Below, one piece after another: positions 1 to 64,000 of a stretch of 64,000 nt of DNA. Positions within the stretch are counted from its first letter, which is position 1; the number at the start of each line of letters is the position of its first letter. Position numbers and translations under genes: made by a program. Below the pieces are notes generated by a model. That model was not told the origin of the DNA. It made no database searches and saw only the letters and a list, made by a program, of their open reading frames with translations. The DNA is taken from positions 1 through 64,000 of the IMG/VR virus record IMGVR_UViG_3300005613_000028; one strand, written 5' to 3'. The DNA comes from a virus.

Positions 1-815
1 GTGATACTACTGGTTCTTTTTCTTTTTGGGTAAATATGAATTCTGAACAGAATGGTAATATTTTTTGTTTTGGAGATACTAATACAGATAACTATTTACG
101 TTGCACTATTTATAGTAATAATACAATGGTTCTTTATTTTGGTTATACTGGTGGTATTGGCGCATATTGGTATAAGGAAAATATAGCTTTTAATGCTCAA
201 TCAACTTGGAAACACGTTGCTATTGTTCAAGATGGAACAGCAGTTAAGCTATATATTGATGGAAGTTTAAATTGTACTTTAAATACTGGTGACGACTTAA
301 CAGCTTGGTTTGCTGATTGCTCTGGTATTGACAATGGCAGAATTGGCTGTGCGAATTATAATAATAATGGAAATGTTACATTTTTAAATGGTAAATTAGA
401 TGATTTTAGATATTATAGTGGTACTGCTCTTTCTTCTAATGATGTTTCAGCAATTTATAATTCTGGTTCTGGAACAGAAGATGATAAACCTGCTGGAGAA
501 ATAAATAATATGACTTTAATCTCAGATACTTTTATAGCTGAATCAGCACCAGATAATGGTAGAATAGTTATATTAGAGGAAGATGTTGATGCGGTTACAT
601 TAAATACAGATTTAAAAGCATATATGAGTATAGATGGTGGAAGTAACTGGCATCAAGGCACATTATCCGACGAGGGTGATTATGATACTGATAAACGAAT
701 ATTGACAGCAGAATTTGATGTTTCTGATGAAACAGATACAGATATTGAATATAAATTAGAAACTTTGAATAATAAAGATTTGAAATTACATGGAACAGCA
801 TTAAGTTGGGATTAA
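1..815 (+). CDS. LamG/concanavalin-A-like domain virion protein, 5' end cut by window edge
   Basis: Track ORF 36..815, but the same frame stays open back to nt 3 (..DTTGSFSFWVN before the first Met), so the gene probably starts upstream of the window. 'GKLDDFRYYSGTALSSNDVSAIYNSG' is a typical LamG (Laminin_G_3-type) terminal motif. Similar domains occur in 5289..7286 and 20063..22729. Confidence 0.6.
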   Translation, partial: DTTGSFSFWVNMNSEQNGNIFCFGDTNTDNYLRCTIYSNNTMVLYFGYTGGIGAYWYKENIAFNAQSTWKHVAIVQDGTAVKLYIDGSLNCTLNTGDDLTAWFADCSGIDNGRIGCANYNNNGNVTFLNGKLDDFRYYSGTALSSNDVSAIYNSGSGTEDDKPAGEINNMTLISDTFIAESAPDNGRIVILEEDVDAVTLNTDLKAYMSIDGGSNWHQGTLSDEGDYDTDKRILTAEFDVSDETDTDIEYKLETLNNKDLKLHGTALSWD

Positions 816-826
816 GGAGATAGAAT

Positions 827-967
827 ATGAAACGACTTATATCAGATAAACAAAGAGAACTTATTAAAAATAGTAAGTCATATAAAGGAAAAAAAGTAGC
901 ATCTTTAAGCCAAACTGACAAAGATGCTTTATTAGAATTAGTTGCAAAAAAATTAAATTTACTTTAA
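827..967 (+). CDS. small hypothetical protein (46 aa), below ORF-track cutoff
   Basis: ATG at 827 lies 7 nt after AAGGAG (814-819). Translation MKRLISDKQRELIKNSKSYKGKKVASLSQTDKDALLELVAKKLNLL, stop 965-967. It fills an otherwise empty gap in the + strand operon. Confidence 0.45.
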   Translation: MKRLISDKQRELIKNSKSYKGKKVASLSQTDKDALLELVAKKLNLL

Positions 968-988
968 TACTTTTAAAGGAGAATTCAA

Positions 989-1216
989 ATGGGAAGAAAT
1001 ATTGATATTTTATCAGGAGTTTCAATAAATAATATGGATGAAGGTGGTTCTTATGATTATTATGGTTATTCTCGGTCTGAAGGTTCTTGGGTTATTATGA
1101 GAAAAAATTCAGCAGGGACAGAACTGACTTATGCTGTTGGAGGTTCTGATTATTCTACAGCGTGGACTGCTAGAGCTTCACAGAGTTATAAAAGAGCAGA
1201 TGAGTTTGATTATTAA
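989..1216 (+). CDS. hypothetical protein (75 aa) directly upstream of large terminase
   Basis: AAAGGAG precedes the ATG. The position is where a small terminase subunit might sit, but no motif supports that role. Confidence 0.5.
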   Translation: MGRNIDILSGVSINNMDEGGSYDYYGYSRSEGSWVIMRKNSAGTELTYAVGGSDYSTAWTARASQSYKRADEFDY

Positions 1217-1231
1217 TAGAAGGAGTTAATT

Positions 1232-2875
1232 TTGTTATATGAGCCTTTGACAGATGCTGAACTTCAATTCATGGAATCTTGGTATGATCCAACAATTATG
1301 ACTGAATGTTTAATTCCTGAAAATATAAAAGCTCCTCATCTTTGGAAATCGGAAGATGTTAAATTAATTAGGTTACGGAATTATCAATTTGCCATGCAGA
1401 ATTATTCTTACCTGTATGCAGATGATGATGAATTAACTAGTAAAGAGAATTTTCAAAATAAAAAAAATGCAGGAAAACTTATAAATGTTGCAAGCAGAAA
1501 TATTGGTAAGTCGCTCCTATTAATAATAGATGCTTTTTTAAATTTGATTCATGGTGAAGCAAGTGAAAGTTGTGTTTCTTCTTTTGATTTTAAACATTTG
1601 AAGAAAATCTGTACTCCAATTGCAACTTTAGCGAATTATCATCCGTTCTTTAAAATATTTAAACGCAAGGGAAAACAAAATGTCCGTTTTACAGGTGGAG
1701 GAATGGAAATTGATACTTTATCTGGTCATGTTATGTATGGAAAGAATGAAAAGGTTGAAGGTAATGACCCAGGAACTGATTTTCATGGTCTTCATGCTAA
1801 GTGGTGGGCAATAGAAGAAGCTAGTTATCTTTCTAGAGAAGGAACTGAAAAAAGAATTGATTCAGTTCATAGTGAAGGTTGTATTGAAAGGGTTTCTGGA
1901 ATTCCTGACATTAGAATAGATTCTCCTTTAGGAGAAATTATGGCGAATTCTAAAAACAAACCTTATATTTGTAATCTTCCGCAATTTGTGAGACAAGATT
2001 TTGACGAAGAAACTAAAGCGGAAATGATTGAAAAATATAATGGAGAATTTTCATATGGATTTAAATTGAACGTCTTAGGTGAAGTGATTGAAGGTGCTCA
2101 AGGTTTTTGGGATATGGAACGATTAAGAAGAATGACTCGTTATGGAAAAACAGGAACTAAAGTTAAATTTTTTGAAATAGATAAAAAGAAATATCATAGA
2201 TTAGATGAGGTTTTAGTTATTGATAGAGTACCTTGCCAATCTTGTTACATTAGCTCAGATATAGGCACAACTGGTTCTCCTTCTGAAATAATTATTGTTT
2301 TCTTTGATGGTGAAAAATATAAATATCATTATAATATTGCTCTTTATAAATTAACGACTCATGAACAAGCTAATGTATTCAAATGGATTTATGATAGATT
2401 AGGTGGAGCTTTTATAGCTCTTGATGCCACAAATTCAGATGGTAGGTCTATCTTAGATGAATTAAACAGAATGGGAGTCCCACAAGATGATTTGACTTCT
2501 GTTAGATTTAATAAAAATATTGAAGTAGATTTTTTGAAAGATAAAAAAACAGGCCAAGTCTTAAAGGATAAACAAGGTAAACCTTTAATGAAGGAAGAAA
2601 ACACTTTAGATTGGGCTATGGTGCGGATGGAAAAATTATTTTATGAAGGTTTAATTGAAATACCGCAACAAGAAAAATTTATTGCAAATTTTAGTAATTT
2701 TATAATGAAACAGACTGGTATGAGAAGGTCTTATGGAAGTTTAACTGGTGACGACCATCTTCACCAATCGTGGCAAGTATTTTCAATATGCCAATTTCAA
2801 AATGAATTTAGACAACAAGTAGCAAAGCCAAGACGTAAGAGATGTTTAGGAACTTTTAAAACTAAGGGAGATTAA
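1232..2875 (+). CDS. terL: terminase large subunit
   Basis: TTG start after AAGGAG. Walker A-like 'ASRNIGKS', Walker B-like 'WWAIEEA'. C-terminal RNaseH-like nuclease acidic motifs 'SSDIGTTGSPSEIIIVF', 'ALDATNSDG' and 'GDDHLHQS'. Immediately followed by the portal gene. Confidence 0.8.
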   Translation: MLYEPLTDAELQFMESWYDPTIMTECLIPENIKAPHLWKSEDVKLIRLRNYQFAMQNYSYLYADDDELTSKENFQNKKNAGKLINVASRNIGKSLLLIIDAFLNLIHGEASESCVSSFDFKHLKKICTPIATLANYHPFFKIFKRKGKQNVRFTGGGMEIDTLSGHVMYGKNEKVEGNDPGTDFHGLHAKWWAIEEASYLSREGTEKRIDSVHSEGCIERVSGIPDIRIDSPLGEIMANSKNKPYICNLPQFVRQDFDEETKAEMIEKYNGEFSYGFKLNVLGEVIEGAQGFWDMERLRRMTRYGKTGTKVKFFEIDKKKYHRLDEVLVIDRVPCQSCYISSDIGTTGSPSEIIIVFFDGEKYKYHYNIALYKLTTHEQANVFKWIYDRLGGAFIALDATNSDGRSILDELNRMGVPQDDLTSVRFNKNIEVDFLKDKKTGQVLKDKQGKPLMKEENTLDWAMVRMEKLFYEGLIEIPQQEKFIANFSNFIMKQTGMRRSYGSLTGDDHLHQSWQVFSICQFQNEFRQQVAKPRRKRCLGTFKTKGD

Positions 2876-2877
2876 AA

Positions 2878-4503
2878 ATGAGTGTACACTCAGATTATAT
2901 TTGGAAAGAAAGAATAAACGCTATATTAAGTGGAAGAAAAGATATTCATGTAGCTACTGATTTTCATTCTCAAGTTGACCAAATTAATTCTGTAGCTAAG
3001 AATGATGTTTCAGCCTTATTAGTTACTATGATTAATTTTATGGTTGAAAGTGCTACTGTTGATTATAGATTTGAGACTGGTAATACTAATTTTAATGAAA
3101 TCTTAGTTAATTGGAAAAAATCTCTTAATAAAAATATTAACCCTGATATTCCAAGAGGCTTACGTTCTGTTTCACAACAATATTTTAAAGAAAGATATAA
3201 TTCTTCTTTAATAGTTCTGAATATTCAATGGGGTTATGTTGATGATTATAAAGTTCCGATTAATATGTGGTTTACTGATGGTGGTCAAGTTATTGTTGAT
3301 GGTGATGAAAGTAAATTTGGTGGATATAAATATTTAGTAGGAAGAAATAAACCAAAGCCTATTTTAACGAATAAAACTAAAACTTTTATTGTTAGAAAGC
3401 CTTTTGAACAACTTTATACTAAATATCCAACACCTTATTTAGTGAAAAGAGGAGCTCTTTACCATGCTTTAGTTAAAAAAGCGATTTTAGGAAAACAAGC
3501 AGATTTAATAAATTCCATTGTGCCACATATTTTATTAGCTAAAGTAGGTAGTGACCAATTATCACAATCAGGTGAAGCTCCTACGGAATCTGAATTAATT
3601 GACCTTAAAGATGAAGTTAGAAAAATGACTCAACAATATGACCAGAATGAAATTTCTGGAAAAAATATTGGAGCGTTTCCTCATGATGTATCTTTAGAAA
3701 ATTTAATTCCTGATTTAACTAAATTTTTAAATTCTACTGTGCTTAATCCTTCAGATAAAAATATTTTAGCTTCATTAGGTTTAATAGAGTTAGAAGGGTT
3801 TTCGAAGAGTCGTCAAGAAACAATTTTAAATCCTAAAGTTATGGTTGAAGAGGTTGTTGATGCTGTATTAGATTGGCGAGAAATGCTTAATGAAATTAGT
3901 TTAGAGATAGTTGAAAGAAATAAAAAACGACATCCTAAAATTGACAAGGATATTAAAGTGATTCCTGGGGTTATTAAATCTTTCTTAACTAATGATGATA
4001 AAGTTCTTATTCGGTCTGCTTTTGATAGAGGTACAATAGGGCATCAAGATTTTACTGAAATTCTTCCTTTTGATTTTGAAACTACATTACAAAGAAGAAT
4101 TCAAGAAAGAGATTTAGGAATTGACGATATTTTATACCCTCACATTATTATGAATCAAGAAGCTGTGGCTGATGATAAAACGCCAGAAGAGATTAAAGAA
4201 GAAAGTCCAGAGAAAAAAAAGACAGAGAAAGATATAGAAGCTTCTACTAGCGAGATTGAGGATTTTACGAAGTTTGGAAGAGTAAAGGAATATGTAGAAG
4301 CTCCTTATGATAATATTGACCAACTTCCTGAGAATATAAAAAATGTTTTACCTATTGGGGCTCAGATAATTTGGTTAAATGCGTTTAATTCTGCATTGGA
4401 AGATGGTAAAAGTGAAGATTCTGCACGAAAAATAGCTTGGTCTGCTGTAAAAGAGAAATATCGTAAACCAAAAGGTAAAGAGAAAAAGTGGCAGAAAAAG
4501 TAA
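2878..4503 (+). CDS. portal protein with C-terminal ChaB-like domain
   Basis: 541-aa ORF directly after terL. The last ~60 aa 'LPENIKNVLPIGAQIIWLNAFNSALEDGKSEDSARKIAWSAVKEKYRK' closely follow the ChaB pattern (LP..v...LP.hAQ.i...AFNsA......e..A..vAW.AVK..Y.K). Confidence 0.7.
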   Translation: MSVHSDYIWKERINAILSGRKDIHVATDFHSQVDQINSVAKNDVSALLVTMINFMVESATVDYRFETGNTNFNEILVNWKKSLNKNINPDIPRGLRSVSQQYFKERYNSSLIVLNIQWGYVDDYKVPINMWFTDGGQVIVDGDESKFGGYKYLVGRNKPKPILTNKTKTFIVRKPFEQLYTKYPTPYLVKRGALYHALVKKAILGKQADLINSIVPHILLAKVGSDQLSQSGEAPTESELIDLKDEVRKMTQQYDQNEISGKNIGAFPHDVSLENLIPDLTKFLNSTVLNPSDKNILASLGLIELEGFSKSRQETILNPKVMVEEVVDAVLDWREMLNEISLEIVERNKKRHPKIDKDIKVIPGVIKSFLTNDDKVLIRSAFDRGTIGHQDFTEILPFDFETTLQRRIQERDLGIDDILYPHIIMNQEAVADDKTPEEIKEESPEKKKTEKDIEASTSEIEDFTKFGRVKEYVEAPYDNIDQLPENIKNVLPIGAQIIWLNAFNSALEDGKSEDSARKIAWSAVKEKYRKPKGKEKKWQKK

Positions 4504-4549
4504 GTTAATGAAAATCGTGGGCTAACGCCCTTTAAAAAGGATATAAATA

Positions 4550-4597
4550 ATGGCAAATTTTTTAATACCTTATACAACATCAGTAAAACTATTATGA
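4550..4597 (+). other. 15-aa leader mini-ORF that repeats the first codons of gene 5289..7286
   Basis: ATGGCAAATTTTTTAATA (MANFLI) after AAAGGA, compared with ATGGCGAACTTTATCATA (MANFII) at 5289. Its TGA overlaps the ATG of the endonuclease gene (ATGA at 4594-4597). Confidence 0.4.
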
Positions 4598-5289
4598 AAC
4601 GAAATCAAAAAGGGCAATTTATTAAAGGTCACAGACCATATAATAAAGGAACAGCAAAGAATGTCTATTGTATTAATTGTGGAAAACAATTAAAAAATCA
4701 TAAGGCTATCAGATGTCAAGCATGTGCTACAAAATTTAGATGGAAATATAAAGAGTATAAAGAAAAAGTAAGTAAAAAAATTAGTTCTGGAAAAAAAGGT
4801 ATTAAATTTACTGAAGAACATAAAAGAAATATTTCTAAATCTAAACTCGGACATATTCCTTATAATAAAGGAAAACATATTCAAACTAATACTGGAAGAA
4901 CACATTTTAAAAAAGGTTCTAAAATTAATTTAGGTCGAAAAAGACCAGATATGTTAGGTAAAAATAATCATAATTATGGAAAAGTTTTTAAACCATTTTG
5001 GGGTAAATATCAAAATATTAATATGCGGTCTGGTTGGGAAATTGGATATGCAAAATATTTAAATAAAAATAATATTAAGTGGGAATATGAACCAAAAACC
5101 TTTGACTTAGGAAATACAACATATACTCCAGATTTTTATTTACCTGAATCTAATGGTTATATTGAGATAAAAGGTTATTTAACTGAAGAAGCCAAACAAA
5201 AAATAGAGAAATTTTTAGATATATATAAACAAATAAATTTTAAACTTTTAAAATCAAAAGAATTGAAAAAAATTGGGGTAATTACATAA
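4594..5289 (+). CDS. free-standing homing endonuclease-like protein (Zn ribbon, NUMOD3 repeats, C-terminal PD-(D/E)XK nuclease)
   Basis: 'CINCGKQ..CQAC' Zn ribbon. NUMOD3-like 'FTEEHKRNISKSKLGHIPYNKGKH', 'GHRPYNKGT' and 'GKNNHNYGK'. C-terminal 'YTPDFYLPESNGYIEIKGY' is a PD..(E)xK nuclease motif. It sits between the portal and a structural gene. Confidence 0.7.
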   Translation: MKRNQKGQFIKGHRPYNKGTAKNVYCINCGKQLKNHKAIRCQACATKFRWKYKEYKEKVSKKISSGKKGIKFTEEHKRNISKSKLGHIPYNKGKHIQTNTGRTHFKKGSKINLGRKRPDMLGKNNHNYGKVFKPFWGKYQNINMRSGWEIGYAKYLNKNNIKWEYEPKTFDLGNTTYTPDFYLPESNGYIEIKGYLTEEAKQKIEKFLDIYKQINFKLLKSKELKKIGVIT

Positions 5290-7286
5290 TGGCGAACTTT
5301 ATCATAGACTATAATAATTCTAGCGAATATCAATTTGATTCTGATAAGATTGAAGTAGATTCTGGGTTAGCTAAATTAAAAGATTTAGTATCCGCAGAAG
5401 AAACCTTTTATGCTAATTATAATACCAATATAAATGGGAATCGAGGTAATGGTGTTTTAACTGGAACTGCTTATGGTGGAGCTTCTGTTAGTGGTGGTAA
5501 GTTAGATTTAGCCCACAGTGATGAACGATATGTTGATTATTCTGCAGTAGGAAATGCAGACAGTCAACAAGTGGGTTGTGTTAGATTTAAGGTGGCTATG
5601 AATTATTCTGGTGCGCCTGGAAGAGATAGATGGTTATTTTGTATAGCAAAATCAAATAATGATATAAAAAATGTAATACAGTTAAGACATTCAAAATCTG
5701 GAGCCTATTTAAGATTACATATGTATGATAAAGATGGTGTACAAATAGTAGAGCATCTTTGTGGCCAATTTCTACCAGTCGCAGGAACGGAATATGAAAT
5801 TGAAGTTAATTGGGATTTAACAACTGGTGCAACAAGATTATTTGTAAATGGTATTCAAAATGGTTCAACATACTCTGGTACAGCTTTAAGAGATTCTAAT
5901 ATAGGGCTTTTAAGAATAGGAAGTGATTATGATGCAGGAGGTATAGATTCAAATTTTACAATAGATGATTTTCAAGTTTTTTCAGATGTTCAACATACAA
6001 CAAATTATACACCTGAATCTCCATCTGAAATTAAATATGCAGATGATTCTCCGACTATTTATAAAACTTTGGGTGATGGAATTGCTAATATTGCAGAATG
6101 GCCAACTTTTACTGAAACTTTAGGAGCAGGGAATGAAGGTTCTGTTAAATATCAAATTTCTGAAGATGGTTCTAATTGGTATTATTGGAACGGAAGTTCT
6201 TGGATTTCGGCAGGAGTTTCAGATTATAATACTTATTCTGAAATTAATGTTAATATAGATGAATTTTCAACTTCAGCTAATAAAATTTATGTTAAAGCTT
6301 TTTTAATTTCTGATGGAAGCCAAAAAATTGAATTGGATTTAAATGAAGTTGGTTATATTATAAATACAGCACCAATTCTTTATGCAGGAACCGATAAAAC
6401 TGCAATTTATAATACAAGTATGATTCCTTTTTCAGATTGTACCTTTTCTGATGCTGAAGGAAATATAGTAAAAGCAGAATGGAAAGTTGAGGGTGGAATT
6501 TATGTAGAAATTCCACAAGGAGCATATGGTACTTTATTAGAAGCAGTCCAAGCTTTTTCAAATGCCTTTACTCATAGTGGAAATAAAAATGTATATCTTA
6601 AAATTACAGATTTTTATGACGAAGTTTCAGAAGATTATTTAGTAGTTAATGTAGACAGAGTTACTGTAACTGTTAATATTGAAGATTCTGATAGTTATGA
6701 TTTAAGTAATGTAACATTTACACCTGGCGATGGCCAATCTAGTACAGTGCAAAATAGTCCATTTTCTTTTACATATAAAATTGGTTCTTGGAGTTCAACT
6801 TGCGCTAAGACAGGTTATTTAGATAAATCACAATCTGTTACAATTACTATAGCAACTACTTCTATTGATATTACTATGATAGAAAAAACACCTATTTCAA
6901 GTATGAATATTTCTTTAGATTGGCCTTTACAAATAGCAATAGGAGATTCAATTAATATTCCTTGTCAAGTTAATGGAGATTTAACTGGATATGGGATTAG
7001 ATGTGAAATATATGATAAAGCTGGTACTGAATTAAAATTAGCTAACACTACAGCAGGTGGTTCAGATTCTGAAATTTCTGATACACTTTTAACTAATGGA
7101 AAATTTTTAATTCAATTAGCAGAAGGTCAAACTGATGATTTTGGTAGAGTTTTAGAACAGGAATATTCACAAATAATAAAGGCTTGGATAGAGATAGAAT
7201 TAGAAGATACTGATAGTGATAAATATACTATTTATAAAAAATCCTTCAATTTAATTCAACAAGGATTAGATTGGGATACAATTTAA
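5289..7286 (+). CDS. LamG-domain plus Ig/PKD-like-domain virion decoration or fibre protein
   Basis: N-terminal 'GGKLDLAHSDERYVDYS..VGCVRFKV..GTEYEIEVNWD..TRLFVNG..LLRIGSDYD..IDDFQVFS' matches the LamG strand pattern. A beta-rich, Ig-like region follows ('APILYAGTDKTAIYNTSMIPFSDCTFSDAEGNIVKAEWKVEGG'). Confidence 0.6.
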   Translation: MANFIIDYNNSSEYQFDSDKIEVDSGLAKLKDLVSAEETFYANYNTNINGNRGNGVLTGTAYGGASVSGGKLDLAHSDERYVDYSAVGNADSQQVGCVRFKVAMNYSGAPGRDRWLFCIAKSNNDIKNVIQLRHSKSGAYLRLHMYDKDGVQIVEHLCGQFLPVAGTEYEIEVNWDLTTGATRLFVNGIQNGSTYSGTALRDSNIGLLRIGSDYDAGGIDSNFTIDDFQVFSDVQHTTNYTPESPSEIKYADDSPTIYKTLGDGIANIAEWPTFTETLGAGNEGSVKYQISEDGSNWYYWNGSSWISAGVSDYNTYSEINVNIDEFSTSANKIYVKAFLISDGSQKIELDLNEVGYIINTAPILYAGTDKTAIYNTSMIPFSDCTFSDAEGNIVKAEWKVEGGIYVEIPQGAYGTLLEAVQAFSNAFTHSGNKNVYLKITDFYDEVSEDYLVVNVDRVTVTVNIEDSDSYDLSNVTFTPGDGQSSTVQNSPFSFTYKIGSWSSTCAKTGYLDKSQSVTITIATTSIDITMIEKTPISSMNISLDWPLQIAIGDSINIPCQVNGDLTGYGIRCEIYDKAGTELKLANTTAGGSDSEISDTLLTNGKFLIQLAEGQTDDFGRVLEQEYSQIIKAWIEIELEDTDSDKYTIYKKSFNLIQQGLDWDTI

Positions 7287-7311
7287 AATAAATTTAAAGA
7301 GGAATTAAATA

Positions 7312-9009
7312 ATGAGAGAAATTTTAAAGGCAAGAATTACACAAACTTCAAATTCAGAAGAATTAATTAATCTAGCAAAATCAAGAGGGATAATTTTACC
7401 TTCTGATTATTTAGGAGCGTTTAAAACAGTTTATGCAAGGTTAGAGGATTCTAATAAAAATGGGGTCAGACTTGCTACTGATGCTGTAGAAAAAGCTTTA
7501 CAAACATTGATAGGTGCTCAAGTGAATATTAATCATTGGCGGCAAAACTGGACAGTCGGTAGCATTTTTTGGGCTAAGATTAATAAAAATGATGAGATCG
7601 AAGTAGCGTTTACATTTTTCAAAGATGTATACCCTGATGAATATGAATTAGCTATGGAATTATTTGCCAAAGGAGAATTAACAGTCTCCTTTGAGTTAAC
7701 AGCCGACCAAGAAGCACAAGAATTTCATGCAGATGGTACTCGCACTCTACATGATGTTCATTTTGTTGGCTGTGGTCTTTTGCTAAATGAAACACCTGCA
7801 GAGCCCACTGCAATAGTGTTTGAATCTGCTAAAAGACAGATTAAGGAACTTGTTACCCTTTCAACTGGAGATTTAGTGTTTGCAAAATCGGAGAATATTA
7901 ATTTTGATGCTCTTAAAGAAGTTATTAGAGCGACACTTAGACCAGATGATATAAAACAAGACGAACAAAGTCAGATTAACCCTGAAATTGAAGGAGGAAG
8001 TAAGCTCATGGAGGAAACTAAAAAGAAGGAAACTTTAGAGGAAGCTACTGAAGAAGTAAAGGCTCAATCTGAAGAATCTTCTGAAGTTGAATCTAAAGAG
8101 ACATCTGATGAACAAGCACAATCTTATACCTGTGAATGTCTGGAATGTGGTAAAAAAGTTGAATCATCTGAACATTGTAAGGACATTAAATGCCCTGAAT
8201 GTGGAGGAGAGATGAGACGAGAAGATAGACCAGGTGAAGGTGCAAATGTCGATGAAAAAGCTGAAGCAGAATCTGTAAAGAAAGACGCTGAAGAAAAAGT
8301 CGAGGAAGAACCAAAGGAAGAATCAACTGAAGCCAAAGAAGAGAAATCTGAAGAGGTTACAGAAGAGAAGCCAGAGGTTGAAGAGAAAGCTGAAGATGTT
8401 TCTGAAGAAAAAGCAGAAACAGAGTCTGACGAAGCTAAAGTAGAATACAAAAGAGAAGTAAATCAAGTTGTCAAAGAGACTTATGATGAAAATGAAACTA
8501 AAGTTGAAGCTGACAGTGAGATTACGGAAACTGTTGTTGTTGATGGTAAACCTGCAGGTAAAACTGTAGAAAAAACTAAGACAGAAGTTGTATATACTCA
8601 AGCTGAAGTGGAAGCAATGCGGAGTGATTATGAAACTAAAATTGCTGACCTCGAAGAGGCTCTGAAAGAAAAAGATTCTGAAATAGAATCTGCTAAAGAA
8701 ACTGCTATTAAAGTTACTGAACTGAAAGCAGAACTTGGAGATTATGTTGCGGATTTTAAGGAAGAAGATTTTCTCAATGAAGATAAAGTTGAGATTGCTA
8801 GACTTCGGAAGGAAAACGATGTTTTGAAGACTAAAGATTCTAAAGAAGAAAAAGTTGAAGAAGCTCAAGTGGAAAAAGAAGAAGTAGAAGCAAGTCTTGA
8901 AGAGAAAGTAGATTTGGATAATGGTCATGAAGAAATTGAGGCCAAAGATGAATCTACATCTTTAAGTGATGTAATAAAAAATAGAATGAAAGAAACTAAA
9001 GAAGTATAA
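7312..9009 (+). CDS. prohead protease-like N-domain fused to a Zn ribbon and an acidic coiled-coil scaffold
   Basis: Located just upstream of the capsid gene. N-terminal 'NINHWRQNWTVGSIFWAKINKNDEIEV' and 'AKGELTVSFELTA' resemble the His and Ser blocks of HK97-type (S78) prohead proteases. CxxC..CxxC at 8131-8202 ('CECLECGKK..CPECGGE'). The C-terminal ~300 aa are E/K-rich coiled coil. Confidence 0.55.
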   Translation: MREILKARITQTSNSEELINLAKSRGIILPSDYLGAFKTVYARLEDSNKNGVRLATDAVEKALQTLIGAQVNINHWRQNWTVGSIFWAKINKNDEIEVAFTFFKDVYPDEYELAMELFAKGELTVSFELTADQEAQEFHADGTRTLHDVHFVGCGLLLNETPAEPTAIVFESAKRQIKELVTLSTGDLVFAKSENINFDALKEVIRATLRPDDIKQDEQSQINPEIEGGSKLMEETKKKETLEEATEEVKAQSEESSEVESKETSDEQAQSYTCECLECGKKVESSEHCKDIKCPECGGEMRREDRPGEGANVDEKAEAESVKKDAEEKVEEEPKEESTEAKEEKSEEVTEEKPEVEEKAEDVSEEKAETESDEAKVEYKREVNQVVKETYDENETKVEADSEITETVVVDGKPAGKTVEKTKTEVVYTQAEVEAMRSDYETKIADLEEALKEKDSEIESAKETAIKVTELKAELGDYVADFKEEDFLNEDKVEIARLRKENDVLKTKDSKEEKVEEAQVEKEEVEASLEEKVDLDNGHEEIEAKDESTSLSDVIKNRMKETKEV

Positions 9010-9042
9010 CTATTAATATAAATTCCAAGGAGGAATTAAATA

Positions 9043-9990
9043 ATGAAGAAGATTGAATTGGCTAAAGCCGAAGTAAAGAAAATTGGAATGGCTGAAAATC
9101 GTGACGAGCTCATTGCAAGAACTTTGGGTGATGTTTATGATTATGAACTTCCTATTCCTGAAGTAGTGGAATCTGTTTTTAGAACTGAAAGAGCAGATGT
9201 TGGAGAGCACGTTTATTATATGTCTCCTGAAGATGTTACTAAAGGTGTTTATAAGTTAACAAGTAACTGTACAGTTACTCAGGAAAAGGTTACTCCGTCT
9301 ACAAGAACTGAAGTTTCTTGGACTGATCTTATTTCTAAAGAGTTTTACGCATGTATCCCTGATTTATTGAAGGGTGATCATGATGTTTTGACTTTCATGG
9401 CTAAGGCGATTGAAGAAGCTATGAATAGAGAAGAAATCTACGGTGTTTTACAGTTGATTGATGCTGGTGCAGTTGCTCAAAGTAATGTATTCACACTTGA
9501 TACTGGTAAAACTAAGTTTGATTATCCTAAATTAGTTGAAATGGTTCGCTCAGTTGCTAAATACGGTAAAGAACTTGTTCTTATTACTGGTGCTAATGTA
9601 ACAACTGACATCGTTCTTATGAACTACGATGCAGACAAGAATCAGGCTATTAGTTTGAAGAGTGCTGGAATTTCTAAGCATCTTCCTATTGAGTCGCTTG
9701 ATGTAGAAATTGGTGGAGTTTCTAAAGATGTTATTTCTGACGATGTGGCTTATCTCGTTGCTGTTTCTGACAGTGCACAGAATAAACCTGGCGTTTTCGT
9801 TAGACGTAAATTAGAAGGTATTGAAGCTCCTGATACTGAAATAGTTAATAAAGAGCGTGCAGTTATTTCTACTGGAAATATAATGAACGCTGGCGCAGTT
9901 AGAAAATTCTCAAGAGGTAAAGCTGGTTTTGAGGAATATTCTTCTACGTTAGTTAATGTGAAATGTGTAGCTAAGTTTACTCGTAGCTAA
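9043..9990 (+). CDS. major capsid protein (putative HK97-fold)
   Basis: 315 aa with strong SD 'AAGGAGG', directly after the scaffold and followed by a GC-rich hairpin. The call rests mainly on position and size. Confidence 0.65.
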   Translation: MKKIELAKAEVKKIGMAENRDELIARTLGDVYDYELPIPEVVESVFRTERADVGEHVYYMSPEDVTKGVYKLTSNCTVTQEKVTPSTRTEVSWTDLISKEFYACIPDLLKGDHDVLTFMAKAIEEAMNREEIYGVLQLIDAGAVAQSNVFTLDTGKTKFDYPKLVEMVRSVAKYGKELVLITGANVTTDIVLMNYDADKNQAISLKSAGISKHLPIESLDVEIGGVSKDVISDDVAYLVAVSDSAQNKPGVFVRRKLEGIEAPDTEIVNKERAVISTGNIMNAGAVRKFSRGKAGFEEYSSTLVNVKCVAKFTRS

Positions 9991-10006
9991 AAAGTAGTAT
10001 ATAGAT

Positions 10007-10030
10007 GTGAGGGGATTAAATTCCCCTCAC
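10007..10030 (+). terminator. GC-rich hairpin after the capsid gene
   Basis: GTGAGGGGA / TCCCCTCAC, 9-bp stem with a 6-nt loop. It is one of the most GC-rich stems I noticed. No U-tract follows, so it may attenuate transcription or stabilise the RNA. Confidence 0.5.
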
Positions 10031-10052
10031 CCAAATTAAACAAAGGAATAAG

Positions 10053-10481
10053 ATGATTAGAACTATAAAACCTAAAGATAAAATTGATTTTATAGATTAC
10101 TGTTTTAAAAAGGGTTATGAAACAGATTTAAAAAAATTAAATAAACTTTTTAATGATACTCAAAAACGAAATACTAAATGTATGATCTCAGAAAATAAAG
10201 GATTTCAAGGTTTATTACTTGTTAAAAAAGAAAATGATAGAAATTATATTCATCTTATTATTGATAATAATAATATTGCACTACAATTAATGAAACAACA
10301 TATTTGGGGTTGTAAAACAGATTTATATATTAAATTTCCTAAATGGAGTGATTTAGTTAAGCAATTAACTAGATTAGGATTTAGAATTACTTCGAAGCGA
10401 GGAGATGCAACTGTAGATTTATTTCGTAAATTTGATAAAAAATTTTATTTTCCGACAAAAAGGATAAAAAACTATGAGTAA
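10053..10481 (+). CDS. hypothetical protein (142 aa)
   Basis: ORF between the capsid hairpin and the connector genes. No convincing motif found. Confidence 0.5.
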   Translation: MIRTIKPKDKIDFIDYCFKKGYETDLKKLNKLFNDTQKRNTKCMISENKGFQGLLLVKKENDRNYIHLIIDNNNIALQLMKQHIWGCKTDLYIKFPKWSDLVKQLTRLGFRITSKRGDATVDLFRKFDKKFYFPTKRIKNYE

Positions 10482-11088
10482 TACAACAAATATAATTACA
10501 AGCGTAAGAGGTTTAATTAAAGATACTTTAAATCCAGATGGAAGAAAAGTTTATGTTTATAGTACAGATGATAAATTTTTACTTCCTGAATCTTTTGTAT
10601 CTTCGACAACCATTCAAGTTTATTTAAATGGTAGTTTAATGGATACCCAAGATTGGAGTTATAGTTCTACTACAAATAAAGTAACTATTAACCCAATTAC
10701 TACTGGAGTAACTTTAACGAATGGTGATATAATTGAAATTAAATTTAGTTATTATGCTAATTATTCTGATTCAGAATTAATTAGTTATATAGAGAGTACA
10801 TTGTTATATTTTACTCAGAAAAGATATAAAAAATTATTTTATATGGATTCTAGTGATGTGATTAAAACTTATAATGGTATTAATCCAACTAAAGAAGAAG
10901 AATATATTATAGCTTTAATTTCAGCTATTAATATTGACCCTCAAAATATTCAAATTAGAACTAAAGAATGTACGATCTCTGCAGTTGAAAGTGCAAGTAA
11001 ATCTGAACAGATAGATAAAGTTTTTAGTAACTGGTTAAGAAATACTGGTGTTATTGAATTTATAGAGGATGAAGATTATGGATTGTAA
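10474..11088 (+). CDS. head-tail connector/adaptor region protein (putative)
   Basis: Position between the capsid and tail genes. Its start overlaps the upstream stop. Confidence 0.45.
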   Translation: MSNTTNIITSVRGLIKDTLNPDGRKVYVYSTDDKFLLPESFVSSTTIQVYLNGSLMDTQDWSYSSTTNKVTINPITTGVTLTNGDIIEIKFSYYANYSDSELISYIESTLLYFTQKRYKKLFYMDSSDVIKTYNGINPTKEEEYIIALISAINIDPQNIQIRTKECTISAVESASKSEQIDKVFSNWLRNTGVIEFIEDEDYGL

Positions 11089-11467
11089 TTCTTGTAAAAA
11101 ATTAATTAAAGAACTTGGAACTTATGTTGATGTATTTCTAAGAGATTCTACAACTAAAGGTGCAAATTATAATCCTAAATATGAAGCTGGTTCTACAGAA
11201 ACTTATCAAAATCCTATTTCTATAAAAGCTTATGTTAGAGATAAAAGTGCTAATAGTTTGATAATTAACCAATTGGGCTTGGTAGCTGTTGGAGCTAAAT
11301 CTGTGTTAATAAATGCGAGTGATGAATCTTATTTCCTAAATGCTGGAAAGATTCAAATTGATGGAGAAAATTATGAAGTTTATAATAATGCTACAGGAAA
11401 GAAATGTCAAATTTATGGTTATGGTTTAGGCTATAGGATAATTATTTTGTTTAAAAGTGGGAATTAA
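11069..11467 (+). CDS. head-tail joining region protein (putative)
   Basis: Positional call only, overlapping gene ends. Confidence 0.4.
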   Translation: MKIMDCNSCKKLIKELGTYVDVFLRDSTTKGANYNPKYEAGSTETYQNPISIKAYVRDKSANSLIINQLGLVAVGAKSVLINASDESYFLNAGKIQIDGENYEVYNNATGKKCQIYGYGLGYRIIILFKSGN

Positions 11468-11469
11468 GA

Positions 11470-11967
11470 ATGGGGAATTTTCTTACTGTTAAAATTACTA
11501 GAAATAAAAAGAATAAATATTATACACAACAAATTCAAAATTTATCAACTAAACATACTTTTGTATTATCTAAAGAAACTGAAAGAATAATTAAAGAAAA
11601 AATAAGAGAATCTATAAAAAGGCCAGGTTCTACTGGAACTTTGGCTGAAGCTTTTGAAACTTATACAACTTTAAATGGGCATGGAGTTGGAAAAATAAGT
11701 TATTTGAATAAAGTAGTTCCTTATTGGCGACATCAAGATGCAGGTTCTGAAGCTATTGGAGCTAATTGGCGACACAGGGTTCCTAGTGGCCAATTCAGTC
11801 CTGGAGAACCAAAACCCGATTCAAGTTCTTTTCAGGCAGGGAGATGGAGTGAAGGTGGAAAATATGGTTTTATTCCCACTCAACCAATTCCAGCTAAGAA
11901 TTATATTATTCGTACTTTAGCAGAAATTTTACCTAATATACAAAATATACTAAGGACTATAAAATGA
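11470..11967 (+). CDS. head-tail joining region protein (putative)
   Basis: Positional call only. Confidence 0.4.
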   Translation: MGNFLTVKITRNKKNKYYTQQIQNLSTKHTFVLSKETERIIKEKIRESIKRPGSTGTLAEAFETYTTLNGHGVGKISYLNKVVPYWRHQDAGSEAIGANWRHRVPSGQFSPGEPKPDSSSFQAGRWSEGGKYGFIPTQPIPAKNYIIRTLAEILPNIQNILRTIK

Positions 11968-12434
11968 GTTTAGATTGGGGTACAATAACTAATATAGAAA
12001 GTTCTATACAAGATTTTTTAACAGCGCAAGCGAGTAGTGATGCTGTTAATGTATCTGTAAGAGTAGGAGAAAAGTTTGATAATGAATGGACTTTACCTAC
12101 TATACAGATTTATGTTGATTCGAAACTATTACCTAGATTAGAAATAGGTTCGAATAAACGACAAATAACGTATACTGTTATTATGGAAGTTAGAGCTACA
12201 AATGCTTTTGAAAGGGCAAATTTAGCAGATTGGGCAGAAACTTCAATTAATAATGGTTTCACATATTATTCCTATTCTGCTAATCTAAGTGACCCAGATA
12301 ACCCACAGCGAGTGAGTGAGGGGCATGCTGACTTAGATTTTATTTCTAGCGGAAAAGTGAATTTGGGTGATAATGTAAGTGAATACGATAAATGGAGATA
12401 TAGAATCTCCTTTAGAACTTGGATACCTACATAA
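11964..12434 (+). CDS. tail completion/terminator-region protein (putative)
   Basis: Positional call only. ATGA overlap with the upstream gene. Confidence 0.4.
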   Translation: MSLDWGTITNIESSIQDFLTAQASSDAVNVSVRVGEKFDNEWTLPTIQIYVDSKLLPRLEIGSNKRQITYTVIMEVRATNAFERANLADWAETSINNGFTYYSYSANLSDPDNPQRVSEGHADLDFISSGKVNLGDNVSEYDKWRYRISFRTWIPT

Positions 12435-12679
12435 GGAGTATAACAACAATGGATTATGGTTTAATTAGAGCAATTATCAGTATATTATCTTTTGTAGTTA
12501 TGATAAGTATGGCAATAGCTGGCTGGATAGCTTTTAAGAAAATTACATCTAATCATTTGCTTCATCTTGATGAGGATATAAAAGAATTAAAAGCTGAGGT
12601 TAAAATTAATGTTGGTAATATTGCCAAAATACAGACTGATGTTGCTATAATTGCAACAAAATTAGATAGTAAAAAATAA
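12419..12679 (+). CDS. small N-terminally membrane-anchored coiled-coil protein
   Basis: The likely true start is ATG 12449 (AAGGAG 9 nt upstream), giving MDYGLIRAIISILSFVVMISMAIAGWIAF (TM helix) followed by a coiled coil. Confidence 0.5.
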   Translation: MDTYIRSITTMDYGLIRAIISILSFVVMISMAIAGWIAFKKITSNHLLHLDEDIKELKAEVKINVGNIAKIQTDVAIIATKLDSKK

Positions 12680-12704
12680 GGAATTAATATAGGAGGAACA
12701 AGAT

Positions 12705-13943
12705 ATGGCAGAACAAGCAATTAGACATGCTTCCGCAGTAAAGCCGATAACTATTCCTGTTAAGGCAGATGTAACACCTGATAATGTGGATAGAGTTCAG
12801 TCTTTTAGCGGAGGAGTTAGTCAGCCAAGCGAAAAAGTATATGAACTTGGTCGTTTGGATAAAGTTTGTACTGATAAAGGAATTCTTGAACAATCTACTT
12901 CTATAACTCAGTTGGAATATGGTAAGATAGATGTATTTCTACAGTTAGCAGGATTATCTGCAGAACCTTCTGGTGGACTTGAACTTAGTGATTTTAATTC
13001 ATCTCTAACGGACATCTATATGCCAGGTAAAACTGAATATGGTGGAACAGTTGAACAAACACTGTGGCTTCAGAAGATGAGTGTTGATTCTATAGGATTA
13101 GACATTTCTGATGCAGAGGCTAAAATTGAAAGGTCTTTTGAATTAAGTGGAGATAAATTTAAAATCTTGAAAGATGCGAACAAATATCTTATTTTTCAAG
13201 AGGATGATGCTCCTACAGGTACATCAGGAAGTTATGATATTACTTTAAATGATCCAGTACCTGTTGAAGACCCAAATAACGCTGGTGTTTATATTCTTCA
13301 ATTGTATAGAATTCGTTCAGGAGTTGCAACTCAGTTGGAAATAACTACTGATTATACATATACAAATGGAACTAATATTCTTAATATTATTGCTGGTTTG
13401 GCTGGCGATAATTATAGAATTTGGTATTCTGCTGGCTCTTATGGGAGTGCAGGAGACCCATTTGTATTAAATGATGCAGATGATTGTTTTTTGAAAGCTG
13501 AAAATGTAACGGTTTTAATTAATGATGGAACTCATGCAGACCTTGAGTTAGATTTGCTGACTTCTCTTTCTATTTCAGCTACATTAAATAGAATTGATGA
13601 AGCAGTTATTGGTAGTGATGAAAAGGTTTTAAGAGATGTAGAGACTACTGATGTTACAGTTAGTTTAGGTGGGCGTATTAAAGGTTCTTCTATCGAGGAA
13701 GCTTTAATGGCTCAAGCTGGACAATCTCATGGTATTTTAGACCCTGATTTGTTTAGTGAAGTTTCTGTAACAGTTAAGATTTATGAAGATTCTACAAAAT
13801 CTTCTTTCTTAATTGGTTATAAAATGACTGGTTTAGATTTTAGTGATGAGTCGAGAGACTTTGATGCTAATGCTTTTGGTACTAAACCAATAAATTTATC
13901 TGGAACTAACCTTCTTATAACTGAATCTGAAGGAAATCTTTAA
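12705..13943 (+). CDS. putative major tail (tube) protein, 412 aa
   Basis: Strong SD 'AGGAGG' and a GC-rich hairpin downstream, matching the capsid gene. Followed by helical chaperone-like ORFs and the tape measure. A sheath role is not excluded. Confidence 0.45.
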   Translation: MAEQAIRHASAVKPITIPVKADVTPDNVDRVQSFSGGVSQPSEKVYELGRLDKVCTDKGILEQSTSITQLEYGKIDVFLQLAGLSAEPSGGLELSDFNSSLTDIYMPGKTEYGGTVEQTLWLQKMSVDSIGLDISDAEAKIERSFELSGDKFKILKDANKYLIFQEDDAPTGTSGSYDITLNDPVPVEDPNNAGVYILQLYRIRSGVATQLEITTDYTYTNGTNILNIIAGLAGDNYRIWYSAGSYGSAGDPFVLNDADDCFLKAENVTVLINDGTHADLELDLLTSLSISATLNRIDEAVIGSDEKVLRDVETTDVTVSLGGRIKGSSIEEALMAQAGQSHGILDPDLFSEVSVTVKIYEDSTKSSFLIGYKMTGLDFSDESRDFDANAFGTKPINLSGTNLLITESEGNL

Positions 13944-13955
13944 TATATAAGTTAA

Positions 13956-13981
13956 GGGAGAGAAGGTAAAACTTCTCTCCC
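13956..13981 (+). terminator. GC-rich hairpin after the major tail gene
   Basis: GGGAGAGAAG / CTTCTCTCCC, perfect 10-bp stem with a 6-nt loop. Confidence 0.5.
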
Positions 13982-14000
13982 AAATGTAAGGGAGTTATGT

Positions 14001-14270
14001 ATGATTTATAATATAAGCGAGGAGTTTATTAAGTCTATTTGTAAAGCTCAGAAATATACTTTAATTGGTAAATTAATGAAGCGTTATGAAGTATTATTTG
14101 ACCAAAAAGATTTATCATCCTCAACTAGAAAAAATTTATTACGCCAACTAATTAAAGAATTAGTTCATGAAAATTTTCGTGATTTAGAAAATCAAATTAT
14201 TTGTTATTCTAAAGGTTTACAATATTATAAAGTAACTTTACAATCCCCTATTGATTCTCAAAAGAATTAA
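14001..14270 (+). CDS. hypothetical protein (89 aa)
   Basis: ORF after the hairpin, in the tail module. Confidence 0.45.
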   Translation: MIYNISEEFIKSICKAQKYTLIGKLMKRYEVLFDQKDLSSSTRKNLLRQLIKELVHENFRDLENQIICYSKGLQYYKVTLQSPIDSQKN

Positions 14271-14934
14271 GATAGGGGTTTTATATGTATGGGAGGATTG
14301 TATGGAAACAGAACAAAAAATAAAAAATTTACAGGAATTGGTTGACGAATTAAATATTGATCTTTTAGATGATTCTATTGTTAAGTCGAATATGTTGCCA
14401 TTTTTATATAAGGAAGAATTATATAGGGTAAAAATGCCAACCCAGTTAGATTTGACTTTAGCCAAAGAACTTGAAGATAAATTAAAAATTAAACTTTTAA
14501 AAGCTAATGATACTATTACAAGAAAAGCTTTAGTTAAAGTATTAAAAGAAAAACAGGATATTGATATTGATGCTTTAGAGGTTCAAAAACTTCGATATGC
14601 TGATAAATTAAAAGATTTATATATGTCATTAGCCACATCGAATGATAAAGAAAAGAATAGAATTAATAAATTAAAAGATTTAATAGATAAAACAAAGGCA
14701 CAACATTTACAAGTTTCAGTAGAAATTAGCGATTATCTATCTCCTAGTATTGAAAATCAAGTTGAAGTAGCTTATATTAAATATTTAACTACTGTATGTA
14801 CTGAAAAACATATTAAAGATGATGAATGGAAATTAATTTGGCCATCACAAGAAGATTTTGAGAAAGATAGAAGTTCTTTACCAAATATGGCTAATCTTTG
14901 TTTTTCAAGGTTATTTTTAACTTTAAGGAGTTAA
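14251..14934 (+). CDS. tail assembly chaperone-like helical protein
   Basis: The likely true start is ATG 14302 (GGGAGG 5 nt upstream, METEQKIKNL..). Helical and charged, located upstream of the tape measure. Confidence 0.45.
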   Translation: MILKRIKIGVLYVWEDCMETEQKIKNLQELVDELNIDLLDDSIVKSNMLPFLYKEELYRVKMPTQLDLTLAKELEDKLKIKLLKANDTITRKALVKVLKEKQDIDIDALEVQKLRYADKLKDLYMSLATSNDKEKNRINKLKDLIDKTKAQHLQVSVEISDYLSPSIENQVEVAYIKYLTTVCTEKHIKDDEWKLIWPSQEDFEKDRSSLPNMANLCFSRLFLTLRS

Positions 14935-14935
14935 A

Positions 14936-15316
14936 ATGACTGATGAACAAGAAATTAGAAAATTAGCTCGGAGCGATTATTGGCAAAATTTATATAAATC
15001 TTTTAAAGATGGTTCTGGAATTTATTTATTTGAAAATAATATTAATTTTAGTGGATTACAGGCTTTATTTTTATATTGGTTAAATATTTATGATTTATTA
15101 TTTAATGAACTTAGGGATAAAGAATGGATATATTTGAGTGCAGAAGTAATTAAAGATGATACTCGGACTGATGCTTTTCTTTATTATAGAGGAAAAGAAT
15201 TAGAAAAAATTATTAGAAAAAATAAATTAGAAGAAGAAAAAGGAAGAATAAAATCCAAAGGAAATCACAAAGGAGATGTTACTCCATTTTCCATTGAGAT
15301 GATTCGAGGCGAATAA
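14936..15316 (+). CDS. tail assembly chaperone-like protein
   Basis: Own AAGGAG and ATG, immediately upstream of the tape measure. Confidence 0.45.
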   Translation: MTDEQEIRKLARSDYWQNLYKSFKDGSGIYLFENNINFSGLQALFLYWLNIYDLLFNELRDKEWIYLSAEVIKDDTRTDAFLYYRGKELEKIIRKNKLEEEKGRIKSKGNHKGDVTPFSIEMIRGE

Positions 15317-15319
15317 ATT

Positions 15320-17821
15320 ATGGAAGATTATGTAATTCATTATGGAGCGGATACTTCTGATGCTGTTAGACAAATCCGTAAATTAGATGCTATTAATGCA
15401 ACAATGGCTAAATCTTTGGGAAAAAATTTTCAAAGAGCTACAGATGTTATTAAAACTAGCCTTTCCCAAATTTCTCAAACTAAAGGAGTTAAAAAAGTTG
15501 GGAAAGATTTTAAAACAGTTACTACAGAAGTATTTCAAGCTGGAACGGTAATTAAAACTACTAATGGCAAATATAAAAATTTTATAGAAACTTTAACAGT
15601 TGTAGATGGTAAATTAAAGAAAACTAAAGGCTCTTTAAAAGATGTAACTAAACAATATACTCAAACAGTACAAAAAACCCAAAAAGCTTCTAAACATACC
15701 AAAACTTTTGGTGAAAATTTAGCTTTTTTAGGAAAGCGAGCTCTTTTAGTTATACCTGTATGGTTGCTATTAAGAGGAGCTATGACTGCAGTTATTAGTT
15801 TATTTAAAAATGGTGTAAAAGATATTATTGAATTTGATAAAATTTTACAAAAAGCTAAACAAAATTTGCAAGGCACTGGGGCAGAAATAGAAAGGAATTT
15901 TAAAAGATTAAAAACTTTAGTTACCAAATTATCTTTGGAAACTGGAAAAGGTGTAGAAGATATTACTAGTGCATTTCAGAGATTTGCAACTGTTGGTTTA
16001 GGTTTTGAAGAAGCTTGGGCAGGAGCCGAAGCATCTACTAAAGCTTCTATAGTTTTATTTGGGGATTCTGAAAAAATTGCCAACTCTTTAGCTCGTACAT
16101 ATAAAGTATTAGGTAAGACTATGGATTCAAATTTAACTCCTAATGAAAAAATGTTAAAAATAGTTGCACAATTACAACAACAATGGAAGGTCAATGCTTT
16201 TACGATTAATGAAATGGCTGGAGCTTTGGAGAGATTTGCTCCTGTAGCGAATACTGCTGGATTTTCTATGGAACAAACTATTTCTTTACTTTCAAGTTTA
16301 CAATCTGCAGGGATTAGAAGTACAAGAGCAGGGCGTTTATTAAGTACAGCAATCATTAAAATGACACAAAATTTAGATAAATTAGCACCTGTATTAGGTA
16401 TTAAAGTTAATCCAGCTATGGATGATACATTTACAGTTTTTAGACGTGTGTTATTAGCTATTAAAGATTTAAATAAACAGAGTAAATTAGCTCCAGAAGC
16501 TACTGAAGCTATTGCAGACATTTTCGGTGGAGTTCGAGGTGGACAAACTGTTAGAGCTTTGATTGCATTGCATGATACTTTGGAGAATAATTTAAAATTA
16601 ACTGGAGATATAAAATTATTTAATAAAGCTTTAGCAGAAGTTACAGATTCTATTAGTCGCCAAGCTGAAAGATTTAATAATTTAAAGAAAGAAGCTGGAA
16701 AGGCTTTATTAGTCGGAATAACAGGAGCGGATGATTTTAAGGATTCTCTAAAAGCTGTTAATACCGCTATGAGTGTTTTAGTTGATACAGGCTCAGTTGT
16801 TGGGGAAACTATTGGAAAACTATTCGCTTTTAATATAGCTTCTCCATATGGTTCAATTTTAGTGGATTTAAAGAAAATTAGGGATTATGCTACTGAGATT
16901 CATTTTGATATAAGTCAAGCTTTCGCTGATAAATTAAATGCTGATGAATTGATTAACTTATTAGCTAGAATAAGAATATCTATGGAAGAGGGAACTTTTC
17001 AAATAGATAAAAGAACAATAGATATATTAAAAAATAAATTAAAAGATTTAAAATCAGGAGTAAAAAAAGAGTTAGAAAAAGGTAAAGATATTGAAGTTGA
17101 GGTTCCAGTTACTTTATCTGTTAGACAACAAGAAGAAATTGGAGAACAGATTTTAAAGTTGGAACTGGATAGAATAAAAGCTACAGGAGCTTTAGAATCT
17201 CAATTATTATTAGCTGAAAAAACTTTGGCTAAACAATTGGGATTATCCAGAACCAATTTGGATTTAGTTAAAAAAGAACTGGAATACCAATACGCTTTAA
17301 CACAAGAAAAGAAAAATCAAACTAAATTACAATCTGATACTATTAAACTTTTTAAAATAGCTCAGACACATGGAACAGAAACTGCAAAAAGAATTGGAGA
17401 TTTATTATCAGGAGATATAGATTTATCAGATTTTGGTCGTCGTTATAAAGATGAATTAGAGGTTGTTAAGAAAGAATTTAAAAGTTTTTTTGAAACGCAA
17501 CAAGCTTTGCAATTTTTTAAAGGTGAAAGAGTTACGCAAGATCCAACCTTGCGTGGTGGGACAAGAATTATAATTCCAGATGAGGCTATCAGAGCTGTTA
17601 GACCAAGAACTTATGATCCAACTGTAGCCTTAAAACAAATTAAAGCTGAACGTCAATTATTAAGAATGGAATCTCAAGTTGATGTAAATATAGAAGCAAA
17701 ATTAGACCCTGCAGATTTAAAAGGTTTTGCTGAAAAGATTGGTTTAGAAGTTGCTAATAGTTTAAAAACTAAAGGAACTAAGATTAATGAAGCTTTAAAT
17801 GAAGGAATTAGTAATTATTAA
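15320..17821 (+). CDS. tail tape measure protein
   Basis: 833 aa, long helical protein with a hydrophobic segment 'LAFLGKRALLVIPVWLLLRGAMTAVISLF'. Canonical position in the tail module. Confidence 0.85.
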   Translation: MEDYVIHYGADTSDAVRQIRKLDAINATMAKSLGKNFQRATDVIKTSLSQISQTKGVKKVGKDFKTVTTEVFQAGTVIKTTNGKYKNFIETLTVVDGKLKKTKGSLKDVTKQYTQTVQKTQKASKHTKTFGENLAFLGKRALLVIPVWLLLRGAMTAVISLFKNGVKDIIEFDKILQKAKQNLQGTGAEIERNFKRLKTLVTKLSLETGKGVEDITSAFQRFATVGLGFEEAWAGAEASTKASIVLFGDSEKIANSLARTYKVLGKTMDSNLTPNEKMLKIVAQLQQQWKVNAFTINEMAGALERFAPVANTAGFSMEQTISLLSSLQSAGIRSTRAGRLLSTAIIKMTQNLDKLAPVLGIKVNPAMDDTFTVFRRVLLAIKDLNKQSKLAPEATEAIADIFGGVRGGQTVRALIALHDTLENNLKLTGDIKLFNKALAEVTDSISRQAERFNNLKKEAGKALLVGITGADDFKDSLKAVNTAMSVLVDTGSVVGETIGKLFAFNIASPYGSILVDLKKIRDYATEIHFDISQAFADKLNADELINLLARIRISMEEGTFQIDKRTIDILKNKLKDLKSGVKKELEKGKDIEVEVPVTLSVRQQEEIGEQILKLELDRIKATGALESQLLLAEKTLAKQLGLSRTNLDLVKKELEYQYALTQEKKNQTKLQSDTIKLFKIAQTHGTETAKRIGDLLSGDIDLSDFGRRYKDELEVVKKEFKSFFETQQALQFFKGERVTQDPTLRGGTRIIIPDEAIRAVRPRTYDPTVALKQIKAERQLLRMESQVDVNIEAKLDPADLKGFAEKIGLEVANSLKTKGTKINEALNEGISNY

Positions 17822-17833
17822 GGAGATATATTT

Positions 17834-18241
17834 ATGAGTTTCGTACCGAGTTATATAATTTATGCCAATGATGGCGCAACTCCTGTGTATGATATAGAAT
17901 ATGTGCAAGGAGATAATTCTCCACAAGACCCAAAAAATTATATTACACATATAGGTGTTAGAGGTCAAGGGAGTATCATAGCTGAGGGTAGTGATGAATC
18001 ATGGGATTTAATTATTGATTTTTTATTACATGGCGACGATTATGAAGATTTGATAGCTAAAATAGATACAATGGAAACTACTATTGTAAAAAATACAGAA
18101 TATTATTTAAAAATTGGAAGAACTTCAAGTACAACTAAAGATTATAAAGTTAAACGATTGGTTCCAATTCAATGGTCAGCTAGTCGCAGAGTGTTTACAC
18201 AAAGAGGGCAATTAATTTTAAAAGTTGATTCTTGGGCATAA
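17834..18241 (+). CDS. tail-tip region protein (hypothetical)
   Basis: First ORF after the tape measure. Confidence 0.45.
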   Translation: MSFVPSYIIYANDGATPVYDIEYVQGDNSPQDPKNYITHIGVRGQGSIIAEGSDESWDLIIDFLLHGDDYEDLIAKIDTMETTIVKNTEYYLKIGRTSSTTKDYKVKRLVPIQWSASRRVFTQRGQLILKVDSWA

Positions 18242-18256
18242 CTAGGAGGATGTTAA

Positions 18257-18904
18257 ATGGCTAATTTAATTGTGGCTGTTAATAATAGTACAACGGATGG
18301 GGAATATGGGGCTACTGGAACTGTCTGGACAGATATAGCTACTGGAGATGGTAATGATTATTTAGTTTTTACCAAAGGTGATAATGTAGTCAAAGATGGA
18401 GAGCCTATTCCTTCACAATCTGAATTAATTCAAGCTGGAATGATTTTAAATGGGTCTCAACAAGTTGTTTCTAAATATCTTTTGGCTGATATTTCTGCAA
18501 ATGAATTAAAAGAGATTGATAATATGGGAAATCAGAATAAGAGATATGTTATGGCGTTTTCTTTTGATGATGCTACAGCGTCTGAACCTGTCCTTGAATT
18601 ATGGGATGATACTGATTTAGATTCTGTTGATGTCATAACTCTTGGAGCAGGAACTCCTTCGAGTTCTTGGTGGAGAGGAATCACTACTACAGATGCTTTA
18701 CCTGGTGCAGATTGGGCTTTAACTGGTAGTTTTAAGAGATTAGCTGGTGCATCAGATGGATATTTTTTGTGGTTAAATAATGAAAATGGTGCATTAACTG
18801 GAGCAGATGTATTATATTGCAATTTAGCTATTGTAATCCCTGCTTCCTCAACTGTTGGCGGTTCAGCTACACCAGTATGGGCTGTGAAATATAATTCTAA
18901 TTAA
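18257..18904 (+). CDS. tail-tip/baseplate region protein (hypothetical)
   Basis: AGGAGG SD. Position only. Confidence 0.45.
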   Translation: MANLIVAVNNSTTDGEYGATGTVWTDIATGDGNDYLVFTKGDNVVKDGEPIPSQSELIQAGMILNGSQQVVSKYLLADISANELKEIDNMGNQNKRYVMAFSFDDATASEPVLELWDDTDLDSVDVITLGAGTPSSSWWRGITTTDALPGADWALTGSFKRLAGASDGYFLWLNNENGALTGADVLYCNLAIVIPASSTVGGSATPVWAVKYNSN

Positions 18905-18924
18905 GAATAAAGGACTTATGAATA

Positions 18925-19530
18925 ATGACAATCATTCGTAGAATTGATTATTCTTCTAATAAAGCCATTGGTGCTATAGTAATAGATTCAACAAAAAAAT
19001 CTTTATGGATAGCCTATAAAAAAAATTTGTCAAATAAATGTTTATTAAAACGTGTATCTGCATTTAATCCAAATCAACTTTATTATTCAATAGAAATTGA
19101 AGTAGATGAAATTAAAAAATTAACGATTTCTGGTGATTATATTTATTGTGCATATGAGGATTCGGCATTAATTGGGGCTAGATATTCTACATCAAATCCA
19201 TTAACTACATCAACTGATTTTTCTATTCCTTCAGGTATTACAGAAGCTCCAGTAGACGTTTTAGTTTCTAATTCTGATTTATGGTATTTAATACCAGGCA
19301 CAGCAACTGGTGAAAATGCTAAGTTAATTAAATTTTCAACTACTGGAACTTATGATGAAACTATTGATTTAAGTGAAACTGGTAATATAATAACAAATGC
19401 AGTTTCTTTAACAGAAGATACAGGAACTGGAGATTTATATATAGTAACAAATAATTCACCTTCAGAGTTAGTGAGGGTATATCAAACTACAGGTGGAAGT
19501 TATGAGTGGGAAGTAACTTCTTTATCTTAA
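18925..19530 (+). CDS. tail-tip/baseplate region protein (hypothetical, beta-rich)
   Basis: Position only. Confidence 0.45.
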   Translation: MTIIRRIDYSSNKAIGAIVIDSTKKSLWIAYKKNLSNKCLLKRVSAFNPNQLYYSIEIEVDEIKKLTISGDYIYCAYEDSALIGARYSTSNPLTTSTDFSIPSGITEAPVDVLVSNSDLWYLIPGTATGENAKLIKFSTTGTYDETIDLSETGNIITNAVSLTEDTGTGDLYIVTNNSPSELVRVYQTTGGSYEWEVTSLS

Positions 19531-19546
19531 AAGAGAGGATTGGAAA

Positions 19547-20017
19547 ATGAGAAAGGTAAAAGCAGGGACATTAAAATTTGTTGAAAATTGGGTTTTAACT
19601 ACAGTAGACAAATATACTGGAGAAAAACTTGATGAACGTCAAATCTGTAATACTATAGTTAATGATGGGCTTGAAAGAATGGCAGATTTGCTTATTAATA
19701 ATGGTAGTCCAGATTATTTTAGAGCTTTAGCTATAGGTACAGGTACAACTGCAGTAACTAATTCAGATACTGCTTTGGAAACAGAATATACTAGAGAAAC
19801 AGCTACACTTTCGAAAGATTCTGTTTATGTTGCAAAATTTTATAAAAGATTTGAATTTGGGACAGGTGTATCAGAAAATATAACAGAAGCTGGTATTTTT
19901 GATAGTATTACAGCTACAGGTTCTACTATGTTAGCTCGTAATGTTTTTTCAGCTTTAGCAGTAGATGCAGATACCGATTTAAAAGTCACAGCAACAATTA
20001 CGGTTTCTAGGGCATAA
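19547..20017 (+). CDS. tail-tip/baseplate region protein (hypothetical)
   Basis: Position only. Contains the 'ALAIGTGTTAVTNSDTALETEYTRE' motif. Confidence 0.45.
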   Translation: MRKVKAGTLKFVENWVLTTVDKYTGEKLDERQICNTIVNDGLERMADLLINNGSPDYFRALAIGTGTTAVTNSDTALETEYTRETATLSKDSVYVAKFYKRFEFGTGVSENITEAGIFDSITATGSTMLARNVFSALAVDADTDLKVTATITVSRA

Positions 20018-20062
20018 ATTATTTAAGGAATTTTGTTATATATTTTTGGAAGGAGATAAATT

Positions 20063-22729
20063 TTGAGCGGAATTGATGGTTATACAAAATTAATGTTACA
20101 TTGTGATGGAACCGATGGGTCTACGACTTTTACGGACTCTTCTGATTCAATACATACGATGGTAGCTGTTGGAGATGCTCAAATAGATACTGCTCAAAGT
20201 GTTTTTGGTGGTGCTTCAGGATTATTTGATGGAAATGATTATATTTATACTGCTGATTCTGATGAATTTTATTTTGATGCTGATTTCACAATTGATTTTA
20301 GAGTTAGATGGAATGGTACTCCAGGGTCAACTGGAATTATAGGACAATCAGAAGGTGGAGGTTCTAAGCCAAAATGGGCGATTTATGCTTTTGAGGCAAC
20401 TCTAGGTATGGGTAGTACATTAGGTATTCATTTATCTACAGGATCGGATATTGTATTTGATACTTGGAGTCCATCAGCCGATACCTGGTATCATGTTGCA
20501 GTTGTTAGAGATGGAAATAATTTTTATTTATTTGTTGATGGAACTAAAGTAGGTTCTACAAAAACAAGTTCTGTTTCATTTCCAAATGTAGCTTCTCAAT
20601 TAAGAGTAGGTAGTGATGGTGAAGGTTGGAAATATTTTAATGGTTGGTTAGATGAATTTCGAATTTCGAAGGGTACAGCTCGTTGGACTTCTAATTTTAC
20701 CCCACCTACAGAAGCTTATAGTGTAACTTTGACTCATGATTGGAATGATACAGCTAATTTAGATGATGATTGGACAATTCAAACAGACCCAATATCTATT
20801 GCATGGAATGATACAGCTAATTTAGATGATGATTGGCTTTTGCAAGCCTCTCCACAACAAATTTCTTTTGGAGAAAATGTTAATTTAAATGATGATTGGG
20901 TAGTTTCGACGATAGATATTATTAATAGTGCTAGTAAAATTTTATATCATAATCCTCTTATAACTGTAACCAATGAATCTCCTGCAAAATTTTTTACTAT
21001 AGATATTTCTAATCCTTCTTCTCCCACTTGGACTGGTTATACTTTAATTGGGGCGAGTTATGCTAAAGATGTTGTTTATAATTCAATTACAGAATATTAT
21101 TATGTAGCTTGCGCTGATGGAATTGTGGTAAAAGTTGAAGAAGCCAATCCTAATAATCAAACAATAATTAATTTATCAGATACTGATGATTTAGAAACAA
21201 TTGATGTTTTAAATACTTTTGCCTTAACTTTTACGGGTACAGATAATATTGTTGGAGAGTTATATCAAATAGATGAACGAGAATCTAAAATTATTAATAA
21301 TAGATTTGATTATTTACAAGAAATTCAAACTATTATGAATAATGAATTTAATTATTTAGATTCAGGAAGTCCAATTATTAATAATAATTTTCAATATCTT
21401 CAAACTAATGCAACAATTATAAATAATGATTTTAAATATTTAACGTCTGAATTTTCTCAATTAACCCCACTTGCCCAAGAAGATTTTCATATTTATATTG
21501 ATAGTATAGAACTTGGAAATACAGATTTAGATTTAACTTCTATTAGTATTAGACATATTGTAGATGCTCAAAGTGAAGCCAAATTTAAGTTAAATAGAAG
21601 ACATGATGATATTAATAAAACTCTTTCTGGTTCAACTGTAACTATTAACAATCAAAATGCAGTTAAAATTATTATTAATGGTGTTACAGAATTTGAAGGA
21701 ACAGTTTCAAATTTAAATTGTATAGGAGATAAAGATAAAGAGTCTATTATAGTAACAGCTTTAATGAATCAACCTCAAGAACAATATAATACGGTGAACC
21801 TTCCTTTAGCTTCGTTAGATGAAGCTTTTAATTTATATCAAATTAAAATTGATAAATTAAATATATATAACCCTTATATTGATCCAACTAATGAAATTGA
21901 CCCTCCTTTATATAAAGGTGTGCGTGTTGATTTAGGAACAAAAATTATTCAGACTATTAGTAGATGGAAAACTTTTGGAGATGTCTCGGCTCTTGCAGAG
22001 GCTGTAAAAGATGGTACATTTAAACCTAGACAAAATTGGACTTATTTTTGGTTAACATCCGCTAAAAATTTTATTACTGGAGTATATTGGGGGAATATGC
22101 GCTATTTAGGAACTAGTCCTTCAAGTTTAACTACGGATACATGGAATATTACTGGTTTAAGTTATAAATATCAAAGACAATTTGAGGATAAAGAAACCGA
22201 ATTAGGGTCTTATACGGTGGGTAGTGCTCCGTTTATAGATGTTAGTGTTAGAAATGGAAAACAGATTTCTAAAAGTAAATGGGTAGATGATGATGATGGA
22301 TTATATCGTAAAAAAGATGTAGGGTATGATTTTGAGGAATATGCTAAAGAGGTAGCTCAATTAGAATATGATAAAATGACAAATATTAATGGGCAAATTT
22401 TACCTCTTACAAGAGCGGATATAGATTTAACTATAGACGCTTATATTTATTATAATATTAATTTACTTACTCGGATTAATATTGATAACACTATCCAATC
22501 TGGAATTTATCAAAATAATAATGGATTTCCTGTTAGTGTTAAATCTATTTTCATACGTTCTTCAGATTTATCAATAACTCTATCTACAGACAATATAAAA
22601 TCAACTATTGAATTGGCAGATATTGATGGACAATATCCAGATGAAGAATCTAATGAATATAATTTCCCTGAAGAATCAGTTAAAATTCATAACAAATTTG
22701 ATATTAGTACACTTTCAAATGTGGAGTAA
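20063..22729 (+). CDS. LamG-domain tail fibre / receptor-binding protein (888 aa)
   Basis: TTG start after AAGGAG. 'TWYHVAVVRDGNNFYLFVDGTKVGS..LRVGSDGEG..FNGWLDEFRISKGTARW' is a clear LamG pattern, followed by internal tandem repeats and a long C-terminal region. Confidence 0.7.
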   Translation: MSGIDGYTKLMLHCDGTDGSTTFTDSSDSIHTMVAVGDAQIDTAQSVFGGASGLFDGNDYIYTADSDEFYFDADFTIDFRVRWNGTPGSTGIIGQSEGGGSKPKWAIYAFEATLGMGSTLGIHLSTGSDIVFDTWSPSADTWYHVAVVRDGNNFYLFVDGTKVGSTKTSSVSFPNVASQLRVGSDGEGWKYFNGWLDEFRISKGTARWTSNFTPPTEAYSVTLTHDWNDTANLDDDWTIQTDPISIAWNDTANLDDDWLLQASPQQISFGENVNLNDDWVVSTIDIINSASKILYHNPLITVTNESPAKFFTIDISNPSSPTWTGYTLIGASYAKDVVYNSITEYYYVACADGIVVKVEEANPNNQTIINLSDTDDLETIDVLNTFALTFTGTDNIVGELYQIDERESKIINNRFDYLQEIQTIMNNEFNYLDSGSPIINNNFQYLQTNATIINNDFKYLTSEFSQLTPLAQEDFHIYIDSIELGNTDLDLTSISIRHIVDAQSEAKFKLNRRHDDINKTLSGSTVTINNQNAVKIIINGVTEFEGTVSNLNCIGDKDKESIIVTALMNQPQEQYNTVNLPLASLDEAFNLYQIKIDKLNIYNPYIDPTNEIDPPLYKGVRVDLGTKIIQTISRWKTFGDVSALAEAVKDGTFKPRQNWTYFWLTSAKNFITGVYWGNMRYLGTSPSSLTTDTWNITGLSYKYQRQFEDKETELGSYTVGSAPFIDVSVRNGKQISKSKWVDDDDGLYRKKDVGYDFEEYAKEVAQLEYDKMTNINGQILPLTRADIDLTIDAYIYYNINLLTRINIDNTIQSGIYQNNNGFPVSVKSIFIRSSDLSITLSTDNIKSTIELADIDGQYPDEESNEYNFPEESVKIHNKFDISTLSNVE
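20741..20836 (+). repeat. in-frame tandem repeat inside the fibre gene
   Basis: Exact 33-nt copies TGGAATGATACAGCTAATTTAGATGATGATTGG at 20741-20773 and 20804-20836 (WNDTANLDDDW). A degenerate third unit (NVNLNDDW) lies near 20871-20898. Confidence 0.85.
21290..21442 (+). repeat. four degenerate peptide repeats IINNxFxYL in the fibre gene
   Basis: IINNRFDYLQ / IMNNEFNYLD / IINNNFQYLQ / IINNDFKYLT. Confidence 0.7.
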
Positions 22730-22774
22730 ATCATGAAATTTGATACAACTAAAAATAAAATAAGAAAATTATGG
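22727..22774 (+). repeat. 48-bp exact direct repeat, copy 1
   Basis: TAAATCATGAAATTTGATACAACTAAAAATAAAATAAGAAAATTATGG is identical to 24731-24778. It spans a stop codon, the spacer and the first 14 codons (MKFDTTKNKIRKLW). Confidence 0.9.
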
Positions 22775-22909
22775 GAACGAGTTGATGATGCTCAAAATGA
22801 AACTAATAATTTAAAAAAAATTAATATTCGTCTTAACCCTGTAGCATTATCAAAAAAAATAGTTAAAATAGAATTATTAAATCAATATACAGTGGGTCAA
22901 GCTATATAA
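22733..22909 (+). CDS. 58-aa protein carrying only the shared MKFDTTKNKIRKLW N-module (below ORF-track cutoff)
   Basis: ATG 22733, stop 22907-22909. Its first 14 aa are identical to those of ORF 24737..25270. Confidence 0.5.
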   Translation: MKFDTTKNKIRKLWERVDDAQNETNNLKKINIRLNPVALSKKIVKIELLNQYTVGQAI

Positions 22910-22917
22910 GGAATAAA

Positions 22918-23247
22918 ATGGTAGATATTAAATATATATCTGATGTAAATTTTGAAATTTTATTTGAAGATTTGCCAGATTGGGCTGTGCCTATGATGCA
23001 CATTATTCCTATTTTTTATACAGAAGATGCTTATGATTTGGATTCAGAAGATATTACTTTTTCTCATGATTTTAGTTATATGTGGATTAAAGTTGATGAT
23101 ACTAATTACAAATTGCTTATAAGATTATCAGGTCAATTACTACAGTTAGTAGACAGTTCTTATGTTACCCTACCTTTATTTGTTAATTTAGATTGTTATT
23201 TTCTGAATGAAAATATTTATCAAGAAATTCAACATGAAAGAGGATAA
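22918..23247 (+). CDS. hypothetical protein (109 aa), fibre cassette
   Basis: ORF inside the repeat-flanked cassette. Confidence 0.5.
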   Translation: MVDIKYISDVNFEILFEDLPDWAVPMMHIIPIFYTEDAYDLDSEDITFSHDFSYMWIKVDDTNYKLLIRLSGQLLQLVDSSYVTLPLFVNLDCYFLNENIYQEIQHERG

Positions 23248-23249
23248 AT

Positions 23250-24740
23250 ATGTCTAAATTCTCAACCAGTAAGAAAAAAATCGAAACAATTTGGAATACA
23301 TATACTAGTATTGAGAACGAACTCAATTTAAAAGAAAATGAAATTCGCAAATTTTTTACTGAAAGATATAAATTTAAACAACAGAAAAATCTTTATGATA
23401 GTGATTGGATTGCAAAAACTCCTACAGCTTCTGCATCTGTCAGAAATGTTACTCCAGCTAAAGCTTTATCAGAAACTGTAGCATTAGACGAGGAGATTGA
23501 TATAACAATTCCTGATTATATGCTTCCTTTTGTTAATATTAGTTTAATGACTAAAACTATACCAGAAGTTCAAGCTATGGGTCTTTTTGAATATGTTCAA
23601 GAAGGTTGGGAAACTGATTATATAGAAGCTTATGGTAATGGGACTAATTTGATTTATAAAGGATTTCCAAGAAGTACATATTATGAATATGACCAGGACG
23701 ATTTAGATGATGGCAGATTTCAAGAGAATTATACAAAAAAAGTATATAGAGGTACTATAGAATATACTAGCGGTGGAGATGAGTATAAGATTCATGGTAC
23801 AGTTATTCGTATTGAAATGTATGATAATTTGAATACTGGTTGTGGTAGCCAGAATTATGATTATTTTGATGTATATATTGACCCAGGATATACTGGGTCG
23901 AAGAATTATGCTAAGTTTCATGATTTAACGAGTGATTATGCAGATATGACAGGTATTTTATATCATTTTACTTTTAGTACAAATCCCTCACCGCCTCCCT
24001 CATGTGAACAGAATTATCCTGTTGTTCAAGAAACTGATAAAAGGTTGAAATGGTACTTTACTGGTTCTAATGTAGATCATTATCGTATAAAATTAATTGA
24101 TGGAATTAAATATAAAAAGATTGGAGGTTCTTGGGTTTATCAATCTAGCGGAACTTTTAGTATTGATAGTGATACTGTAACTATTACATCTCGAACTTTT
24201 ACTTTTGTTGGTTATTGGATTTTTTATAGTCCAGACACTTATTATCTTTTTGGAACAGAAGATTCTTCTCCGCCAACATATGAGGGGGTTGATAAAAAGA
24301 TTGAGTTGGCTAATTTACCTGAAGATCCTAATAGATATTGGAATACTATTACATTTAAAAGAAATCCTGAACCAAGACCAGAAAAAACGGAAGCTACAGT
24401 AAGTGCTATTGGTAAAAAGCAAATTTTATTTTTTAAAATATCTAAAAGTACAGAAACTGAAACAAAATATAGATTATTTATTAATGGAACGATTGTTTTA
24501 TCAGCTTTATCAAGTATTAAAAATCCTCCTCCAGCGCAAAAAACCAGTGGAGATGATAGACAGGTAGTCGAATATTCTGATACTTATTCTAAATCTGGTT
24601 CCAGTTATACACCTTCAGAAAGCCATACATTAAAAATTAGAAACTATTGGGGCACAGCTAAAGAAGATATGGAATATCGTATTAAAGTTGATTTAATAAA
24701 TCCCCTCTATTGGAAAGAGATTCGTAAATATAAATCATGA
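23250..24740 (+). CDS. putative receptor-binding/tail-spike-like protein (496 aa)
   Basis: N-terminus MSKFSTSKKKIETIW is a diverged copy of the MKFDTTKNKIRKLW module. The rest is beta-rich. Confidence 0.5.
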   Translation: MSKFSTSKKKIETIWNTYTSIENELNLKENEIRKFFTERYKFKQQKNLYDSDWIAKTPTASASVRNVTPAKALSETVALDEEIDITIPDYMLPFVNISLMTKTIPEVQAMGLFEYVQEGWETDYIEAYGNGTNLIYKGFPRSTYYEYDQDDLDDGRFQENYTKKVYRGTIEYTSGGDEYKIHGTVIRIEMYDNLNTGCGSQNYDYFDVYIDPGYTGSKNYAKFHDLTSDYADMTGILYHFTFSTNPSPPPSCEQNYPVVQETDKRLKWYFTGSNVDHYRIKLIDGIKYKKIGGSWVYQSSGTFSIDSDTVTITSRTFTFVGYWIFYSPDTYYLFGTEDSSPPTYEGVDKKIELANLPEDPNRYWNTITFKRNPEPRPEKTEATVSAIGKKQILFFKISKSTETETKYRLFINGTIVLSALSSIKNPPPAQKTSGDDRQVVEYSDTYSKSGSSYTPSESHTLKIRNYWGTAKEDMEYRIKVDLINPLYWKEIRKYKS

Positions 24741-24778
24741 AATTTGATACAACTAAAAATAAAATAAGAAAATTATGG
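24731..24778 (+). repeat. 48-bp exact direct repeat, copy 2
   Basis: Identical to 22727-22774. Confidence 0.9.
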
Positions 24779-25270
24779 CGTGATTCAGGAAATGTAGAAG
24801 ATGCTATTGATTTACAAACTAATACAGATAACCAAATAATTAAAAAATTGGATTATGTAGTTCCTAATCCTCAAATTTTTAATTCTATAAGAAATTTAGA
24901 TATAGATTGGGATTACATGACTGCCACAGAAAGTAGTGGAATTATCCATATCTTACGCCAATCATGGGAATTAGAATTTAGCCAAATTGATATTCGATTT
25001 TTACCTTTTTTTAAAACTAATATTTTATATAGGTTAGGTGATGCAGGAATTAGTGGAGATTTGGATGATTTTTATATTCCTTGGAATGTTTATTATCAAA
25101 GTCAAAAATTATGGGATATAAAAGATTTGGAAAATGATCCAAGTTCTGATATAAAAAATGCAAAATTACATGTATCTGTTTTTATTGCAAAACCCTCTGA
25201 TATTACGTCTTTACCTTTACTACAAGCTAAATTACAAATTCGATTTATTAATAGCGAAGAAATGGATTAA
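24737..25270 (+). CDS. putative fibre-associated protein with the shared N-module (177 aa)
   Basis: MKFDTTKNKIRKLW N-terminus. Last + strand gene, and its 3' end overlaps the convergent - strand gene by 23 nt. Confidence 0.5.
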   Translation: MKFDTTKNKIRKLWRDSGNVEDAIDLQTNTDNQIIKKLDYVVPNPQIFNSIRNLDIDWDYMTATESSGIIHILRQSWELEFSQIDIRFLPFFKTNILYRLGDAGISGDLDDFYIPWNVYYQSQKLWDIKDLENDPSSDIKNAKLHVSVFIAKPSDITSLPLLQAKLQIRFINSEEMD

Positions 25271-25685
25271 TTTTTTCTTTTAACATTTCTGGTATATTTA
25301 ATTCCCCTCTATGCCATCCTTGAATTGGTTGTTCTTGCCCCCATCCAATAATACTATCATTCTGATATATTGGACTTTTTAACTCTTTGCCATATAAAGC
25401 TAAATATTTAAAAGCTTTATTAAGTTTAAAATCATAATAAAAAACCTCTATTTTATTTTTAACTTTTCCCATTAAATATAAGCCAGTTATTTTTTTCAAA
25501 CCATTTTGAAAGACATATTGTGTATAAGAATGGTTATAAGCTTCATAACCTTTCATTATTAATTTATTTGAGCGAAAAATATATTCTAACCTTTTAATAA
25601 CTTTATTAGGCATCTTATTCCAAGACCCATCAAAAGAATTTCCTAGAAAAGTCTTACCATCTTGAAAAGTAATTTTATATTTCAT
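25248..25685 (-). CDS. hypothetical protein (145 aa)
   Basis: Last gene of the - strand block. Confidence 0.5.
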   Translation of the reverse strand: MKYKITFQDGKTFLGNSFDGSWNKMPNKVIKRLEYIFRSNKLIMKGYEAYNHSYTQYVFQNGLKKITGLYLMGKVKNKIEVFYYDFKLNKAFKYLALYGKELKSPIYQNDSIIGWGQEQPIQGWHRGELNIPEMLKEKINPFLRY

Positions 25686-26331
25686 AATTAACCTTTTTTG
25701 TATGTTTATTATAAATCTTTTTTATTTTATCAACAATTTTTTGATTCTTTTTATTATCTTCAATATTTTTAGAATCTACTAAATCTTTAAAATTTTCATC
25801 AACGCAATATGCTTGAATTTCATCTTTAATAACATTTTTACAATATCCCATACTTAATAATTTTTTTTTAAAATCTCTATAAAATTTAGTTCTTGGATTA
25901 AGTAATTTATTTATAGCTCTTTTGTATTTAGAGTTTAGATAATAAAAACCATGTGCAATTTCATGTTTTAAACATTTTTTATCTCTACTAGAAATTAAAT
26001 AAAATTTAGATTTTTTATTTATAATCGGGAGAAGTTTGTTATATAAATCTATTTCTTTAGCCATCATATTTGGATATTGCCAAAACAATTTAGCCCATTT
26101 ATTATAAACTTCTCCTGGAATATTAAAACCATCCCAATCTAAAGGGTATGTAAAATTTCCATTTTGTTTAGCATACAAATCCATATAATCTTCTAAAGGA
26201 AAATAAGTACCTCTAATTTCTGCCCATTCGCTTTCATAATATTCTTGAACTCTTAAAAAAGTCATAGCCATTAAATATTGAGATTTGAATTTAATATGAT
26301 ATAACCCAGGATATATTTCTTTAATTTTCAT
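25675..26331 (-). CDS. HExxH-motif protein, putative Zn metallopeptidase
   Basis: Single 'LKHEIAHGFYY' motif. Family not recognised. Confidence 0.4.
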   Translation of the reverse strand: MKIKEIYPGLYHIKFKSQYLMAMTFLRVQEYYESEWAEIRGTYFPLEDYMDLYAKQNGNFTYPLDWDGFNIPGEVYNKWAKLFWQYPNMMAKEIDLYNKLLPIINKKSKFYLISSRDKKCLKHEIAHGFYYLNSKYKRAINKLLNPRTKFYRDFKKKLLSMGYCKNVIKDEIQAYCVDENFKDLVDSKNIEDNKKNQKIVDKIKKIYNKHTKKVNYEI

Positions 26332-26402
26332 TTTTAATTTTGGTTATAGATTCATTAAACCATCTTTCAAGATGTATCTTAATTTCTACTACTCTGACAT
26401 CT

Positions 26403-26594
26403 TTATTCATAATTCGCCTGCTTTTTTAAATATCTAAATTTATAACTACCACAAATATTGCAATAAATATAAATTAAAAAATATTGAGAACTAAAATCTT
26501 CTGTAAATTCTTTTTGTTCAATATCATTAGTAAGTTTTCTACACATTGGACAATAATGCATGACTATCTCCAGAAAATAATAATATAATAACAT
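26403..26594 (-). CDS. small Zn-ribbon protein
   Basis: 'CPMC..(29 aa)..CNIC'. Confidence 0.45.
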   Translation of the reverse strand: MLLYYYFLEIVMHYCPMCRKLTNDIEQKEFTEDFSSQYFLIYIYCNICGSYKFRYLKKQANYE

Positions 26595-27205
26595 AAACCT
26601 TCAATTGTAAAAGTAATTATATCACTCCAAAGAAAATTAACTTCTTTATTAAAAATTTTTTGTTTAAAACTACCTAACCCTCTCCAACTAATTATGGCAT
26701 TAACTAAAATTATAACAATACTTCCAATTATATACCAAATCCAATTTCTTTTAAGAATAGGAATTGATAATAAAGCTATACATTTTAAAATAGAAATAGT
26801 AGAACGAGTAAAATAATTTGCAATTCTATGAGCTTTTGGAATAGATACAAATTTACGAAATAACAATGTAAAAAATCTTCCTATATCAGACCCAGAATCT
26901 CCTTTTGGTGGCCAAGAAGCATCTGGAATCCCATAGCCACAGCTATAAGCTCCCCATAAACTCATAATCGTAATATGCCATAAAGCTATAATCCAACCTA
27001 TATCTGAATTTAATCCACTTGTAATATACGCACAAACTGTTATAATGGAAGTTATACCAACTCTTCTCCATAATAAAGAAGTTCCCTGACTTCCTGCATA
27101 ACTCCCCAAAAATCCTATAATAACAGCGAAGCTAGGAATTTTTAAGATACTAAATAAAATTGATAATTTTTTCTTATACTTCTGCCAAGTTTCTTTAATT
27201 TTCAT
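26564..27205 (-). CDS. polytopic membrane protein (213 aa)
   Basis: Five to six hydrophobic helices. Family not recognised. Confidence 0.55.
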   Translation of the reverse strand: MKIKETWQKYKKKLSILFSILKIPSFAVIIGFLGSYAGSQGTSLLWRRVGITSIITVCAYITSGLNSDIGWIIALWHITIMSLWGAYSCGYGIPDASWPPKGDSGSDIGRFFTLLFRKFVSIPKAHRIANYFTRSTISILKCIALLSIPILKRNWIWYIIGSIVIILVNAIISWRGLGSFKQKIFNKEVNFLWSDIITFTIEGLCYYIIIFWR

Positions 27206-27310
27206 TTTTTAATCCTAGTTTAAGTTTTGGAATAAAAAAGAGACAACATAGAGTAAATATAGCGGAAATAATTACTAGCCAATTAAATCAAAATTTATCT
27301 CTGATAACAT

Positions 27311-27496
27311 TTAAACCCTTGTTTTATATTTATTAGGATTTTTCTTAACTTTCTTATAAACTGATTTTAACCACTCTTGCCAATCTTTAGCTTCTTCAAA
27401 AGAATCAAAACCTTCTAATATTATTTCTTTAGTAACATTCTTCCCACAGTTTTCAATTTTTAATGTTAATATACTATTATATTTAGGCATTACCAC
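27311..27496 (-). CDS. hypothetical protein (61 aa)
   Basis: ORF in the operon. Confidence 0.4.
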   Translation of the reverse strand: MVMPKYNSILTLKIENCGKNVTKEIILEGFDSFEEAKDWQEWLKSVYKKVKKNPNKYKTRV

Positions 27497-27741
27497 CAGC
27501 CACCTTTAGGTTTTACAGGTTTTGCTACTGTTGTTTTTCTTTTTTCATTGGCATTTGGTTTCTTTAACTTTTCTACATAAAATTCTAAAGGTTTAATTTC
27601 TTCCATTTTCTTACCTTCTTTAATAGCCAAAGCATAATCCTTTTCTCTTTTAGCGTGCCATTTTTTCAATCGAGTTAACTTATTCTGATAAGTAATATTG
27701 CTACGCCCTTTTGTTAATCCATGTTTCATGATCTGCTCCAT
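27490..27741 (-). CDS. basic hypothetical protein (83 aa)
   Basis: K/R-rich ORF that overlaps both neighbours. Confidence 0.45.
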   Translation of the reverse strand: MEQIMKHGLTKGRSNITYQNKLTRLKKWHAKREKDYALAIKEGKKMEEIKPLEFYVEKLKKPNANEKRKTTVAKPVKPKGGWW

Positions 27742-27941
27742 TCATATATTCCCTTAATATTTAAAATTAATAAACCTATAGATAACCACAATAAAGGCGA
27801 ATTACTCATTATTATGGATTGTCCTGCATATAATAAATTAGCCAAACTATTAGCATAAAAACCAATCACTGCTTTTTTGCCTAATTTATATACACCATAA
27901 ATAAAAAACAAATTTCCTAACCAACCCAATAATTCTATCAT
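27726..27941 (-). CDS. 3-TM mini membrane protein, PnuC-repeat/SemiSWEET-like or holin candidate
   Basis: 71 aa with three helices. 'FYANSLANLLYAGQ..LLILNIKGIYEW' resembles the C-terminal 3-TM repeat of PnuC transporters. Confidence 0.4.
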   Translation of the reverse strand: MIELLGWLGNLFFIYGVYKLGKKAVIGFYANSLANLLYAGQSIIMSNSPLLWLSIGLLILNIKGIYEWSRS

Positions 27942-28288
27942 TTTTTATCCTTAATAATTTTGTAAGCTATTCTTCGAATTTGATATAATTTTTTTATCAT
28001 CTTATTTTCTTCTTGAGTAATTTCTAATTTCGAAATACTTTTTAAAACTTTTTGATATTTATAAAATTTTTTGTTTAAAACTTCTAAAATTTTAATAGTT
28101 ATTTCTCTTTCTGAATTAAAAATGGAACTTAAATATTCTATTATAATTTTTTCTTTAAAATATATACCTATAAAAAAGAGAATCCACCCAACTAAGGTTC
28201 CTAAAGAAAAAAATGGAAACTTATTTACTAAAGAAAAAGTTGCACACATAATAATCAAACCTTTATTGGTATGGATAAATTTTAACAT
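27938..28288 (-). CDS. membrane protein (116 aa, 2 TM plus a basic tail)
   Basis: Hydrophobic N-terminal half. ATGA overlap with the downstream gene. Confidence 0.5.
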   Translation of the reverse strand: MLKFIHTNKGLIIMCATFSLVNKFPFFSLGTLVGWILFFIGIYFKEKIIIEYLSSIFNSEREITIKILEVLNKKFYKYQKVLKSISKLEITQEENKMIKKLYQIRRIAYKIIKDKK

Positions 28289-28297
28289 TTGTATTCC

Positions 28298-28480
28298 TTA
28301 TTCTGAGAGCTTTTTTAAAACTTTATCAATTGATCCTAAAGTTAAATAAAGAGCCCAAACCTCTTCTTCTGATATAGCTTTAGTCATTGATATAAGTTTA
28401 CAGATACGTTTCATTAAGATTTCATTTATCAAGTTATTCTCCTTTATAACAAGTATAACATATAAATTAAGAGGTGTCAA
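28298..28480 (-). CDS. small hypothetical protein, with the track start probably too far upstream
   Basis: The track start at 28480 lies inside the promoter -35 box. A likelier start is TTG 28432, 6 nt after AAGGAG (28444-28439), giving about 44 aa. Confidence 0.4.
   Translation of the reverse strand: MTPLNLYVILVIKENNLINEILMKRICKLISMTKAISEEEVWALYLTLGSIDKVLKKLSE
28452..28480 (-). promoter_or_regulatory. sigma70-type promoter P1 (TTGACA-N17-TATACT, TGT extended -10)
   Basis: - strand reads TTGACACCTCTTAATTTATATGTTATACT. -35 at 28480-28475, -10 at 28457-28452. One of four near-identical copies. Confidence 0.75.
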
Positions 28481-28985
28481 TGGGTTTTCTTATTGCCCAA
28501 TCTCCAACCTTTTCATTTTTATTTAACTCTGAAAATTCATAAACGAGATTTCTTTTTTTACAAAATAATTCTACTCCAGCTTTTACTCTTGTTGGTTTTT
28601 TAGAAGTATAATCATGACCAGCTAATATACCACCTTTGTTAATCAAAGGCCACCACCAACCCATTTCCTTATATAAATATCCTGCAGAATGAATATTATC
28701 TAAATAAACATAATCAAACTTTAAATTCAAAATCTGAGTAGCTAGTTGACTTTCCATTTTCAATATATATACATTTTTTAAATCCATAACTTGACATGTC
28801 GTTTTTAAATTATCAAAAGCATTTTTATTATATTTTAAGTCCCAGGAATCAATTAGATATAACTGTTTTATAGTCAAATTTTTATAAAGTTCTTTAGAAT
28901 AATTACCACACATAACACCTACTTCAGCCACAGTTACTTTTTTATTTTTGAACTTTTCTTTTGCTAGTTGCAATGAATATCTCAT
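28467..28985 (-). CDS. class I SAM-dependent methyltransferase (Methyltransf_24-like)
   Basis: 'VAEVGVMCGNYS' (motif I), 'LYLIDSW', 'YVYLDNIHS' and 'GGILAGHDY'. Confidence 0.65.
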   Translation of the reverse strand: MRYSLQLAKEKFKNKKVTVAEVGVMCGNYSKELYKNLTIKQLYLIDSWDLKYNKNAFDNLKTTCQVMDLKNVYILKMESQLATQILNLKFDYVYLDNIHSAGYLYKEMGWWWPLINKGGILAGHDYTSKKPTRVKAGVELFCKKRNLVYEFSELNKNEKVGDWAIRKPIDTS

Positions 28986-28988
28986 AGT

Positions 28989-29651
28989 TTACTCCATTAT
29001 AATTGCTTTAGAGGTTGGTTTAGTTAAAATCTTTTTTGGGGTTATAGTAGAAATAAATTTATAATTATCATTCAAAGCCCTTTTTGTAAAAATAACATGA
29101 ATGGGAGTATCAACCATTTCTGCCAATGCTGTAGCCCATCCTTGTTGAGCTACTACTAATTTACATGAAGAAAACATTTTTACTAAATCCAAAAAAGGAT
29201 ATTTTTGTTTTAAATAAATCACATCAGAATATTTAGCAGTATAATCAGAAAATTCCTTGAATTTTGGAATTAAAGGAAAAGTTCCTTTTGCCCCATTCAT
29301 AGCATTATAAGGGGGTATAACAATCACTGTATTAAGCAAGGTTAAGTCAAGAAGACTTAGATATTTTAAAGAGCTTGTAAAAGGAAAATAAGGTAATTTA
29401 GCTCTATTTAACATATCTTCCCATTGTGTTGTGGTAAATAATCCTTTCCCTGATAAATATTGGCAATAATAGCTTACATTATTATACATTTTAGAATGTA
29501 AATCAGCAGTTTGAACAGGCAAATCTTTATATACTTCTGGATACTTTGTCAAAATCATGTAATCATTTGGGCGATTGGCCAATAACCATTCGACTATAAC
29601 TCTTAAATAAATAGCATCGCCAAAACCAGAAGCCCCTTTAACTATCTTCAT
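28989..29651 (-). CDS. glycosyltransferase-like protein (short GT9/heptosyltransferase-like)
   Basis: 'GASGFGDAIYLRVIVEWL' and C-terminal 'LVVAQQGWATALAEMVDTPIHVIF' resemble the N- and C-terminal GT9 motifs. At 220 aa it is shorter than typical GT9 enzymes. Confidence 0.4.
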   Translation of the reverse strand: MKIVKGASGFGDAIYLRVIVEWLLANRPNDYMILTKYPEVYKDLPVQTADLHSKMYNNVSYYCQYLSGKGLFTTTQWEDMLNRAKLPYFPFTSSLKYLSLLDLTLLNTVIVIPPYNAMNGAKGTFPLIPKFKEFSDYTAKYSDVIYLKQKYPFLDLVKMFSSCKLVVAQQGWATALAEMVDTPIHVIFTKRALNDNYKFISTITPKKILTKPTSKAIIME

Positions 29652-30327
29652 TTTCTTGAACCTTTTTAAATGCTTGGATTAAAAATTCATTCATTGATTG
29701 ATGTTTCATTTTATTAACTTCATAACCTTGTTTTCTTAAAAATTTAGCCATATATTCATTATACTCATGCGTTTCTAAAATATTAGTACATATATATAAT
29801 CTTTGGCTTTTTCTAATTGGAAGTTCTCTTAAAATTTGAAAATAATTAGAAATAATCCCTCTCCAAACATCAAAAGGTTTTTTATTAATATGTAAATCTA
29901 TTTGAGTATCATTTTTTAAAGAGATAATAGACTTATCATTAGAAATTGTAAAAATTTGATATTTGCATTGGATCATATTTTGAAATAAACCTTTAACTTT
30001 TGAATTATTTAAATGCTCCATTACATCAAAACTTGTAGCAACAGTATATCGCCTTAAATCTTTTTTTAATGTAATATCTCCTTGTTTACAAAATTTATTT
30101 TTAGGTTTAATCCAATCTATTCCATAAGCTTCAAATTTCTTTTTTCTAAAAAATTTAACAGTTTCCCCTGTCCCTGAACCTAAATCAATTATTTTTCCTT
30201 TTAAATAATCTTTGTAATGTGGATATAAACGAATACCAGGGCAATGAGAATACTTGGCTCTACCATAATCTTTTATTTCATCATAAACTTTTTCATATAA
30301 ATCGGCATTAATATCTACTTTATCCAC
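29638..30327 (-). CDS. class I SAM-dependent methyltransferase
   Basis: 'KIIDLGSGTGETVKFF' (motif I), 'AYGIDW' and 'SFDVMEHL'. Confidence 0.7.
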   Translation of the reverse strand: MDKVDINADLYEKVYDEIKDYGRAKYSHCPGIRLYPHYKDYLKGKIIDLGSGTGETVKFFRKKKFEAYGIDWIKPKNKFCKQGDITLKKDLRRYTVATSFDVMEHLNNSKVKGLFQNMIQCKYQIFTISNDKSIISLKNDTQIDLHINKKPFDVWRGIISNYFQILRELPIRKSQRLYICTNILETHEYNEYMAKFLRKQGYEVNKMKHQSMNEFLIQAFKKVQENEDS

Positions 30328-30920
30328 TTAATTGCCTTTCGTTGTTGTAAATAGGTAAGAATATTTTTTTCTTTATTTGGAGCATGTCCGCCTGAACCAT
30401 CCCATCTTTCATTAAGATTATGCACCCCAGAATCAAAACAATCAAAACCAATGATTGTAATTGGATTTTCAAATTTAAGGAAAAATAAGATGGAGGATAA
30501 TCCAACTGTAGGCATAAACCCACCTAATATCTCTATTTGCTCTAAAAGCTCTTCTTTTGTTAAACTAATTAATGGACAAAACCACCAATCTTTTCTTAAT
30601 TTATAAATCCATCTATAATCTTTATCTTGAATTTCACAATTTTTTAATAATTCAGTCATATCCGCATTAGGGCATTTATTAATTAGAAATTTAACTCCTT
30701 CTTCTATCAATTCTTCTTTACTCTTTTTTATATTTCTTCCAAAATAAGAAAAAAAGATGTCAGTTCTATCACTGTTCACCTTTTTATAATTATTAACTCT
30801 AACTATTATATCAAAAGAATCATACCATTCTTGATTCTTATTAATTGCAGAAGGAGCCCCTCCTACTATAAGAAGTTTTTTATTCTTAATAAAATCTATT
30901 AATTTATCTCTATTTCCCAT
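30315..30920 (-). CDS. glycosyltransferase-like protein (CstII/GT42-like or DUF115/Maf-like)
   Basis: 'KKLLIVGGAPSAINKNQEWYDSFDIIVRVNNY' parallels the N-terminus of CstII-type sialyltransferases (IIAGNGPSL..DVFRCNQFY). Confidence 0.45.
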   Translation of the reverse strand: MGNRDKLIDFIKNKKLLIVGGAPSAINKNQEWYDSFDIIVRVNNYKKVNSDRTDIFFSYFGRNIKKSKEELIEEGVKFLINKCPNADMTELLKNCEIQDKDYRWIYKLRKDWWFCPLISLTKEELLEQIEILGGFMPTVGLSSILFFLKFENPITIIGFDCFDSGVHNLNERWDGSGGHAPNKEKNILTYLQQRKAIKWIK

Positions 30921-31017
30921 TTAATTTCCTATGAAATTTAGTGTCACACCATTGACACTTTCCTTTTCTTTTCCACTTCTTATTAGGCATTTTTCTTTTA
31001 CAATATTTACATTTCAT
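30910..31017 (-). CDS. 35-aa Zn-ribbon micro-protein (not in ORF track)
   Basis: MKCKYCKRKMPNKKWKRKGKCQWCDTKFHRKLNGK. ATGA overlap with the upstream stop, and it overlaps the next start by 11 nt. Confidence 0.45.
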   Translation of the reverse strand: MKCKYCKRKMPNKKWKRKGKCQWCDTKFHRKLNGK

Positions 31018-31793
31018 ACAAATGGTTTCCTAAATTTTTCAATTAATTTTTCAATTTCTAAACTAGCTCGTTTTTGTAAAATATGTCTAGGTTCTTCTGC
31101 TAATATTTCAAAAAATTCATCATAAGTAATTTTTGGAAAAACTTCTATTTTAGATTTAGGAGACACATTAAAAATTTTAACATTTGGATTCACTTTTTTA
31201 AACTCATTATATAATTTAGCTGATGGTTTATTATAACAACCTGTATGATAGTTTCCTTTTTCATCTTTACCTATTCCACATTGCAACTTCCCAGAAGATT
31301 TTTTATATGTTCCAATTTTTTGTTTCCCTAAAATTTTCTTTTGGTAGAAATGAGTTTTACCATTAATCTCACAAAAATCCATTCCCAATAAATAAATTTC
31401 TTTAAAACCTAATGCTATACCTACAGTTAAAGCAAACATCCCTGTTAACACTCTGGAATAAAAACCTTTTTCCCAAGAATCTACACCATGATAATTTTTA
31501 CTTGTTTGAAGCATTGTTAAATTAGTACCTTTTTGACATTTATGGTGAGCTCCATTTCCAATCTTTCCATCAAACATTCCAATTACTAAATCATATTTAT
31601 CAAGTTCTTGTTTATTAGTTTTATAGAAACCCCAATCGCCATAAAACGGTACAACTGGCTTAAAGAAATAAATAATGGAATTGATGCCAAAAGTAACTTC
31701 ATTGGCTATTCGTTTCCAAAGAAATAAATCAATTCCTTCTTTCATAGAATTTCCAGCTCCCAAAATAATTAATCTGTTATTTTTTGGATTCAT
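31014..31793 (-). CDS. glycosyltransferase-like protein, paralogous in layout to 30315..30920
   Basis: 'NRLIILGAGNSMKEGI..VTFGINSIIYFF' has the same GxGxS / hydrophobic-N pattern. Confidence 0.4.
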   Translation of the reverse strand: MNPKNNRLIILGAGNSMKEGIDLFLWKRIANEVTFGINSIIYFFKPVVPFYGDWGFYKTNKQELDKYDLVIGMFDGKIGNGAHHKCQKGTNLTMLQTSKNYHGVDSWEKGFYSRVLTGMFALTVGIALGFKEIYLLGMDFCEINGKTHFYQKKILGKQKIGTYKKSSGKLQCGIGKDEKGNYHTGCYNKPSAKLYNEFKKVNPNVKIFNVSPKSKIEVFPKITYDEFFEILAEEPRHILQKRASLEIEKLIEKFRKPFV

Positions 31794-31795
31794 TT

Positions 31796-32131
31796 TTATT
31801 TTTCTTTCTTAGGGACTTCTGTTTTAACTTTAATAGGTTTTCGCTTTAATGCTTTTTTCTGAGATTCAATATATGTAAGCACTTGTTGAATCTTAACTTT
31901 ATAATACTGAACTATTTCTGGAGTAATTTTACCATTCTTACAAACCTCTTTTTCAAATCTTCGTCTTTGATGTCTATTCATTTTATTCTGTTTAGATAAT
32001 GCTATATCTTTAAGAATAAATTCAATAAACATTTGCCCTTCTTTTACTAATTTGTAAAACTCTTCATACTTTTTTAATTCTAGTTTCTTTGCTTTCTTAG
32101 CTTTTCTGTTTGCTAAATACTTTTTAATCAT
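31796..32131 (-). CDS. basic coiled-coil protein (111 aa)
   Basis: K/R-rich ORF with AGGAGG SD. Confidence 0.5.
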   Translation of the reverse strand: MIKKYLANRKAKKAKKLELKKYEEFYKLVKEGQMFIEFILKDIALSKQNKMNRHQRRRFEKEVCKNGKITPEIVQYYKVKIQQVLTYIESQKKALKRKPIKVKTEVPKKEK

Positions 32132-32145
32132 CCTTTTCCTCCTTT

Positions 32146-32367
32146 TTAAATTGCAAATTTATCTTCTTTATTAAACCACCTTCTAATTAAATAAATTCTA
32201 GTTAAAGAAATTAAAGTATAAATAACACCTAGAATTAAATTATCTGTTAAAGTAAAATTTTTGACAAAGAATGGTAAAATCAAAGCGTTAGCAGTAATAC
32301 GAATAATATATCCTACACTAATGTTAATAAATGCTTCATAAAAGCTCCTGCTTCTACTTTGTACCAT
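32146..32367 (-). CDS. 2-TM small membrane protein (73 aa)
   Basis: Two hydrophobic helices. Confidence 0.5.
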   Translation of the reverse strand: MVQSRSRSFYEAFINISVGYIIRITANALILPFFVKNFTLTDNLILGVIYTLISLTRIYLIRRWFNKEDKFAI

Positions 32368-32368
32368 T

Positions 32369-33850
32369 TTAACCCTCTTTTATTGTTGAAACGTCATTCT
32401 CTTTTATAATGTCAATTTTATGAGCTAAACTTTCCTCTATATTTGGATTATGAGAGATGCACAAAAGTTGGACTGGCAAATTAGAAACAACTTCTAAAAT
32501 TCTATTGAGATTCTCACTTGAAAGTGAATTGAAGCTCTCATCTGAAATTATTAATCCACTCTCTTGTCTTTCCATTAATAATGCTATCTTAAATACTGTA
32601 GATATAAATATTTTTTCCCCTTGTGACAACATATCATAGGTGTATGTTTTTTCATTTCTCGTAACGGATACTTCTATATTTCCTTTTTCATCTGGTTGAA
32701 ATTGCATTTCCATATTTAATTGATTTATATAAGAATTAACAATAGGTTCAATAATTTTAACCCATTCTACTACATAATAATTACTGAAAGAATCTATAAC
32801 CTCAATAGCTTTCTTTGCAATTTCAATATCAGAATCTGAATAAACATAATCTTTTTGAGCTAATCTAGTTTGAAGTTTAGATTTAAGATTGTTTAACTTT
32901 TGTTTTCTATTATAAACTTCGGTTCTCTTCTTTTCTTCTTGGCCAATTATTTCATCATACATCTTTAAATCTGTAAGAAGAGAGTTGGTTTGTTTTGTAA
33001 GTTCTTGAATCTTTTGAGTTAAATCATCAAAAATAGGCTTCTTGTATTCATCTGTAACCTTCTGCAAACAAGTTGGGCAAGTGGCCATAGACTTAAATTT
33101 CTGCATTTGTTGATTTTTTATATAAGCATCTTGGCTCAATTTCCCTTTCTTTGTCAACAACTGATTCTTCTCTTTTTGAAAACTCTGAATCTTCTTCATA
33201 ATCTCATTCAACTTAGTTGTATCTAAATTCTTAATAGCGGATTCTAAAACTCGACTTCTTTTTTCACTAGGAGAGTGTTTATAAATAACTGAACTTTTAT
33301 TATATTTCTCAAATAAATTCTTTTTATCAAGTAATCTTTTTCTAATACCTTCAAATTTATCTTGGCAAAGACTCATTAAAGTTTTCCTTAATTGCCCTGA
33401 AGTAAAATCTAAAATATTAACCCCACTAGAATCATCTATAATCCTAAACTTCTTAAAATTTTCAGCCGAACCAATATACTCAAATAATTTCTCTTGATAA
33501 ACTTTAGAAGTAGAACATTCTAAATCTTTTCCATTAACTTTTACTTTTAAAGAACCAGAACCTTTTTTCTTTAATACTCTTTCTATATCTAAAATATCAT
33601 CTCCTACTTCTATAGTACCTTTAATAGTAGCAGACTTCTCCCCATCTCTTACAAGTTTAGTGAGATTGATATTAGTTAATTTTGCCCCTCCAATTAAAAT
33701 GAGTACAGACAAAACCAAACTACTTTTTCCTGTACCATTTCCATCATTAGTATCTTTATTCCAGCCAGTGATTAGGTTAGACTTTTGGAAAATAACTTCA
33801 ATGTCTTCGAAACTTCGCAAATTTTTAATTTGAATATTATTTATCTTCAT
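32369..33850 (-). CDS. SbcC/Rad50-like (T4 gp46-like) recombination ATPase
   Basis: 'NLRSFEDIEV', Walker A 'GNGTGKSS', central coiled coil with Zn hook 'CPTC', signature 'LSQGEK', Walker B 'LIISDESF'. Confidence 0.8.
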   Translation of the reverse strand: MKINNIQIKNLRSFEDIEVIFQKSNLITGWNKDTNDGNGTGKSSLVLSVLILIGGAKLTNINLTKLVRDGEKSATIKGTIEVGDDILDIERVLKKKGSGSLKVKVNGKDLECSTSKVYQEKLFEYIGSAENFKKFRIIDDSSGVNILDFTSGQLRKTLMSLCQDKFEGIRKRLLDKKNLFEKYNKSSVIYKHSPSEKRSRVLESAIKNLDTTKLNEIMKKIQSFQKEKNQLLTKKGKLSQDAYIKNQQMQKFKSMATCPTCLQKVTDEYKKPIFDDLTQKIQELTKQTNSLLTDLKMYDEIIGQEEKKRTEVYNRKQKLNNLKSKLQTRLAQKDYVYSDSDIEIAKKAIEVIDSFSNYYVVEWVKIIEPIVNSYINQLNMEMQFQPDEKGNIEVSVTRNEKTYTYDMLSQGEKIFISTVFKIALLMERQESGLIISDESFNSLSSENLNRILEVVSNLPVQLLCISHNPNIEESLAHKIDIIKENDVSTIKEG

Positions 33851-33983
33851 CTTCTTCCTTTAATTGCTTTTTAATTTGTTTAATACATTCCATAAACCCT
33901 ATTACATAATCCATTTGACTATCACTATTTAACATAGTCCATGTAGTTGTAAAACATCTTAATTTCTCTAAATTAATCTTCAT
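33837..33983 (-). CDS. 48-aa hypothetical protein (not in ORF track)
   Basis: MKINLEKLRCFTTTWTMLNSDSQMDYVIGFMECIKQIKKQLKEEDEDK. Overlaps both neighbouring genes. Confidence 0.4.
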   Translation of the reverse strand: MKINLEKLRCFTTTWTMLNSDSQMDYVIGFMECIKQIKKQLKEEDEDK

Positions 33984-34200
33984 TTTTCTCTATTTCTATT
34001 CTTAAATTATTTATATTATGTTTAGAATTAAAAACACCTAATACTTCTTTAATGTCAAAAAATAACATTTGTAATGTAGTCAAACTATTTCTCAGATTAT
34101 AAGTATCATAAATATCTGTTTGCCTTTCTTCATAAACTCTTTTACCTTCTTCTGTTTCTAAAGTATAACCATTTTGAGTTTTTTCAATTGTTATTTTCAT
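33973..34200 (-). CDS. hypothetical protein (75 aa)
   Basis: ATGA overlap with the RNA ligase gene. Confidence 0.5.
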   Translation of the reverse strand: MKITIEKTQNGYTLETEEGKRVYEERQTDIYDTYNLRNSLTTLQMLFFDIKEVLGVFNSKHNINNLRIEIEKNED

Positions 34201-34856
34201 TTTAATCCTTTTGGTTTAGAATCATTCTTTATAGTCTTCTTAAATAATTGTCCAGAAGCTTTATGAAAAATCACAATTCCCTCGGCTGGTTTAAATCCTT
34301 CTACAGCATAGCTCCCATGTACTTCTAACTCTTTTAAAACCTCTTCAATTCTCTTAGTATCAAATAATCCTTCATAGAGAACAGGAACAACATAACAACA
34401 TTTAGGTCTAACTTCAGTGTTGCTCCATTTTTTTACATTAAAGAGATAAAATCTTTTATGGTTTAAACCATATTTAGCATTAATACCAGAACCCATCCAT
34501 TCTCCAAAATGTCTACCTTCTCCTAAGTTTAATAATTCTTCTGCATTTAGTTTAACCCATTTCGCAAACCCATGATTATCTCCTTTAGAAGAACAATCTA
34601 ACCATCTCTTCCTCGAACCTGCAAATACATAAAGAATATCATTTTCATCAGTCATAGCTAAAGTTTTATATAAACAATATTTATCAACAAACTCTTCCAT
34701 CTCTTCTTTTTGAGATTTATCACCTTCTCCATTAAAAGAAGCTAATAATTCTGAATATCTTATAATAATTACACTAGAATTACAGCCATGAATCTTCTCG
34801 GTAATAGTCATTTCTCTACTTAATCTTGGAATTTTATTGAACTTTTGAAAATCCAT
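34197..34856 (-). CDS. ATP-dependent RNA ligase-family nucleotidyltransferase (PF09414-like)
   Basis: Motif I 'TEKIHGCN' (KxxG lysine adenylylation site), 'FAGSRK' and 'EGIVIFH..FKKTIK' (motifs IV/V). Confidence 0.65.
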   Translation of the reverse strand: MDFQKFNKIPRLSREMTITEKIHGCNSSVIIIRYSELLASFNGEGDKSQKEEMEEFVDKYCLYKTLAMTDENDILYVFAGSRKRWLDCSSKGDNHGFAKWVKLNAEELLNLGEGRHFGEWMGSGINAKYGLNHKRFYLFNVKKWSNTEVRPKCCYVVPVLYEGLFDTKRIEEVLKELEVHGSYAVEGFKPAEGIVIFHKASGQLFKKTIKNDSKPKGLK

Positions 34857-34864
34857 AAATGCTC

Positions 34865-35086
34865 CTATAAATATTTTTCTTCCCTAACTCTTAAAGGTAG
34901 ATTGTTTAAAAATTTTTCTCTAATTCTCTTATCTTTTAATTCTTCCATACTTTTACTTTCGTCATCTGCTCTAACATGATAATAACCAGCAATACAGCCA
35001 CAAGCGAAAGAACAAAAATAATATTTATCTTCTAAGTTACAATGACAAGATAAACATTTTTTATCAGGATTCAGTGGTTTCATCAT
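34865..35086 (-). CDS. Cys-rich small protein (73 aa)
   Basis: 'CLSCHC..CSFACGC'. Confidence 0.45.
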   Translation of the reverse strand: MMKPLNPDKKCLSCHCNLEDKYYFCSFACGCIAGYYHVRADDESKSMEELKDKRIREKFLNNLPLRVREEKYL

Positions 35087-35375
35087 TTTTCCTTAAACTA
35101 TCTAAAAAATCAATAGTATCAACTTGAATACTATAATATTCTTTCTTATCTTTAGTATGATAATCTAATTTCCCATCTATTAAAACTTTACTAGCCTTTT
35201 GTAATACCTTTTGACATCTTTCAGCTAATTCTCTAAATGTCACTACATTAATAAAAGTAGTTTTCTTTTTTCCATGATTAATAGCTATTCTAAATCTACA
35301 TAATTGTCTTCCAGTTTTATCAATTTGAAAAGTAGGATTATCAATTAACCTTCCAGTTACAATTATCTTATTCAT
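35064..35375 (-). CDS. ssb: single-stranded DNA-binding protein (OB fold, no acidic tail)
   Basis: 'MNKIIVTGRLIDNPTFQ..GRQLCRFRIAIN..TTFINVVTFRELAE..KVLIDGKL' follows the bacterial SSB pattern. Confidence 0.75.
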   Translation of the reverse strand: MNKIIVTGRLIDNPTFQIDKTGRQLCRFRIAINHGKKKTTFINVVTFRELAERCQKVLQKASKVLIDGKLDYHTKDKKEYYSIQVDTIDFLDSLRKNDETTES

Positions 35376-36243
35376 CTAAACTCTCCTGTATTAAATTTTT
35401 AACCTCTTTATTTTTAACTGTTTCTTTCAAAAACTTATTAAATATATCACTAAAACTCTTCCCTTTCTTAACTACCTTCTTTTTCTCTACTTTTTGAGTA
35501 TAATCATGCTTGATCTTGAAAGTATGAAATTTCTTCTTTAATTCAGGAAGTTTATTAACATTCTTTAAATATTTCTCAAATGACTTAAAAACAAGCCTTA
35601 ATTTCGTTCTAGGAGGCATTTTAAGAGCTTTTGAGACAGAATCAACCTCAGCCATAGGGATAGCTGTTTGAACATCACAGAAGTCAACTGAGCCACTCTC
35701 AGGGGTTAATATGGCGTACTTTGGCACTCCTGCCTCTAATTCATTGAACGAAATGCGTCTAATTGAGCCCAAATGATAAACATTATCACAATATTTATGG
35801 AATTTGTGGAAATGACCGAATAAAGTTAAATCATACTTTTTTGATAATTCCTCAACTTTAAACCTTCCATCTCTACAAAATTCTTCGCCTTGGTCAAAAA
35901 AACAATGACCGATTCCCAATTTAAATTTACCTAACATAACTAAAGATTCACCTTGATGCAAGGTAACACCAATATGTTGAAGATACTGTAATGCATTAGT
36001 AGTCTTAGCTGATTCTTCATGATTACCCACTACGATGTCCACTTCGCCTTTTTTTAACATTTCTGTTATAAGCCAAGTAAAAAAATCAATTTCTTTAGAA
36101 GTTGGGGATTTTCTGTTAAAGCAATCACCAAGAAAAATTACTCTATCGAAATCTTTATTGAAATAAATTTCCTCAAAGATTTCTTTTATTTCAGGGATAG
36201 ATTTTTCTGTAATATGGAGGTCTCCGTAAACAGCGACTTTCAT
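35368..36243 (-). CDS. Mre11/SbcD-like (T4 gp47-like) nuclease, metallophosphoesterase
   Basis: 'VAVYGDLHIT', 'VIFLGDCFNR', 'VVGNHEE' and 'FGHFHKFH'. Lies close to the Rad50-like gene. Confidence 0.75.
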   Translation of the reverse strand: MKVAVYGDLHITEKSIPEIKEIFEEIYFNKDFDRVIFLGDCFNRKSPTSKEIDFFTWLITEMLKKGEVDIVVGNHEESAKTTNALQYLQHIGVTLHQGESLVMLGKFKLGIGHCFFDQGEEFCRDGRFKVEELSKKYDLTLFGHFHKFHKYCDNVYHLGSIRRISFNELEAGVPKYAILTPESGSVDFCDVQTAIPMAEVDSVSKALKMPPRTKLRLVFKSFEKYLKNVNKLPELKKKFHTFKIKHDYTQKVEKKKVVKKGKSFSDIFNKFLKETVKNKEVKNLIQESLDE

Positions 36244-36407
36244 TTTCTTTTTATCTCTTTCTTTTCAATTTTCATTAATTCTTTATTATTTTTTATCCAC
36301 AAACCTTTATGACAAGAACGACAGCCATAGAGTAATCTTTCATGTCTACCCTTAATAAGATATTTTTTACCACAAATGCAACATTGCCAATAAAATGTTT
36401 TAGCCAT
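36240..36407 (-). CDS. 55-aa Zn-ribbon protein (not in ORF track)
   Basis: MAKTFYWQCCICGKKYLIKGRHERLLYGCRSCHKGLW... with CxxC..CxxC. ATGA overlap with the Mre11-like start. Confidence 0.5.
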   Translation of the reverse strand: MAKTFYWQCCICGKKYLIKGRHERLLYGCRSCHKGLWIKNNKELMKIEKKEIKRK

Positions 36408-36651
36408 TTAAATGATCTCCAACAAATTTAAAGTCCACAAGTTGATATTTCTTGTCATTATATCTACTTTCAAATTCTTTTTGATGAAATTGAAATTGTT
36501 TCTTCAAATCTTCAACATCTAAGGTCATAATAAAATGCTGAAAATGAACTTTAATCCCTTGATTCTTTTCGATACATTTCTGCACTATATAATTTCTAAT
36601 AGATGCGTGATTTCGGTAAAGTTTCTTGACTGTAATTTTTTTATTTTGCAT
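36400..36651 (-). CDS. hypothetical protein (83 aa)
   Basis: ORF in the operon. Confidence 0.5.
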   Translation of the reverse strand: MQNKKITVKKLYRNHASIRNYIVQKCIEKNQGIKVHFQHFIMTLDVEDLKKQFQFHQKEFESRYNDKKYQLVDFKFVGDHLNG

Positions 36652-36823
36652 CTTCTAAATAAAAAACATCTTCCATGTTATTAGGAATATCTTCAAAATC
36701 AATAGCTTTACTTCCTAAAATAAAATTATATTTGCTCCAATTAGTTAGAGCTTGCCAAAATCGTTCTTCTTTATGATTTTCACAATATTTAATAAAACTA
36801 TTTAATTGTTTTTTACTTTTCAT
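36641..36823 (-). CDS. hypothetical protein (60 aa)
   Basis: ORF in the operon. Confidence 0.45.
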   Translation of the reverse strand: MKSKKQLNSFIKYCENHKEERFWQALTNWSKYNFILGSKAIDFEDIPNNMEDVFYLEDAK

Positions 36824-36825
36824 AT

Positions 36826-38061
36826 TTACACCACATTTGTTACAACTTTTTTCTTTTTAGCTTTCTTTAAACTTTTGGCATTATACGCCTCTAATTCTTT
36901 AATTATATCATAACCTTTAACATTGTCAGTAACTTGTAAATCAATTTTAATAGAATCTCTGGTTCCATTTGGGTAGAATACATGAACATTTTGACTTGCT
37001 CTAGATTCTAATTGTAACGCATTATCACTATAAGCATTTGCACCTACTAATGAAGAACCTCTGGAATAAACATCTCCAGTTCTACAAGAATGAAGATGCC
37101 CCGATAAAACAAAGTCAATTCTTATTTTTTGGGAAGTATATTTTCCTTTTATCTTTTGAATAGCCTGTTCCATCGAATTAGATTTGAGTTGATTTCCATG
37201 TATCAACAAAATATTTTGACCAGACACTTCAATGACTTTTTCTAATAAATTACCATCTAACATTCTAATATTTGAATTTCTAAAAAGTAATTTAAGAATA
37301 TTATAAATTGTATAATCATAATTATCAGAAGCCATCATTTCAGTCCAACCGACATCTTTAGTAATTCTACTTTCATTTCCTACAACATTTGCTACAGTTA
37401 CTTGATAATTTTTAGTAAAGTCTAAAATAAAATGTTCAAGGAGATTAACAGCTAAAAAAGTAGCTTTACTTCTATTTGTAGCTTCACTTAATAATTCATC
37501 TAACCGACGATCACTATTCATTAAATCACCTGTCATAGCTATTAAAACTTTTTTAATACCTAAAGAATTTAAATAAGTTTTAGCTCTTTCTGCAAATAAT
37601 TTTAATCTTTGCGAAGCTATAAGAAAATCATATTTATTATGGACTAAATTAACTAGCTCATTAAAATGAGCATCTGTTATATGTACGACTCCAGTAGCAC
37701 CGTTGTTATCAATTTTAATTTTTGTAGTCGCAAACTTTGGTAATTTATATTTAGAAAAAATATCAATTAAATTTTTATTATATTCAATTAAAGCATTTTC
37801 GGATTTAACCTTTTCTCGTAATTGCTTCCTACTAATTCTGGATAAATCTTTATATTTTTGATTAGCGGATACTAATTTTGAATTTTGTTTAGAAATCTCA
37901 AAATCTTCTTTATATTCAATTTTTCCTTGTAATCTCAATTTAGCTAAATGTGTATAAACAGTTCTTTCACCACAACCAAAAATCATAGAAATTTCAATTG
38001 CATTTTTTCCTTCATTATATAACTCAATCAAAAATTTATCATCTATTTTACTTTTTGACAT
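36826..38061 (-). CDS. HTH domain fused to a calcineurin-like metallophosphoesterase
   Basis: N-terminal 'AIEISMIFGCGERTVYTHLAKL' HTH. 'VVHITDAHFNE', 'MTGDLMNSDR', 'VVGNES', 'LLIHGNQ' and 'LSGHLHS'. Confidence 0.6.
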   Translation of the reverse strand: MSKSKIDDKFLIELYNEGKNAIEISMIFGCGERTVYTHLAKLRLQGKIEYKEDFEISKQNSKLVSANQKYKDLSRISRKQLREKVKSENALIEYNKNLIDIFSKYKLPKFATTKIKIDNNGATGVVHITDAHFNELVNLVHNKYDFLIASQRLKLFAERAKTYLNSLGIKKVLIAMTGDLMNSDRRLDELLSEATNRSKATFLAVNLLEHFILDFTKNYQVTVANVVGNESRITKDVGWTEMMASDNYDYTIYNILKLLFRNSNIRMLDGNLLEKVIEVSGQNILLIHGNQLKSNSMEQAIQKIKGKYTSQKIRIDFVLSGHLHSCRTGDVYSRGSSLVGANAYSDNALQLESRASQNVHVFYPNGTRDSIKIDLQVTDNVKGYDIIKELEAYNAKSLKKAKKKKVVTNVV

Positions 38062-38503
38062 TTTTTCTCCTTTTACTTTTCTTTATATATTTAATTTCTA
38101 AAATAGCATATAATAATAGACTTGCTATACCTGCTATTTGATAAAATCCCATTCCTATTATAATTCCTATAGGTACAATAGCAAAAAGAATTGAAGCAGA
38201 GGTTAAACCTTCGATCCCTGTCTTTGTTTTAATAATTAAACCTCGACCTAAAAATCCTATAGCAACTAAGCAATAAGCTGGTATCCTAGCAATATTAATC
38301 CTAGTTAATTCAGATAAACCAGATAAGTTCATTAATTCTAAGTTTAAAATCCCCATTAAAGTTGCCCCCAAGCAAATTAATGTAACTGTGCGTTTACCTC
38401 CATTTTTATCTCTACGTTTACGCTCATCGCCTATAACCATACCTAAAATAACAGCACAGAGTAATTTAATAATTACATCTACATTTAATACAAATTCCAT
38501 CAT
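38048..38503 (-). CDS. MgtC/SapB-family membrane protein
   Basis: 'LLCAVILGMVIGDERKRRDKNGGKRTVTLICLGATLMG' matches the MgtC N-terminal signature (GlERe...aGlRT..lv..G). Four to five TM helices. Confidence 0.6.
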   Translation of the reverse strand: MMEFVLNVDVIIKLLCAVILGMVIGDERKRRDKNGGKRTVTLICLGATLMGILNLELMNLSGLSELTRINIARIPAYCLVAIGFLGRGLIIKTKTGIEGLTSASILFAIVPIGIIIGMGFYQIAGIASLLLYAILEIKYIKKSKRRKNVKK

Positions 38504-38673
38504 TTACCCCTAAAATCAGATTGGAAAGCGATTTTTTTACCAGTTTCATCTTTTGTAATTAAAATATAATTTTCATCTTTATAAATTCCATTATAACATT
38601 GTTTACATCCTTTTCCTTCACATTTATTGCAAGTACCTTCTATAGATTTATCAATTATTTCTAAATTTTTCAT
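38500..38673 (-). CDS. 57-aa protein with a DnaJ CR-type Zn-finger motif (not in ORF track)
   Basis: MKNLEIIDKSIEGTCNKCEGKGCKQCYNGIY... with CxxCxGxG plus CxxC. TAATG and ATGA overlaps with its neighbours. Confidence 0.5.
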   Translation of the reverse strand: MKNLEIIDKSIEGTCNKCEGKGCKQCYNGIYKDENYILITKDETGKKIAFQSDFRGK

Positions 38674-39425
38674 TATATTACTCCTTCTAAAAATGCTTTT
38701 ATAGTATAACTTGGAATTAAAATTGATTTTGAATTATCAAATTGAAATATATCTTTTGCAATTTCTTTAATAAATCCAGCATATATTAGAGCCACTAAAT
38801 AACCATCTTTATCAAATACTCCAGAACCACTACAACCACCTGCACATGGTATATTACCAATCAAACTATTGTTATTTTCTGAATCAATATAATAACCAGA
38901 TAAAGTGCCTTGAGTATAAATATTTTTTAATCCTCTGTATTCTCCAACAGAATAAATATTATCTTGGATACTTGCTGTTTTAATACCTTTAATAGCTCTT
39001 TTATTAGGAATATATCCTACTATTCTAATTAAAGATAAATCATATTTTTCATCATTTTTTATAATTTCAAAAGTATATTCTTTTTCATCTATAACAACAT
39101 TATTTAAATAACCGATTTGCCCAATTCCCTTTGGAGCAACATGTTTATTAGTCAGAATATATGTAAAATCATCTGTAATCTTGATAATTATTCCAGTTCC
39201 AATCCACTCCAAGAAGAAGTTCTGACATTCAATTCTAACTGACATACTTTTTAAATATGTATAAGTTGGTTTACCATTTTGAATAGGGCGGTTCCTATAA
39301 TTTATTATACTAAATATTGATGATATTATTAAACCTATAATTAATGCACTAATTAATAAAGGTATTATCACATAATCATAAAATTTTTTCATTTTTAAAC
39401 CTTTTGTTGTTTTGTAACGTAGCAC
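38673..39425 (-). CDS. membrane-anchored trypsin-like serine protease
   Basis: N-terminal TM 'VIIPLLISALIIGLIISSIFSII'. His block 'ILTNKHVA', Asp 'KYDLSLIRI', Ser block 'GGCSGSGVFD'. Confidence 0.65.
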   Translation of the reverse strand: MLRYKTTKGLKMKKFYDYVIIPLLISALIIGLIISSIFSIINYRNRPIQNGKPTYTYLKSMSVRIECQNFFLEWIGTGIIIKITDDFTYILTNKHVAPKGIGQIGYLNNVVIDEKEYTFEIIKNDEKYDLSLIRIVGYIPNKRAIKGIKTASIQDNIYSVGEYRGLKNIYTQGTLSGYYIDSENNNSLIGNIPCAGGCSGSGVFDKDGYLVALIYAGFIKEIAKDIFQFDNSKSILIPSYTIKAFLEGVI

Positions 39426-39637
39426 TTTACTATATAATTTTCTCGCTGATTCGCTGGTATAGTTAAAATAAGTTCAGCTTTTTTTTGCACTTTCTTCGCT
39501 CTAGCGTAAACGGATTTTAACAAAGAGTTAGTTAATTTAAAATTCTTTTGATTCTTTCTAGCTCTTTTTTGAACAGTTTCAAATTGTGCAAAGGGTTTTA
39601 TATCCGTAATAAATTCTCTCTTAGGTTTTTGTTTCAT
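39395..39637 (-). CDS. basic hypothetical protein (80 aa)
   Basis: ORF in the operon. Confidence 0.45.
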   Translation of the reverse strand: MKQKPKREFITDIKPFAQFETVQKRARKNQKNFKLTNSLLKSVYARAKKVQKKAELILTIPANQRENYIVKCYVTKQQKV

Positions 39638-39863
39638 TGTTCTCCTTTATATCTATTTTTACATTTGATTTAATTACAGGATTTCCAAATGATTGTTTCT
39701 TTTTATATATTTTTTGTTTCCCTGTCTGATTTCGAATATCTAATAAAATTCTTAAACACATATAAATGGCCTTGTAAATTAACATCAATGTACTGGGCTC
39801 TGCCAGCTTCTCAATCTCTGCAGGGCTCAAGATTTCTTGAAAGACATGCTTTTCCCGTATCAT
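39621..39863 (-). CDS. hypothetical protein (80 aa)
   Basis: ORF in the operon. Confidence 0.45.
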   Translation of the reverse strand: MIREKHVFQEILSPAEIEKLAEPSTLMLIYKAIYMCLRILLDIRNQTGKQKIYKKKQSFGNPVIKSNVKIDIKENNETKT

Positions 39864-40555
39864 ATTCTTCCACCTTTTTTTATATTTTCTTCAGCCCATA
39901 AGGGCTGTAAATTAGTATAGTGAAAACATTTCTGTTTCTCTTCTTTTTTACTTAAATCAAACTTACAACATGGTTTAATATGGTCAATATGCCATTCTTG
40001 TTTACCTTTACCGTTGAAACCTCTACCATAATTCTCCCAAGCCATTCCAGGTTTAAATTTAGATTCTAAATACTTCTTTAAAAATTTAATAGAACAACCT
40101 AATAATTTTAAAGTTGATTGAGATTTAACTTTGTGATTTAAAGCCATATATAATCTAGAACGTATATTCTGAGCAATCTTGTGGGAAATGTTATTATTCA
40201 GTAAATTTCTGTGACATAAATATAATTTTTCTTTATTTGCTTGAAAGTATTTCGCCATTCTAGATTTAATTTCTTCCTGATGAGTTATCCTATATCTTAT
40301 ATCGTACTTTTTCTTAGCCTCTTTATGTTTTTGATAATATTTTTTATTATTAGATTTCCTCTCAGCTTTATGTGTCATCTGATATTTTTTATTTTGCTTC
40401 AAAATTTCAGTTTTGTTTTCAGCATAATTACTTTTTCGAATCAATCTGCGACACTCCTTACAAGTATAACTTAAACCATCTTTATTACTAGAATTTTTAT
40501 GAAATTCAGATAAAGGTTTTTCTATTTTACATTTATTACAGGTTTTTATTTTCAT
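39860..40555 (-). CDS. free-standing HNH homing endonuclease
   Basis: N-terminal 'CNKCKIEKPLSEFHKNSSNKDGLSYTCKEC' Zn ribbon, basic K/Y/N repeats, C-terminal 'WHIDHIKPC..NLQPLWAEENIKKG' HNH motif. Confidence 0.8.
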   Translation of the reverse strand: MKIKTCNKCKIEKPLSEFHKNSSNKDGLSYTCKECRRLIRKSNYAENKTEILKQNKKYQMTHKAERKSNNKKYYQKHKEAKKKYDIRYRITHQEEIKSRMAKYFQANKEKLYLCHRNLLNNNISHKIAQNIRSRLYMALNHKVKSQSTLKLLGCSIKFLKKYLESKFKPGMAWENYGRGFNGKGKQEWHIDHIKPCCKFDLSKKEEKQKCFHYTNLQPLWAEENIKKGGRI

Positions 40556-40566
40556 ATTAATATCTT

Positions 40567-40845
40567 TTAATTTAATCCAAATGGATTTTCTTTTTCATCA
40601 TCTAAATAATCAGTTAATTTATTTATATAATTTCCTAATTGAGTCCAATATTCATCTGGAACTAAATTTTTATCTGTTGAAATAAAAGAATGTAAATCAT
40701 ATACATTTTCTACTTCCGTAATTTGAATATGAGAAAGTTCTGGGTTAATTCTTGGCAATAAATTAAGTAATTCTATATAATTAAAACAATAAACTTGTTT
40801 TTCTTCTTTGGTTTCTTTGTTTGTAACAATAATTAAATAAGTCAT
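40567..40845 (-). CDS. hypothetical acidic protein (92 aa), first gene after promoter P2
   Basis: AAGGAG 4 nt upstream of the ATG. Confidence 0.55.
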   Translation of the reverse strand: MTYLIIVTNKETKEEKQVYCFNYIELLNLLPRINPELSHIQITEVENVYDLHSFISTDKNLVPDEYWTQLGNYINKLTDYLDDEKENPFGLN

Positions 40846-40861
40846 AAGACTCCTTTATATA

Positions 40862-40890
40862 AGTATAACATATTTATTTAGAGGTGTCAA
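40862..40890 (-). promoter_or_regulatory. sigma70-type promoter P2
   Basis: - strand reads TTGACACCTCTAAATAAATATGTTATACT. -35 at 40890-40885 lies inside the last codons of the polymerase gene, -10 at 40867-40862. Confidence 0.75.
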
Positions 40891-43213
40891 GCCAGTCCAT
40901 TGCAGTATAGACTACATCTACCTTATTTTGGATATTCCTCTCAATTACCTTCTCCCACCAAATTGGTCTAAGTAACTCTTGATTATATTCATCAAAAGCC
41001 TGAACATCTTTTGCCTTTTTCTTCTTACTTATTCTTTTCTTCTGTTTAATTTCTCCAGTTTCTACTAAATAATCAACAGAACAACTTACATCTTTACTTT
41101 TATAACACATTTCCTCAAGTTTCTTTTTACTTAATTTTTCTTTCTTAATAGTTCCTTCTCTTTTCCCTGGAACTTCTTTATAATAATCTATTACTTCTTT
41201 TTCCTCATAATAATATTCTGGTTCTATATATATAAAATAAAAATCATCTCCTAAACTTCTTTCAAAATTAGGGGTTTCTAACATTGCTCTTAATCCAATA
41301 GGAATAGATTTATAAGATTCTTCTGATTTGTTATATCTAAAAGTCCAAGCAATATCAAGTAAAGGAGCTTTTTTAATTTCTTCTTTCTGTAATTTAATCC
41401 ATTTATCAATTTCTTCTTTAGAAGCCCCATCTTCTACTTTATTAAATAACTCTAATTGAAATTTCTTAGTAAATTTGCTGGTTCCTTTTCTTTTAACTTC
41501 TATTCCCTTTGTAATTTCTTCTAACCCTGCTTGAGTTCTAAGCCAACCATGATAATGACAATTTCCTGTAATTAACATTTTTTCAAATGTACCTTCTTTA
41601 TCAAAAATAATTCTACTCTTTTTTCCAAATCTATTAAAAGACCATTCTTGGATTAAACAATTTAAATAATCTGTTAAATCTTCTCCATCATTTTGAACAA
41701 AAATAGCGTCTGTATCTATTTGAACAATGTCATGACCTTTTTCTTTTAAATTATCTTCTACAAAATGAAGCAAATCACGCACACAAGCAGTAATCATACT
41801 TGCAATGCGAGCATCATACATTCTAAAATATTCATTCCCAAGGGCTCCCCATGAGCTGAGTGAAATTGCTTTTACTGCATTATACCTTTCTAAAATATCT
41901 TCATACTCGTCGGAAGAAGGGTCAGTTGATTTAACTAATTTTTTATATTCATTTTTTTCTTCAACTAATTTCTTAACCATTTGAGGAAGAATAGTATTTT
42001 CATCTTGCTTCACATGATAAGTAGCAATTATATCTCGTGAAATTCTATCTGTAACATTAACTGGAATAGTTTCAGGCGTAGGAGATTCTAAAATATTTGC
42101 TGAATCTAAACACAAATCAATAATAGTATAAAGATAAGCACCACTTAAATCATACTCATCAACATTAGTAAATCTTCCTAATTTTCTAACTACCCTAAAA
42201 GCCCCTTGAAATTCTGTTTTATTTCGTTTTTTAGATTTATTTGGTAGAATTTTCTTTTGTACTTGCCCTTCTTGAAATGCTAAACCTTCCATTAATCTCA
42301 TTGGCATAGTTAAATCTTCCCATTCTACTTTTGCCATTCTTCTCATAGAATCAAATAAAGGAATCATTTGTTTCTTTTTTTCAAGTTCTACCATACCTTT
42401 AACATCTTCTAAGTTTCTTTCTTTAATTTCTGGAGAAAGTTTGGAAAAATCAGGTTTCTTAATTTTCTTTCCATAACCTAAATGTTTTTGCATTAGAGAG
42501 TCTAAAGCGTAAGATTCTTCTTTATTATTAGTTAAGGTTTTCCACCAATCAATTGTGTCAATTATTGAAATTCCTTGAGGATAAGGAAGCATACTACTTT
42601 TATCTAAAGTTCTTCTCCCGTATCTTTCTTCTCCGACTGGAGAAATTCTTTTTGCGAAATCTGGTATTCTGTAACTAAGAAAGGGGAAATCAAATTGACT
42701 TTGATTATGTGCTAATAAAATATCTGGTGTATTCTCTCTAATAAATTTAATAATCTCTTCTATCATCTTATATTCTGAATCATAATCGCCTAAATACCAT
42801 TGCTTATATTCATCTAAAAAATTGTCGTATATAGTGAAACATGAGATAGGATCTTCTGCCGACTTAGTTTCTAAAGGTCTAGGTAATTGTTTAGATAGAG
42901 TTTCAATATCATACATTTGCCATCTTATTTTAGTCTTCTCTATTTCTGGTACTTTGTCAATAAGATAACGCTGTGTAGGTCTAAGGTCAGATTCAAAAGC
43001 CTCTTGAGAAGCTAATTTTTTTACATCCCAATAATTATCAGCAAAGAGTTTTGTAAGTTTAATGTGATTGTAAGAAGTGTAATCTCCATTCTGGTCTTTT
43101 TCAAACCAATATGAGAGAAATTTATTATCAGATTCTATTTTTAGTTTTCCTTCAGAATCTCTGATAAAAAGATTTATTTTGTTGAAATGATTTGAAATAT
43201 TTACTAACTGCAT
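40874..43213 (-). CDS. family B DNA polymerase with 3'-5' exonuclease domain
   Basis: Exo I 'MYDIETL', Exo II 'HNQSQFDFPFL', Exo III 'YALDSL', Pol A 'DLSGAYLYTI', Pol B 'KAISLSSWGALG', Pol C 'QIDTDAIFV'. Confidence 0.9.
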   Translation of the reverse strand: MQLVNISNHFNKINLFIRDSEGKLKIESDNKFLSYWFEKDQNGDYTSYNHIKLTKLFADNYWDVKKLASQEAFESDLRPTQRYLIDKVPEIEKTKIRWQMYDIETLSKQLPRPLETKSAEDPISCFTIYDNFLDEYKQWYLGDYDSEYKMIEEIIKFIRENTPDILLAHNQSQFDFPFLSYRIPDFAKRISPVGEERYGRRTLDKSSMLPYPQGISIIDTIDWWKTLTNNKEESYALDSLMQKHLGYGKKIKKPDFSKLSPEIKERNLEDVKGMVELEKKKQMIPLFDSMRRMAKVEWEDLTMPMRLMEGLAFQEGQVQKKILPNKSKKRNKTEFQGAFRVVRKLGRFTNVDEYDLSGAYLYTIIDLCLDSANILESPTPETIPVNVTDRISRDIIATYHVKQDENTILPQMVKKLVEEKNEYKKLVKSTDPSSDEYEDILERYNAVKAISLSSWGALGNEYFRMYDARIASMITACVRDLLHFVEDNLKEKGHDIVQIDTDAIFVQNDGEDLTDYLNCLIQEWSFNRFGKKSRIIFDKEGTFEKMLITGNCHYHGWLRTQAGLEEITKGIEVKRKGTSKFTKKFQLELFNKVEDGASKEEIDKWIKLQKEEIKKAPLLDIAWTFRYNKSEESYKSIPIGLRAMLETPNFERSLGDDFYFIYIEPEYYYEEKEVIDYYKEVPGKREGTIKKEKLSKKKLEEMCYKSKDVSCSVDYLVETGEIKQKKRISKKKKAKDVQAFDEYNQELLRPIWWEKVIERNIQNKVDVVYTAMDWLDTSK

Positions 43214-43845
43214 TGGTTTAACCTTTTTTCTGCAATATTATAATACAATTCATCCATTTCTGTCCCAAAATAATTATATCCTAATTTCTTAGCAACCACT
43301 AAAGTAGTTCCACTTCCTACAAATGGATCCAAAATGGTTGTATCTTTGTTAGCAGTAGTTAAAATAATATTTTCTATAATTTTCTCTGGAATTTGACATG
43401 GATGAGCAGTTTTTTCTTTACTGACATTTTTGACCTGCTGATATTCCCACCAATCATATATTTTAGCTCCTGTTTTTCCAGTTAATTTCATATAAGCTTG
43501 AATTCTTTTATCATTTGGATTTTTATATGGTTGTGTAACTTTCCTAAAATCTGGTTTACATCCCCACCAACTAATTAATCTTGATTGTTTTGCTGTATTA
43601 GAATTATAAACCCAAGAAACTACTTGATCTACTCTGCCAAAAATTTTAGGTAATAAATTAATAGTCTCTTCAGGGTAATGAATAATAACACATGGAGGTT
43701 TAATTACTGAAAGTAATTTTAAATATTCAGATTCTTTTAATTTATCTTTATAAGAATTATATTTATAATTTTGATTGTACGGAGGATCAGTAATCATTAA
43801 TCCATCTGGAAATTTAATATTTTCAGCTTTATTATGTACTAACAT
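43204..43845 (-). CDS. orphan DNA methyltransferase (beta-class N6A/N4C, DPPY)
   Basis: 'LMITDPPYNQ' (motif IV) lies N-terminal to 'ILDPFVGSGTT' (motif I). No adjacent restriction endonuclease. Confidence 0.85.
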   Translation of the reverse strand: MLVHNKAENIKFPDGLMITDPPYNQNYKYNSYKDKLKESEYLKLLSVIKPPCVIIHYPEETINLLPKIFGRVDQVVSWVYNSNTAKQSRLISWWGCKPDFRKVTQPYKNPNDKRIQAYMKLTGKTGAKIYDWWEYQQVKNVSKEKTAHPCQIPEKIIENIILTTANKDTTILDPFVGSGTTLVVAKKLGYNYFGTEMDELYYNIAEKRLNQCS

Positions 43846-44018
43846 TTCTTCCCCTGTTCATATTTCCAAGTTTTCCATTCTGCTAAAGTTATATGCGGTT
43901 TAACTCTTTTCTTCACTTCTTCATAATCAAATCTATATTCTTCTGGAATTTTAGCCATAATCTTTCTTACTATTTCTTTCTGCCTTTCTAAACATTTTTG
44001 ATTTCGGCATCGAGGCAA
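43839..44018 (-). CDS. 59-aa hypothetical protein (not in ORF track)
   Basis: TTG 44018 lies 7 nt after AGGAG. ..PRCRNQKCLERQKEIVRKIMAKIPEEYRFDYEE... Overlaps the MTase start. An alternative start is the internal ATG. Confidence 0.35.
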   Translation of the reverse strand: MPRCRNQKCLERQKEIVRKIMAKIPEEYRFDYEEVKKRVKPHITLAEWKTWKYEQGKKC

Positions 44019-44020
44019 AA

Positions 44021-44464
44021 TTACTCTCCTTCATTATGTGCTTGTGTTCTTTCTTTTTTCTTTAATCTCGACTGCATAGCCCCTAATGCCCTATCAGCAC
44101 TCTTAGTATATGCTCTAAATATGTTCCTAACCCTTCTAAGTTCTTGAACCTCATGACTTACTTCTGCATCTACTTTAGACATTGTAACTTTCTTATCTCC
44201 AGCCTCACTAATCTTTTGAAAAGTTAATCTTCCTTCTTCTTTTTTCTTATAAGTATCTGCTATCTCTGCTACAATTTCACATCTATTAGCTAAACCTGAA
44301 AGAGTTCCTAAAAGTTCATCTATTTCTTCATAAGAATTTATAGTTCCTGTTTTTAATTTTTCTGAAATTGCGTCAATTTTTTGAAAGTCTTCAGAATAAG
44401 ATTCAAGTAAATCATTCATACTTTCTTGTGAAGCAAAATAATTTTCGATTGTGTTATAACTCAT
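44021..44464 (-). CDS. hypothetical coiled-coil protein (147 aa)
   Basis: ORF in the operon. Confidence 0.55.
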   Translation of the reverse strand: MSYNTIENYFASQESMNDLLESYSEDFQKIDAISEKLKTGTINSYEEIDELLGTLSGLANRCEIVAEIADTYKKKEEGRLTFQKISEAGDKKVTMSKVDAEVSHEVQELRRVRNIFRAYTKSADRALGAMQSRLKKKERTQAHNEGE

Positions 44465-44720
44465 TTTTAATCTCCTTTTCTAATTCTTTAATTCTATGGT
44501 CTAACCAACTTAAATCTACTGGTAAACCTGAATGATAACTGGCTAATGCTATTTTTCCCTTAATAATTTCCAATTCTGTTTGAACTGTTTTTAAAATTTG
44601 TAAAGTAGATTCTTCTAAAGAAAGTTGTTCAATAATATAAGTTCTATCTAAATCCCCAACTTGAGCTCTACATAACTCTTCTAAAATATTTTTAATTTCT
44701 TTTTTCATTATATCTTCCAA
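44454..44720 (-). CDS. hypothetical protein (88 aa)
   Basis: ORF in the operon. Confidence 0.5.
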   Translation of the reverse strand: MEDIMKKEIKNILEELCRAQVGDLDRTYIIEQLSLEESTLQILKTVQTELEIIKGKIALASYHSGLPVDLSWLDHRIKELEKEIKNEL

Positions 44721-45070
44721 TTTTGGTTAGCTAGTTTTTCTCTCCAATCATTATGAACACTATAACAAGAATGAGTTTTTTGAACGCAATGAACATTTCT
44801 ATAAATATTATCCATTATTTTTTGAACATTTTTTAAGTTTTGTTTATCACTGTTTTCATATACTAAACAAAGTTTTTCAGTGTATTCTAAGGCTTTATCT
44901 TTTAATTCATTTTGTTTTTCAATAACTCCACAAGCTCTAGCTAAATATAATGAAAAAATAGCCCACCCTTTTTGTTGAGGAATTGTTTCATCTCTAGCAA
45001 CTAAACCATCATAAATTTGATTCATCAGTTTACTAGGTAAACCATTATAAATTCTTTTTCCTCTATCCAT
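44708..45070 (-). CDS. hypothetical protein (120 aa)
   Basis: ORF in the operon. Confidence 0.5.
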   Translation of the reverse strand: MDRGKRIYNGLPSKLMNQIYDGLVARDETIPQQKGWAIFSLYLARACGVIEKQNELKDKALEYTEKLCLVYENSDKQNLKNVQKIMDNIYRNVHCVQKTHSCYSVHNDWREKLANQNWKI

Positions 45071-46261
45071 TTATTTCTTCTCCTTAGATTTTCTTGGCCG
45101 ACCTCTCTTCTTTTTCTTAGGTTTTTCAGTTTCAATTAATTTTTCTTCTCCTCTACTTAAATCTTCGTCTTTAGCATTACAATAATTTTCAGCTAATTCT
45201 TTACATGCTTTATCATCTTTAGCTAAAATTTTACAAGTTTCTTTAACTGATTCTTTACTTAACATTTGTAAAATCTTCTCCTTCTCTTCTTCAGTACCAA
45301 CAATTTTTTCTTCTATTTCTTTTTCTTCAGGAACAACAAAACCAGAATCAAAATAAAAAGGAATTTTAATTTCACTTCCTTCAACTTTACTTTTAGAAGA
45401 TTTTGTTTTTTCTAATTTTAATACAGTTGAAAATCCAATAGATTCTTTCTTTGTTTGTTTGTGCATTTTTCCATCAGGGTCTAAGAAGATTTCTTTCCAT
45501 TTTCCTTGAGGAGCATCAGCTTTTTGTCCTGGTCTAATATAAATAATTTTATGTGCAAAATGGATCAAAGCCTTTCCACCACTTAATCCATCATAAGTGA
45601 AGAAAGAGCCAATCCCGTGTGTTCTCACTTGACCTATCATTAAGACAGCTACTTTTCCTTTAAAAATTGGAGTAGAACATCGTCTAAAGAAAGCTCCTAA
45701 TTGTCTTGCCAATAATGCCATAGTTTCATCTGCTAAACTTTTTTCTTTTCCCTTCTTAGTTTCTTGCTCCCCTCTAGGCGACATTCCTTGAACTGAGTCA
45801 AGTACAATAAAATCTATTACTTGTTCTTTAGCCAAAGAAATCATAATATCCATAGCTTGTTCTGCATCATCAATTTCATTAATCAAAATTAATTCCTCTA
45901 AATTAACACCAAGCTGTGTGGCTCTCATTATATCGAAGGAGTGTTCAAGATCAATAAGACAACAAATCTTTCCTTCTTTCTGATTTTGTGCTATTGTTTG
46001 TAGTGCTAAAGTGGTCTTACCTGAACTCTTAACTCCATACACGACGGAAAAATTACCTTTAGTAAAACCTCCAGTTAATCCATCTATTTCGGAAATACCA
46101 GTAGAAATAGTTTCTTTCTCTAATTCAGAATCTCCCATTTTTAAAAGATTAGGGTTCTTAAATTTCTTATTCAGAGATTTCATTACTTCTTTTAATTTTG
46201 CTTTTCTTTCGCTACTACTTTTATAACCATCACTAGATAATCTTTCAGTTTCTTGCCCCAT
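45071..46261 (-). CDS. recA: RecA recombinase with a long charged C-terminal tail ending in an AT-hook
   Basis: 'GGFTKGNFSVVYGVKSSGKTTLALQTIAQNQKEG' (Walker A), 'FIVLDSVQGMSP' (Walker B), 'ARQLGAFFRR'. C-terminal 'KKKKRGRPRKSKEKK'. Confidence 0.85.
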   Translation of the reverse strand: MGQETERLSSDGYKSSSERKAKLKEVMKSLNKKFKNPNLLKMGDSELEKETISTGISEIDGLTGGFTKGNFSVVYGVKSSGKTTLALQTIAQNQKEGKICCLIDLEHSFDIMRATQLGVNLEELILINEIDDAEQAMDIMISLAKEQVIDFIVLDSVQGMSPRGEQETKKGKEKSLADETMALLARQLGAFFRRCSTPIFKGKVAVLMIGQVRTHGIGSFFTYDGLSGGKALIHFAHKIIYIRPGQKADAPQGKWKEIFLDPDGKMHKQTKKESIGFSTVLKLEKTKSSKSKVEGSEIKIPFYFDSGFVVPEEKEIEEKIVGTEEEKEKILQMLSKESVKETCKILAKDDKACKELAENYCNAKDEDLSRGEEKLIETEKPKKKKRGRPRKSKEKK

Positions 46262-46263
46262 AA

Positions 46264-46902
46264 TTAAATCTCCAATTCAATAGGTTTATTTACTAAGTTA
46301 TAATAACCATCCATAAGAGAACAATTAATATAAGTTGTATGTTCGTCTTGATAAATGCCCATCGACTCATGTATATGCCCACATACTACTAATTTAGGTT
46401 TAATTTCTTTTATTCTATCCTTTAAAGCTATACTTCCTGTATTTTCTTTAAAAGTGCCATTCGCATAATACACTTGGTCTAAAATCCCATGAGGGGGAGC
46501 GTGAGAAATAATAATATCTGTATTATCAGGAATCTTAGAATAAATTTTAGCAAGTTCAATTTCAGGTTTCATGAACGCCCAATCATTGAAAGGTGTACTA
46601 AAAGGAGAGCCCCAAATCTTTAATCCCTCAATTTCAATTGAATTATTAAAAAGATAAGTGCAACAATTTAGAATATCACAAATAGAATGATAATTTAATT
46701 TCTCTAATTGAAAATCGTGGTTGCCACCTATTGCTACGATATGAGTTGCTTTTTCTTTCCATTTATAAAAAACAGCATTTAATTGTTCTAAATGATCTAA
46801 AGTTCTAATATCATAATCACCAGCACAAAACAAAATATCACATTCTGGTATTTCAATATTATTTTCTTCCATATGAGAATCTGCTAAACAACAAATTTTC
46901 AT
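46264..46902 (-). CDS. calcineurin-like metallophosphoesterase (candidate RNA/DNA 3'-end phosphatase)
   Basis: 'CCLADSHME', 'FCAGDYD', 'IGGNHD', 'IISHAPP' and 'VCGHIHE'. Start overlaps the stop of the kinase gene. Confidence 0.7.
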   Translation of the reverse strand: MKICCLADSHMEENNIEIPECDILFCAGDYDIRTLDHLEQLNAVFYKWKEKATHIVAIGGNHDFQLEKLNYHSICDILNCCTYLFNNSIEIEGLKIWGSPFSTPFNDWAFMKPEIELAKIYSKIPDNTDIIISHAPPHGILDQVYYANGTFKENTGSIALKDRIKEIKPKLVVCGHIHESMGIYQDEHTTYINCSLMDGYYNLVNKPIELEI

Positions 46903-47390
46903 TATTTCACCTTTATTATTCTGTTAATCCCTTCTTCTAAAGTGGGAATTTCATATATTTTATCAAATCTTTCCCAAACTTCTTCCCAAATTTTTCTATC
47001 AGGTTGACCATGAGGATTTTTTAACCTTCTATTAACACTTTCTTTTTTACTTAATCTTGGTAAAATAACAGCCAATACTTTATATCCATATTTTTTAGCT
47101 AATTTAATAGTAGGTTCTCTTAATTTTTTATTTACATTAACCTCATCATAAACAATATCAATTCCATCTTTTAAAAATTCTTCTAATAATGCTAGAGTAC
47201 CTTTTTTAATAGTAGGCTCTAAATCAATGTTAAATATATAATCTCCAGCCCCTACCATGTAACGGATAGCATCTCTGGAAATAATTCTATAACCAGCTTT
47301 AGCCCATTTTTTAGCTAAAGTAGACTTTCCCGAAGCTATATTTCCTGTTAACAAAATTAAAGTTTTCATTTTTTCCTCATACAGGTACAT
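46902..47390 (-). CDS. P-loop polynucleotide kinase-like protein
   Basis: 'LILLTGNIASGKSTLAKKW..IISRDAIR' parallels the T4 Pnk kinase domain (GxPGSGKST..NRDDxR). The likely true start is ATG 47369 (GAGG upstream, ATGA coupling). Confidence 0.65.
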   Translation of the reverse strand: MYLYEEKMKTLILLTGNIASGKSTLAKKWAKAGYRIISRDAIRYMVGAGDYIFNIDLEPTIKKGTLALLEEFLKDGIDIVYDEVNVNKKLREPTIKLAKKYGYKVLAVILPRLSKKESVNRRLKNPHGQPDRKIWEEVWERFDKIYEIPTLEEGINRIIKVK

Positions 47391-47500
47391 TTAGAATATC
47401 TTTTACAACTACAATTATCACATTCAAAAGTAGGTTCTTTTGCTGTGACTTTCCTTAATCTAACTAAACCTTTAATTTCATTTTTTTTATGTCTTTTCAT
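47366..47500 (-). CDS. 44-aa basic Cys-rich micro-protein (not in ORF track)
   Basis: MKRHKKNEIKGLVRLRKVTAKEPTFECDNCSCKRYSKCTCMRKK. ATGA overlap with the kinase start. Confidence 0.4.
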   Translation of the reverse strand: MKRHKKNEIKGLVRLRKVTAKEPTFECDNCSCKRYSKCTCMRKK

Positions 47501-47855
47501 TTTTTTCTCCTATTAAATAAAACCAATCTTCTAAATCCATTACAACCCACCTTTTTTGATTCTTATTTTCAAGCACATATAGCGGAAGCCTTTCTGAACC
47601 TAAAGGAATCTCTTCAACCAACTTCTTCCATACATCTTCTTTTATAGTAATGTCTTTGGTGTTTCTCAATTTTGCTTCTACAACCCAATTTTCTACGCCA
47701 GAAATATCTCCGCTAGACCCCTTATTCCCACTTCCATTAGAAGGGCAAGCATTTTTATAGCCTAATTCTCTAAATTTTTCGGCTATATACCATTCTAATT
47801 TTCTTCCTTTATCCCATGTACTTTCCATATAAACCTCTTTTATTTTTTCTTCCAA
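47487..47855 (-). CDS. Hjc-like / PD-(D/E)XK Holliday-junction-resolvase-like nuclease
   Basis: 'GRKLEWYIAEKFRELGY..SGDISGVENWVVEAKLRN' follows the E..D..ExK pattern of archaeal-type resolvases. The likely true start is ATG 47828 (AAGAGG upstream), not TTG 47855. Confidence 0.55.
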   Translation of the reverse strand: MEEKIKEVYMESTWDKGRKLEWYIAEKFRELGYKNACPSNGSGNKGSSGDISGVENWVVEAKLRNTKDITIKEDVWKKLVEEIPLGSERLPLYVLENKNQKRWVVMDLEDWFYLIGEKNEKT

Positions 47856-48240
47856 ATAAAGCCTTTTGAAATATGAGATATACTTTTACAAGCATAGGAT
47901 ATAGTTTGATGAGCTAACCCACATTGTTTTTCAATCTCATGAAAACTTTCCCATTCTTTAATAAAATTACCATCTAAATCAAATTGTAATACAGGTTTTC
48001 TTTATTTTCTGCACAATATTTTCTATCCATAGCTAATTTATGTTCTCGATTTATAATTCTCCATTTTTTATTTAATTCTTTAAGATGAATTGAATTTTGT
48101 TCTCTATATATTTTCACGCATGTTTTACATTTATAACAATGTCCATCATTAGTATTTTTGTCTTTATGAAACTCAGATAATTCTTTTTCTATCTTACATT
48201 TAGAACATATTTTAAATTTTCCTAATTCTCTTGTATTCAT
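47840..48240 (-). pseudogene. frameshift-split homing-endonuclease-like gene (Zn ribbon in one frame, NUMOD1-like HTH in another)
   Basis: Frame A (47974..48240) 'CSKCKIEKELSEFHKDKNTNDGHCYKCKTC' is paralogous to the N-terminus of the HNH gene 39860..40555. Frame B (48003-47843, no start codon) encodes 'VLQFDLDGNFIKEWESFHEIEKQCGLAHQTISYACKSISHISKGFIWKKK', a typical HE C-terminal HTH. No nuclease motif is present. Confidence 0.55.
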
Positions 48241-48241
48241 T

Positions 48242-48403
48242 TTAATCTACCATACTCCCTCTTTCATAAAGTTCTTCTAATTCTTTACCTTCCCAATGAT
48301 TTTTACATTCTGTACATATTCCGCATGTAACATTTTTACTAATATGCAAATAAATTTCAAATCTCCTTAATTGTTTGCAAACTGGACACCAATAAATATC
48401 CAT
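48242..48403 (-). CDS. 53-aa Zn-ribbon protein (not in ORF track)
   Basis: MDIYWCPVCKQLRRFEIYLHISKNVTCGICTECKNHWEGKELEELYERGSMVD. AAGGAG 6 nt upstream. Confidence 0.5.
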   Translation of the reverse strand: MDIYWCPVCKQLRRFEIYLHISKNVTCGICTECKNHWEGKELEELYERGSMVD

Positions 48404-48406
48404 AAT

Positions 48407-48970
48407 TTACTCCTTAAATTTGAAATATTCTATTTCTTTTTTACAATATTTATTAACTTCTTCTAACGCTTTTGGTGTATAATAAGATTTCCAATCATAT
48501 TTTCCATAAAAATGAGTTAATTTATTCTTTAAAGGTAATTTAAATTTTGTATCTCCAAATACTTTAGCAATTTGTGTAGTTAAGCCATTTTTATCATATA
48601 TAATTATCTTATTTGCTACAATTTTATCATCAATACTAATATAATCTAATTGATTAAATAATAACTCTTTATGTGCAAACTTTAAAACAAAATCTTCAAA
48701 AGTCTTAAATGATTCAGATTTCTTAATCATACATCTAAATCTATATAAACTAACCAATCTTTCATAAGTATTTCTAACGATGGTTACTATATTCCAATTT
48801 TTATATTTTTTATAAATTTCAGTATTAATTTGTGTATGGGTCTTTTGATATACTCCCCATTGTTTTTTATTTATTTTTCCATAATTTAGAAAAACTGCCC
48901 CACCATTTTTAGGAATATGAATAAATAGAATTTTTTCTTTTGGATATACTAGCATTATCTTAACCACCAA
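48407..48970 (-). CDS. sulfotransferase (Sulfotransfer_2-like)
   Basis: PAPS 5'-phosphosulfate loop 'FIHIPKNGGAVF' and 'IVRNTYERLVSLY' (RNPxxRxxSxY-type). The likely true start is ATG 48955. Confidence 0.65.
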   Translation of the reverse strand: MVVKIMLVYPKEKILFIHIPKNGGAVFLNYGKINKKQWGVYQKTHTQINTEIYKKYKNWNIVTIVRNTYERLVSLYRFRCMIKKSESFKTFEDFVLKFAHKELLFNQLDYISIDDKIVANKIIIYDKNGLTTQIAKVFGDTKFKLPLKNKLTHFYGKYDWKSYYTPKALEEVNKYCKKEIEYFKFKE

Positions 48971-49113
48971 AATAATATAATGACCTGTAAAATCATTAAT
49001 AAAATAAAACCCATTGTAATTATATAGTGCATAATTTTACGACCATTTTTATGACACTTTTCAATTAACCAAGCTATAGGAAAAAATCCATCTAAACAGG
49101 GAAAGGGATCAAA
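48955..49113 (-). other. 52-codon open extension in frame after the TAA of 49114..49617, ending in a TM helix
   Basis: FDPFPCLDGFFPIAWLIEKCHKNGRKIMHYIITMGFILLMILQVIILFWWLR. The only canonical start is ATG 49032 (25-aa TM peptide). The stop overlaps the sulfotransferase ATG (TAATG). Confidence 0.35.
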
Positions 49114-49617
49114 TTACAAATTCCTAGCTCTTAACTCATTTGTATAACCAAATCTTTTTTGATTTATGTCTATACTTTTGTAAATATCTCCATTTTTATG
49201 TCTTAAAGTAGCAGATTTCCAATCGCAAAGCATTTCAATAATGTCAATTAAATTCATGCATCCTAAAGCAGAATGAGTATTTAAAATATATCTATCTTCT
49301 TTCATAAAATATTCTGGATGATGTCTATTTATAGCATAATGGTGATTTAAAGCTGGTTTCATATTTTCTAAATACTTTTTATACTGTTTACTTCCATAAG
49401 TAGCATTTTTCAGTTTAGGTGTAAATTTATCAAAGATTGGTTTTTCTTCTTTACTAAGTTTACTTTTATCATGAAACATAATTCTAAAAGTTAATCTTTG
49501 AATAACTCCTAAAAGATATTTACCTACTTGTGCTATATGCTTTCTAGTTTCAGCTTCACTATTATATTTCATTTTTCTTAATCTCCGATACCCCAAGTAA
49601 AATCGCATCCGACACAT
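49114..49617 (-). CDS. HD-superfamily-like protein (DUF5662-like)
   Basis: 'MFHDKSK', 'ALNHHYAINRHHPEYF'. The likely true start is ATG 49572 (MKYNSEAE..). Confidence 0.45.
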   Translation of the reverse strand: MCRMRFYLGYRRLRKMKYNSEAETRKHIAQVGKYLLGVIQRLTFRIMFHDKSKLSKEEKPIFDKFTPKLKNATYGSKQYKKYLENMKPALNHHYAINRHHPEYFMKEDRYILNTHSALGCMNLIDIIEMLCDWKSATLRHKNGDIYKSIDINQKRFGYTNELRARNL

Positions 49618-50191
49618 CTTCCCCGAAATCAGTTTCTCTCTCTATTAATTTAGAAATCTTATTCATTCTATCTTTATAAACTTTATGTGTAATATCTTTA
49701 ACTTGTTTCTTAGCTTGAACCGCTTCTATTAAACCTTCATAATGAGAAACATCTATATCTGTAAAATTTTTTAAGCACCAGACTTGTACTTCTGCTTTTT
49801 GACAATTTCCTTTTAATCCTACTAAAGGCCTAGCAACACTCGCCAACCTTAACTCAACAATTTCAGTAAAATTCCGTTCTACTCCTAATGCTATAGTAGC
49901 CATAATAGCCCCAGAAATTCTTCCTAAATTTCCAAATCCCTTTACTTGATTTTTCCCTCTAAAATAAGCTAAAAAAATATCTTCAATAATAATTTTTTCT
50001 ATAGAACCTTTTAATGGTTTAATATAATCAGCAAATTCCCAAACCATATAATTAATTCTTTCTAGCACAGAATATGCAGTTTTTGGTTTAATTTTTGTGA
50101 AATCAATCAAATTCCCTTCCAAATCAAATAAAGAAATTCCAGTACATTTTGTACTTAAATCTAATCCAATTATATATTTATTGTTTTTCAT
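49562..50191 (-). CDS. ruvC: RuvC-like Holliday junction resolvase
   Basis: 'YIIGLDLSTKCTGISLFD' (first catalytic Asp), 'KIIIEDIF' (Glu) and C-terminal 'DVSDAILLG'. Confidence 0.7.
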   Translation of the reverse strand: MKNNKYIIGLDLSTKCTGISLFDLEGNLIDFTKIKPKTAYSVLERINYMVWEFADYIKPLKGSIEKIIIEDIFLAYFRGKNQVKGFGNLGRISGAIMATIALGVERNFTEIVELRLASVARPLVGLKGNCQKAEVQVWCLKNFTDIDVSHYEGLIEAVQAKKQVKDITHKVYKDRMNKISKLIERETDFGEDVSDAILLGVSEIKKNEI

Positions 50192-50600
50192 GTATCCACC
50201 TTAAATTTTCAATATCTATCTTATATTCAGGATAAAAACTATATTTAAAATTTTTTCCATCTAATTTAATATTAAAAATTGACCATAGATTAAATTTTTT
50301 CAAAACATATCTAACAGCTTTTTCAATATCCTTCTCTGTTAACTGCCCAAATTTAGGAACTGTAACAGTATAACTACCCCATTCATTCTTAATACAATAA
50401 GGAGTGTATGATATGTTCTCATTATATTTTAATATATCCCACGTTTGTATTTTACATAAACTATAATTTTTATAAACTATTTCTTGAGAAAAATATTGTT
50501 TTCTTTTCTTCATAAACTTTACATCATACCAAGTTTCTAATAATAATTTTTGGTTGTCTTTCAAATAATTTTTATTTATATATTTTTTTAGTTTATTCAT
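50178..50600 (-). CDS. hypothetical protein (140 aa)
   Basis: ORF in the operon. Confidence 0.5.
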   Translation of the reverse strand: MNKLKKYINKNYLKDNQKLLLETWYDVKFMKKRKQYFSQEIVYKNYSLCKIQTWDILKYNENISYTPYCIKNEWGSYTVTVPKFGQLTEKDIEKAVRYVLKKFNLWSIFNIKLDGKNFKYSFYPEYKIDIENLRWIHEKQ

Positions 50601-52551
50601 CTCTTAGCCCCACTATTTTGGTTTCCTTATCAAACTTTGTTGGTATTTTTATAATTTGTCTTCCTGTTCTACTTTCTCTAATTTTACTTGTTAAAAAATG
50701 AGTATTTTCTCTATCAATAATCAAATTCCCAGATTTATCTGTAAAAGAACCCAAATTATAAGAACAAGTCAGAGAAGCAAAGAAATCTATCATATCTTTA
50801 GCAAACCATTCTCCATTTTTTCTTAATTGAGCAAAGATAAACAAAAGGCCACCATGTTTATCTAATTGCTGTGCAAAGCTAGAATAAAGCTTATCAGTCT
50901 CAGCGTAATTATTTGGCAAAAGCCAATCCACTAAGGTTACAGCATTGTCTTCCAACTCTACTTGTTCTGGCCTGTAATGATTACACCATTTAAAGTCTCC
51001 TTCTTTTAAACCTAGCCCCATTGCTATTTTCGCAAATCTATTTCCAGGCTCAGAAGAAATGTAATTAGGATTAATACCTTGGTCAATTAATTTTTTGATA
51101 ATATTTAAAGCCAAAAAAGATTTTCCTGAACCTGTCTTACCACCAATAACAATCATGTCAGAATTTCTTATAATAGCATACTTATCAAAATAAGGAACTT
51201 TAAAATCTAAAAGTTTACTAGCATCTACAAATTCTGTATTCCATTTCGCTTTTGCAAATAATTTATATTTAAAACCTTTCTTATAAATTCTGTCTGCATC
51301 AACTAAATATCTTAAAACATCTTCAATATCTTTTTGCTCCTGCCTTAAAGAATAAGTTAAATCTCTAATACTTGCTTCTTCAATTTTTTCTAATCTTTCA
51401 ATAACTTTATCTGCCAAATCTTCCATATCTATTTCATGATACTTTTCAATAGACCTACACATAGACCTTACAGCTTTATTTTCCATTGGGTCGTCTAAAA
51501 GATTTTGATTAATTAATTGTAAAGCATATTCAGTCTGTTTAACATTCAGCTTTTTCCTCAACATGCCACCGAGTTGGATAAAGCTGTTATTACAATCTCC
51601 ATCTAAGCCCTTTATTTTTTCAGCTTCTATATTTGGAATCTCTTCTGTTTTCTTTGTAGTTTTAACTTTACCCAAAACTAATTTCTTTATTTTTTCAGGC
51701 ATCTTAATGATGGGTAACTCATTCATTTTTCTACCTTCTCCATCAACTATACTAGGTTCAACTAATACTTGCCCTTCTTTAGTTTCAATATCAATATGAA
51801 TCCCTTCTAAATCAATATTGGTTTTTGGCAAATCTGATTCATTGAAAAAGAAAAGATGAATTCCACCCAAGGAATCTTGAGAAAGAGTTTTAGGATTTCC
51901 TAAAAGATTTAAAGCTTTCTCTACATTTTCTTTTTTAATTTTAAGAGCTTCTTTTTTTTCTTCTTCACTTAATTTCCCTGCATACCATTTCTTTTTCATT
52001 TTAGTAGGCATCGCATCTATATCTAAAATAGTTACTCCCGATAAATTGCAGTTCACCCCTAAATTAAGTCCAGCGTCTAACCAGTCTTGCCATTCAGCGA
52101 TATTTTTATGAATTTTTAATTGCCACTCTTTTTCTATATTAGCTTCTTTCCCACCTTTAGCTATAGGAACTAAAGACCAGCCTAAATTATGATACATAGC
52201 TAATAATTTATTTACTTTTTCATCTGTCTTAATATCAAATATTGTTTCTAAATATTGGCCAATTTCATCATCACTTAAATTTTTCATTTCTGGTTCAAAT
52301 ATTTTAACCATAGAAAAAATATCCCCTAACTGTTTATGTTCAGGGTCAAAACAATATACATTGTAAGAATCTTTTGGGAAAAGGTTTGCGGTTATTGGTT
52401 CTTTTTCGTGCTCTTTACAGAGCGGACACGTAAACAAATTTTTTCCATTCTTATTACTAATTTGAAAATTATCTATATTCATTTTCAAATAGTCTAATAC
52501 AAATGATTGGTATGTCTTGCGTACAATAGGTGTCATTTTTGACCTTTCCAT
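50593..52551 (-). CDS. primase-polymerase (prim-pol) / helicase fusion
   Basis: N-terminal Zn finger 'CPLCKEHEKE..CFDPEH'. Prim-pol motifs 'GWSLVPIAKGGKEANI', 'GVTILDIDA' and 'GGIHLFFF'. C-terminal P-loop 'IGGKTGSGKSFLALN'. Confidence 0.75.
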   Translation of the reverse strand: MERSKMTPIVRKTYQSFVLDYLKMNIDNFQISNKNGKNLFTCPLCKEHEKEPITANLFPKDSYNVYCFDPEHKQLGDIFSMVKIFEPEMKNLSDDEIGQYLETIFDIKTDEKVNKLLAMYHNLGWSLVPIAKGGKEANIEKEWQLKIHKNIAEWQDWLDAGLNLGVNCNLSGVTILDIDAMPTKMKKKWYAGKLSEEEKKEALKIKKENVEKALNLLGNPKTLSQDSLGGIHLFFFNESDLPKTNIDLEGIHIDIETKEGQVLVEPSIVDGEGRKMNELPIIKMPEKIKKLVLGKVKTTKKTEEIPNIEAEKIKGLDGDCNNSFIQLGGMLRKKLNVKQTEYALQLINQNLLDDPMENKAVRSMCRSIEKYHEIDMEDLADKVIERLEKIEEASIRDLTYSLRQEQKDIEDVLRYLVDADRIYKKGFKYKLFAKAKWNTEFVDASKLLDFKVPYFDKYAIIRNSDMIVIGGKTGSGKSFLALNIIKKLIDQGINPNYISSEPGNRFAKIAMGLGLKEGDFKWCNHYRPEQVELEDNAVTLVDWLLPNNYAETDKLYSSFAQQLDKHGGLLFIFAQLRKNGEWFAKDMIDFFASLTCSYNLGSFTDKSGNLIIDRENTHFLTSKIRESRTGRQIIKIPTKFDKETKIVGLRDE

Positions 52552-53117
52552 TTATTTAAAGACGTAATAGAAGTCCCTTTTAACCATTTAGTGTAGATTC
52601 CTTGTATCTCATCCCAAGAAATAGGGTAAAAATTATGCACATCACATGAACAATTCAGAATTAATGATTTCTTCCCTAAATAATGCAATTCTTTAACTTT
52701 CCAATTATTATGCACATGCCCACATAGGATTAAAGGATAATCAATTTTCGCATATTTGGGGTCATGAATTAATTGTACCCTCATTTTAGCAATATCTAAA
52801 ATTATTTCTGTCGTTTTAACATTAAATTTATTTGAAGATTTATCATGATTTCCTTTTACAAAATGCCATTTCCCATTTAATTGTGTTAAAATATCTTCTG
52901 GCTTATAAGGTTGACCTTCACCTCTAAATGCTCTATTTCGAGAAGCGAAGAAGCCCAAATCTCCAAGAAAGTAGAAATCATCTTTTGATTTCACCCTTGC
53001 ATTGTGGTTTCTAATAATAACTTCATTCATTTCATAAACATCTTTGAATGGTCTGTCACAGTAGCGGATGATGTTGCTATGGAAGAAGTGATAATCCGAC
53101 GAGAAAAATCTTTTCAT
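52533..53117 (-). CDS. calcineurin-like metallophosphoesterase
   Basis: 'FFSSDYHFFH', 'FYFLGDLG', 'VKGNHD' and 'LCGHVHN'. Confidence 0.7.
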   Translation of the reverse strand: MKRFFSSDYHFFHSNIIRYCDRPFKDVYEMNEVIIRNHNARVKSKDDFYFLGDLGFFASRNRAFRGEGQPYKPEDILTQLNGKWHFVKGNHDKSSNKFNVKTTEIILDIAKMRVQLIHDPKYAKIDYPLILCGHVHNNWKVKELHYLGKKSLILNCSCDVHNFYPISWDEIQGIYTKWLKGTSITSLNKWKGQK

Positions 53118-53173
53118 ATATAAATTTTCCTATATTAAACAGTATAACGCTAATATTATATAAAATAAAAGCT

Positions 53174-53202
53174 ATTATACTAATTATTAAAAAACAAATT
53201 AA
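53174..53202 (-). promoter_or_regulatory. possible weaker promoter (TTAATT-N17-TATAAT)
   Basis: Lies in the only sizeable gap (53118-53224) of this operon. -10 TATAAT at 53179-53174, -35 TTAATT at 53202-53197. Unlike P1-P4 it lacks TTGACA. Confidence 0.3.
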
Positions 53203-53224
53203 ATTTAACCAAAATAAAATGTCT

Positions 53225-53782
53225 CTAAACAATTGCATCTACAATACCTTTTTCTTTTAATTCATCTCCAATAAACCAAAGCTCTCCATTTTTAGCTTTT
53301 GCCAATTCTTTTGGACTAAGTTTGGTTTTTTCTTTCATTTGGTTAATAAAAATTTGAGTAAACCTGTCTAAAAATTTAGCTCTATCATGAATTTTTTGAG
53401 AAGTATTCCAAACAAAATCTTCTACATCATGATTCATCCAAGTAGATGTTGGTGTTGCCCACCTTACATCTCCAGCTAAAGCAATATGAACTCCCATACT
53501 ATAAGCAGAGCCATTAATAAGTGTAATAACTGTAGATGATACTCTTTTGATAGTATCCATTATAGATAACCCTGCTTCACAAGAACCACCACAAGAATTA
53601 ATTATTACAGTAATAGGATCATTGGACAAAATATCTAATGCCATTAATTCTTTATTTACATCCAATGCTAACTCACTAGTTATTTCATCATAAATAAAGA
53701 CTATTCTATTTTGTAGAATAATAGCATCAGTATCAATACCCTTTTTCTTTTTAGAATAATCGGGTTTTTTGCGTTTATTCAT
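53225..53782 (-). CDS. clpP: ClpP-family serine protease
   Basis: 'INSCGGSCEAGLSIMDTIK' (compare INSPGGsvtaGlaIyDtm) and Ser block 'GSAYSMGVHIALAG'. Located in the replication block, not the head module. Confidence 0.75.
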   Translation of the reverse strand: MNKRKKPDYSKKKKGIDTDAIILQNRIVFIYDEITSELALDVNKELMALDILSNDPITVIINSCGGSCEAGLSIMDTIKRVSSTVITLINGSAYSMGVHIALAGDVRWATPTSTWMNHDVEDFVWNTSQKIHDRAKFLDRFTQIFINQMKEKTKLSPKELAKAKNGELWFIGDELKEKGIVDAIV

Positions 53783-53791
53783 ATAAACTCC

Positions 53792-54481
53792 TTATCTATC
53801 TGAAATAGCTAAAATTCCAACTTTAGTTAATTCTGTTAGTTTAGTAGAAGGGTTTTCTGTCAACATTCCTTGATTAATAAGGGCTACAACGACCTCTACA
53901 GCACCTTTCCAAGCTACTTGAGCCTCAATACTATTTGCGTTAATATCATTTGAATATGACCCCTTAGAACTTGATTTTGAGGCTTCTGGAGCTGGTTCAG
54001 GCGTTACTTCTACTGCCATTGAAGTAATAACTCCTTTATCATCAAATGTAACTAAAACTGTTTTACCAGATTTATAACCTACTGTATCATAATCTAATTC
54101 TTGTAATTCCGAAGAAATTTGGCTCCAACCATCTCTATCTTTAAATTTAACTACTTTTTTATTCTTTGCCACTCCTGCAATAACTAAAGTTTCTGTTTTT
54201 CCTTCTACAACTTTAGCTTCTTCTTTAGGAGCTTCTTTCTTTTCTTCTTTTGGTTTAGATGCACCTTTTTTAGCCTTTAAAAATACGACTTGCTTCTTCT
54301 CATCAAAAGTAACATCTACTGTAGCTCCTGCAACTATTCCATACTTCTCTAAATCATAACCCTGTACTTTTTCACTTACATCATACCAAGTATCATCATC
54401 TTTAAATTTAATTACTTTCTTGTTACTTGGAATTCCTGCAACTACTAAAACTTGTTTATCTAATTTCTCAGACATTTTCAC
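53792..54481 (-). CDS. protein with two tandem ~60-aa beta-rich domains and a helical C-domain, function unknown
   Basis: 'LVVAGIPSNKKVIKFKDDDTWYDVSEKVQGYDLEKYGIVAGATVDVTFDEKKQVV' compared with 'LVIAGVAKNKKVVKFKDRDGWSQISSELQELDYDTVGYKSGKTVLVTFDDKGVIT'. Confidence 0.55.
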   Translation of the reverse strand: MKMSEKLDKQVLVVAGIPSNKKVIKFKDDDTWYDVSEKVQGYDLEKYGIVAGATVDVTFDEKKQVVFLKAKKGASKPKEEKKEAPKEEAKVVEGKTETLVIAGVAKNKKVVKFKDRDGWSQISSELQELDYDTVGYKSGKTVLVTFDDKGVITSMAVEVTPEPAPEASKSSSKGSYSNDINANSIEAQVAWKGAVEVVVALINQGMLTENPSTKLTELTKVGILAISDR

Positions 54482-55049
54482 TCTCCTTTATTTCTACTTT
54501 ATTTAATAGTTTATAAAATATTTCTCTAGTTGCTAAAATATCTTCTTTAGCGTCATGCGCCTTTAATGGAATATTTAAAGCTTCTGCTACATAAGTTAAT
54601 TTATATTTTTCTAATTTTAATACACCTTTTAATTTGAAAAACATCACTAAGGTAGCAACATCTAACTTATGATAATCTATCCATGCACCGAAATATTTAT
54701 CATTACATTTTTTAAAGAACTCCGCAAGAAATAACATGTCAAACATTATATTATATCCTGATGGCTGATACTTGTCATTTTTGTTATATCTGTTTACATG
54801 TTTGGATAAAAAAGAAATTAGCTTTTTGTGAGCTTCTTGAGGAGTTTGAAAAGTTTTTAATTCTTCTCTAGTAATTCCATTTACTTCTAAAGCAGAAGCT
54901 TCAATGTTATCCCAATCATGTGGTTGCATTTTTAAATAAATTTCATCAATTACTTTTCCATCTATTTCAACCATTCCTGCAAAAGTAATAATATCATTCT
55001 TCTTAGCATCTAAACCAGTTGTTTCGACATCCATCCATAAAATTTTCAT
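54468..55049 (-). CDS. DnaQ-like DEDDh 3'-5' exonuclease
   Basis: Exo I 'WMDVETTGLD', Exo II 'GYNIMFDMLFL', Exo III 'HDAKEDILATREIF'. Confidence 0.8.
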   Translation of the reverse strand: MKILWMDVETTGLDAKKNDIITFAGMVEIDGKVIDEIYLKMQPHDWDNIEASALEVNGITREELKTFQTPQEAHKKLISFLSKHVNRYNKNDKYQPSGYNIMFDMLFLAEFFKKCNDKYFGAWIDYHKLDVATLVMFFKLKGVLKLEKYKLTYVAEALNIPLKAHDAKEDILATREIFYKLLNKVEIKESENV

Positions 55050-56168
55050 TTATGTATCCTTTTTAATTTCATTATAATTTTCTGGAGCTTTAGGATAAAT
55101 TTCCCAAAGAAATCCACTTCTCTTTAACCCATTAAACTTAGCTTTACTTAAATCTTCTAACTTTACTTCTTTCAATTCTTCTCTTTTCTTTTCTAATTTT
55201 TTTAATCTATCCTTCTTCTCTTTCCTTTTTGCTCTTTTCTCCATTAATTGTTTGCAGTATTCATATGTTATAATTTTATCCTTTTTATAAATATCAAAAT
55301 ATCTTTTAGCCAATGAATTTTGATAAGGTAATTCTTTGGGTTTGATCTCTTTTTTAGGTAGATTATCAAACTTTTGTTTGATGGGATTTTCAACCCAATC
55401 TGGAAGAGAAAGTAAATTAATAATAAATTCTCGTCTTTTTTGTTCAAGAGGAGTATCATGTAATTTGTCTACTATAATGTTATCAGAAATATCACCAAGC
55501 CTTACCTTTTCGCTAAGAATTTTAAGTGGCTGTTTAATTATTGCGTAGGCTCCTTTTCCTTTCACTTTAAGATTTAATGAGTAAATTTTGGTGTTTTCGT
55601 TGAAAGCGAGCATATATAAATCTTTATCCCCAGTTACTAAAATAACTTCTGAATCTTTAAAATATCTCGTTGCTACGCTTTGAATATCATCGCTTTCTAA
55701 TCCATAATCTTTTTCAAATTGCCAATCTTCATAATCATCTCCAATCAATTCTTCTCCTTCTTTAGTTTGAAGTAAATCTAAAAGATTAAATTGGTCTTCG
55801 AATTTTAAAAAATGCCAATCTGTTGAGTTTTCTAATTTAGAATTTATTACTTCAATTGAGTGAAAACCTTTTTCCCAATTAATGTGAGTCTGTTTTTCAC
55901 GAGCTTCTTTTCGTTGCCCCTTATATTTTTTGTAAAATGCCTTACGAAACGAATTTCTAGCATCAAGAGCCACGATAACTTTAGTATCTTCTTCTACTCC
56001 AATACGCTTCAAAGCAGATAAGATCATATTTTGATAAGTATAACCAATAGGAGGAATGAAAGAATTAGAAGGAAGTAACCCTTCCACTCTCTTTTTATTC
56101 ATAGTTCCAAATAGATGAATCGAGTTAAAAGTGAGTGCTCCAGCATCTAAAATAATCACTTTACTCAT
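55050..56168 (-). CDS. 5'-3' exonuclease / flap endonuclease (T4 RNase H-like)
   Basis: 'VIILDAGALTF', 'IVALDARNSFRK', 'ESDDIQSV' and 'LVTGDKDLYML' (PIN-like acidic clusters). Confidence 0.75.
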   Translation of the reverse strand: MSKVIILDAGALTFNSIHLFGTMNKKRVEGLLPSNSFIPPIGYTYQNMILSALKRIGVEEDTKVIVALDARNSFRKAFYKKYKGQRKEAREKQTHINWEKGFHSIEVINSKLENSTDWHFLKFEDQFNLLDLLQTKEGEELIGDDYEDWQFEKDYGLESDDIQSVATRYFKDSEVILVTGDKDLYMLAFNENTKIYSLNLKVKGKGAYAIIKQPLKILSEKVRLGDISDNIIVDKLHDTPLEQKRREFIINLLSLPDWVENPIKQKFDNLPKKEIKPKELPYQNSLAKRYFDIYKKDKIITYEYCKQLMEKRAKRKEKKDRLKKLEKKREELKEVKLEDLSKAKFNGLKRSGFLWEIYPKAPENYNEIKKDT

Positions 56169-56428
56169 TTCTTTCCCTTCTTCATTCTTTTTAATAATTT
56201 CTTTACACTTCTCTTTAAATATTTTTCTTCTTCTTTTCCTGTTTTAGGAACATTTGAAGAAGTAAATACATTTTCTTCCAAATACATTTCTTCATAAACT
56301 TTAGTAGTCAAATTTAAACATTGAGCGAACCTCAATTTACCCCAACAATCAACTTTACCAAATTGAGTATACATTATTATATAATCTTTAGTTTCTTCTA
56401 AAATTCTCCATCCATGAGTATTTCTCAT
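56165..56428 (-). CDS. hypothetical protein (87 aa)
   Basis: ATGA overlap with the FEN gene. Confidence 0.5.
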   Translation of the reverse strand: MRNTHGWRILEETKDYIIMYTQFGKVDCWGKLRFAQCLNLTTKVYEEMYLEENVFTSSNVPKTGKEEEKYLKRSVKKLLKRMKKGKK

Positions 56429-56496
56429 TTATCTATCTCCATTATAATGAGATTTTATTGGATAAATTAAAATGACTAAACAAAATAAGAAATCTA

Positions 56497-56646
56497 TCAT
56501 TTTTCACTTTTAGTTTCAAAGAATTCTACTTTAAAAGATATTCCTTTTACAAATCCTACCGAAAATTCAAAGAGTTTTAGATAAGAAAGTTTTAATACTC
56601 TATTGAGAACTCTAAAAAATAAACTCTCTTTTTTAGTTTTCTTCAT
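56497..56646 (-). CDS. 49-aa hypothetical micro-protein (not in ORF track)
   Basis: MKKTKKESLFFRVLNRVLKLSYLKLFEFSVGFVKGISFKVEFFETKSEK. TAATG overlap upstream. Confidence 0.35.
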   Translation of the reverse strand: MKKTKKESLFFRVLNRVLKLSYLKLFEFSVGFVKGISFKVEFFETKSEK

Positions 56647-56810
56647 TATTCTTCCTCTTGAATTGGAACGCAGGAAATATGATAGGTTTTCCTAATTTTT
56701 TCACTTAAATAAGTTTCAGTAATCTCAGCGTACTTTTCTCCGAGATTAATACGTTCTTTGCACTCAATACAGTACAAATCATCTCTATCATCGTTGTATT
56801 TTACTTTCAT
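56646..56810 (-). CDS. 54-aa CxxC micro-protein (not in ORF track)
   Basis: MKVKYNDDRDDLYCIECKERINLGEKYAEITETYLSEKIRKTYHISCVPIQEEE. ATGA overlap with the upstream stop. Confidence 0.4.
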   Translation of the reverse strand: MKVKYNDDRDDLYCIECKERINLGEKYAEITETYLSEKIRKTYHISCVPIQEEE

Positions 56811-57181
56811 TTCTTACTACTTCCTTTCTTCTCTTTTTCTAATAATAATTTGAATAAATAAGCTTGAGCATTAAACAGTAAGGCGCAAATACTTTCTTCT
56901 AAATCATCTTGCCCTTCATATCCTCTATGTTGAAGCCACATATCAAAAAAATGACGATAACATGATTTCATACATACATTTAAATGCTCTTCACCAAATA
57001 AATTTTGCCAATTATCAGAATCCCTTAAATTTCCATCAGATTGTACTCTGTGTTTATTCATATATTCAGAATATCTACGCATTACTAAAGGGCTATAAAA
57101 CCCCTCGAAATCTAATTTTCCTTCATTTGAATCTCTGGTAGCACCTGAACTAAACTGCCTGATTTTATTTTTCTTGACCAT
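56807..57181 (-). CDS. dATP/dGTP diphosphohydrolase N-terminal-domain-like protein
   Basis: 'FSSGATRDSNEGKLDFEGFYSPLVMRRYSEYMNKHR..NLRDSDNWQ' resembles the F.tGA.RD...gK.r.dL.sP pattern of PF18909-type phage proteins. Confidence 0.45.
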   Translation of the reverse strand: MVKKNKIRQFSSGATRDSNEGKLDFEGFYSPLVMRRYSEYMNKHRVQSDGNLRDSDNWQNLFGEEHLNVCMKSCYRHFFDMWLQHRGYEGQDDLEESICALLFNAQAYLFKLLLEKEKKGSSKK

Positions 57182-58767
57182 TACTTTGAACCTTTCTTTA
57201 CTTTTAATTTATATTTCTTATCTAAAAAATCTAATAATTGTGATTGATTTGGAAAAAAGTCCCCTCCGCTTCCAAATACCCAACCAACAAAACTTTCTGG
57301 GTATTCTTCTCTTCTCATTGTTTGAATAACATAAATTGGTTTTTTTAATTTACGACAATAGCCAGCTTCATAAAATGTCCCACAATTATGTACAATAAAT
57401 CCATTAGCTATAAAATTTCCTGTTCCTGTTGTTAAATCATAGACATTTTTACGTGAGGAAATAGAACTTTTTATTTTTGAACTTAACCCAGATAAATATA
57501 ATTGATAATTTTTTCTTTTGTAATCGAATTGTGTTGGTATAAAAAATGCATAAGATTTTGCAATTGAAAAAATATATTCTCCGCTTCCATTAAGTTTTCT
57601 TCCAAATATACTACATGGTTTATTTCTTTTTTGAACCGAAAATTTTATATTTAAATCATTACAATATTTTTTAAATATTTTTCTATTTTTAATATGAACT
57701 TTAGCTTGAGAATATCGGATGCTCCATTTATCATAATATCCATCTGCATCTATAGCTCCTGCAAGCCATCCCCTCTTAAAATCAAATGAAAGTGGGTGAT
57801 TATCTTTCCAATCTCTTAATTCAAAATAATATTTCTTTTTACTGACTATTAAAATATAATGATATTTTTTACTGTTTTCACAAAATCTTTTAGATATTGT
57901 TGATGTAATACCAAATATCTCATATATTTCTTGCACTTTTTTTATTTCATGTAACTTATCTGTTACAATAATAACTTGATGTGAAGACCAACTTTCTTGA
58001 AAACATCCATCATTCTGTAAATAACCTGTCAACCATCCTTTTAAATATGTTTTTGATATTGGCATTTGTTTTATACTAAAAACATTATTTATATTTTGTA
58101 CTTCTTTATAAATACTTCCATGTTTCTTATTTCTAGTTAAAAATTTATGTTCTGGAGTGGCATAAATAGTATTATTTTTATTATCATTGATTTTTAAACA
58201 TTTCTTAAATCCTGATTTTTGAGAATTATAAACTTTTGTTTTTACCAATTTTGTCTTATTTTTTAATTTTTTAAATCCTAAAACTTCATCTCCGACTTTA
58301 ACATCTTGAATATTTTTTTGTGACCAATCTGACATTAAAACTTTTGTATTTTTTGCTAAACAAGGCGAATCTCCAGCATCTATTTTACAAATTAAAAAGT
58401 TACTCTGTTCAACGTAAAAATCATCGCCTGGAATTATTTTCAAAAAGGGTTTATTATTTTCATCTAAATAAATATAATGTTTCCCTTCCCAAATTAAATC
58501 CGACCCTTCTGCCACTTTATCATTATGCCCAGAATTCAACCAACCATTTATTTTTTTATGGTATTCTAACGGATTTAATCCAACTTTAGACTGCTCTGCA
58601 GTACAAGGATTAAAAATATAGATAGGATTATCATTTTCATCTATACGTTTTTCTAATTCAATTTGTAAAGATTCCCTCCAACCTGCACCTCCATCTTTGG
58701 CTTTAGTTTTACTCATCGCTCCAATTAAATAAGTTTTAAGCCAATTATTTATAATTATTTCTTTCAT
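57181..58767 (-). CDS. nucleoside 2-deoxyribosyltransferase-like protein interrupted by an intein
   Basis: Exteins (135 + 67 aa): 'TYLIGAMS..GWRESL..FLICKIDAGDSP' | 'CGTFYEAGYCRKLKKPIYVIQ' align with the paralog 58805..59332 ('VYLAGIMLG..DWRYKI..IIVANFNQFGSKRPSVGTYFECGMALAFNKPLILI'). Confidence 0.7.
   Translation of the reverse strand: MKEIIINNWLKTYLIGAMSKTKAKDGGAGWRESLQIELEKRIDENDNPIYIFNPCTAEQSKVGLNPLEYHKKINGWLNSGHNDKVAEGSDLIWEGKHYIYLDENNKPFLKIIPGDDFYVEQSNFLICKIDAGDSPCLAKNTKVLMSDWSQKNIQDVKVGDEVLGFKKLKNKTKLVKTKVYNSQKSGFKKCLKINDNKNNTIYATPEHKFLTRNKKHGSIYKEVQNINNVFSIKQMPISKTYLKGWLTGYLQNDGCFQESWSSHQVIIVTDKLHEIKKVQEIYEIFGITSTISKRFCENSKKYHYILIVSKKKYYFELRDWKDNHPLSFDFKRGWLAGAIDADGYYDKWSIRYSQAKVHIKNRKIFKKYCNDLNIKFSVQKRNKPCSIFGRKLNGSGEYIFSIAKSYAFFIPTQFDYKRKNYQLYLSGLSSKIKSSISSRKNVYDLTTGTGNFIANGFIVHNCGTFYEAGYCRKLKKPIYVIQTMRREEYPESFVGWVFGSGGDFFPNQSQLLDFLDKKYKLKVKKGSK
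57385..58362 (-). mobile_element. 326-aa intein with a LAGLIDADG homing endonuclease domain
   Basis: Block A 'CLAKNTKVLM', block B 'ATPEHKF', two LAGLIDADG motifs 'LKGWLTGYLQNDGCF' and 'KRGWLAGAIDADGYY', block G 'GFIVHN' followed by +1 Cys (57382-57384). Confidence 0.85.
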
Positions 58768-58804
58768 AATTTAAGTCCTTAATCAATTGCTCTACAAATT
58801 TTTA

Positions 58805-59332
58805 TTATAATTCCCAATTATATATAGCTGAATTCGTTCTTTTATAAAACCAATTCAAAATTTTTGAATCTAAAAATTCATCAACACTTTTATAAATTTC
58901 TACAGCCTGTGAAGTGAAAGGATGATTATTCCATCTTTCAAATTCATTTTCTGGTACAATTAAAATAAGGGGTTTATTAAATGCTAACGCCATACCACAT
59001 TCAAAATAAGTTCCTACACTTGGCCTTTTACTACCAAATTGATTGAAATTCGCAACAATAATATCAGCTTTTTTAATAGCTAGTTTATCTCCAGCATATA
59101 TAACTTTTCCAGAAATTTTGTTATTTGTTAATCCTTCATTATCAATCTCAGCATCAACTTCTCCATTCCAAGGGTCTAAGAAACAAATTTCATAAACACC
59201 TTTTCCTTTCCAATTTTTATAATGCTTACGAATTTTATATCTCCAATCTACTGTAGGTTTTTGATATTCACCACCTAACATAATACCAGCTAAATAAACG
59301 TGCATTATAGTTTTTGGAATTTCTTTAAGCAT
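58805..59332 (-). CDS. nucleoside 2-deoxyribosyltransferase-like protein (intein-free paralog)
   Basis: 'VYLAGIMLG', 'DWRYKI', 'ADIIVANF' and 'SVGTYFECGMALAFNKPLILI' fit the NDT/Rcl-like Rossmann pattern with the conserved Glu. Confidence 0.6.
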   Translation of the reverse strand: MLKEIPKTIMHVYLAGIMLGGEYQKPTVDWRYKIRKHYKNWKGKGVYEICFLDPWNGEVDAEIDNEGLTNNKISGKVIYAGDKLAIKKADIIVANFNQFGSKRPSVGTYFECGMALAFNKPLILIVPENEFERWNNHPFTSQAVEIYKSVDEFLDSKILNWFYKRTNSAIYNWEL

Positions 59333-59576
59333 CTATATCTCCATTAGTTTCTCTAGCTTCATTTTCTCTCTTATCTAAAAACCTTCTTTTAAATTCATCC
59401 GCACAATGTTGGACAGCATAAGTGCAATCATGCAATGAACTATATCTATATTCTCTTATTGACATATACTGTTTCATTAATTTAAATACTGCATATTCCA
59501 ATTGACCTTTTGTTTTAAACTTAGGCATTTCGTTCAAAACTATATCAAAATCCCTTCTTTCTTTTATATATGGCAT
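59325..59576 (-). CDS. hypothetical protein (83 aa)
   Basis: ORF in the operon, C-terminal '..NGDIDA'. Confidence 0.5.
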   Translation of the reverse strand: MPYIKERRDFDIVLNEMPKFKTKGQLEYAVFKLMKQYMSIREYRYSSLHDCTYAVQHCADEFKRRFLDKRENEARETNGDIDA

Positions 59577-59578
59577 AT

Positions 59579-59821
59579 TTATTCCTTTCCTTCTTCCACA
59601 TTTAAATAACCTCCATAACCATTACCATTTCTATGAGCAATATCAGCCATTTCTCTTATATCTCTAAATAATCTAGTCAATAAATTTTCTGTTAATAAAC
59701 TCGCAAAATCTCTTTTCTTTTTATTATTTTCATCTCTAACTATTTTATGACTTCTAGTAATAAGTTTAATATCGTCAAGTAATTTTTCGTAATTATACTT
59801 ATCTAAAAGAATTCTTTTCAT
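59579..59821 (-). CDS. hypothetical protein (80 aa), first gene after promoter P3
   Basis: AAGGAA upstream of the ATG. Confidence 0.5.
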   Translation of the reverse strand: MKRILLDKYNYEKLLDDIKLITRSHKIVRDENNKKKRDFASLLTENLLTRLFRDIREMADIAHRNGNGYGGYLNVEEGKE

Positions 59822-59842
59822 GCTAATTTCCTTTTCTCTTTA

Positions 59843-59871
59843 AGTATAACATATTAATTGTTAGGTGTCAA
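59843..59871 (-). promoter_or_regulatory. sigma70-type promoter P3
   Basis: - strand reads TTGACACCTAACAATTAATATGTTATACT. -35 at 59871-59866 lies inside the last codons of ORF 59861..60181, -10 at 59848-59843. Confidence 0.75.
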
Positions 59872-60181
59872 GCTCCTCAAATTGAACAAAATAATCCAAA
59901 GGATCTTGTAATAATATCATTTGACTTAAATGAAATTTATACTGAGTTTCTCCAAAATAAGCTTTAGCAAATTCAAAGTTAGTGATTATTATACGATAGA
60001 AATTATCTGTGAGCAGGTTACGACCAAAATTAGCAGGATACATTGCATATAACTTTTGAAAATATTCTCCATCTTTCCAGCCCTTTTCAATTGCTTTATT
60101 GATTAGTTTTGGGACTAATTTGAATTGCTCATTCCTCGTCACTTTCTTCCTCCTTACAACTTTCGCAAATATGATACCCAT
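59861..60181 (-). CDS. hypothetical protein, paralog of 61362..61742
   Basis: The likely true start is GTG 60142 (AAGGAGG 6 nt upstream). Shares 'EKGWK', 'FEFAKAYFGE' and 'YKFHLSQMILLQDPLDYF' with 'ENGWK', 'LDVAKKFWGE' and 'WKYHLQQMVIEKDRLRYI'. Confidence 0.5.
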   Translation of the reverse strand: MGIIFAKVVRRKKVTRNEQFKLVPKLINKAIEKGWKDGEYFQKLYAMYPANFGRNLLTDNFYRIIITNFEFAKAYFGETQYKFHLSQMILLQDPLDYFVQFEELDT

Positions 60182-60323
60182 TTACAGAAGTTTCATCACA
60201 ATACATTTTATCATCAGGGCTAAAATAATTTCTACATTCATCACACTGATAAACATGAGCATCACATTCTGGACAATATAACTCTAAAGATTGTTCTGGT
60301 TGTGTTTCAATATATTTGTCATT
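60129..60323 (-). CDS. 64-codon Zn-ribbon reading frame lacking a canonical start
   Basis: ..LELYCPECDAHVYQCDECRNYFSPDDKMYCDETSVNGYHICESCKEEESDEE. An ATG at 60322 (ATGA overlap with the upstream stop) lies in the adjacent frame and stops after 12 codons. Confidence 0.35.
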   Translation of the reverse strand, partial: NDKYIETQPEQSLELYCPECDAHVYQCDECRNYFSPDDKMYCDETSVNGYHICESCKEEESDEE

Positions 60324-60834
60324 TCAAAGTAACCCTTTTAGTTGCAATTATCTTTTTAGTTTTCTCGTCTGTTTCTGCACGAAGAATATTATCTAATTCT
60401 TCTTTAGCATCTGAAGTTTGTCTAAATTTCTTTATACTTCTAATTAATTGATCAACTAAAGTATTGGCTCCATTAAAAATTCTACCAACAATTAATCCTA
60501 ATAAACTAGGACATAAAAGTGCTACAATTACTAAGCCCCAAAAGCCAAATCCTGATAAGGTTCTAATAAAATTACTTACTCGTTCCATAATAGTATATTT
60601 TCTTTCAGTTTCAGAATACCCTTTAGTATATTCATAAAAACCTTTAGTACATTCTTTAATAGTACCATTCTCATTTAAAATAATTGTTCCAGCACATTTG
60701 ATTTTTCTCAAAGATTTTTGAGTTTCTTTAGGCACTGTTCCAGGCGTTGAAAAAGTCAAACGAGGGATAAATGAGCAAGAACTTAGACTTAATGCAATTA
60801 TAGTTAATAAAGTTAAATTAATAAATTTTTTCAT
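60319..60834 (-). CDS. lipoprotein with an additional internal TM helix
   Basis: Signal peptide and lipobox 'LLTIIALSLSSC'. TM 'GFGFWGLVIVALLCPSLLGLIVG' followed by a ~50-aa charged tail. Confidence 0.6.
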   Translation of the reverse strand: MKKFINLTLLTIIALSLSSCSFIPRLTFSTPGTVPKETQKSLRKIKCAGTIILNENGTIKECTKGFYEYTKGYSETERKYTIMERVSNFIRTLSGFGFWGLVIVALLCPSLLGLIVGRIFNGANTLVDQLIRSIKKFRQTSDAKEELDNILRAETDEKTKKIIATKRVTLK

Positions 60835-60844
60835 TATTCTCTCC

Positions 60845-61102
60845 TTAAAAATAATTTACGACTTCGTTTAATGCTTGGATTAAATTAAGCACTTCAACTT
60901 GGCTGAGTCCAGAAATACTCTTTTGGTTGATCCACTTCTTCTTATCATCACAATTTGGATTAGTATTTTTTGCTACAGGACAAATTCTGACTTTAGGTTC
61001 ATTGTTATCATATTTATATAAAATCACATTCAAGTACCTTTTCTCAGTTTTACTTACAGCTTTATGAAGTGTAACATCTTTATTTCTATCATAACCAGCC
61101 AT
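60845..61102 (-). CDS. possible YdbC/PC4-like ssDNA-binding protein
   Basis: 'RYLNVILYKYDNNEPKVRI' and 'ISGLSQVEVLNLIQALNEV' resemble the bacterial PC4-like fold pattern. Weak call. Confidence 0.35.
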   Translation of the reverse strand: MAGYDRNKDVTLHKAVSKTEKRYLNVILYKYDNNEPKVRICPVAKNTNPNCDDKKKWINQKSISGLSQVEVLNLIQALNEVVNYF

Positions 61103-61365
61103 TATTTATCTCCTTTATAATATTTATATTTAGTTTTCCCTTTATCATCTACTTCTGAACTCAAAACACTTTTACCATGTGAATTATATTCTTTTATCAT
61201 TTCTTCTTTAGTAAGTTCAGTATGTGCGGAAGATTTCTTTCCTTTTTCTTGCATATATTTAATTAAATAAGGTTCTAAACTCTCTCCTGGTAAACATCCA
61301 TCAGCTTTAGCAATTGCTACTATTTCAAAATATTCTTCAACTGTTAACTTCCATACACTTTTCAT
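61102..61365 (-). CDS. hypothetical protein (87 aa)
   Basis: ATGA overlaps on both sides. Confidence 0.5.
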   Translation of the reverse strand: MKSVWKLTVEEYFEIVAIAKADGCLPGESLEPYLIKYMQEKGKKSSAHTELTKEEMIKEYNSHGKSVLSSEVDDKGKTKYKYYKGDK

Positions 61366-61742
61366 TTCAAAAACCTATCTATATATCTTAATCTATCTTT
61401 TTCTATTACCATTTGCTGAAGATGATATTTCCAAGCATCTGTAGTCTCAATATCAAATCCCCAAGCTACTTCTAAGTCATTCTTATCAACCATATGACCA
61501 GAATTTTTCCAATAATATTCCCAAGCTTCTTCCAAAGTATTTCCATCAATATCTATTTCTTCTTCTCCCCAAAATTTTTTCGCTACATCTAAGTTAAAAA
61601 TAAAAGAAGATAATAACCCTTTCTTCAATATTATTCTAGCTTCCATATCAGAAGATAACCCTGTAACAGATTTCCACCCATTTTCTTTAATTTTGTCAAA
61701 CATTTTAGTTAAAATTTCAAGTTCATTCATTTTTCGCCTCAA
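61362..61742 (-). CDS. hypothetical protein, paralog of 59861..60181
   Basis: The likely true start is ATG 61730 (GAGG 6 nt upstream), not TTG 61742. Confidence 0.5.
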   Translation of the reverse strand: MRRKMNELEILTKMFDKIKENGWKSVTGLSSDMEARIILKKGLLSSFIFNLDVAKKFWGEEEIDIDGNTLEEAWEYYWKNSGHMVDKNDLEVAWGFDIETTDAWKYHLQQMVIEKDRLRYIDRFLK

Positions 61743-61751
61743 TAATTTAAT

Positions 61752-61916
61752 TTATGAATAAAAATCTCTTGTATCTATTGCTTGTGCTATATTCTCAATC
61801 ATATCAGCCAAAATTTTTATAGATTTATCTATCTCCATTATATCATAATCATCTGAACATATTACTGGTAATGTTTCTCGTTGCTCCTGAATTTTCTTCA
61901 ATACTGTCTTTATCAT
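61752..61916 (-). CDS. 54-aa hypothetical protein, first gene after promoter P4 (not in ORF track)
   Basis: AAAGGA 7 nt upstream of ATG 61916. MIKTVLKKIQEQRETLPVICSDDYDIMEIDKSIKILADMIENIAQAIDTRDFYS. Confidence 0.45.
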   Translation of the reverse strand: MIKTVLKKIQEQRETLPVICSDDYDIMEIDKSIKILADMIENIAQAIDTRDFYS

Positions 61917-61938
61917 TGAACATTCCTTTCTTATATTA

Positions 61939-61967
61939 AGTATAACATATTATTCTTTAGGTGTCAA
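61939..61967 (-). promoter_or_regulatory. sigma70-type promoter P4
   Basis: - strand reads TTGACACCTAAAGAATAATATGTTATACT. -35 at 61967-61962, -10 at 61944-61939. Confidence 0.75.
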
Positions 61968-62058
61968 CCCCTGTAAAATCATGTAAGAAAAGGTATAAAA
62001 CTGTACAAAATGTAAGTTTTTGCACTCTACCTATGTTAATATATGTAACTAAATGACA

Positions 62059-62105
62059 TGAATTGCAGAAATATGCAATTCAAAACATGTCGGATTAACA
62101 ATCCG
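62059..62105. promoter_or_regulatory. inverted repeats sharing a TGCAATT core (operator- or iteron-like)
   Basis: TGAATTGCA-gaaata-TGCAATTCA (9-bp arms, 62059-62082), then hairpin CGGATT-aac-AATCCG (62091-62105) followed by another GCAATT (62105-62110). Confidence 0.45.
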
Positions 62106-62138
62106 CAATTTATTTTTGCATTTCGTTTTTTACTACCT

Positions 62139-62253
62139 AAAAGAAGTTAATAAATTAACTTCTTTTCTTAATAAAAGAGTTATATAATATACTCTTTAAA
62201 TAAAAGACATAAATTTATGTCTTTTTTATAAAAAGATATACAAAGTATATCTT
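62139..62253. terminator. array of four consecutive A/T-flanked hairpins (bidirectional terminator-like)
   Basis: AAAAGAAGTTAA-taaa-TTAACTTCTTTT (62139-62166); AAAGAGT..ACTCTTT (62174-62197, imperfect); perfect 24-nt palindrome AAAAGACATAAATTTATGTCTTTT (62202-62225); AAGATATAC-aaa-GTATATCTT (62233-62253). Each starts with TAAAAGA-like and ends with TCTTTT-like sequence. Confidence 0.55.
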
Positions 62254-62275
62254 AATAAATATTGATTACATATAG

Positions 62276-62878
62276 TTATATAGTATAGTCAAATTTTTCG
62301 CAATTTAAGTTGACTAAATTCTTCAAAATCTTCCCTTGACCTTTAATTTCCTTTTTTAATGTTTTAACTCTTTTCATAACTATAATTATATCAGTATATT
62401 TGCTAAGCATATTAGCTTTATTTGATAAATAAGGGTTTAAAATAATTAAAATAGTTCGATTTTTCTTAACTTTTTCTCTTAATAATTTTAAATTTTGGTC
62501 AAATTGAGTATAATCCCCATTTAATGGTAAAAGATTCAATACAGAGTCAATGACAGTGATTGAGAGGTATTTTAAGAGGGGTTCTTGAGATAAGATGTCA
62601 AAGGTTTCTTGTGGGCTTTGAGGCTGTAATAATAAAGTTTGATGATTTATCAAATTATGATCTAAATTATAGTCTGCATCTACATATAATCCTTGCCCAT
62701 CTTGATTCTGTATATTGTTCAATAAATTAATGCTAAATTTAACTATCCCAGAATTATGAAGCCCTCTTAGTTCAATTATAGAACATTTAGGAATATCTAA
62801 GAATTCTGTTTTAAAAACAGGGATTTCTTTAGGTTTAGATTTTTTTAAGATTTGGTTTTCGAAATCTTTAAGAGCCAT
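62276..62878 (-). CDS. RecA-core paralog with degenerate Walker A
   Basis: 'CSIIELRGLHNSGIVKFSINLLNN..GLYVDADYNLD' aligns with RecA 'GRIvEiyGpeSSGKTTLaL....g...fIDaEhAlD' but lacks the P-loop GK[ST]. Walker B-like 'ITVIDSVLNLLP'. Confidence 0.5.
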   Translation of the reverse strand: MALKDFENQILKKSKPKEIPVFKTEFLDIPKCSIIELRGLHNSGIVKFSINLLNNIQNQDGQGLYVDADYNLDHNLINHQTLLLQPQSPQETFDILSQEPLLKYLSITVIDSVLNLLPLNGDYTQFDQNLKLLREKVKKNRTILIILNPYLSNKANMLSKYTDIIIVMKRVKTLKKEIKGQGKILKNLVNLNCEKFDYTI

Positions 62879-63857
62879 CTTTATCCTTTCTCCATCTCTC
62901 CATTACTGGATGGCGTGGTAAATCTTTAGCCCCTATTAACATTCCTTTATACTCTATCCATCTTCCAATATAAGTTTCTCTATTCTTCCAAATTTTTTCT
63001 TTTTCAATGTCGGTCATAGCAATTACTACTTTTAAATCTTTTCCTTCATATTTAACTAAAAAAGCGGAAGCCTTTTCAATTAAAATTCTATCATCTTTCT
63101 TTTTACTTGTAACACTCCTCCCAAGCTCATTGGTTTTCTTTTCTGCATTTGGGTCAACTTTTGTAGCTTGGATAACATTTATAATTTTAGCATCAAAGGT
63201 TCTGTAAGGTTTGAGCTTGAATACATTTTGTTCTTTCAGCGTACATCTTCCACACTTATATTTTCCTTGTGGATTTCTAAGAATTAATCCTTCCTCTCCA
63301 TTATCTAATGCTATATCAAAATGTTTTTCAATTTCTTCTTTACTATGTAATAAATATTCTTGAACAGAATACATTATTTCTGGAAATAACATAGCTATGG
63401 TTTCTACTAATTGAACTCTATCAATAAAAGGTGTATCTAAATTATCATCTTTAATAGCGTCAAAACAATGAAATTTTAAATGTTCTGGTGTCTTTTTTAT
63501 TTCTCCATATTTTTTGATTGATTTAGGGTCAGAAAAATCCATTGTCATGACAAAAGAAACAATCTCTTGAAATGTTAAATCTGGAGAATAAATTTCTCCA
63601 TCTAAAATTAAATTATATTCTTTAGTATAATCTGCAAGAGGTTGAAGTTTTTTTCTTAATTGTTTATTTTGAATTTGTTTTAAAGAACGAGAGAGAATTT
63701 CTCCTTTATATAAGATACACCTAATTCCGTCAATCTTATTTGAAATTAACAGAGGGTAATTTATCTCGTCTAGGTTTGGTTGTTGATTTGGTGCAAGAAG
63801 CGGAGTGAATTTAGGTTTCATATGTGCCTCCATATTTTTCTGTGTATAATTTCCCAC
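62868..63857 (-). CDS. ATP-dependent DNA ligase
   Basis: Motif I 'SNKIDGIRC', III 'LILDGEIY', IV 'EGLILRNP', V 'VFKLKP'. The likely true start is ATG 63821 (GGAGG 5 nt upstream, ATGA overlap). Confidence 0.85.
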   Translation of the reverse strand: MGNYTQKNMEAHMKPKFTPLLAPNQQPNLDEINYPLLISNKIDGIRCILYKGEILSRSLKQIQNKQLRKKLQPLADYTKEYNLILDGEIYSPDLTFQEIVSFVMTMDFSDPKSIKKYGEIKKTPEHLKFHCFDAIKDDNLDTPFIDRVQLVETIAMLFPEIMYSVQEYLLHSKEEIEKHFDIALDNGEEGLILRNPQGKYKCGRCTLKEQNVFKLKPYRTFDAKIINVIQATKVDPNAEKKTNELGRSVTSKKKDDRILIEKASAFLVKYEGKDLKVVIAMTDIEKEKIWKNRETYIGRWIEYKGMLIGAKDLPRHPVMERWRKDKDGS

Positions 63858-64000
63858 ACAGTTGTTTTATTTAGCTTAAAGCGTTCAGCTAATTCTCTCA
63901 TATTATGAAATGGAAAACTTTTTCTTATAAATTTAACATCTTTTTCAGTTAATTTACTCCAAGAACATTCTTCTCCTCTAACCATAATATGTAATTTCAT
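63818..64000 (-). CDS. HTH protein of the type found in HNH/NUMOD4 homing endonucleases, possibly truncated by the window edge
   Basis: 'SWSKLTEKDVKFIRKSFPFHNMRELAERFKLNKTTVWEIIHRKIWRHI' matches the (a)KLte.dV..IR....s...lA..f.vs...i..I..g..W pattern. The ORF touches nt 64000. Confidence 0.45.
   Translation of the reverse strand: MKLHIMVRGEECSWSKLTEKDVKFIRKSFPFHNMRELAERFKLNKTTVWEIIHRKIWRHI

Follow-up and report, generated by a model that had tools for sequence, protein, structure and literature searches.

A phage cassette of predicted glycosyltransferases and methyltransferases that probably decorates virion proteins

What does a phage modify with five sugar-adding and methylating enzymes encoded side by side? 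We examined this question in an uncultured marine phage, using a window of 64,000 nucleotides (positions 1 to 64,000 of IMG/VR record IMGVR_UViG_3300005613_000028, an 87-kb contig). An earlier note, made from the sequence alone, had described a run of two methyltransferase genes, a GT9-like gene and two paralogous CstII/DUF115-like genes with an embedded zinc-ribbon micro-ORF, and had proposed that the set builds or decorates a methylated glycan. This interpretation was supported by our analyses, with the corrections given below. The locus is a rearranged copy of a widespread but unstudied phage cassette.

Gene organization and family assignment

We first confirmed that all six ORFs exist on the minus strand (Table 1). 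The junctions between them are overlaps of 4-14 nt or a 3-nt gap. The micro-ORF overlaps gp4 by 11 nt and the gp6 stop codon in an ATGA, indicating translational coupling to gp6. It is a real gene, as it is conserved in two relatives, L001 and L004, in the form MKCKxCKRxLPNKxW...CxWCD. Only weak zinc-finger Pfam hits were obtained. Nine distant gp6 homologues instead carry an internal CxxC...CxxC insert at about residues 110-140, and the micro-protein is probably an accessory module of gp6.

Table 1 Features of the island and other features of the window considered in this study.
Feature	Coordinates	Strand	Product	Assignment
gp6	31014..31793	-	259 aa	CstII/Maf-type (GT42/DUF115-like) sialyltransferase-fold protein; long form of the DUF115-like gene of the canonical cassette
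micro-ORF	30910..31017	-	35 aa	zinc-ribbon micro-protein (CxxC-x15-CxxC)
gp4	30315..30920	-	201 aa	minimal GT29-like (eukaryote-type sialyltransferase family) protein
gp3	29638..30327	-	229 aa	class I SAM-dependent methyltransferase (Methyltransf_23 type)
gp2	28989..29651	-	220 aa	compact GT-B protein with a predicted GT9 (heptosyltransferase)-like fold
gp1	28467..28985	-	172 aa	class I SAM-dependent methyltransferase (Methyltransf_24 type, the TylF / O-methyltransferase clan)
consensus match	28452..28480	-		sigma-70-like match inside the 3' end of gp1
hydrophobic proteins	26564-28288			small hydrophobic proteins just downstream of the island
sulfotransferase	48407..48970			PF00685

The two methyltransferases were assigned by Pfam searches. 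gp1 matched PF13578 (E 1.5e-7, 32.7 bits vs cut-off 26.3) and gp3 matched PF13489 (E 3.1e-8, 34 bits vs cut-off 27). The protein in the same slot as gp1 in L004 is TylF (51 bits vs 23), and the one in L016, a canonical locus, also hits PF01596 O-methyltransferase.

gp2 had no Pfam, NCBIfam or PDB sequence match. We predicted its structure (AF2 pLDDT 90.2) and searched the PDB with Foldseek. The top 29 hits were all GT9 enzymes, namely TibC 4rap (E 1.2e-5), WaaF 1psw, WaaC 2gt1 and 3tov, with TMq about 0.6.

gp4 also had no Pfam hit. Its AF2 model (pLDDT 93.6) gave GT29 enzymes for all of the top 20 Foldseek PDB hits, including ST3Gal-I 2wnb (E 1e-6), ST6GalNAc2, ST6Gal1 and ST8SiaIII, with TMq 0.5-0.63, and the top BFVD hits were annotated as GT29. 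Sixteen of 31 family members hit PF00777, and L016 passed its cut-off (26.0 vs 23 bits). Residues R41, D54, S58, G140, G158-F159-D160, H167, W173, H179 and E184 are invariant in the family. Profile-versus-PDB sequence searches were unsuccessful, and the residue-level correspondence of gp4 to the GT29 sialylmotifs, and of the GD loop of gp2 to the GT9 catalytic Asp, remains tentative.

gp6 matched CstII 1ro7/1ro8 in a phmmer search (E 3e-5) and phrog_4603 'alpha-2,3-sialyltransferase' (E 1.2e-8). A profile of its family aligned residues 4-176 to CstII 4-196 and also hit Maf 5mu5. The Pfam matches to MptE-like (22.9 bits) and CST-I (17.9 bits) were both below their cut-offs. gp6 matched an HMM of the short DUF115 form at E 2.2e-8. 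Its 65 homologues are all metagenomic. Contrary to the earlier note, gp4 and gp6 are not demonstrable paralogues, as BLASTP was not significant and hhalign gave 27% probability over one 26-column motif. gp4 is GT29-like and not CstII/DUF115-like, and the two share only the sialyltransferase-type fold class.

We next examined expression signals. The promoter placed by the earlier note in the last codons of the island corresponds to the best sigma-70-like match in 25-35 kb (TTGACA-17-TATACT, 11 of 12 match with an extended -10 TG). However, promoter-like sites in this AT-rich region are no more frequent than in shuffles (60 found vs 64.2 +/- 8.7), and no minus-strand terminator was found in 25-35 kb. 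It is therefore a consensus match only, and it would drive the genes downstream of the island, not the island itself. The sulfotransferase was confirmed (PF00685, E 4.7e-8), but no evidence ties it to the island.

Co-conservation and genomic context in other phages

To determine whether the grouping is fortuitous, we searched for the same gene classes in IMG/VR. The GT29-like gene is carried by 125 contigs. Among 86 non-redundant viral loci, the GT9-like gene lies within +/-6 genes of it in 70, and the gp3 class of methyltransferase (MT23) in 68; the gp1 class (MT24) is nearby in 56 and a DUF115-like gene in at least 47. All five classes are present in 22 loci, despite truncated contigs. The GT9-like gene is immediately upstream of the GT29-like gene in 62 of 84. 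Natural fusions were also found: six GT9-like/GT29-like cluster representatives, one GT29-like/MT24 protein (P0126) and one DUF115-GT29-like-GT29-like protein. The genes are also co-conserved in the window's own lineage (L001, L004, L005 and L006). Thus, the grouping is far beyond chance, and it recurs in unrelated viral contigs. No deposited phage genome has the GT29-like or GT9-like gene.

The canonical order is DUF115/Maf-like, GT9-like, GT29-like, MT24 and MT23. In 68 of 86 loci a recognised head or neck gene lies within 9 kb, and portal, protease/major capsid, adaptor Ad1, head-closure Hc1, Neck1 and tape-measure genes flank the cassette. In L016 the DUF115-like gene is separated from the GT9-like gene by Ad1 and Hc1. 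None of 405 adjacent labelled gene pairs (0 of 405) are on opposite strands, the median intra-cassette gap is -10 nt, and 41 of 97 cassette/structural boundaries are <=30 nt. Cassette GC tracks phage GC over 39-72%. The same layout occurs in a prophage of Pseudoduganella sp. UC29_106. In the window's own lineage of 81-95 kb phages, however, the island is not in the structural arm but lies on the opposite strand in the replication arm, among SbcCD-like, ligase and polymerase genes.

Possible products and acceptors of the cassette

These results suggest that the five soluble, cytoplasmic enzymes assemble a short methylated glycan, most likely on one or more virion proteins modified in the cytoplasm before or during assembly. 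We assign this reading a probability of roughly one half. Position in a late operon is correlative evidence only. The island proteins lack membrane-spanning segments. No nucleotide-sugar synthesis genes were seen in the approximately 92% of the source contig surveyed, suggesting that activated sugars come from the host. gp6 and gp4 would use a CMP-activated nonulosonic acid (sialic, pseudaminic or legionaminic type), gp2 would use an ADP-heptose-type donor, and gp1 (sugar O-methyltransferase type) and gp3 would methylate the product. The Maf-like enzyme is probably the protein-directed initiating step, with the GT9-like and then the GT29-like enzyme acting as consecutive extension steps. The closest characterised relatives include the cytoplasmic protein O-glycosyltransferases Maf and TibC. 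The benefit may be shielding or stabilising the particle, or altering its adhesion. No acceptor could be identified. The window's structural proteins show no collagen-like repeats or Ser/Thr-rich tails. A collagen-repeat protein often precedes the cassette but is not a specific partner, because 21 of 44 phages that have it lack every cassette component.

The main alternative, which is possible but less likely, is remodelling of host LPS/LOS core or flagellin by addition of heptose or nonulosonate residues and methyl groups, so that the infected or lysogenic cell loses a phage receptor. This would give superinfection exclusion or keep progeny from sticking to debris. The absence of Wzx/Wzy or Gtr genes, from which the earlier note argued against a serotype-converting cassette, does not exclude a host-envelope target, since the characterised GT42 and GT9 enzymes (CstII, WaaC and WaaF) act on LPS/LOS core at the cytoplasmic face, where no dedicated flippase is needed. 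Maf enzymes glycosylate flagellin (bioRxiv 10.1101/2022.03.25.485807). In the window's lineage, early expression could alter the surface in time, and small hydrophobic proteins are encoded just downstream. Some carriers are temperate, as the source contig encodes an integrase and one carrier is the Pseudoduganella prophage. However, the placement within the head-neck operon in most carriers predicts late expression only and silence in lysogens, and late expression leaves little time for envelope turnover before lysis. Classical conversion modules are autonomous and sit near the attachment site.

DNA hypermodification to evade restriction is unlikely, and it is the least likely of the targets listed in the earlier note. 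Phage glycosyltransferases can put heptose or Kdo on 5hmC (bioRxiv 10.1101/2023.12.21.572611), the window island sits among DNA-metabolism genes, and PHROG 2675, which gp1 hits, is labelled 'DNA methyltransferase'. However, no C5-cytosine methyltransferase, TET/5mYOX or thymidylate-synthase-type hydroxymethylase was found in the approximately 92% of the contig surveyed, and known pathways cluster those genes with the glycosyltransferase. The folds here are sialyltransferase-type and GT9-like, not T4 beta-GT-like or JGT-like, gp1 and gp3 are small-molecule or O-methyltransferase types, and the canonical position is in head-neck operons.

It is also doubtful that the cassette glycosylates a host protein or a small molecule, for example to disarm a defence factor or reroute metabolism, or that the DUF115 protein is a pterin kinase (MptE-like). 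PF01973 is named MptE-like, and L001, L004 and L006 carry a BT1/MFS transporter (BT1, folate-biopterin) a few kb downstream. However, gp6 matches only the last 28 positions of PF01973 while matching CstII over its whole catalytic domain, and the window has no BT1 gene near the island. Co-conservation and fusions with two further glycosyltransferases and two methyltransferases point to glycan assembly.

Comparison with known systems

The proposed way of working parallels virion glycosylation, including capsid and tail-tube glycosylation, in the mycobacteriophages Che8 (gp110), Corndog (gp38) and Myrna (Freeman et al. 2023, as cited in PMC12363180 and PMC12619734). In both cases the phage encodes soluble, accessory glycosyltransferases that use host sugar donors, with methyltransferases nearby in some actinobacteriophages; a glycosyltransferase and methyltransferase pair was read the same way in Rhodococcus phages (PMC13313380). 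The enzyme families differ, being GT29-like, GT42/DUF115-like and GT9-like here, and so do the hosts (Betaproteobacteria prophages, and uncultured phages with 27-72% GC). No glycan or acceptor has been demonstrated for the present cassette.

gp6 shares with CstII and the Maf flagellin glycosyltransferases (Campylobacter and Magnetospirillum) the N-terminal G-x-G-x-S loop region and the T-G...A-L-G...I-Y-L-x-G-x-D core. Maf enzymes transfer CMP-activated pseudaminic or legionaminic acid to a protein in the cytoplasm. gp6 lacks the flanking domains of Maf (259 aa vs 666 aa), is phage-encoded, and is followed by or contains a zinc ribbon; its catalytic residues could not be mapped.

gp4 has the predicted fold of the GT29 sialyltransferases of animals, giant viruses and pox/herpesviruses. 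Its conserved segments appear to resemble sialylmotifs L (V-G-G-x-P-S...D-x-I-V-R-x-N-N), S (P-T-x-G...G-F-D) and VS (H179-x4-E184). However, gp4 has no membrane anchor, stem region or disulfide framework, is cytoplasmic and prokaryotic-viral, and is partnered with, and sometimes fused to, a GT9-like enzyme.

gp2 has a predicted two-lobed GT-B fold whose best structural matches are all GT9, and the top match, TibC, glycosylates a protein in the cytoplasm (protein O-heptosylation, TibC/BAHT), whereas WaaC/WaaF act on LPS core. gp2 is 220 aa versus 320-400 aa, has no sequence-level match to PF01075 or to GT9 structures, and gives a TM-score normalised to the target of only about 0.4.

In 'Tetraselmis viridis virus S20' (NC_020840), an analogous island of DUF115-like genes with further glycosyltransferases and a methyltransferase lies between capsid genes and Hc1. 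P1 pmgO (DUF115-like) and pmgQ lie in the 'putative morphogenetic' pmg region and are dispensable, as expected for an accessory decoration. Neither system has been characterised, neither has the GT29-like or the GT9-like gene, and virus S20 uses a GT-D-fold enzyme instead.

Gene content of the island and predicted enzyme families

The analyzed sequence is a tailed-phage genome fragment with 26-36% GC, derived from an 87,024-bp metagenomic contig (ena:ERZ27256772:k141_2609403). A structural arm on the plus strand is followed by a long minus-strand arm carrying replication and recombination genes, including those for PolB, RecA-like, prim-pol, SbcCD-like, ligases, ClpP and an N6/N4 DNA methylase. 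The six ORFs described in the earlier note were confirmed, all on the minus strand, and are joined by 4-14-nt overlaps or a 3-nt gap. The junction between the 259-aa gene (gp6) and the 35-aa micro-ORF is an ATGA overlap, and no terminator-like site was found on this strand between 25 and 35 kb. The promoter P1, which the earlier note placed in the last codons of the island, corresponds to the best sigma-70-like match of the region. However, such matches are no more frequent than in shuffled sequence, and this one points downstream of the island. Thus, P1 is a consensus match only.

Coordinates of the island genes and of other features in the window, the source contig and other phages
Feature	Sequence	Position	Strand
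Structural arm	window	to about 25.3 kb	+
Tape-measure gene	window	15320-17821	+
gp1, class I SAM methyltransferase	window	28467-28985	-
gp2, predicted GT9-like fold	window	28989-29651	-
gp3, class I SAM methyltransferase	window	29638-30327	-
gp4, predicted GT29-like fold	window	30315-30920	-
35-aa micro-ORF	window	30910-31017	-
gp6, CstII/Maf-like	window	31014-31793	-
Sigma-70-like match (P1)	window	28480->28452	
MgtC	window	38048-38503	
Sulfotransferase	window	48407-48970	-
528-aa ORF with intein	window	57181-58767	-
Nucleoside 2-deoxyribosyltransferase-like protein	window	58805-59332	
GT4 glycosyltransferase immediately upstream of a Laminin_G_3 protein	L092 (source contig, just upstream of window position 1)	7229-9584; the 434-aa protein runs into window 36-815	
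Tyrosine recombinase and RuvB-like ATPase	L093 (source contig, beyond window position 64000)	6086-6898 and 4692-5735	
Cupin inside the island	relatives L001; L004; L005; L006	10892-11287; 7893-8291; 6229-6639; 6481-6879	
BT1/MFS folate-biopterin-type transporter	relatives L001; L004; L006	14805-15947; 13483-14667; 10039-11223	
GT42-like gene alone, with a second glycan set about 5 kb away	related contigs L007; L008	13930-16819; 11741-16268	
Collagen-repeat protein	L072; L016 (a canonical relative)	3910-4893; 6482-7582	
pmgO and pmgQ	phage P1 (NC_005856)	79592-82150	

We assigned the island proteins by profile searches and structure prediction. gp1 and gp3 are class I SAM methyltransferases that score above the curated Pfam cut-offs (PF13578, 32.7 vs 26.3 bits, and PF13489, 34 vs 27 bits, respectively). 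gp1 itself hits only PF13578, but the protein in the same slot of the relative L004 hits PF05711 TylF (51 vs 23 bits), and that of the canonical relative L016 hits PF01596 O-methyltransferase (22.9 vs 22 bits). Enzymes of this type methylate sugar hydroxyls.

gp6 appears to be a remote but full-length relative of the Campylobacter sialyltransferase CstII (phmmer E 3e-5), and its family profile aligned residues 4-176 to CstII 4-196 (E 3.9e-5). It also matches Maf flagellin glycosyltransferases and phrog_4603 (E 1.2e-8). However, it stays below the Pfam cut-offs for PF01973 (DUF115, 22.9 bits, cut-off 34.6) and PF06002 (CST-I, 17.9 bits, cut-off 25). Seven of 65 homologues carry precomputed PF01973 hits. 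The invariant T147-H-F-Y150 aligns roughly with the S-S-Y-A-F segment of CstII, although the equivalent of His188 was not resolved. The micro-ORF is conserved in relatives. In nine distant gp6 homologues, a CxxC...CxxC ribbon is instead inserted inside the enzyme, from which we infer that the micro-protein is an accessory module of gp6.

gp4 has no Pfam hit at E<=1. Its AF2 model (pLDDT 93.6) has a sialyltransferase (GT-A variant 2) fold, and the top 20 Foldseek PDB hits are all GT29 enzymes (probability 0.99-1.00, TMq 0.5-0.63). BFVD hits are annotated as GT29 or sialyltransferase, and are proteins of giant viruses, herpes/poxviruses and 'uncultured Caudovirales phage'. Sixteen of 31 family members hit PF00777 (best E 3e-7), and L016 passes the gathering score (26.0 vs 23 bits). 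Family-invariant residues appear to fit the patterns of sialylmotifs L, S, III and VS: R41/N43/N44 after V-G-G-x-P-S, P137-T-x-G140...G158-F-D160, H167, and H179-x4-E184. This mapping is provisional, as profiles of the phage family did not reach GT29 chains in the PDB by sequence. The earlier note had described gp4 and gp6 as paralogous CstII/DUF115-like proteins. This was not supported, because BLASTP between them was not significant and hhalign gave 27% probability over one motif; the two share only a fold class.

No sequence-level family assignment was obtained for gp2, as neither gp2 nor canonical GT9-like (GT9L) proteins had a Pfam, NCBIfam or PDB sequence match, including PF01075. The model of gp2 (pLDDT 90.2) is a trimmed, two-lobed GT-B enzyme whose top 29 Foldseek PDB hits are all GT9 heptosyltransferases, with the protein heptosyltransferase TibC ranked first, followed by WaaF and WaaC, and also including 3tov (E down to 1.2e-5, TMq about 0.6). 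TMt is about 0.4, because gp2 is roughly 100-170 residues shorter. Profile-versus-PDB searches with the gp4 and gp2 families gave only spurious hits: SENP7, a designed TIM barrel and a periplasmic protein.

Distribution and genomic context of the cassette

The island is one copy of a widespread cassette. In the window's own lineage (contigs of 81-95 kb), the set recurs with rearrangements and with an extra 131-136-aa cupin gene (PF01050, mannose-6-phosphate-isomerase-type, 24.2 vs 23.6 bits) located between the zinc-ribbon gene and the GT29-like gene. The window lacks this gene, which may encode a sugar or sugar-nucleotide isomerase or epimerase. Related 67-kb and 103-kb contigs (L007 and L008) carry the GT42-like gene alone, and the second glycan set in them comprises SDR, a cytidylyltransferase (PF01467), LicD and a 915-aa LicD-GT2 protein, a teichoic-acid or phospho-sugar type of pathway.

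We scanned IMG/VR with the gp4 family and found 125 contigs. Among 86 loci, a GT9-like gene lies within +/-6 genes of the GT29-like gene in 70, and immediately upstream of it in 62 of 84. MT23 is nearby in 68 loci, MT24 in 56 and a DUF115-like gene in at least 47. All five classes are present in 22 loci, which is a lower bound because many of these contigs are truncated. The canonical order is DUF115-like, GT9-like, GT29-like, MT24, MT23. An exhaustive search of 1.84 billion cluster representatives identified 206 relatives at E<=1e-10, and the top 150 include natural fusions: six GT9L-GT29L (GT29L, GT29-like), one GT29L-MT24 and one DUF115-GT29L-GT29L. Synteny together with the fusions shows that these enzymes work in one pathway.

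In most carriers, the cassette lies inside the head-neck morphogenesis operon. The portal, protease/major capsid, a collagen-repeat protein and the adaptor Ad1 are encoded upstream, and head-closure Hc1, Neck1 and tape-measure genes are downstream or interleaved. Such a gene was found within 9 kb in 68 of 86 loci, and none of 405 adjacent labelled gene pairs is on opposite strands. Intra-cassette gaps have a median of -10 nt, 41 of 97 boundaries with structural genes are <=30 nt, and cassette GC follows phage GC from 39% to 72%. This is the signature of a long-resident member of a late operon, not of an autonomous conversion module.

Only seven genome contigs among 185,579 species genomes carry the GT29-like gene. 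They are mostly Betaproteobacteria MAGs, and one is a prophage with the canonical layout in the complete chromosome of Pseudoduganella sp. UC29_106. Close homologues of island genes are also filed in public MAGs as 'Candidatus Heimdallarchaeota archaeon' and 'Candidatus Saccharibacteria bacterium', and these are most likely mis-binned phage contigs. Megablast of the island, and tblastn of gp6, gp4, a canonical GT29L and a canonical GT9L against 50,697 deposited phage records, found nothing. Only the short DUF115-like gene has deposited homologues, in P1, Tetraselmis viridis virus S20, and Caulobacter and Pseudomonas phages. The host of the window phage was not identified: no tRNAs were found, the gp6 family in genomes gave one probably mis-binned 66-kb contig and distant cellular DUF115 proteins, PolB is at best 23% identical to an uncultured marine virus, and most structural proteins have no PHROG hit. 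The tyrosine recombinase (PF00589) encoded on the source contig suggests that the phage may be temperate. The intein found in the window contains a LAGLIDADG homing-endonuclease domain (PF14890, PF14528, PF05203).

Inferred function and comparison with known systems

The five enzymes have no membrane-spanning segments, and no nucleotide-sugar synthesis genes were found in about 92% of the contig (about 80 of 87 kb). They must therefore act in the cytoplasm on host-made donors. By analogy with their folds, we infer that gp6 and gp4 use a CMP-activated nonulosonic acid, that gp2 uses an ADP-heptose-type donor, and that gp1 and gp3 methylate the product. The suggestion in the earlier note that such a set could build or decorate a methylated glycan is supported, with the corrections described here. 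The sulfotransferase (PF00685, E 4.7e-8; PF03567), which the earlier note also mentioned, lies 16.6 kb from the island; nothing links it to the cassette, and canonical cassettes elsewhere carry no sulfotransferase.

The late-operon context in most phages favours virion proteins as the acceptors, as do the cytoplasmic protein O-glycosyltransferase activity of Maf and TibC and the mycobacteriophage precedent (PMC12363180, PMC12619734, PMC13313380). We estimate the probability of this reading at about 0.5. It is weakened by the position of the island in the replication arm in the window's own lineage, and by our failure to find an acceptor. The structural proteins of the window have no G-X-Y runs or Ser/Thr-rich tails. 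The collagen-repeat protein, found in 537 IMG/VR contigs, is encoded right after the portal gene and has G-K-D-G-x-D-G repeats and a conserved C-terminal domain (W-x-L-x-V-K-R-G); PHROGs labels it 'portal protein' because it is fused to the portal in some phages. It is not a specific acceptor candidate, as 21 of 44 phages that have it lack every cassette component. In phages with this protein, a DUF115-like gene often occurs alone, sometimes with GT9L or a methyltransferase, and less often with the full set, indicating that the cassette is modular. A second possible link between glycosylation and virion proteins in this phage is a fourth glycosyltransferase (GT4, PF00534, 344 aa), encoded next to the Laminin_G_3 protein at the head of the structural arm.

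The early-arm position in this lineage would instead suit remodelling of LPS/LOS core or flagellin. The earlier note argued that the island does not resemble a serotype-converting cassette because no Wzx/Wzy or GtrA/B-like genes were seen. Indeed, no membrane flippase or polymerase and no GtrA/GtrB-type components were found in the island, its flanks or the canonical cassettes. However, CstII and WaaC/WaaF act before lipid flipping and need no Wzx/Wzy, and envelope remodelling is therefore more credible than the note allowed. We consider it less likely than a virion target; the late-operon position elsewhere argues against it. If the cassette does remodel LPS core, it would be a flippase-independent type of phage-driven surface conversion.

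DNA hypermodification with heptose and Kdo is known, and requires a C5-MT plus 5mYOX/TET or a ThyS-type hydroxymethylase clustered with the glycosyltransferase (bioRxiv 10.1101/2023.12.21.572611), as well as different glycosyltransferase folds. No such domains were found in the window or in the approximately 92% of the contig surveyed, and this reading is very unlikely. Another cytoplasmic acceptor, or a pterin-kinase reading of DUF115, has little support. Relatives encode the BT1/MFS transporter a few kb downstream of the island, together with PnuC-like fragments and MgtC, but the window has no BT1 gene near the island, and the MptE-like pterin kinase reading was rejected as a naming artefact of PF01973.

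A phage-encoded glycan-building cassette is a known kind of system. However, neither the present composition (a Maf-like, a GT9-like and a GT29-like enzyme plus two methyltransferases), nor its embedding in head-neck operons, nor its breadth is described in the literature that we could search. It is possible, but tentative, that the cassette represents a widespread, previously undescribed virion-glycosylation system of phages infecting Gram-negative and other non-actinobacterial hosts, occurring from 27%-GC marine phages to 72%-GC phages. In this reading, synthesis starts with the Maf-like enzyme and is extended by the GT9-like and GT29-like enzymes, so that particle proteins are capped with methylated, host-derived nonulosonic (sialic-like) acids and heptose. 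This would be the first case of sialic-acid-type decoration of phage particles and a functional prokaryotic-virus branch of GT29, which is regarded as the animal sialyltransferase family. It would change how phage particle surfaces in aquatic and soil environments are viewed, in terms of stickiness, stability, grazing, and receptor or lectin interactions. It would also provide compact, soluble sialyltransferase-fold enzymes (about 200 aa) for glycoengineering, and an experimentally tractable system in the cultured Pseudoduganella lysogen. Whether the target is the virion or LPS core, a testable role is assigned to phrog_4603 and to P1 pmgO-type genes.

Phage-encoded glycosylation of the virus particle has so far been shown only for a few mycobacteriophages, where it alters antibody recognition, and the present cassette uses entirely different enzyme families. 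In P1, pmgO encodes a short DUF115/Maf-like protein (33% identical to a cassette member, E 6e-14) in the 'putative morphogenetic' pmg region, and pmgQ is auto-annotated as a glycosyltransferase; both are non-essential by CRISPRi, and P1 could serve as a model for the minimal, DUF115-only form. Tetraselmis viridis virus S20 also has the DUF115-like gene, and carries an analogous GT/MT island between capsid genes and Hc1.

What the first reader, a model, noticed from the sequence alone, without database searches (positions are those of the whole stretch)
56807..59332. Intein-split nucleoside-deoxyribosyltransferase-like gene next to an intact paralog and a dNTP-diphosphohydrolase-like gene
Three consecutive - strand genes look like nucleotide- or base-handling enzymes. 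ORF 56807..57181 is dATP/dGTP-diphosphohydrolase-N-domain-like. ORFs 57181..58767 and 58805..59332 are NDT/Rcl-like Rossmann proteins. The first NDT-like gene carries a 326-aa LAGLIDADG intein at 57385-58362, with CLAKNT..(two LAGLIDADG motifs)..VHN|C. The intein sits directly in front of the family's conserved GT.(F/Y)E.G catalytic-Glu motif. Aligning the neighbouring paralog shows this: 'RPSVGTYFECG' lines up with 'GDSP|CGTFYEAG'. Inteins usually target essential active sites, so this protein probably matters to the phage. NDT-like folds cleave or transfer N-glycosidic bonds. Two such paralogs plus a dNTP pyrophosphatase, in a phage that also carries methyl-, glycosyl- and sulfo-transferases, suggest two possible roles. 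One is an uncharacterised DNA base exchange or hypermodification route. The other is degradation of nucleotide pools or signals as counter-defence. I do not recognise this gene combination as a described system.
Basis: partly seen in the sequence, partly recalled or inferred. Interest (0 to 1): 0.78.

Follow-up and report, generated by a model that had tools for sequence, protein, structure and literature searches.

The report
Intein-split nucleotide-cleaving gene module in phage
An uncultivated phage carries a conserved gene set that probably breaks selected DNA building blocks down to free base and sugar-phosphate, and one of its enzymes is interrupted at its active site by a self-splicing, mobile protein insert that recurs at the same spot in many related phages.

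Summary
ORF 57181-58767 (-) holds a canonical 326-aa class-1 LAGLIDADG intein at 57385-58362. About 70 uninterrupted ~200-aa homologs (up to 90% identity) are collinear across the junction GDxP|CGTxxE. The 202-aa extein belongs to an undescribed NDT-superfamily branch with an intact Tyr13/Asp115/Glu141 triad, and the intein sits 5 residues before the Glu. ORF 58805-59332 is a true paralog (PF05014 above threshold) with a hydrolase-type Ser at Glu-6. ORF 56807-57181 is a divergent PF18909/DUF5664 member: it has no Pfam hit of its own, and support comes only from family-level comparisons.

First, the intein is not a one-off. At least 17 other full-length alleles and four fragments carry it at the identical site, as do about a third of the family's 50%-identity clusters, in a homing-like pattern. 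Second, the pairing is no longer undescribed. Poubanne et al. (NAR 2026) showed that DUF5664 or DutZ (dNTP to dNMP) works with the NDT-like DmtZ (dAMP to adenine) in PurZ0 Z-genome phages. Here the NDT-like gene and a DUF5664-type gene are linked in 16 of 20 related loci, with no PurZ or DpoZ. The likeliest function is a dNTP to dNMP to base + dR5P cascade whose substrate is unknown.

The parts
59325..59576 (-). DUF6899 gene (83 aa). It overlaps the start of the NDT paralog by 8 nt and recurs next to the module in several relatives. Function unknown.
   Evidence: PF21840 50.5 bits, above the cut-off of 27. Homologs lie beside the NDT-like gene in L022-L024 and L028, and nearby in L009, L019 and L026.
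58805..59332 (-). Intact NDT-superfamily paralog ('NDT175', 175 aa). Triad Tyr13 (59294-59296), Asp82 (59087-59089), Glu111 (59000-59002). Ser105 sits at Glu-6 (59018-59020), which is the hydrolase type.
   Evidence: PF05014 42.2 bits, above 28.8. PDB sequence hits: TbNDT 2.5e-5, YtoQ 3.8e-5, BlsM 2e-4, CMP N-glycosidase 8e-4. Family alignment A3. Coordinates verified.
58363..58767 (-). N-extein (135 aa) of the interrupted NDT-like gene. Contains Tyr13 (58729-58731), the DGGxGWR motif, a ~45-residue family-specific insert and Asp115 (58423-58425).
57385..58362 (-). Class-1 intein (326 aa) with a LAGLIDADG homing-endonuclease domain. Elements: Cys1, block B TPEH (58147-58158), LAGLIDADG motif 1 LKGWLTGYLQNDG (58006-58044), motif 2 RGWLAGAIDADG (57739-57774), block F VYDLTTGTGNFIANG, terminal His-Asn.
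   Evidence: Pfam PF14890, PF14528 and PF05203. NCBIfam intein N- and C-terminal regions. Motifs and coordinates. GC 23.7% against ~30% in the exteins. Absent from ~70 collinear homologs.
57181..57384 (-). C-extein (67 aa plus stop). It starts with the +1 Cys136, which is a native conserved residue, followed by the GT..E motif with catalytic Glu141 (57367-57369).
56807..57181 (-). Divergent DUF5664/PF18909-type gene (124 aa), a candidate (d)NTP pyrophosphohydrolase. Its ATG overlaps the TAA stop of the NDT-like gene (TAATG).
   Evidence: No Pfam hit of its own. 20 of 30 family members hit PF18909. hhalign to the classical branch: 87.5%, E 3.6e-6. Proteins in L002, L009, L018 and L020 bridge the two branches. 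Stop/start overlap. Model pLDDT 82, with only weak all-alpha NTP-PPase fold hits.
56646..56810 (-). Small Cys-containing ORF (54 aa) that overlaps ORF 56807 by 4 nt and is conserved downstream of the module in relatives. Function unknown.
   Evidence: tblastn hits in L002, L009, L018, L019, L025 and L026. ORF list.
59843..59871 (-). Sigma-70-like promoter match (TTGACA-17-TATACT with TG) upstream of the co-directional gene run. This is a consensus match only.
   Evidence: No terminator-like site occurs on the - strand until ~56086-56066.

Best explanation
This is a co-transcribed phage nucleotide-pool module in which one gene has been invaded by a mobile intein. Step 1 (inferred): the DUF5664-type protein (56807-57181) hydrolyses one or more (d)NTPs to (d)NMP + PPi. 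Step 2 (inferred): the two paralogous NDT-superfamily enzymes cleave the N-glycosidic bond of nucleoside 5'-monophosphates, giving free base + (deoxy)ribose 5-phosphate, or possibly move the sugar-phosphate to another base. Each has an intact Tyr/Asp/Glu triad. Together they would remove or recycle a particular nucleotide irreversibly during infection. Step 3 (shown by sequence): the second NDT-like gene is translated as a 528-aa precursor. A class-1 intein sits between Pro135 and Cys136, at the N-terminus of the helix that carries the catalytic Glu141. Cys1, TxxH, His-Asn and the native +1 Cys should excise the intein and ligate the exteins into the 202-aa enzyme seen uninterrupted in related phages. 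The LAGLIDADG domain spreads the element by cutting the conserved GGnGAT nnn CCn|TGY GGn ACn target in intein-free alleles. The identity of the nucleotide substrate is not known.
For: Intein: HMM hits above their cut-offs, all canonical blocks present, and exact collinearity of the spliced product with ~70 intein-free homologs. Homing: 17 other full-length alleles (P0197-P0208, plus P0219, P0220, P0234 and P0235 at the family level) and four fragments (P0047, P0209, P0226, P0227), all at the identical site where the junction can be read. Among the 12 alleles compared pairwise, the intein is more conserved than its extein in 11 (for example 71% against 50%), while the closest exteins (90% identity) have no intein. 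8 of 24 cluster representatives of the family proper are intein-bearing. NDT fold and triad: model pLDDT 93.2; the top PDB hits are MilB, YtoQ, NDTs and DNPH1; viral hits are phage NDT-family proteins, including a Gordonia phage Ghobes NDT-fold protein. Tyr13, Asp115 and Glu141 are invariant in 28 sequences and align to Tyr13/Asp82/Glu111 of the PF05014 paralog. The paralog's Asp82 aligns to the triad position of TbPDT, and its RPSVGT..E matches the Ser-type pocket of the nucleotide hydrolases BlsM and CMP N-glycosidase, not the PDCGT..E of transferases (rule from PMC12884076). Linkage: a DUF5664-type gene lies within 1.4 kb downstream on the same strand in 16 of 20 distinct related loci. PF18909 is the commonest Pfam family among 150 neighbour ORFs (13 hits, best 4e-28). 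Wayne's characterised DUF5664 hits these neighbours at E down to 3e-15. Precedent: Wayne DUF5664 converts dATP/dGTP/dUTP to dNMP, and DmtZ converts dAMP to adenine + dR5P. Operon signs: TAATG and ATGA overlaps, and no internal terminator.
Against: There are no biochemical data for any of these proteins. The window's ORF 56807 has no Pfam hit of its own and lacks the KYG and GEDxD motifs that are invariant or nearly so in the classical branch, so its pyrophosphatase activity is uncertain. Its fold search gave no significant hit; the best was HisE at E 0.52. Neither NDT-like protein shows sequence similarity to DmtZ. The extein has Pro, not Ser, at Glu-6, so a phosphorylated substrate is not established for it. 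NDT175 accompanies the module in only 9 of 20 loci, and 3 to 4 loci lack a detectable DUF5664 gene. Splicing and endonuclease activity are inferred from motifs only.
Confidence: 0.6

Rival explanations
1. Base-replacement or hypermodification pathway. As in PurZ0 phages, the pyrophosphatase and one NDT-like hydrolase would purge a canonical dNTP, while the other paralog transfers deoxyribose 5-phosphate onto a non-canonical base, so that the virion DNA carries a modified base.
For: There is a direct mechanistic precedent: DmtZ is both a dAMP hydrolase and a dR5P transferase to 2-aminoadenine, and it is paired with DUF5664 or DutZ. Two diverged paralogs could divide the hydrolase and transferase roles. 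The phage encodes several methyltransferases and transferase-like genes elsewhere.
Against: tblastn with Wayne PurZ0 found no PurZ/PurA homolog in the window or in any related locus. No Pfam-detectable base-synthesis gene (thymidylate-synthase-like, PurA, queuosine-type) appears in the ~76 kb of the contig examined or in the neighbourhood census. The polymerase is family B, not DpoZ. NDT175 is missing from about half of the related loci.
Confidence: 0.15
2. Classical nucleoside salvage. Both proteins would be nucleoside 2-deoxyribosyltransferases that swap bases between deoxynucleosides to re-balance precursors for a 28%-GC genome, and ORF 56807 would be unrelated house-cleaning.
For: PF05014 is the top Pfam family for both proteins. 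The best PDB sequence match of the NDT175 family profile is the T. brucei transferase. The genome is AT-rich at ~28% GC.
Against: NDT175 has Ser, not the Asp or Asn that binds the 5'-OH in transferases, at Glu-6 (rule). The conserved partner produces dNMPs, not nucleosides. No deoxynucleoside kinase recurs in the neighbourhood; PRK appears in only 2 of 150 ORFs.
Confidence: 0.12
3. Counter-defence. The NDT-like proteins, whose fold is related to TIR and SLOG domains, would degrade or sequester host immune signalling nucleotides or NAD-derived signals rather than DNA precursors.
For: The extein family profile's best PDB sequence hit is a ThsB TIR protein, although it is not significant (E 0.039). 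DprA, ShosA and SLOG-type folds appear lower in the fold list.
Against: PADLOC gave no meaningful hit. The top fold matches are all NDT, DNPH1 or MilB enzymes with the NDT-type Tyr/Asp/Glu triad conserved. The genes sit among replication and recombination genes and are linked to a dNTP-pyrophosphatase family.
Confidence: 0.06

Closest known systems
DmtZ + DUF5664-1 / DutZ nucleotide-pool enzymes of PurZ0 Z-genome phages (Gordonia phage Ghobes, Arthrobacter phage Wayne; Poubanne et al., NAR 2026, PMC12884076)
   Same: An NDT-superfamily enzyme with a Tyr/Asp(Asn)/Glu triad is encoded next to a stand-alone DUF5664/PF18909-type protein in a phage replication module. DUF5664 genes beside the NDT-like gene in related phages are clear homologs of Wayne gp51 (E down to 3e-15). 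A Ghobes NDT-fold protein, possibly its DmtZ, appears among the viral fold hits.
   Different: No PurZ0/PurZ and no DpoZ; the polymerase here is PolB. There is no detectable sequence similarity to DmtZ. Two paralogous NDT-like genes are present instead of one. The NDT-like protein has a ~45-residue insert and a DGGxGWR motif. The window's DUF5664 copy is a divergent subtype that lacks KYG and GEDxD. An intein is present. The substrate is unknown.
DNPH1/Rcl, MilB, BlsM and BcmB: (deoxy)nucleoside 5'-monophosphate N-glycosidases of the NDT superfamily
   Same: Same fold (the top Foldseek hits). The catalytic Glu lies in GT..E-type motifs. NDT175 has a small, uncharged Ser-type residue at Glu-6, as in BlsM and the CMP N-glycosidase.
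   Different: Sequence similarity is marginal (E 1e-4 to 0.1). The extein family falls below the PF05014 threshold and has Pro at Glu-6. These proteins occur in a phage context.
Class-1 LAGLIDADG inteins at catalytic sites of phage replication and nucleotide-metabolism genes (for example in RNR, helicases, terminases and thymidylate synthase)
   Same: Cys1, TxxH, HN|Cys+1, two LAGLIDADG motifs, insertion in the most conserved active-site motif, and a sporadic homing-like distribution.
   Different: The host gene family (NDT-like) was not found in the searchable literature as an intein host. The nearest other inteins (25-39% identity, one of them over only part of the intein) are in radical-SAM-type and PF07505 genes.

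Membership tests
Class-1 intein with LAGLIDADG homing endonuclease | N-terminal Cys/Ser nucleophile (block A) and a TxxH block B | tested here: met
   Cys1 in CLAKNT; T69-P-E-H72 at window 58147-58158.
Class-1 intein with LAGLIDADG homing endonuclease | C-terminal His-Asn followed by a +1 Cys/Ser/Thr extein residue | tested here: met
   FIVHN|C. The +1 Cys136 is the native conserved residue in intein-free homologs.
Class-1 intein with LAGLIDADG homing endonuclease | Hint/splicing-domain and LAGLIDADG HMMs above curated thresholds | tested here: met
   PF14890 51.4 against 35.8; PF14528 44.7 against 22.5; TIGR01443 29.2 against 15.6. TIGR01445 at 22.5 is just under its 24.5 cut-off.
Class-1 intein with LAGLIDADG homing endonuclease | In-frame insertion that is absent from orthologs, with collinear exteins | tested here: met
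   About 70 uninterrupted homologs align without a gap across the junction.
Class-1 intein with LAGLIDADG homing endonuclease | Protein splicing and endonuclease (homing) activity | not testable with these tools
   Only indirect evidence: both LAGLIDADG motifs keep an acidic residue, and the distribution is sporadic and incongruent between intein and extein.
NDT superfamily (PF05014; NDT, DNPH1, MilB) | Pfam PF05014 match above the gathering score | tested here: met
   Met for the paralog 58805-59332 (42.2 against 28.8). Not met for the spliced extein (19.6 against 28.8). Some extein homologs carry precomputed PF05014 hits.
NDT superfamily (PF05014; NDT, DNPH1, MilB) | NDT-type alpha/beta fold | tested here: met
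   Extein model pLDDT 93.2. The top PDB hits are MilB, YtoQ, NDT and DNPH1 (E 3e-4 to 2e-3, TM normalised to target 0.6-0.71), with ~50 extra residues.
NDT superfamily (PF05014; NDT, DNPH1, MilB) | Catalytic triad Tyr / Asp(Asn) / Glu | tested here: met
   Extein Y13, D115 and E141 are invariant in 28 sequences. They align to NDT175 Y13, D82 and E111. NDT175 aligns to TbPDT, BlsM and YtoQ at these positions. The mapping comes from profile alignment, not from superposition of coordinates.
NDT superfamily (PF05014; NDT, DNPH1, MilB) | 5' pocket: Asp/Asn indicates a nucleoside transferase; a small uncharged residue or Ser indicates a nucleotide hydrolase | tested here: inconclusive
   NDT175 has Ser105 at Glu-6, like BlsM PSPGT and 4jen VSPGT, whereas transferases have PDCGT. 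The extein has Pro135 at Glu-6 and an invariant Asp133 at Glu-8. Rule taken from PMC12884076.
DUF5664 / PF18909 (dATP/dGTP diphosphohydrolase N-terminal domain) | Pfam PF18909 match | tested here: not met
   The window protein has no hit at E<=1. At family level, 20 of 30 homologs hit PF18909 (best 3.9e-6), and hhalign to the classical branch gives 87.5%, E 3.6e-6.
DUF5664 / PF18909 (dATP/dGTP diphosphohydrolase N-terminal domain) | Conserved motifs of the classical branch (KYG..NW..G, RH, W.GEDxD) | tested here: inconclusive
   NW, RH and W are retained. KYG and GEDxD are absent and replaced by an invariant QSDGxxRDSDNW.
DUF5664 / PF18909 (dATP/dGTP diphosphohydrolase N-terminal domain) | dNTP pyrophosphohydrolase activity | not testable with these tools
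   Shown only for Wayne gp51 (PMC12884076).
PurZ0-type Z-genome (2-aminoadenine) system | PurZ/PurZ0 2-aminoadenylosuccinate synthetase present | tested here: not met
   tblastn with Wayne PurZ0 found nothing at E<1 in the window or in 28 related loci. No PF00709 in the precomputed or run Pfam scans. About 10.6 kb of the 87-kb contig was not examined.
PurZ0-type Z-genome (2-aminoadenine) system | DpoZ (family A polymerase) and a DmtZ ortholog | tested here: not met
   The polymerase is family B. There is no sequence similarity to Wayne DmtZ, only shared fold.

The most novel reading that the evidence does not exclude
The conserved NDT-like + DUF5664 module (with or without the second NDT paralog) could be the core of an undiscovered, PurZ-independent base-exclusion or base-exchange pathway in a widespread group of uncultivated ~85-100 kb phages. 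One enzyme pair would destroy a canonical dNTP, and the paralog would load deoxyribose 5-phosphate onto a non-canonical base, giving virion DNA with a replaced base. A further possibility is that splicing of the active-site intein (Cys1/Cys+1) gates when the enzyme becomes active.
Probability: 0.12. Interest if true: 0.85.

Novelty: new variant of a known kind. Interest (0 to 1): 0.52.

Why it matters
If the proposed cascade is right, the two-step dNTP to dNMP to free base route, shown experimentally only in 2-aminoadenine (Z-genome) phages, is a broader phage strategy that also operates without PurZ. It would then mark a group of uncultivated phages that are worth testing for nucleotide-pool exclusion or non-canonical DNA. 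The finding also defines an NDT-superfamily branch with no Pfam, PHROG or GenBank-phage representation, and a previously unreported, recurrent intein insertion site at its catalytic motif. That site gives a natural series of intein-bearing and intein-free alleles for studying homing in phage populations.

Tried and rejected
- GenBank phage searches. blastn of the region and tblastn of the extein and of NDT175 against 50,697 phage records found nothing. ORF 56807 gave one hit, in an uncultured phage.
- PHROGs gave nothing for the extein or ORF 56807. NCBIfam gave only intein models and a weak YtoQ hit.
- The extein family profile against PDB sequences gave nothing significant: ThsB 0.039, triosephosphate isomerase noise, NDT 0.65. 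Fold search was needed instead.
- The ORF 56807 profile against PDB sequences and its model against PDB folds gave no significant hit, only a non-significant enrichment of HisE/MazG-type proteins.
- Direct comparison with Wayne DmtZ-DutZ found no similarity.
- Z-genome membership is rejected: no PurZ or DpoZ.
- A defence or counter-defence assignment is rejected for lack of any PADLOC signal.
- A literature search for an intein in a deoxyribosyltransferase gene returned only incidental co-mentions. YtoQ papers were uninformative.
- I considered whether the 528-aa ORF could be a gene fusion or an assembly chimera. I rejected this because 17 independent full-length alleles from other samples share the same architecture and junctions.


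Full report
**1. Observation**

Cutting the 528-aa product at CLAKNT and at VHN|C gives a 135-aa N-extein, a 326-aa insert (window 57385-58362) and a 67-aa C-extein.

The insert passes Pfam Intein_splicing (51.4 bits, cut-off 35.8) and LAGLIDADG_3 (44.7 bits, cut-off 22.5), with weaker Hom_end_hint and Hint hits. NCBIfam places intein N- and C-terminal splicing regions at residues 136-211 and 442-462.

All canonical class-1 elements are present:
- Cys1.
- Block B TPEH.
- Two LAGLIDADG motifs, LKGWLTGYLQNDG and RGWLAGAIDADG, each with an acidic residue.
- Block F.
- Terminal His-Asn followed by the +1 Cys.

The intein is more AT-rich than its host gene: 23.7% GC against about 30% in the exteins.

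**2. Independent validation of the boundaries**

The spliced 202-aa extein retrieves 75 proteins from the 5.8-billion-sequence collection. Most are ~200 aa and uninterrupted, at up to 90% identity. In a 28-sequence alignment they run without a gap across the junction, with consensus GDxPCGTFxEAG. The +1 Cys is therefore a native, conserved residue. This rules out a fusion or an assembly artefact.

**3. What the exteins are**

The intact neighbour 58805-59332 ('NDT175') passes PF05014 (42.2 bits against 28.8). By sequence it matches solved NDT-superfamily structures: T. brucei NDT, YtoQ, BlsM, a CMP N-glycosidase and Rcl/DNPH1.

The extein alone is sub-threshold for PF05014 (19.6 bits), and its family profile finds nothing significant in PDB sequences. 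Three other lines support the assignment:
- A high-confidence model (pLDDT 93.2, pTM 0.88) has MilB, YtoQ, bacterial NDTs and DNPH1 as its top PDB fold matches (E 3e-4 to 2e-3, TM normalised to the target 0.6-0.71).
- Its top viral matches are phage NDT-family proteins. Two are Gordonia phage proteins of 145 and 161 aa (Archimedes and Ghobes) that are annotated as dUTPase but fold like NDTs. The Ghobes one may be its DmtZ; I did not verify that identity.
- Profile-profile comparison of the extein family with the NDT175 family gives 96.2% probability (E 2.5e-9, 145 columns). It aligns Tyr13 with Tyr13, the GWR motif with DWR, Asp115 with Asp82, and Glu141 with Glu111.

Tyr13, Asp115 and Glu141 are invariant in all 28 extein-family sequences. 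The extein family differs from classical NDTs by a ~45-residue insert (helices plus a beta-hairpin, residues ~55-112) and a DGGxGWR motif. The intein sits between Pro135 and Cys136, at the N-terminus of the helix carrying Glu141. The unspliced precursor should therefore be inactive; this is an inference.

**4. Hydrolase or transferase**

According to PMC12884076, NDT transferases stabilise the 5'-OH with an Asp or Asn, while the nucleotide hydrolases and DmtZ have small uncharged residues there that leave room for a 5'-phosphate. NDT175 has RPS-V-GT..E, with Ser at Glu-6, like BlsM (PSPGT) and the CMP N-glycosidase 4jen (VSPGT). The transferases 2a0k and 6qai have PDCGT. This favours a nucleoside-monophosphate N-glycosidase for NDT175. 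The extein has Pro at Glu-6 and an invariant Asp at Glu-8, so its substrate class stays open.

**5. ORF 56807**

ORF 56807 has no Pfam, PHROG or NCBIfam hit of its own. Its family is large (165 proteins). Family-level evidence links it to PF18909:
- 20 of 30 sampled members hit PF18909 (best 3.9e-6).
- The related phages L002 and L003 have a precomputed PF18909 gene downstream of the NDT-like gene, separated from it by two small ORFs.
- Proteins in L002, L009, L018 and L020 hit both the window-type HMM and the biochemically characterised DUF5664 of Arthrobacter phage Wayne.
- hhalign of the window-type family against the classical branch gives 87.5% (E 3.6e-6) over 74 columns.

The window subtype keeps the NW, RH and W motifs. 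It lacks the KYG and GEDxD motifs of the classical branch and has its own invariant QSDGxxRDSDNW. Its model (pLDDT 82) is a three-helix bundle. Its best fold hits are not significant, although they are enriched for HisE/MazG-type all-alpha NTP pyrophosphohydrolases. I therefore treat it as a divergent DUF5664-family protein whose activity is plausible but unproven.

**6. Genomic context and linkage**

The window is part of an 87-kb metagenome contig (ENA ERZ27256772, k141_2609403) from a tailed phage of ~28% GC. The phage encodes:
- PolB, Prim-Pol and a RecA/DnaB-like ATPase.
- SSB and DNA ligase.
- An RNA-repair-like gene set.
- ClpP and several methyltransferases.

It has no relative among GenBank phages at the DNA level.

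Across 23 IMG/VR loci and two other long contigs, which make 20 distinct loci:
- The ~200-aa NDT-like gene is followed within 1.4 kb on the same strand by a DUF5664-type gene in 16 loci.
- It is preceded by an NDT175 homolog in 9 loci.

A Pfam census of 150 neighbouring ORFs from 18 loci has PF18909 as the most frequent family (13 hits, best 4e-28). The rest are replication and recombination genes. No thymidylate-synthase-like gene, PurA or glycosyltransferase recurs.

In the window the genes are tightly packed. The stop and start overlap as TAATG between the NDT-like gene and ORF 56807. Overlaps of 4 and 8 nt occur on either side of the module. A near-consensus promoter lies upstream at 59871-59843, and no terminator-like site follows until ~56086.

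**7. Comparison with the literature**

Poubanne et al. (NAR 2026, PMC12884076) showed three things about PurZ0 Z-genome phages:
- DutZ, or the stand-alone DUF5664 protein of phage Wayne, hydrolyses dATP, dGTP and dUTP to dNMPs.
- The NDT-like DmtZ hydrolyses dAMP to adenine + deoxyribose 5-phosphate.
- DmtZ also transfers dR5P to 2-aminoadenine.

This locus is not a member of that system, for three reasons:
- tblastn with Wayne PurZ0 finds nothing in the window or in any related locus.
- The polymerase is family B.
- Neither NDT-like protein resembles DmtZ in sequence.

It works like that system but belongs to different protein lineages and has a different, unknown purpose.

**8. The intein is recurrent**

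A search with the intein alone found 12 more full-length alleles (510-559 aa) and one fragment. A second fragment, P0047, had already appeared. The exhaustive profile search found further alleles: P0219, P0220, P0234 and P0235, plus the fragment P0227, all at the same site, and the fragment P0226, which breaks off just past the site and whose junction I could not read. Every allele whose junction could be read has GDxP|C...(F/I)(I/V/T)HN|CG(T/S)xxE.

These inteins are 40-71% identical to the window's intein, while their exteins are only 32-65% identical. In 11 of the 12 alleles compared pairwise the intein is the more conserved part, yet the closest exteins (90% identity) carry no intein. Of the 24 cluster representatives of the family proper (E<=1e-30 among 1.84 billion representatives), 6 are full-length intein-bearing and 2 are fragments that break off just past the insertion site. 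This is the sporadic, incongruent pattern expected from homing.

Related observations:
- More distant family members carry inteins at other positions, for example P0256 at ...QDP|C.
- More distant relatives of this intein (25-39% identity, the 39% over only a quarter of its length) sit in a radical-SAM gene, three PF07505 genes and others.
- One contig ends within a base of the insertion site (L030), as expected if assembly broke at an intein presence/absence polymorphism.
- One relative has an in-frame deletion that removes the Asp115 segment (L026), so the gene is dispensable at least sometimes.
- No paper in the searchable library reports an intein in a deoxyribosyltransferase-family gene.

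**9. Verdict**

The intein call is essentially certain, and the NDT-superfamily assignment of both neighbours is strong. The assignment of ORF 56807 is moderate.

The best-supported mechanism is a dNTP to dNMP to base + sugar-phosphate cascade, with one enzyme requiring protein splicing for maturation (confidence about 0.6). The substrate, and hence the biological purpose, is unknown. It could be pool sanitation, exclusion of a canonical nucleotide, or salvage. A PurZ-independent base-replacement pathway remains possible (about 0.12-0.15) and would be the interesting outcome.

Novelty: a new variant of a known kind of system, combined with a new host family and insertion site for a standard intein type.

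Noticed in passing
L002:9717-10019 and L003:8076-8378: In intein-free relatives, a 100-aa ORF with a faint NUMOD1 hit overlaps the start of the NDT-like gene. It looks like a free-standing homing-endonuclease-like gene at the same locus, which suggests the locus attracts mobile endonucleases of more than one type.
   Followed up: no
P0075 (173 aa, 1275-bp ENA contig): The first ~58 residues are the NDT-like family N-terminus. The rest is a sulfotransferase domain (PF13469) with a PAPS-binding-like motif. This is either a real fusion or recombinant, or a chimeric assembly.
   Followed up: no
L030:2836-3240 (P0073): This contig ends one base after the codon that precedes the intein insertion site (...GDGP|). 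That is consistent with an assembly break caused by co-existing intein-bearing and intein-free alleles in the sample.
   Followed up: partly
L026:5977-6396: The NDT-like gene carries an in-frame deletion of residues ~66-130, including the catalytic Asp segment. The flanking NDT175 and DUF5664 genes are intact, so this looks like a decayed copy.
   Followed up: partly
P0256, P0257, P0268 (distant NDT-like family members): These carry intein-sized inserts at positions other than the main site. P0256 is at ...QDP|CLEGNT...IVHN|CKTEP, which may correspond to the conserved FNP|C motif. P0257 and P0268 are after about residue 112-116. The family appears to have several intein insertion points.
   Followed up: partly
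P0211, P0213, P0214, P0217 (relatives of the intein): Relatives of this intein (28-39% identity; P0217's 39% covers only a quarter of the intein) interrupt a radical-SAM gene with a QueE-like N-terminus (CEIFESVQGEG...CNLNCRWC|) and three PF07505 (phage Gp37/Gp68-type) genes, directly after a Cys-rich motif.
   Followed up: no
window 46264-47390 and 34197-36243: An AAA_33-type kinase plus a Metallophos phosphoesterase (46264-47390), and an RNA ligase (34197-34856) with a second Metallophos gene (35368-36243). Together they resemble a Pnkp/Rnl-type RNA repair set.
   Followed up: no
window 28467-31793 and 48407-48970: A cluster of Methyltransf_24 (28467-28985), Methyltransf_23 (29638-30327) and a weak MptE-like/CST-I sialyltransferase-like protein (31014-31793), plus a weak sulfotransferase-like gene (48407-48970). 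Their targets (DNA, glycan or protein) are unknown.
   Followed up: partly
L031:2227-2586 (same contig, outside the window): A 119-aa protein with weak DprA (DNA_processg_A) and YAcAr hits. This is another SLOG/NDT-related Rossmannoid protein in the same phage. A Glycos_transf_1 gene lies at L031:5583-6617.
   Followed up: no
L018:12087-12374: A stretch with 36% identity to the first 94 residues of the window's intein lies in a different gene of a related phage, so related inteins occupy other genes in this phage group.
   Followed up: no
window 56807-57181 versus L002:11051-11440 and others: Two sequence subtypes of DUF5664-type protein occupy the position downstream of the NDT-like gene in different phages. 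The window subtype replaces the KYG and GEDxD motifs with an invariant QSDGxxRDSDNW. This could reflect a change of substrate or of metal site.
   Followed up: partly

What the first reader, a model, noticed from the sequence alone, without database searches (positions are those of the whole stretch)
61968..62275. A ~300-nt noncoding region with TGCAATT inverted repeats and four tandem hairpins, possibly an origin, terminator bank or regulatory hub
This is the largest gap in an otherwise overlap-packed genome. Read on the + strand, it begins with repeated ATGTAA(G/C) and TTTTTGCA words. Next comes a 9-bp-arm inverted repeat, TGAATTGCA/TGCAATTCA at 62059-62082, then a CGGATT/AATCCG hairpin followed by a third GCAATT. 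It ends with four back-to-back hairpins at about 30-nt spacing (62139-62253). Each hairpin is built on an AAAAGA...TCTTTT frame but has a different interior, and one is a perfect 24-nt palindrome. The A-tract/T-tract symmetry makes each hairpin a potential bidirectional intrinsic terminator. Four in a row is more than termination needs. The array-like regularity with variable cores is not explained by any annotated feature. The region lies directly upstream of promoter P4. Candidate roles are a replication origin, a packaging or protein-binding site, an sRNA locus, or a genome-end-proximal insulator.
Basis: seen in the sequence. Interest (0 to 1): 0.62.

Follow-up and report, generated by a model that had tools for sequence, protein, structure and literature searches.

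The report
Phage operon-boundary hairpin bank plus promoter
The 359-base gap in this uncultured phage is a conserved boundary between two leftward gene blocks, where a row of hairpins most likely stops or insulates transcription and a consensus promoter then restarts it; this is a fairly ordinary arrangement, and the one new detail is a small covarying hairpin.

Summary
Region 61917-62275 is the largest ORF-free gap in the window and the most structured of the genome's 17 largest gaps (z about -5.7).

All neighbouring genes are on the - strand. Read in that direction, the gap contains:
- the stop of a RecA-like gene;
- four AT-rich hairpins flanked by A/T tracts;
- a conserved A-rich box followed by a 6-bp hairpin (G1);
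- the TGAATTGCA inverted repeat;
- a near-consensus extended -10 promoter, one of 6-7 near-identical copies in the genome.

Five related metagenomic lineages keep the same layout after the RecA-like gene. The hairpin sequences turn over, with compensatory changes. The TGCAATT repeat and about 105 nt around it occur only in this phage.

The best reading (about 0.6) is a tandem terminator or insulator bank followed by a restart promoter. Each hairpin is weak by E. coli criteria, and the U-tracts are not strand-consistent among relatives.

An origin is unlikely. There are no iterons, no DnaA boxes and no skew shift, and a better candidate control region lies at 77.5-78.6 kb. The site is not near a genome end: the record is 86.9 kb.

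Overall this is a new member of a known kind, of low to moderate interest.

The parts
62276..62878 (-). RecA-like ORF (200 aa), the last gene of the upstream leftward block. Its stop codon TAA is at 62276-62278.
   Evidence: ORF list. Pfam RecA PF00154, E 9.8e-7. Homologues with 38-68% identity sit in the same position in the relatives.
62233..62253 (-). Hairpin T1, the first after the stop. It has a 9-bp stem and a 3-nt loop. On the - strand it reads AAGAUAUAC-UUU-GUAUAUCUU followed by UUUAU.
   Evidence: Inverted repeat I24. Folds (-7.5 kcal/mol). An orthologue with a 1-nt deletion is present in L008.
62202..62225 (-). Hairpin T2, a perfect 24-nt palindrome: AAAAGACATAAATTTATGTCTTTT.
   Evidence: -8.8 kcal/mol. 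The orthologue in L008/L009 reads GACCTAAATTTAGGTC, which is one compensatory pair change.
62173..62197 (-). Hairpin T3, imperfect: 7 bp, a bulge, then 3 bp.
   Evidence: Folds. Its core is 88% identical to the 3' end of the RecA-like ORF (D1).
62139..62166 (-). Hairpin T4, with 13-bp perfect arms. It is the longest perfect stem in the genome.
   Evidence: I7. (-10.0 kcal/mol).
62106..62123 (-). Conserved A-rich box, AAATGCAAAAATAAATTG on the - strand, immediately 5' of hairpin G1.
   Evidence: Alignments A2 and A3. Present in W, L008, L012, L181 and, diverged, in L184.
62086..62105 (-). Hairpin G1 (CGGATT-GTT-AATCCG, 62091-62105) plus its conserved 3' flank ACATG (62086-62090). It occurs once per genome.
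   Evidence: Four of 6 pairs show compensatory changes, 96.7% of cells are paired, and 0 of 500 shuffles reach this. Covariance model R1 hits only here in the whole genome (46.9 bits, E 4e-7) and once in each relative.
62059..62082 (-). Hairpin G2, the TGAATTGCA/TGCAATTCA inverted repeat (9-bp arms, 6-nt loop). The sequence is specific to this phage. L008 and L184 have an unrelated hairpin at the same relative position.
   Evidence: I23. Fold at -11.1 kcal/mol. Alignment A2 places it within about 105 nt that the relatives lack. Hairpins TTTCAA..TTGAAA and TGTTCA..TGAACA in the relatives.
61971..62016 (.). Two imperfect direct repeats on the + strand: CTGTAAAATCATGTAAG (61971-61987) and CTGTACAAAATGTAAG (62001-62016). 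The first abuts the -35 box. They are candidate regulator sites and are specific to this phage.
   Evidence: Read from the sequence. They lie in the W-only insertion. No test of binding was possible.
61939..61967 (-). Near-consensus promoter: TTGACA, 17 nt, TG-extended TATACT. It is followed by the Shine-Dalgarno sequence AAAGGA and the ATG at 61916.
   Evidence: Promoter scan, 11 of 12 matches plus TG. It is one of 6-7 near-identical copies in the genome and is conserved at this junction in all relatives.
61752..61916 (-). 54-aa ORF, the first gene of the downstream transcription unit. This slot varies among relatives.
   Evidence: ORF list. Synteny comparison: L009 has no gene in this slot, L012 has a 43-aa ORF, and L008 has seven extra small ORFs.

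Best explanation
The gap is a conserved boundary between two leftward (- strand) transcription units of an uncultured 87-kb phage with 28% GC.

Proposed mechanism:
1. Transcription of the upstream block (RuvB-like, integrase-like, HNH endonuclease, DNA ligase, RecA-like) reaches the stop codon at 62276.
2. Twenty-two nt later it meets four back-to-back AU-rich hairpins (T1-T4), each framed by an A-tract and a U-tract. Two hairpins richer in GC follow (G1, G2).
3. Each hairpin alone is a weak intrinsic terminator. In series they should stop most RNA polymerase molecules, in either direction because of the A/T symmetry. They should also give the upstream mRNA a nuclease-resistant 3' end.
4. About 170 nt further on, a near-consensus extended -10 sigma-70-type promoter (61967-61939) restarts transcription for the nucleotide-metabolism and replication genes. 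The bank therefore insulates that unit from read-through.

Shown here: the hairpins, their statistical excess, their conservation by position and structure with compensatory changes, and the conserved promoter.

Inferred: termination, insulation and mRNA stabilisation.

The single-copy element G1 (A-rich box, covarying 6-bp stem, ACATG) is under selection for structure. Its specific role is unknown; it could be a final terminator, a processing site or a binding site.
For: - Gene orientation: all ORFs from 25 kb to 78 kb are on the - strand.
- Position: the hairpins begin 22 nt after the stop of the RecA-like gene and lie upstream of the promoter.
- U-tracts: on the - strand each of T1-T4 is followed by a run of 4-5 U.
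- Structural excess: z is -5.6 and -7.3. This is the most structured of the 17 largest gaps in the genome. Four of the genome's 19 perfect stems of 9 bp or more lie within 200 nt here.
- Conservation: five related lineages, with 38-68% identity in the RecA-like protein, keep a 130-280-nt gap after that gene containing 2-4 AT-rich hairpins, further hairpins and the same promoter. Every one of these intervals folds better than shuffles (z from -2.9 to -7.4).
- Compensatory changes: T2 shows one (GACAT/ATGTC versus GACCT/AGGTC). G1 shows them at 4 of 6 pairs.
- Specificity: other copies of the promoter in the genome and in L012 have no hairpin bank in front of them.
- Precedent: tandem hairpins less than 50 nt apart are a recognised terminator class, 'U-shaped' or 'V-shaped' in WebGeSTer DB (PMC3013805). 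Stem-loop plus strong sigma-70-like promoter cassettes are proven terminator/promoter units in T4-type phages (PMC2839356).
Against:
- The stems have only 1-2 G-C pairs per arm (-7.5 to -10 kcal/mol). All score below zero (-9 to -21) on the E. coli-trained d'Aubenton-Carafa score, whose formula I recalled from memory. Only one hairpin in the genome, at 78435 on the + strand, scores above zero.
- The U-tracts are not conserved. In L008 and L009 the T runs are better on the antisense strand, and in L012 and L181 the hairpins have no U-tract on either strand.
- G1 has no sense-strand U-tract in L012 and L181.
- The host, and therefore its termination rules, is unknown.
- The bank is 14.8% GC. That would also suit a DNA-unwinding element.
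Confidence: 0.6

Rival explanations
1. The region is a replication origin. The 115-nt hairpin bank (15% GC) would serve as the unwinding element. The hairpins or palindromes would be initiator or primase signals. The adjacent promoter, or the incoming transcript, would supply transcriptional activation or an R-loop primer.
For: The bank is extremely AT-rich at 14.8% GC. The site lies among recombination and replication genes: ligase and RecA-like upstream, exonucleases, helicase and polymerase downstream. It is positionally conserved and single-copy. Phage origins that combine a promoter with an AT-rich segment are known, for example the T7 primary origin and T4 oriF (from my own knowledge).
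Against: No iterons: TRF finds no array, and the only direct repeats are short two-copy families. No DnaA box within 1 mismatch. GC and AT skew are the same on both sides of 62 kb, and the only switches are at 25 kb and 78 kb. The promoter points away from the AT-rich bank. The primary sequence turns over among relatives while only hairpin potential is kept, which fits RNA structure better than an initiator site. The 77.5-78.6 kb divergent region has more repeats and operator-like sites and is a better origin or control candidate.
Confidence: 0.1
2. The core of the region is a dedicated cis-regulatory element: G1 with its A-rich box, possibly together with G2 and the phage-specific direct repeats. 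It would be an RNA processing site, an antitermination-type site or a protein-binding site that controls passage from the upstream unit into the downstream unit. On this reading the AT-rich hairpins are secondary.
For: G1 has a conserved box and flanks (AAATGC..AAnTTG, stem, ACATG). Four of its 6 pairs covary, with 0 of 500 shuffles reaching the observed value. It occurs exactly once per genome, always at this junction. Its distance to the promoter varies from 10 to 120 nt, which fits an RNA element better than a promoter-proximal operator.
Against: Only five sequences (four distinct stems) support the covariation. One lineage, L009, lacks G1 and has a different hairpin there. There is no Rfam match. 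No cognate factor was identified. The element could simply be the last terminator of the bank.
Confidence: 0.12
3. The hairpins and palindromes act at the DNA level as recombination joints. They could be PeSL-like linker sequences for cassette shuffling, or target sites of the conserved small tyrosine recombinase encoded just upstream.
For: Gene content differs among relatives exactly on both sides of this junction. A 270-aa Phage_integrase-family protein is conserved 0-3 genes upstream of the RecA-like gene in every lineage. T2 and T4 can be read as 9-11-bp inverted arms around a 6-bp centre. PeSL stem-loop and promoter cassettes mediate shuffling in T4-type phages (PMC2839356).
Against: The stem-loops are not repeated at the other promoter copies, so the composite cassette is not a dispersed repeat. 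The four palindromes differ from one another and among relatives, which is unlike a recombinase core site. No empty or filled site pair, and no circular product, was seen. Compensatory changes are explained just as well by RNA hairpins.
Confidence: 0.06
4. A small antisense transcript on the + strand ends here. G1 followed by its U-rich tail (CAAUUUAUUUUUGCAUUU on the + strand) would be its terminator, and the AT-rich hairpins would be back-up terminators for that direction.
For: On the + strand G1 is followed by a U-rich tail in all five lineages. In L008 and L009 the AT-rich hairpins have better T runs on that strand.
Against: No conserved + strand promoter is found in any lineage. In L012 and L181, G1 abuts the -35 box, so there is no room for a gene. 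The small + strand ORFs (31 and 30 aa) lie in the W-only insertion. Three nt (CAA) separate the stem from the U run.
Confidence: 0.06
5. The region marks physical genome ends or a packaging site.
For: Three short contigs of relatives (L179, L180, L182) stop within 11-30 nt after the RecA-like stop codon, at the start of the hairpin bank.
Against: The record assembles through the site and closes with a 123-bp terminal overlap elsewhere. Longer contigs of relatives also run through it. Palindromes and extreme AT content are a common cause of assembly breaks. The terminase genes lie about 26 kb away across the record's junction.
Confidence: 0.02

Closest known systems
Tandem ('U-shaped' and 'V-shaped') intrinsic terminators as catalogued in WebGeSTer DB (PMC3013805)
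   Same: More than one hairpin lies within 50 nt of the next, starting within 50 nt of a stop codon. The individual hairpins are either followed by a U-trail or are 'I-shaped', meaning they lack one.
   Different: There are four to six hairpins in a row rather than two. The stems are very AT-rich (-7.5 to -10 kcal/mol, against a database median of about -18). The symmetric A/T frames make them look bidirectional although no convergent gene exists. No experimental 3' ends are available.
PeSL (promoter-early stem-loop) cassettes of T4-type phages RB49 and phi1 (Arbiol et al. 2010, PMC2839356)
   Same: A strong, nearly identical sigma-70-like promoter is repeated in the genome and combined with an upstream stem-loop that acts as a terminator or attenuator. 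The cassette sits at a junction where related phages differ in small ORFs.
   Different: PeSLs number about 50 per genome, and each carries its own stem-loop, usually a GGGG/CCCC stem. Here there are only 6-7 promoters and a single hairpin bank. The stems are AT-rich. No mini-circles or recombinant junctions were observed.
The tL2 cluster of terminators (tL2a-d) in the pL operon of coliphage lambda (Luk and Szybalski 1983; cited from memory, not checked here)
   Same: A cluster of about four successive terminators lies inside a long leftward early operon, just downstream of recombination genes.
   Different: Lambda passes these terminators by N-mediated antitermination from nut sites. No N or nut analogue was identified here, and a restart promoter follows the bank instead.
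Promoter-associated phage replication origins (T7 primary origin, T4 oriF/oriG; from my own knowledge)
   Same: A strong promoter lies next to a very AT-rich segment within the DNA-metabolism region.
   Different: In those origins the AT-rich segment lies downstream of the promoter. Here it lies upstream, and the promoter fires away from it. There is no skew change and there are no iterons.

Membership tests
Canonical (L-shaped) Rho-independent terminator | Stable, G+C-rich stem-loop | tested here: not met
   T1-T4 have 1-2 G-C pairs per arm and fold at -7.5 to -10 kcal/mol. Their d-scores are -9 to -21, all below the zero threshold. G1 and G2 contain 3 G-C pairs.
Canonical (L-shaped) Rho-independent terminator | U-tract (more than 3 U in the 10 nt after the stem) on the transcribed strand | tested here: inconclusive
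   Met for T1-T4 in the window on the - strand. Not met for most hairpins of L008, L009, L012 and L181 on the sense strand.
Canonical (L-shaped) Rho-independent terminator | Located just downstream of a stop codon at the end of a transcription unit | tested here: met
   T1 starts 22 nt after the TAA of the RecA-like ORF, and a promoter follows.
Canonical (L-shaped) Rho-independent terminator | RNA 3' ends mapped at the U-tract | not testable with these tools
Tandem (U- or V-shaped) terminators, WebGeSTer definition | [quoted passage not shown] | tested here: met
   Intervals between T1, T2, T3 and T4 are 4-7 nt, and G1 and G2 follow within 35 nt. The definition is quoted from PMC3013805.
PeSL-type regulatory cassette | Strong sigma-70-like promoter, nearly identical at many sites in the genome | tested here: met
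   Six near-identical copies plus one looser copy of TTGACACC-N9-ATATGTTATACTT.
PeSL-type regulatory cassette | Each promoter copy is coupled to its own stem-loop, so the composite element is dispersed | tested here: not met
   The other promoter copies lie in or next to coding sequence with no hairpin bank. The G1 model hits only once in the genome.
Replication origin | Iterons or initiator boxes | tested here: not met
   TRF finds no array. There is no DnaA box within 1 mismatch. Only two-copy short direct repeats are present.
Replication origin | AT-rich unwinding element | tested here: met
   62139-62253 is 14.8% GC, against 28% for the genome.
Replication origin | Strand-composition switch at the site | tested here: not met
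   GC skew is -0.25 to -0.40 on both sides of 62 kb. It switches only at 25 kb and 78 kb, together with gene orientation.
Repeat-array RNAs (CRISPR-like or anti-CRISPR repeat units, type III antitoxin repeats) | Near-identical direct repeat units | tested here: not met
   The units are less than 70% alike. TRF reports no array with a 28-34-nt period, the unit alignment has 70% mean column identity, and there is no Rfam hit.

The most novel reading that the evidence does not exclude
The single-copy G1 element may be a previously undescribed cis-acting structured element of this phage group. It consists of the A-rich box AAATGC..AAnTTG, a covarying 6-bp stem and the flank ACATG, and it always lies between the hairpin bank and the restart promoter. 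It could be a processing or antitermination signal that decides whether early transcription continues into the DNA-metabolism block. Alternatively, together with the 15% GC hairpin bank, it could be the phage's replication origin.
Probability: 0.15. Interest if true: 0.5.

Novelty: new member of a known kind. Interest (0 to 1): 0.27.

Why it matters
The finding defines the main internal transcription boundary of a 53-kb leftward gene arm in an uncultured phage lineage that has no cultured relatives.

It shows that a bank of individually weak, AT-rich, symmetric hairpins is kept by selection on structure rather than on sequence. That is useful for annotating terminators in very AT-rich phages, where predictors trained on E. 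coli fail.

It also marks a junction where gene content varies among relatives.

The small covarying G1 hairpin is a concrete, testable candidate regulatory motif. None of this changes a general concept.

Tried and rejected
**Searches for relatives**
- Megablast and blastn against GenBank phages found no relatives of the region.
- Peptide-pattern scans of IMG/VR, JGI metagenomes and GTDB genomes with the RecA-like protein, its alignments and the 126-aa ORF found nothing beyond the loci already obtained through the search for homologous proteins.
- My first DNA pattern for the conserved box was mis-specified for the window's own copy and returned about 100 chance hits.
- The promoter pattern returned 58 unrelated IMG/VR contigs.

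**Readings tested and rejected**
- Rfam: nothing relevant. tRNA or tmRNA: none.
- Conserved antisense promoter: none.
- TRF array: none.
- DnaA boxes: none.
- Skew-based origin signal: none.
- Coding potential in the gap: two + strand ORFs of 30-31 aa lie in the window-specific insertion and are not conserved.
- A possible -10-like ATATACTT inside the first hairpin of four lineages has no usable -35 box.

**Not possible**

**Literature**
- Full-text searches for tandem terminators in phages gave little.

Full report
**Context**

The window is the first 64 kb of an 86,880-bp IMG/VR virus record that closes on a 123-bp terminal overlap. The GC content is about 28%. Genes on the + strand run from 78.5 kb through the record's junction to 25 kb. 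Genes on the - strand run from 78.3 kb down to 25.2 kb. The finding therefore lies inside a 53-kb leftward arm and must be read on the - strand. It is not near a genome end.

**The observation**

All the listed repeats and hairpins are present at the stated coordinates. The gap 61917-62275 (359 nt) is the largest in the window and the second largest in the record by a rough ORF call.

- It folds far better than dinucleotide shuffles: z is -5.6 on the - strand and -7.3 on the + strand.
- It is the most structured of the 17 largest gaps in the genome.
- Perfect hairpins with stems of 8 bp or more are no more common genome-wide than in shuffled sequence (46 against 35-51).
- Four of the 19 perfect stems of 9 bp or more lie within 200 nt here, as do two of the three stems of 11 bp or more. 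The Poisson probability is about 1e-4 genome-wide.
- TRF does not see a tandem repeat. The four units are less than 70% alike, although U1/U2 and U3/U4 look like diverged duplicates.

**Anatomy in the direction of transcription**

1. The RecA-like ORF (62878-62276; Pfam RecA) ends the upstream block. An ATP-dependent DNA ligase precedes it. Beyond the window's end come an HNH/NUMOD4 endonuclease, a small tyrosine recombinase and a RuvB-like ATPase.
2. Twenty-two nt after the stop come hairpins T1 (62253-62233), T2 (62225-62202), T3 (62197-62173) and T4 (62166-62139). Each has an AAAAGA...TCTTTT frame and is followed by a run of 4-5 U on the - strand.
3. Next is the box AAATGCAAAAATAAATTG (62123-62106), the 6-bp hairpin G1 (62105-62091) and the flank ACATG.
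4. Next is the TGAATTGCA inverted repeat, G2 (62082-62059).
5. About 90 nt follow, containing two imperfect direct repeats.
6. The promoter is TTGACA, 17 nt, TG-extended TATACT (61967-61939). A Shine-Dalgarno sequence and a 54-aa ORF follow.

The promoter is one of six near-identical copies in the genome, at 28480-, 40890-, 59871-, 61967-, 78585+ and 83131+. A looser copy lies at 77613-.

**Relatives**

GenBank phages and IMG/VR hold no close relative. Homologues of the RecA-like protein in the large protein collection led to metagenomic contigs of five further lineages with a readable junction, at 38-68% protein identity. Synteny was confirmed by tblastn.

Every lineage keeps a 130-280-nt non-coding interval at this junction. 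In L181 an extra 179-aa ORF separates the RecA-like gene from the interval. Each interval ends in the same promoter, and each folds better than shuffles (z from -2.9 to -7.4).

The hairpins themselves turn over:
- T1 and T2 have orthologues in L008 and L009. T2 carries a compensatory change (GACAT/ATGTC to GACCT/AGGTC).
- The other positions are filled by unrelated hairpins.
- The TGAATTGCA repeat and about 105 nt around it occur only in this phage. L008 and L184 do have a different hairpin at the same relative place.

So selection acts on hairpin potential, not on sequence.

**The G1 element**

The box, the 6-bp stem and the ACATG flank are alignable in five lineages. The stems read CGGATT/AATCCG, TGCTCT/AGAGCA, CGCATT/AATGCG (twice) and CGCTC/GAGCG.

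- Four of 6 pairs change on both sides, 96.7% of cells pair, and no shuffle or slid register approaches this.
- A covariance model finds it exactly once in this genome and once per relative, always at this junction. L009 lacks it.
- Its distance to the -35 box ranges from 10 to about 120 nt. That argues against a promoter-proximal operator.
- There is no Rfam match.

**Are the hairpins terminators?**

In favour: the position after the stop codon, the U runs in the window, the restart promoter, the conservation, and the fact that no other promoter copy has such a bank.

Against:
- The stems are very AT-rich. On an E. coli-trained score (formula recalled from memory) every hairpin is below threshold. 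Only one hairpin in the genome, at 78435 on the + strand, passes.
- The U-tracts are not strand-consistent among relatives. In L008 and L009 they are better on the antisense strand, and L012 and L181 have none.

This pattern fits individually weak, orientation-agnostic hairpins used in series. It also fits 'I-shaped' hairpins without U-trails, like the strong GC hairpins after structural genes at 10007 and 13956, which also lack U-tracts. WebGeSTer DB recognises tandem hairpins less than 50 nt apart as a terminator class (PMC3013805). In T4-type phages, stem-loops next to strong sigma-70-like promoters (PeSLs) have been shown to terminate transcription (PMC2839356).

**Origin and other rivals**

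- Origin: there is no skew change at 62 kb, no DnaA box and no iterons. The promoter fires away from the AT-rich bank. The 14.8% GC of the bank is the only origin-like trait. The divergent region at 77.5-78.6 kb, outside the window, has more repeats, a canonical terminator and duplicated operator-like palindromes. It is a better candidate for the control or origin region.
- Antisense RNA: no conserved antisense promoter supports a + strand small RNA ending at G1.
- Genome ends: three short contigs of relatives break at the start of the bank. I attribute this to assembly trouble at AT-rich palindromes, because longer contigs read through.
- Recombination: gene content differs among relatives on both sides of the junction, and a tyrosine recombinase is always nearby. 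A recombination-joint role cannot be excluded, but nothing shows it.

**Verdict**

The region is a conserved operon-boundary module: a bank of weak, symmetric hairpins, most likely tandem terminators or insulators that also stabilise mRNA 3' ends, then a small covarying hairpin element, then a consensus restart promoter. It is a new member of a known kind. The origin, genome-end and TGCAATT emphases are not.

Noticed in passing
window 61968-62085: About 105 nt between G1 and the promoter occur only in this phage. They hold the TGAATTGCA inverted repeat and two imperfect direct repeats (CTGTAAAATCATGTAAG at 61971-61987 and CTGTACAAAATGTAAG at 62001-62016). The first repeat abuts the -35 box. 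This is a possible lineage-specific operator set.
   Followed up: partly
G000 77500-78620 (outside the window; locus L186): The divergent region between the two gene arms is 21-28% GC. It holds several hairpins, including AATCACTAGTAA/TTACTAGTGATT and a diverged second copy. It also holds the only canonical terminator in the genome (AGACCCCTAGGGTCTTTTTT at about 78435, + strand) and two operator-like repeats (TGTTGTAAATTTACTACA and TGTTGTAATTATACTACA, 27 nt apart) just upstream of the promoter at 78585. It is a likely early control region and a better origin candidate.
   Followed up: partly
G000 83131-83502 (outside the window): A consensus promoter at 83131 (+) is followed by about 300 structured nt (z -3.5). 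These end in a hairpin with a T run at 83445-83468, before the next + strand gene at 83503. This could be a long leader, an attenuator or a small RNA unit.
   Followed up: no
window 63818-64000, continuing to G000 64324: A 168-aa NUMOD4 plus HNH_3 homing-endonuclease ORF lies between the tyrosine-recombinase gene and the ligase gene. L009-L011 have no gene in this slot, which suggests a mobile insertion.
   Followed up: partly
G000 64541-65353 (outside the window) and loci L008-L012, L182, L184: A small (about 270 aa) Phage_integrase-family tyrosine recombinase is conserved next to the RuvB-like and RecA-like genes in every relative of this otherwise lytic-looking phage. Its role is unknown; dimer or concatemer resolution and integration are both possible.
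   Followed up: no
loci L179, L180, L182: Independent short metagenomic contigs of relatives end 11-30 nt after the RecA-like stop codon, inside the first hairpin. This is probably assembly breakage at AT-rich palindromes.
   Followed up: partly
window 62178-62194 and 62274-62290: The core of hairpin T3 (AGTTATATAATATACTC) is 88% identical to the last codons of the RecA-like ORF (AGTTATATAGTATAGTC). The hairpin may have arisen by duplication of the gene's 3' end, or this may be a chance match in AT-rich DNA.
   Followed up: no
window 10007-10030 and 13956-13981; G000 85117-85139: The strongest hairpins in the genome (-15 to -20 kcal/mol, GC-rich) lie after + strand structural genes and have no U-tract. 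They may be I-shaped terminators or elements that stabilise mRNA 3' ends.
   Followed up: partly
window 62216-62240: The 3' arm of T2 and the 5' arm of T1 are 10/11 complementary (I16). Because of the shared frames, neighbouring hairpins can pair in an alternative register, which allows an attenuator-like competing fold.
   Followed up: no
G000 66775-67026 (outside the window; locus L187): This apparent 252-nt gap contains a small - strand ORF with a good Shine-Dalgarno sequence (AAAGGAGAATAATATG...), so it is probably not non-coding.
   Followed up: no
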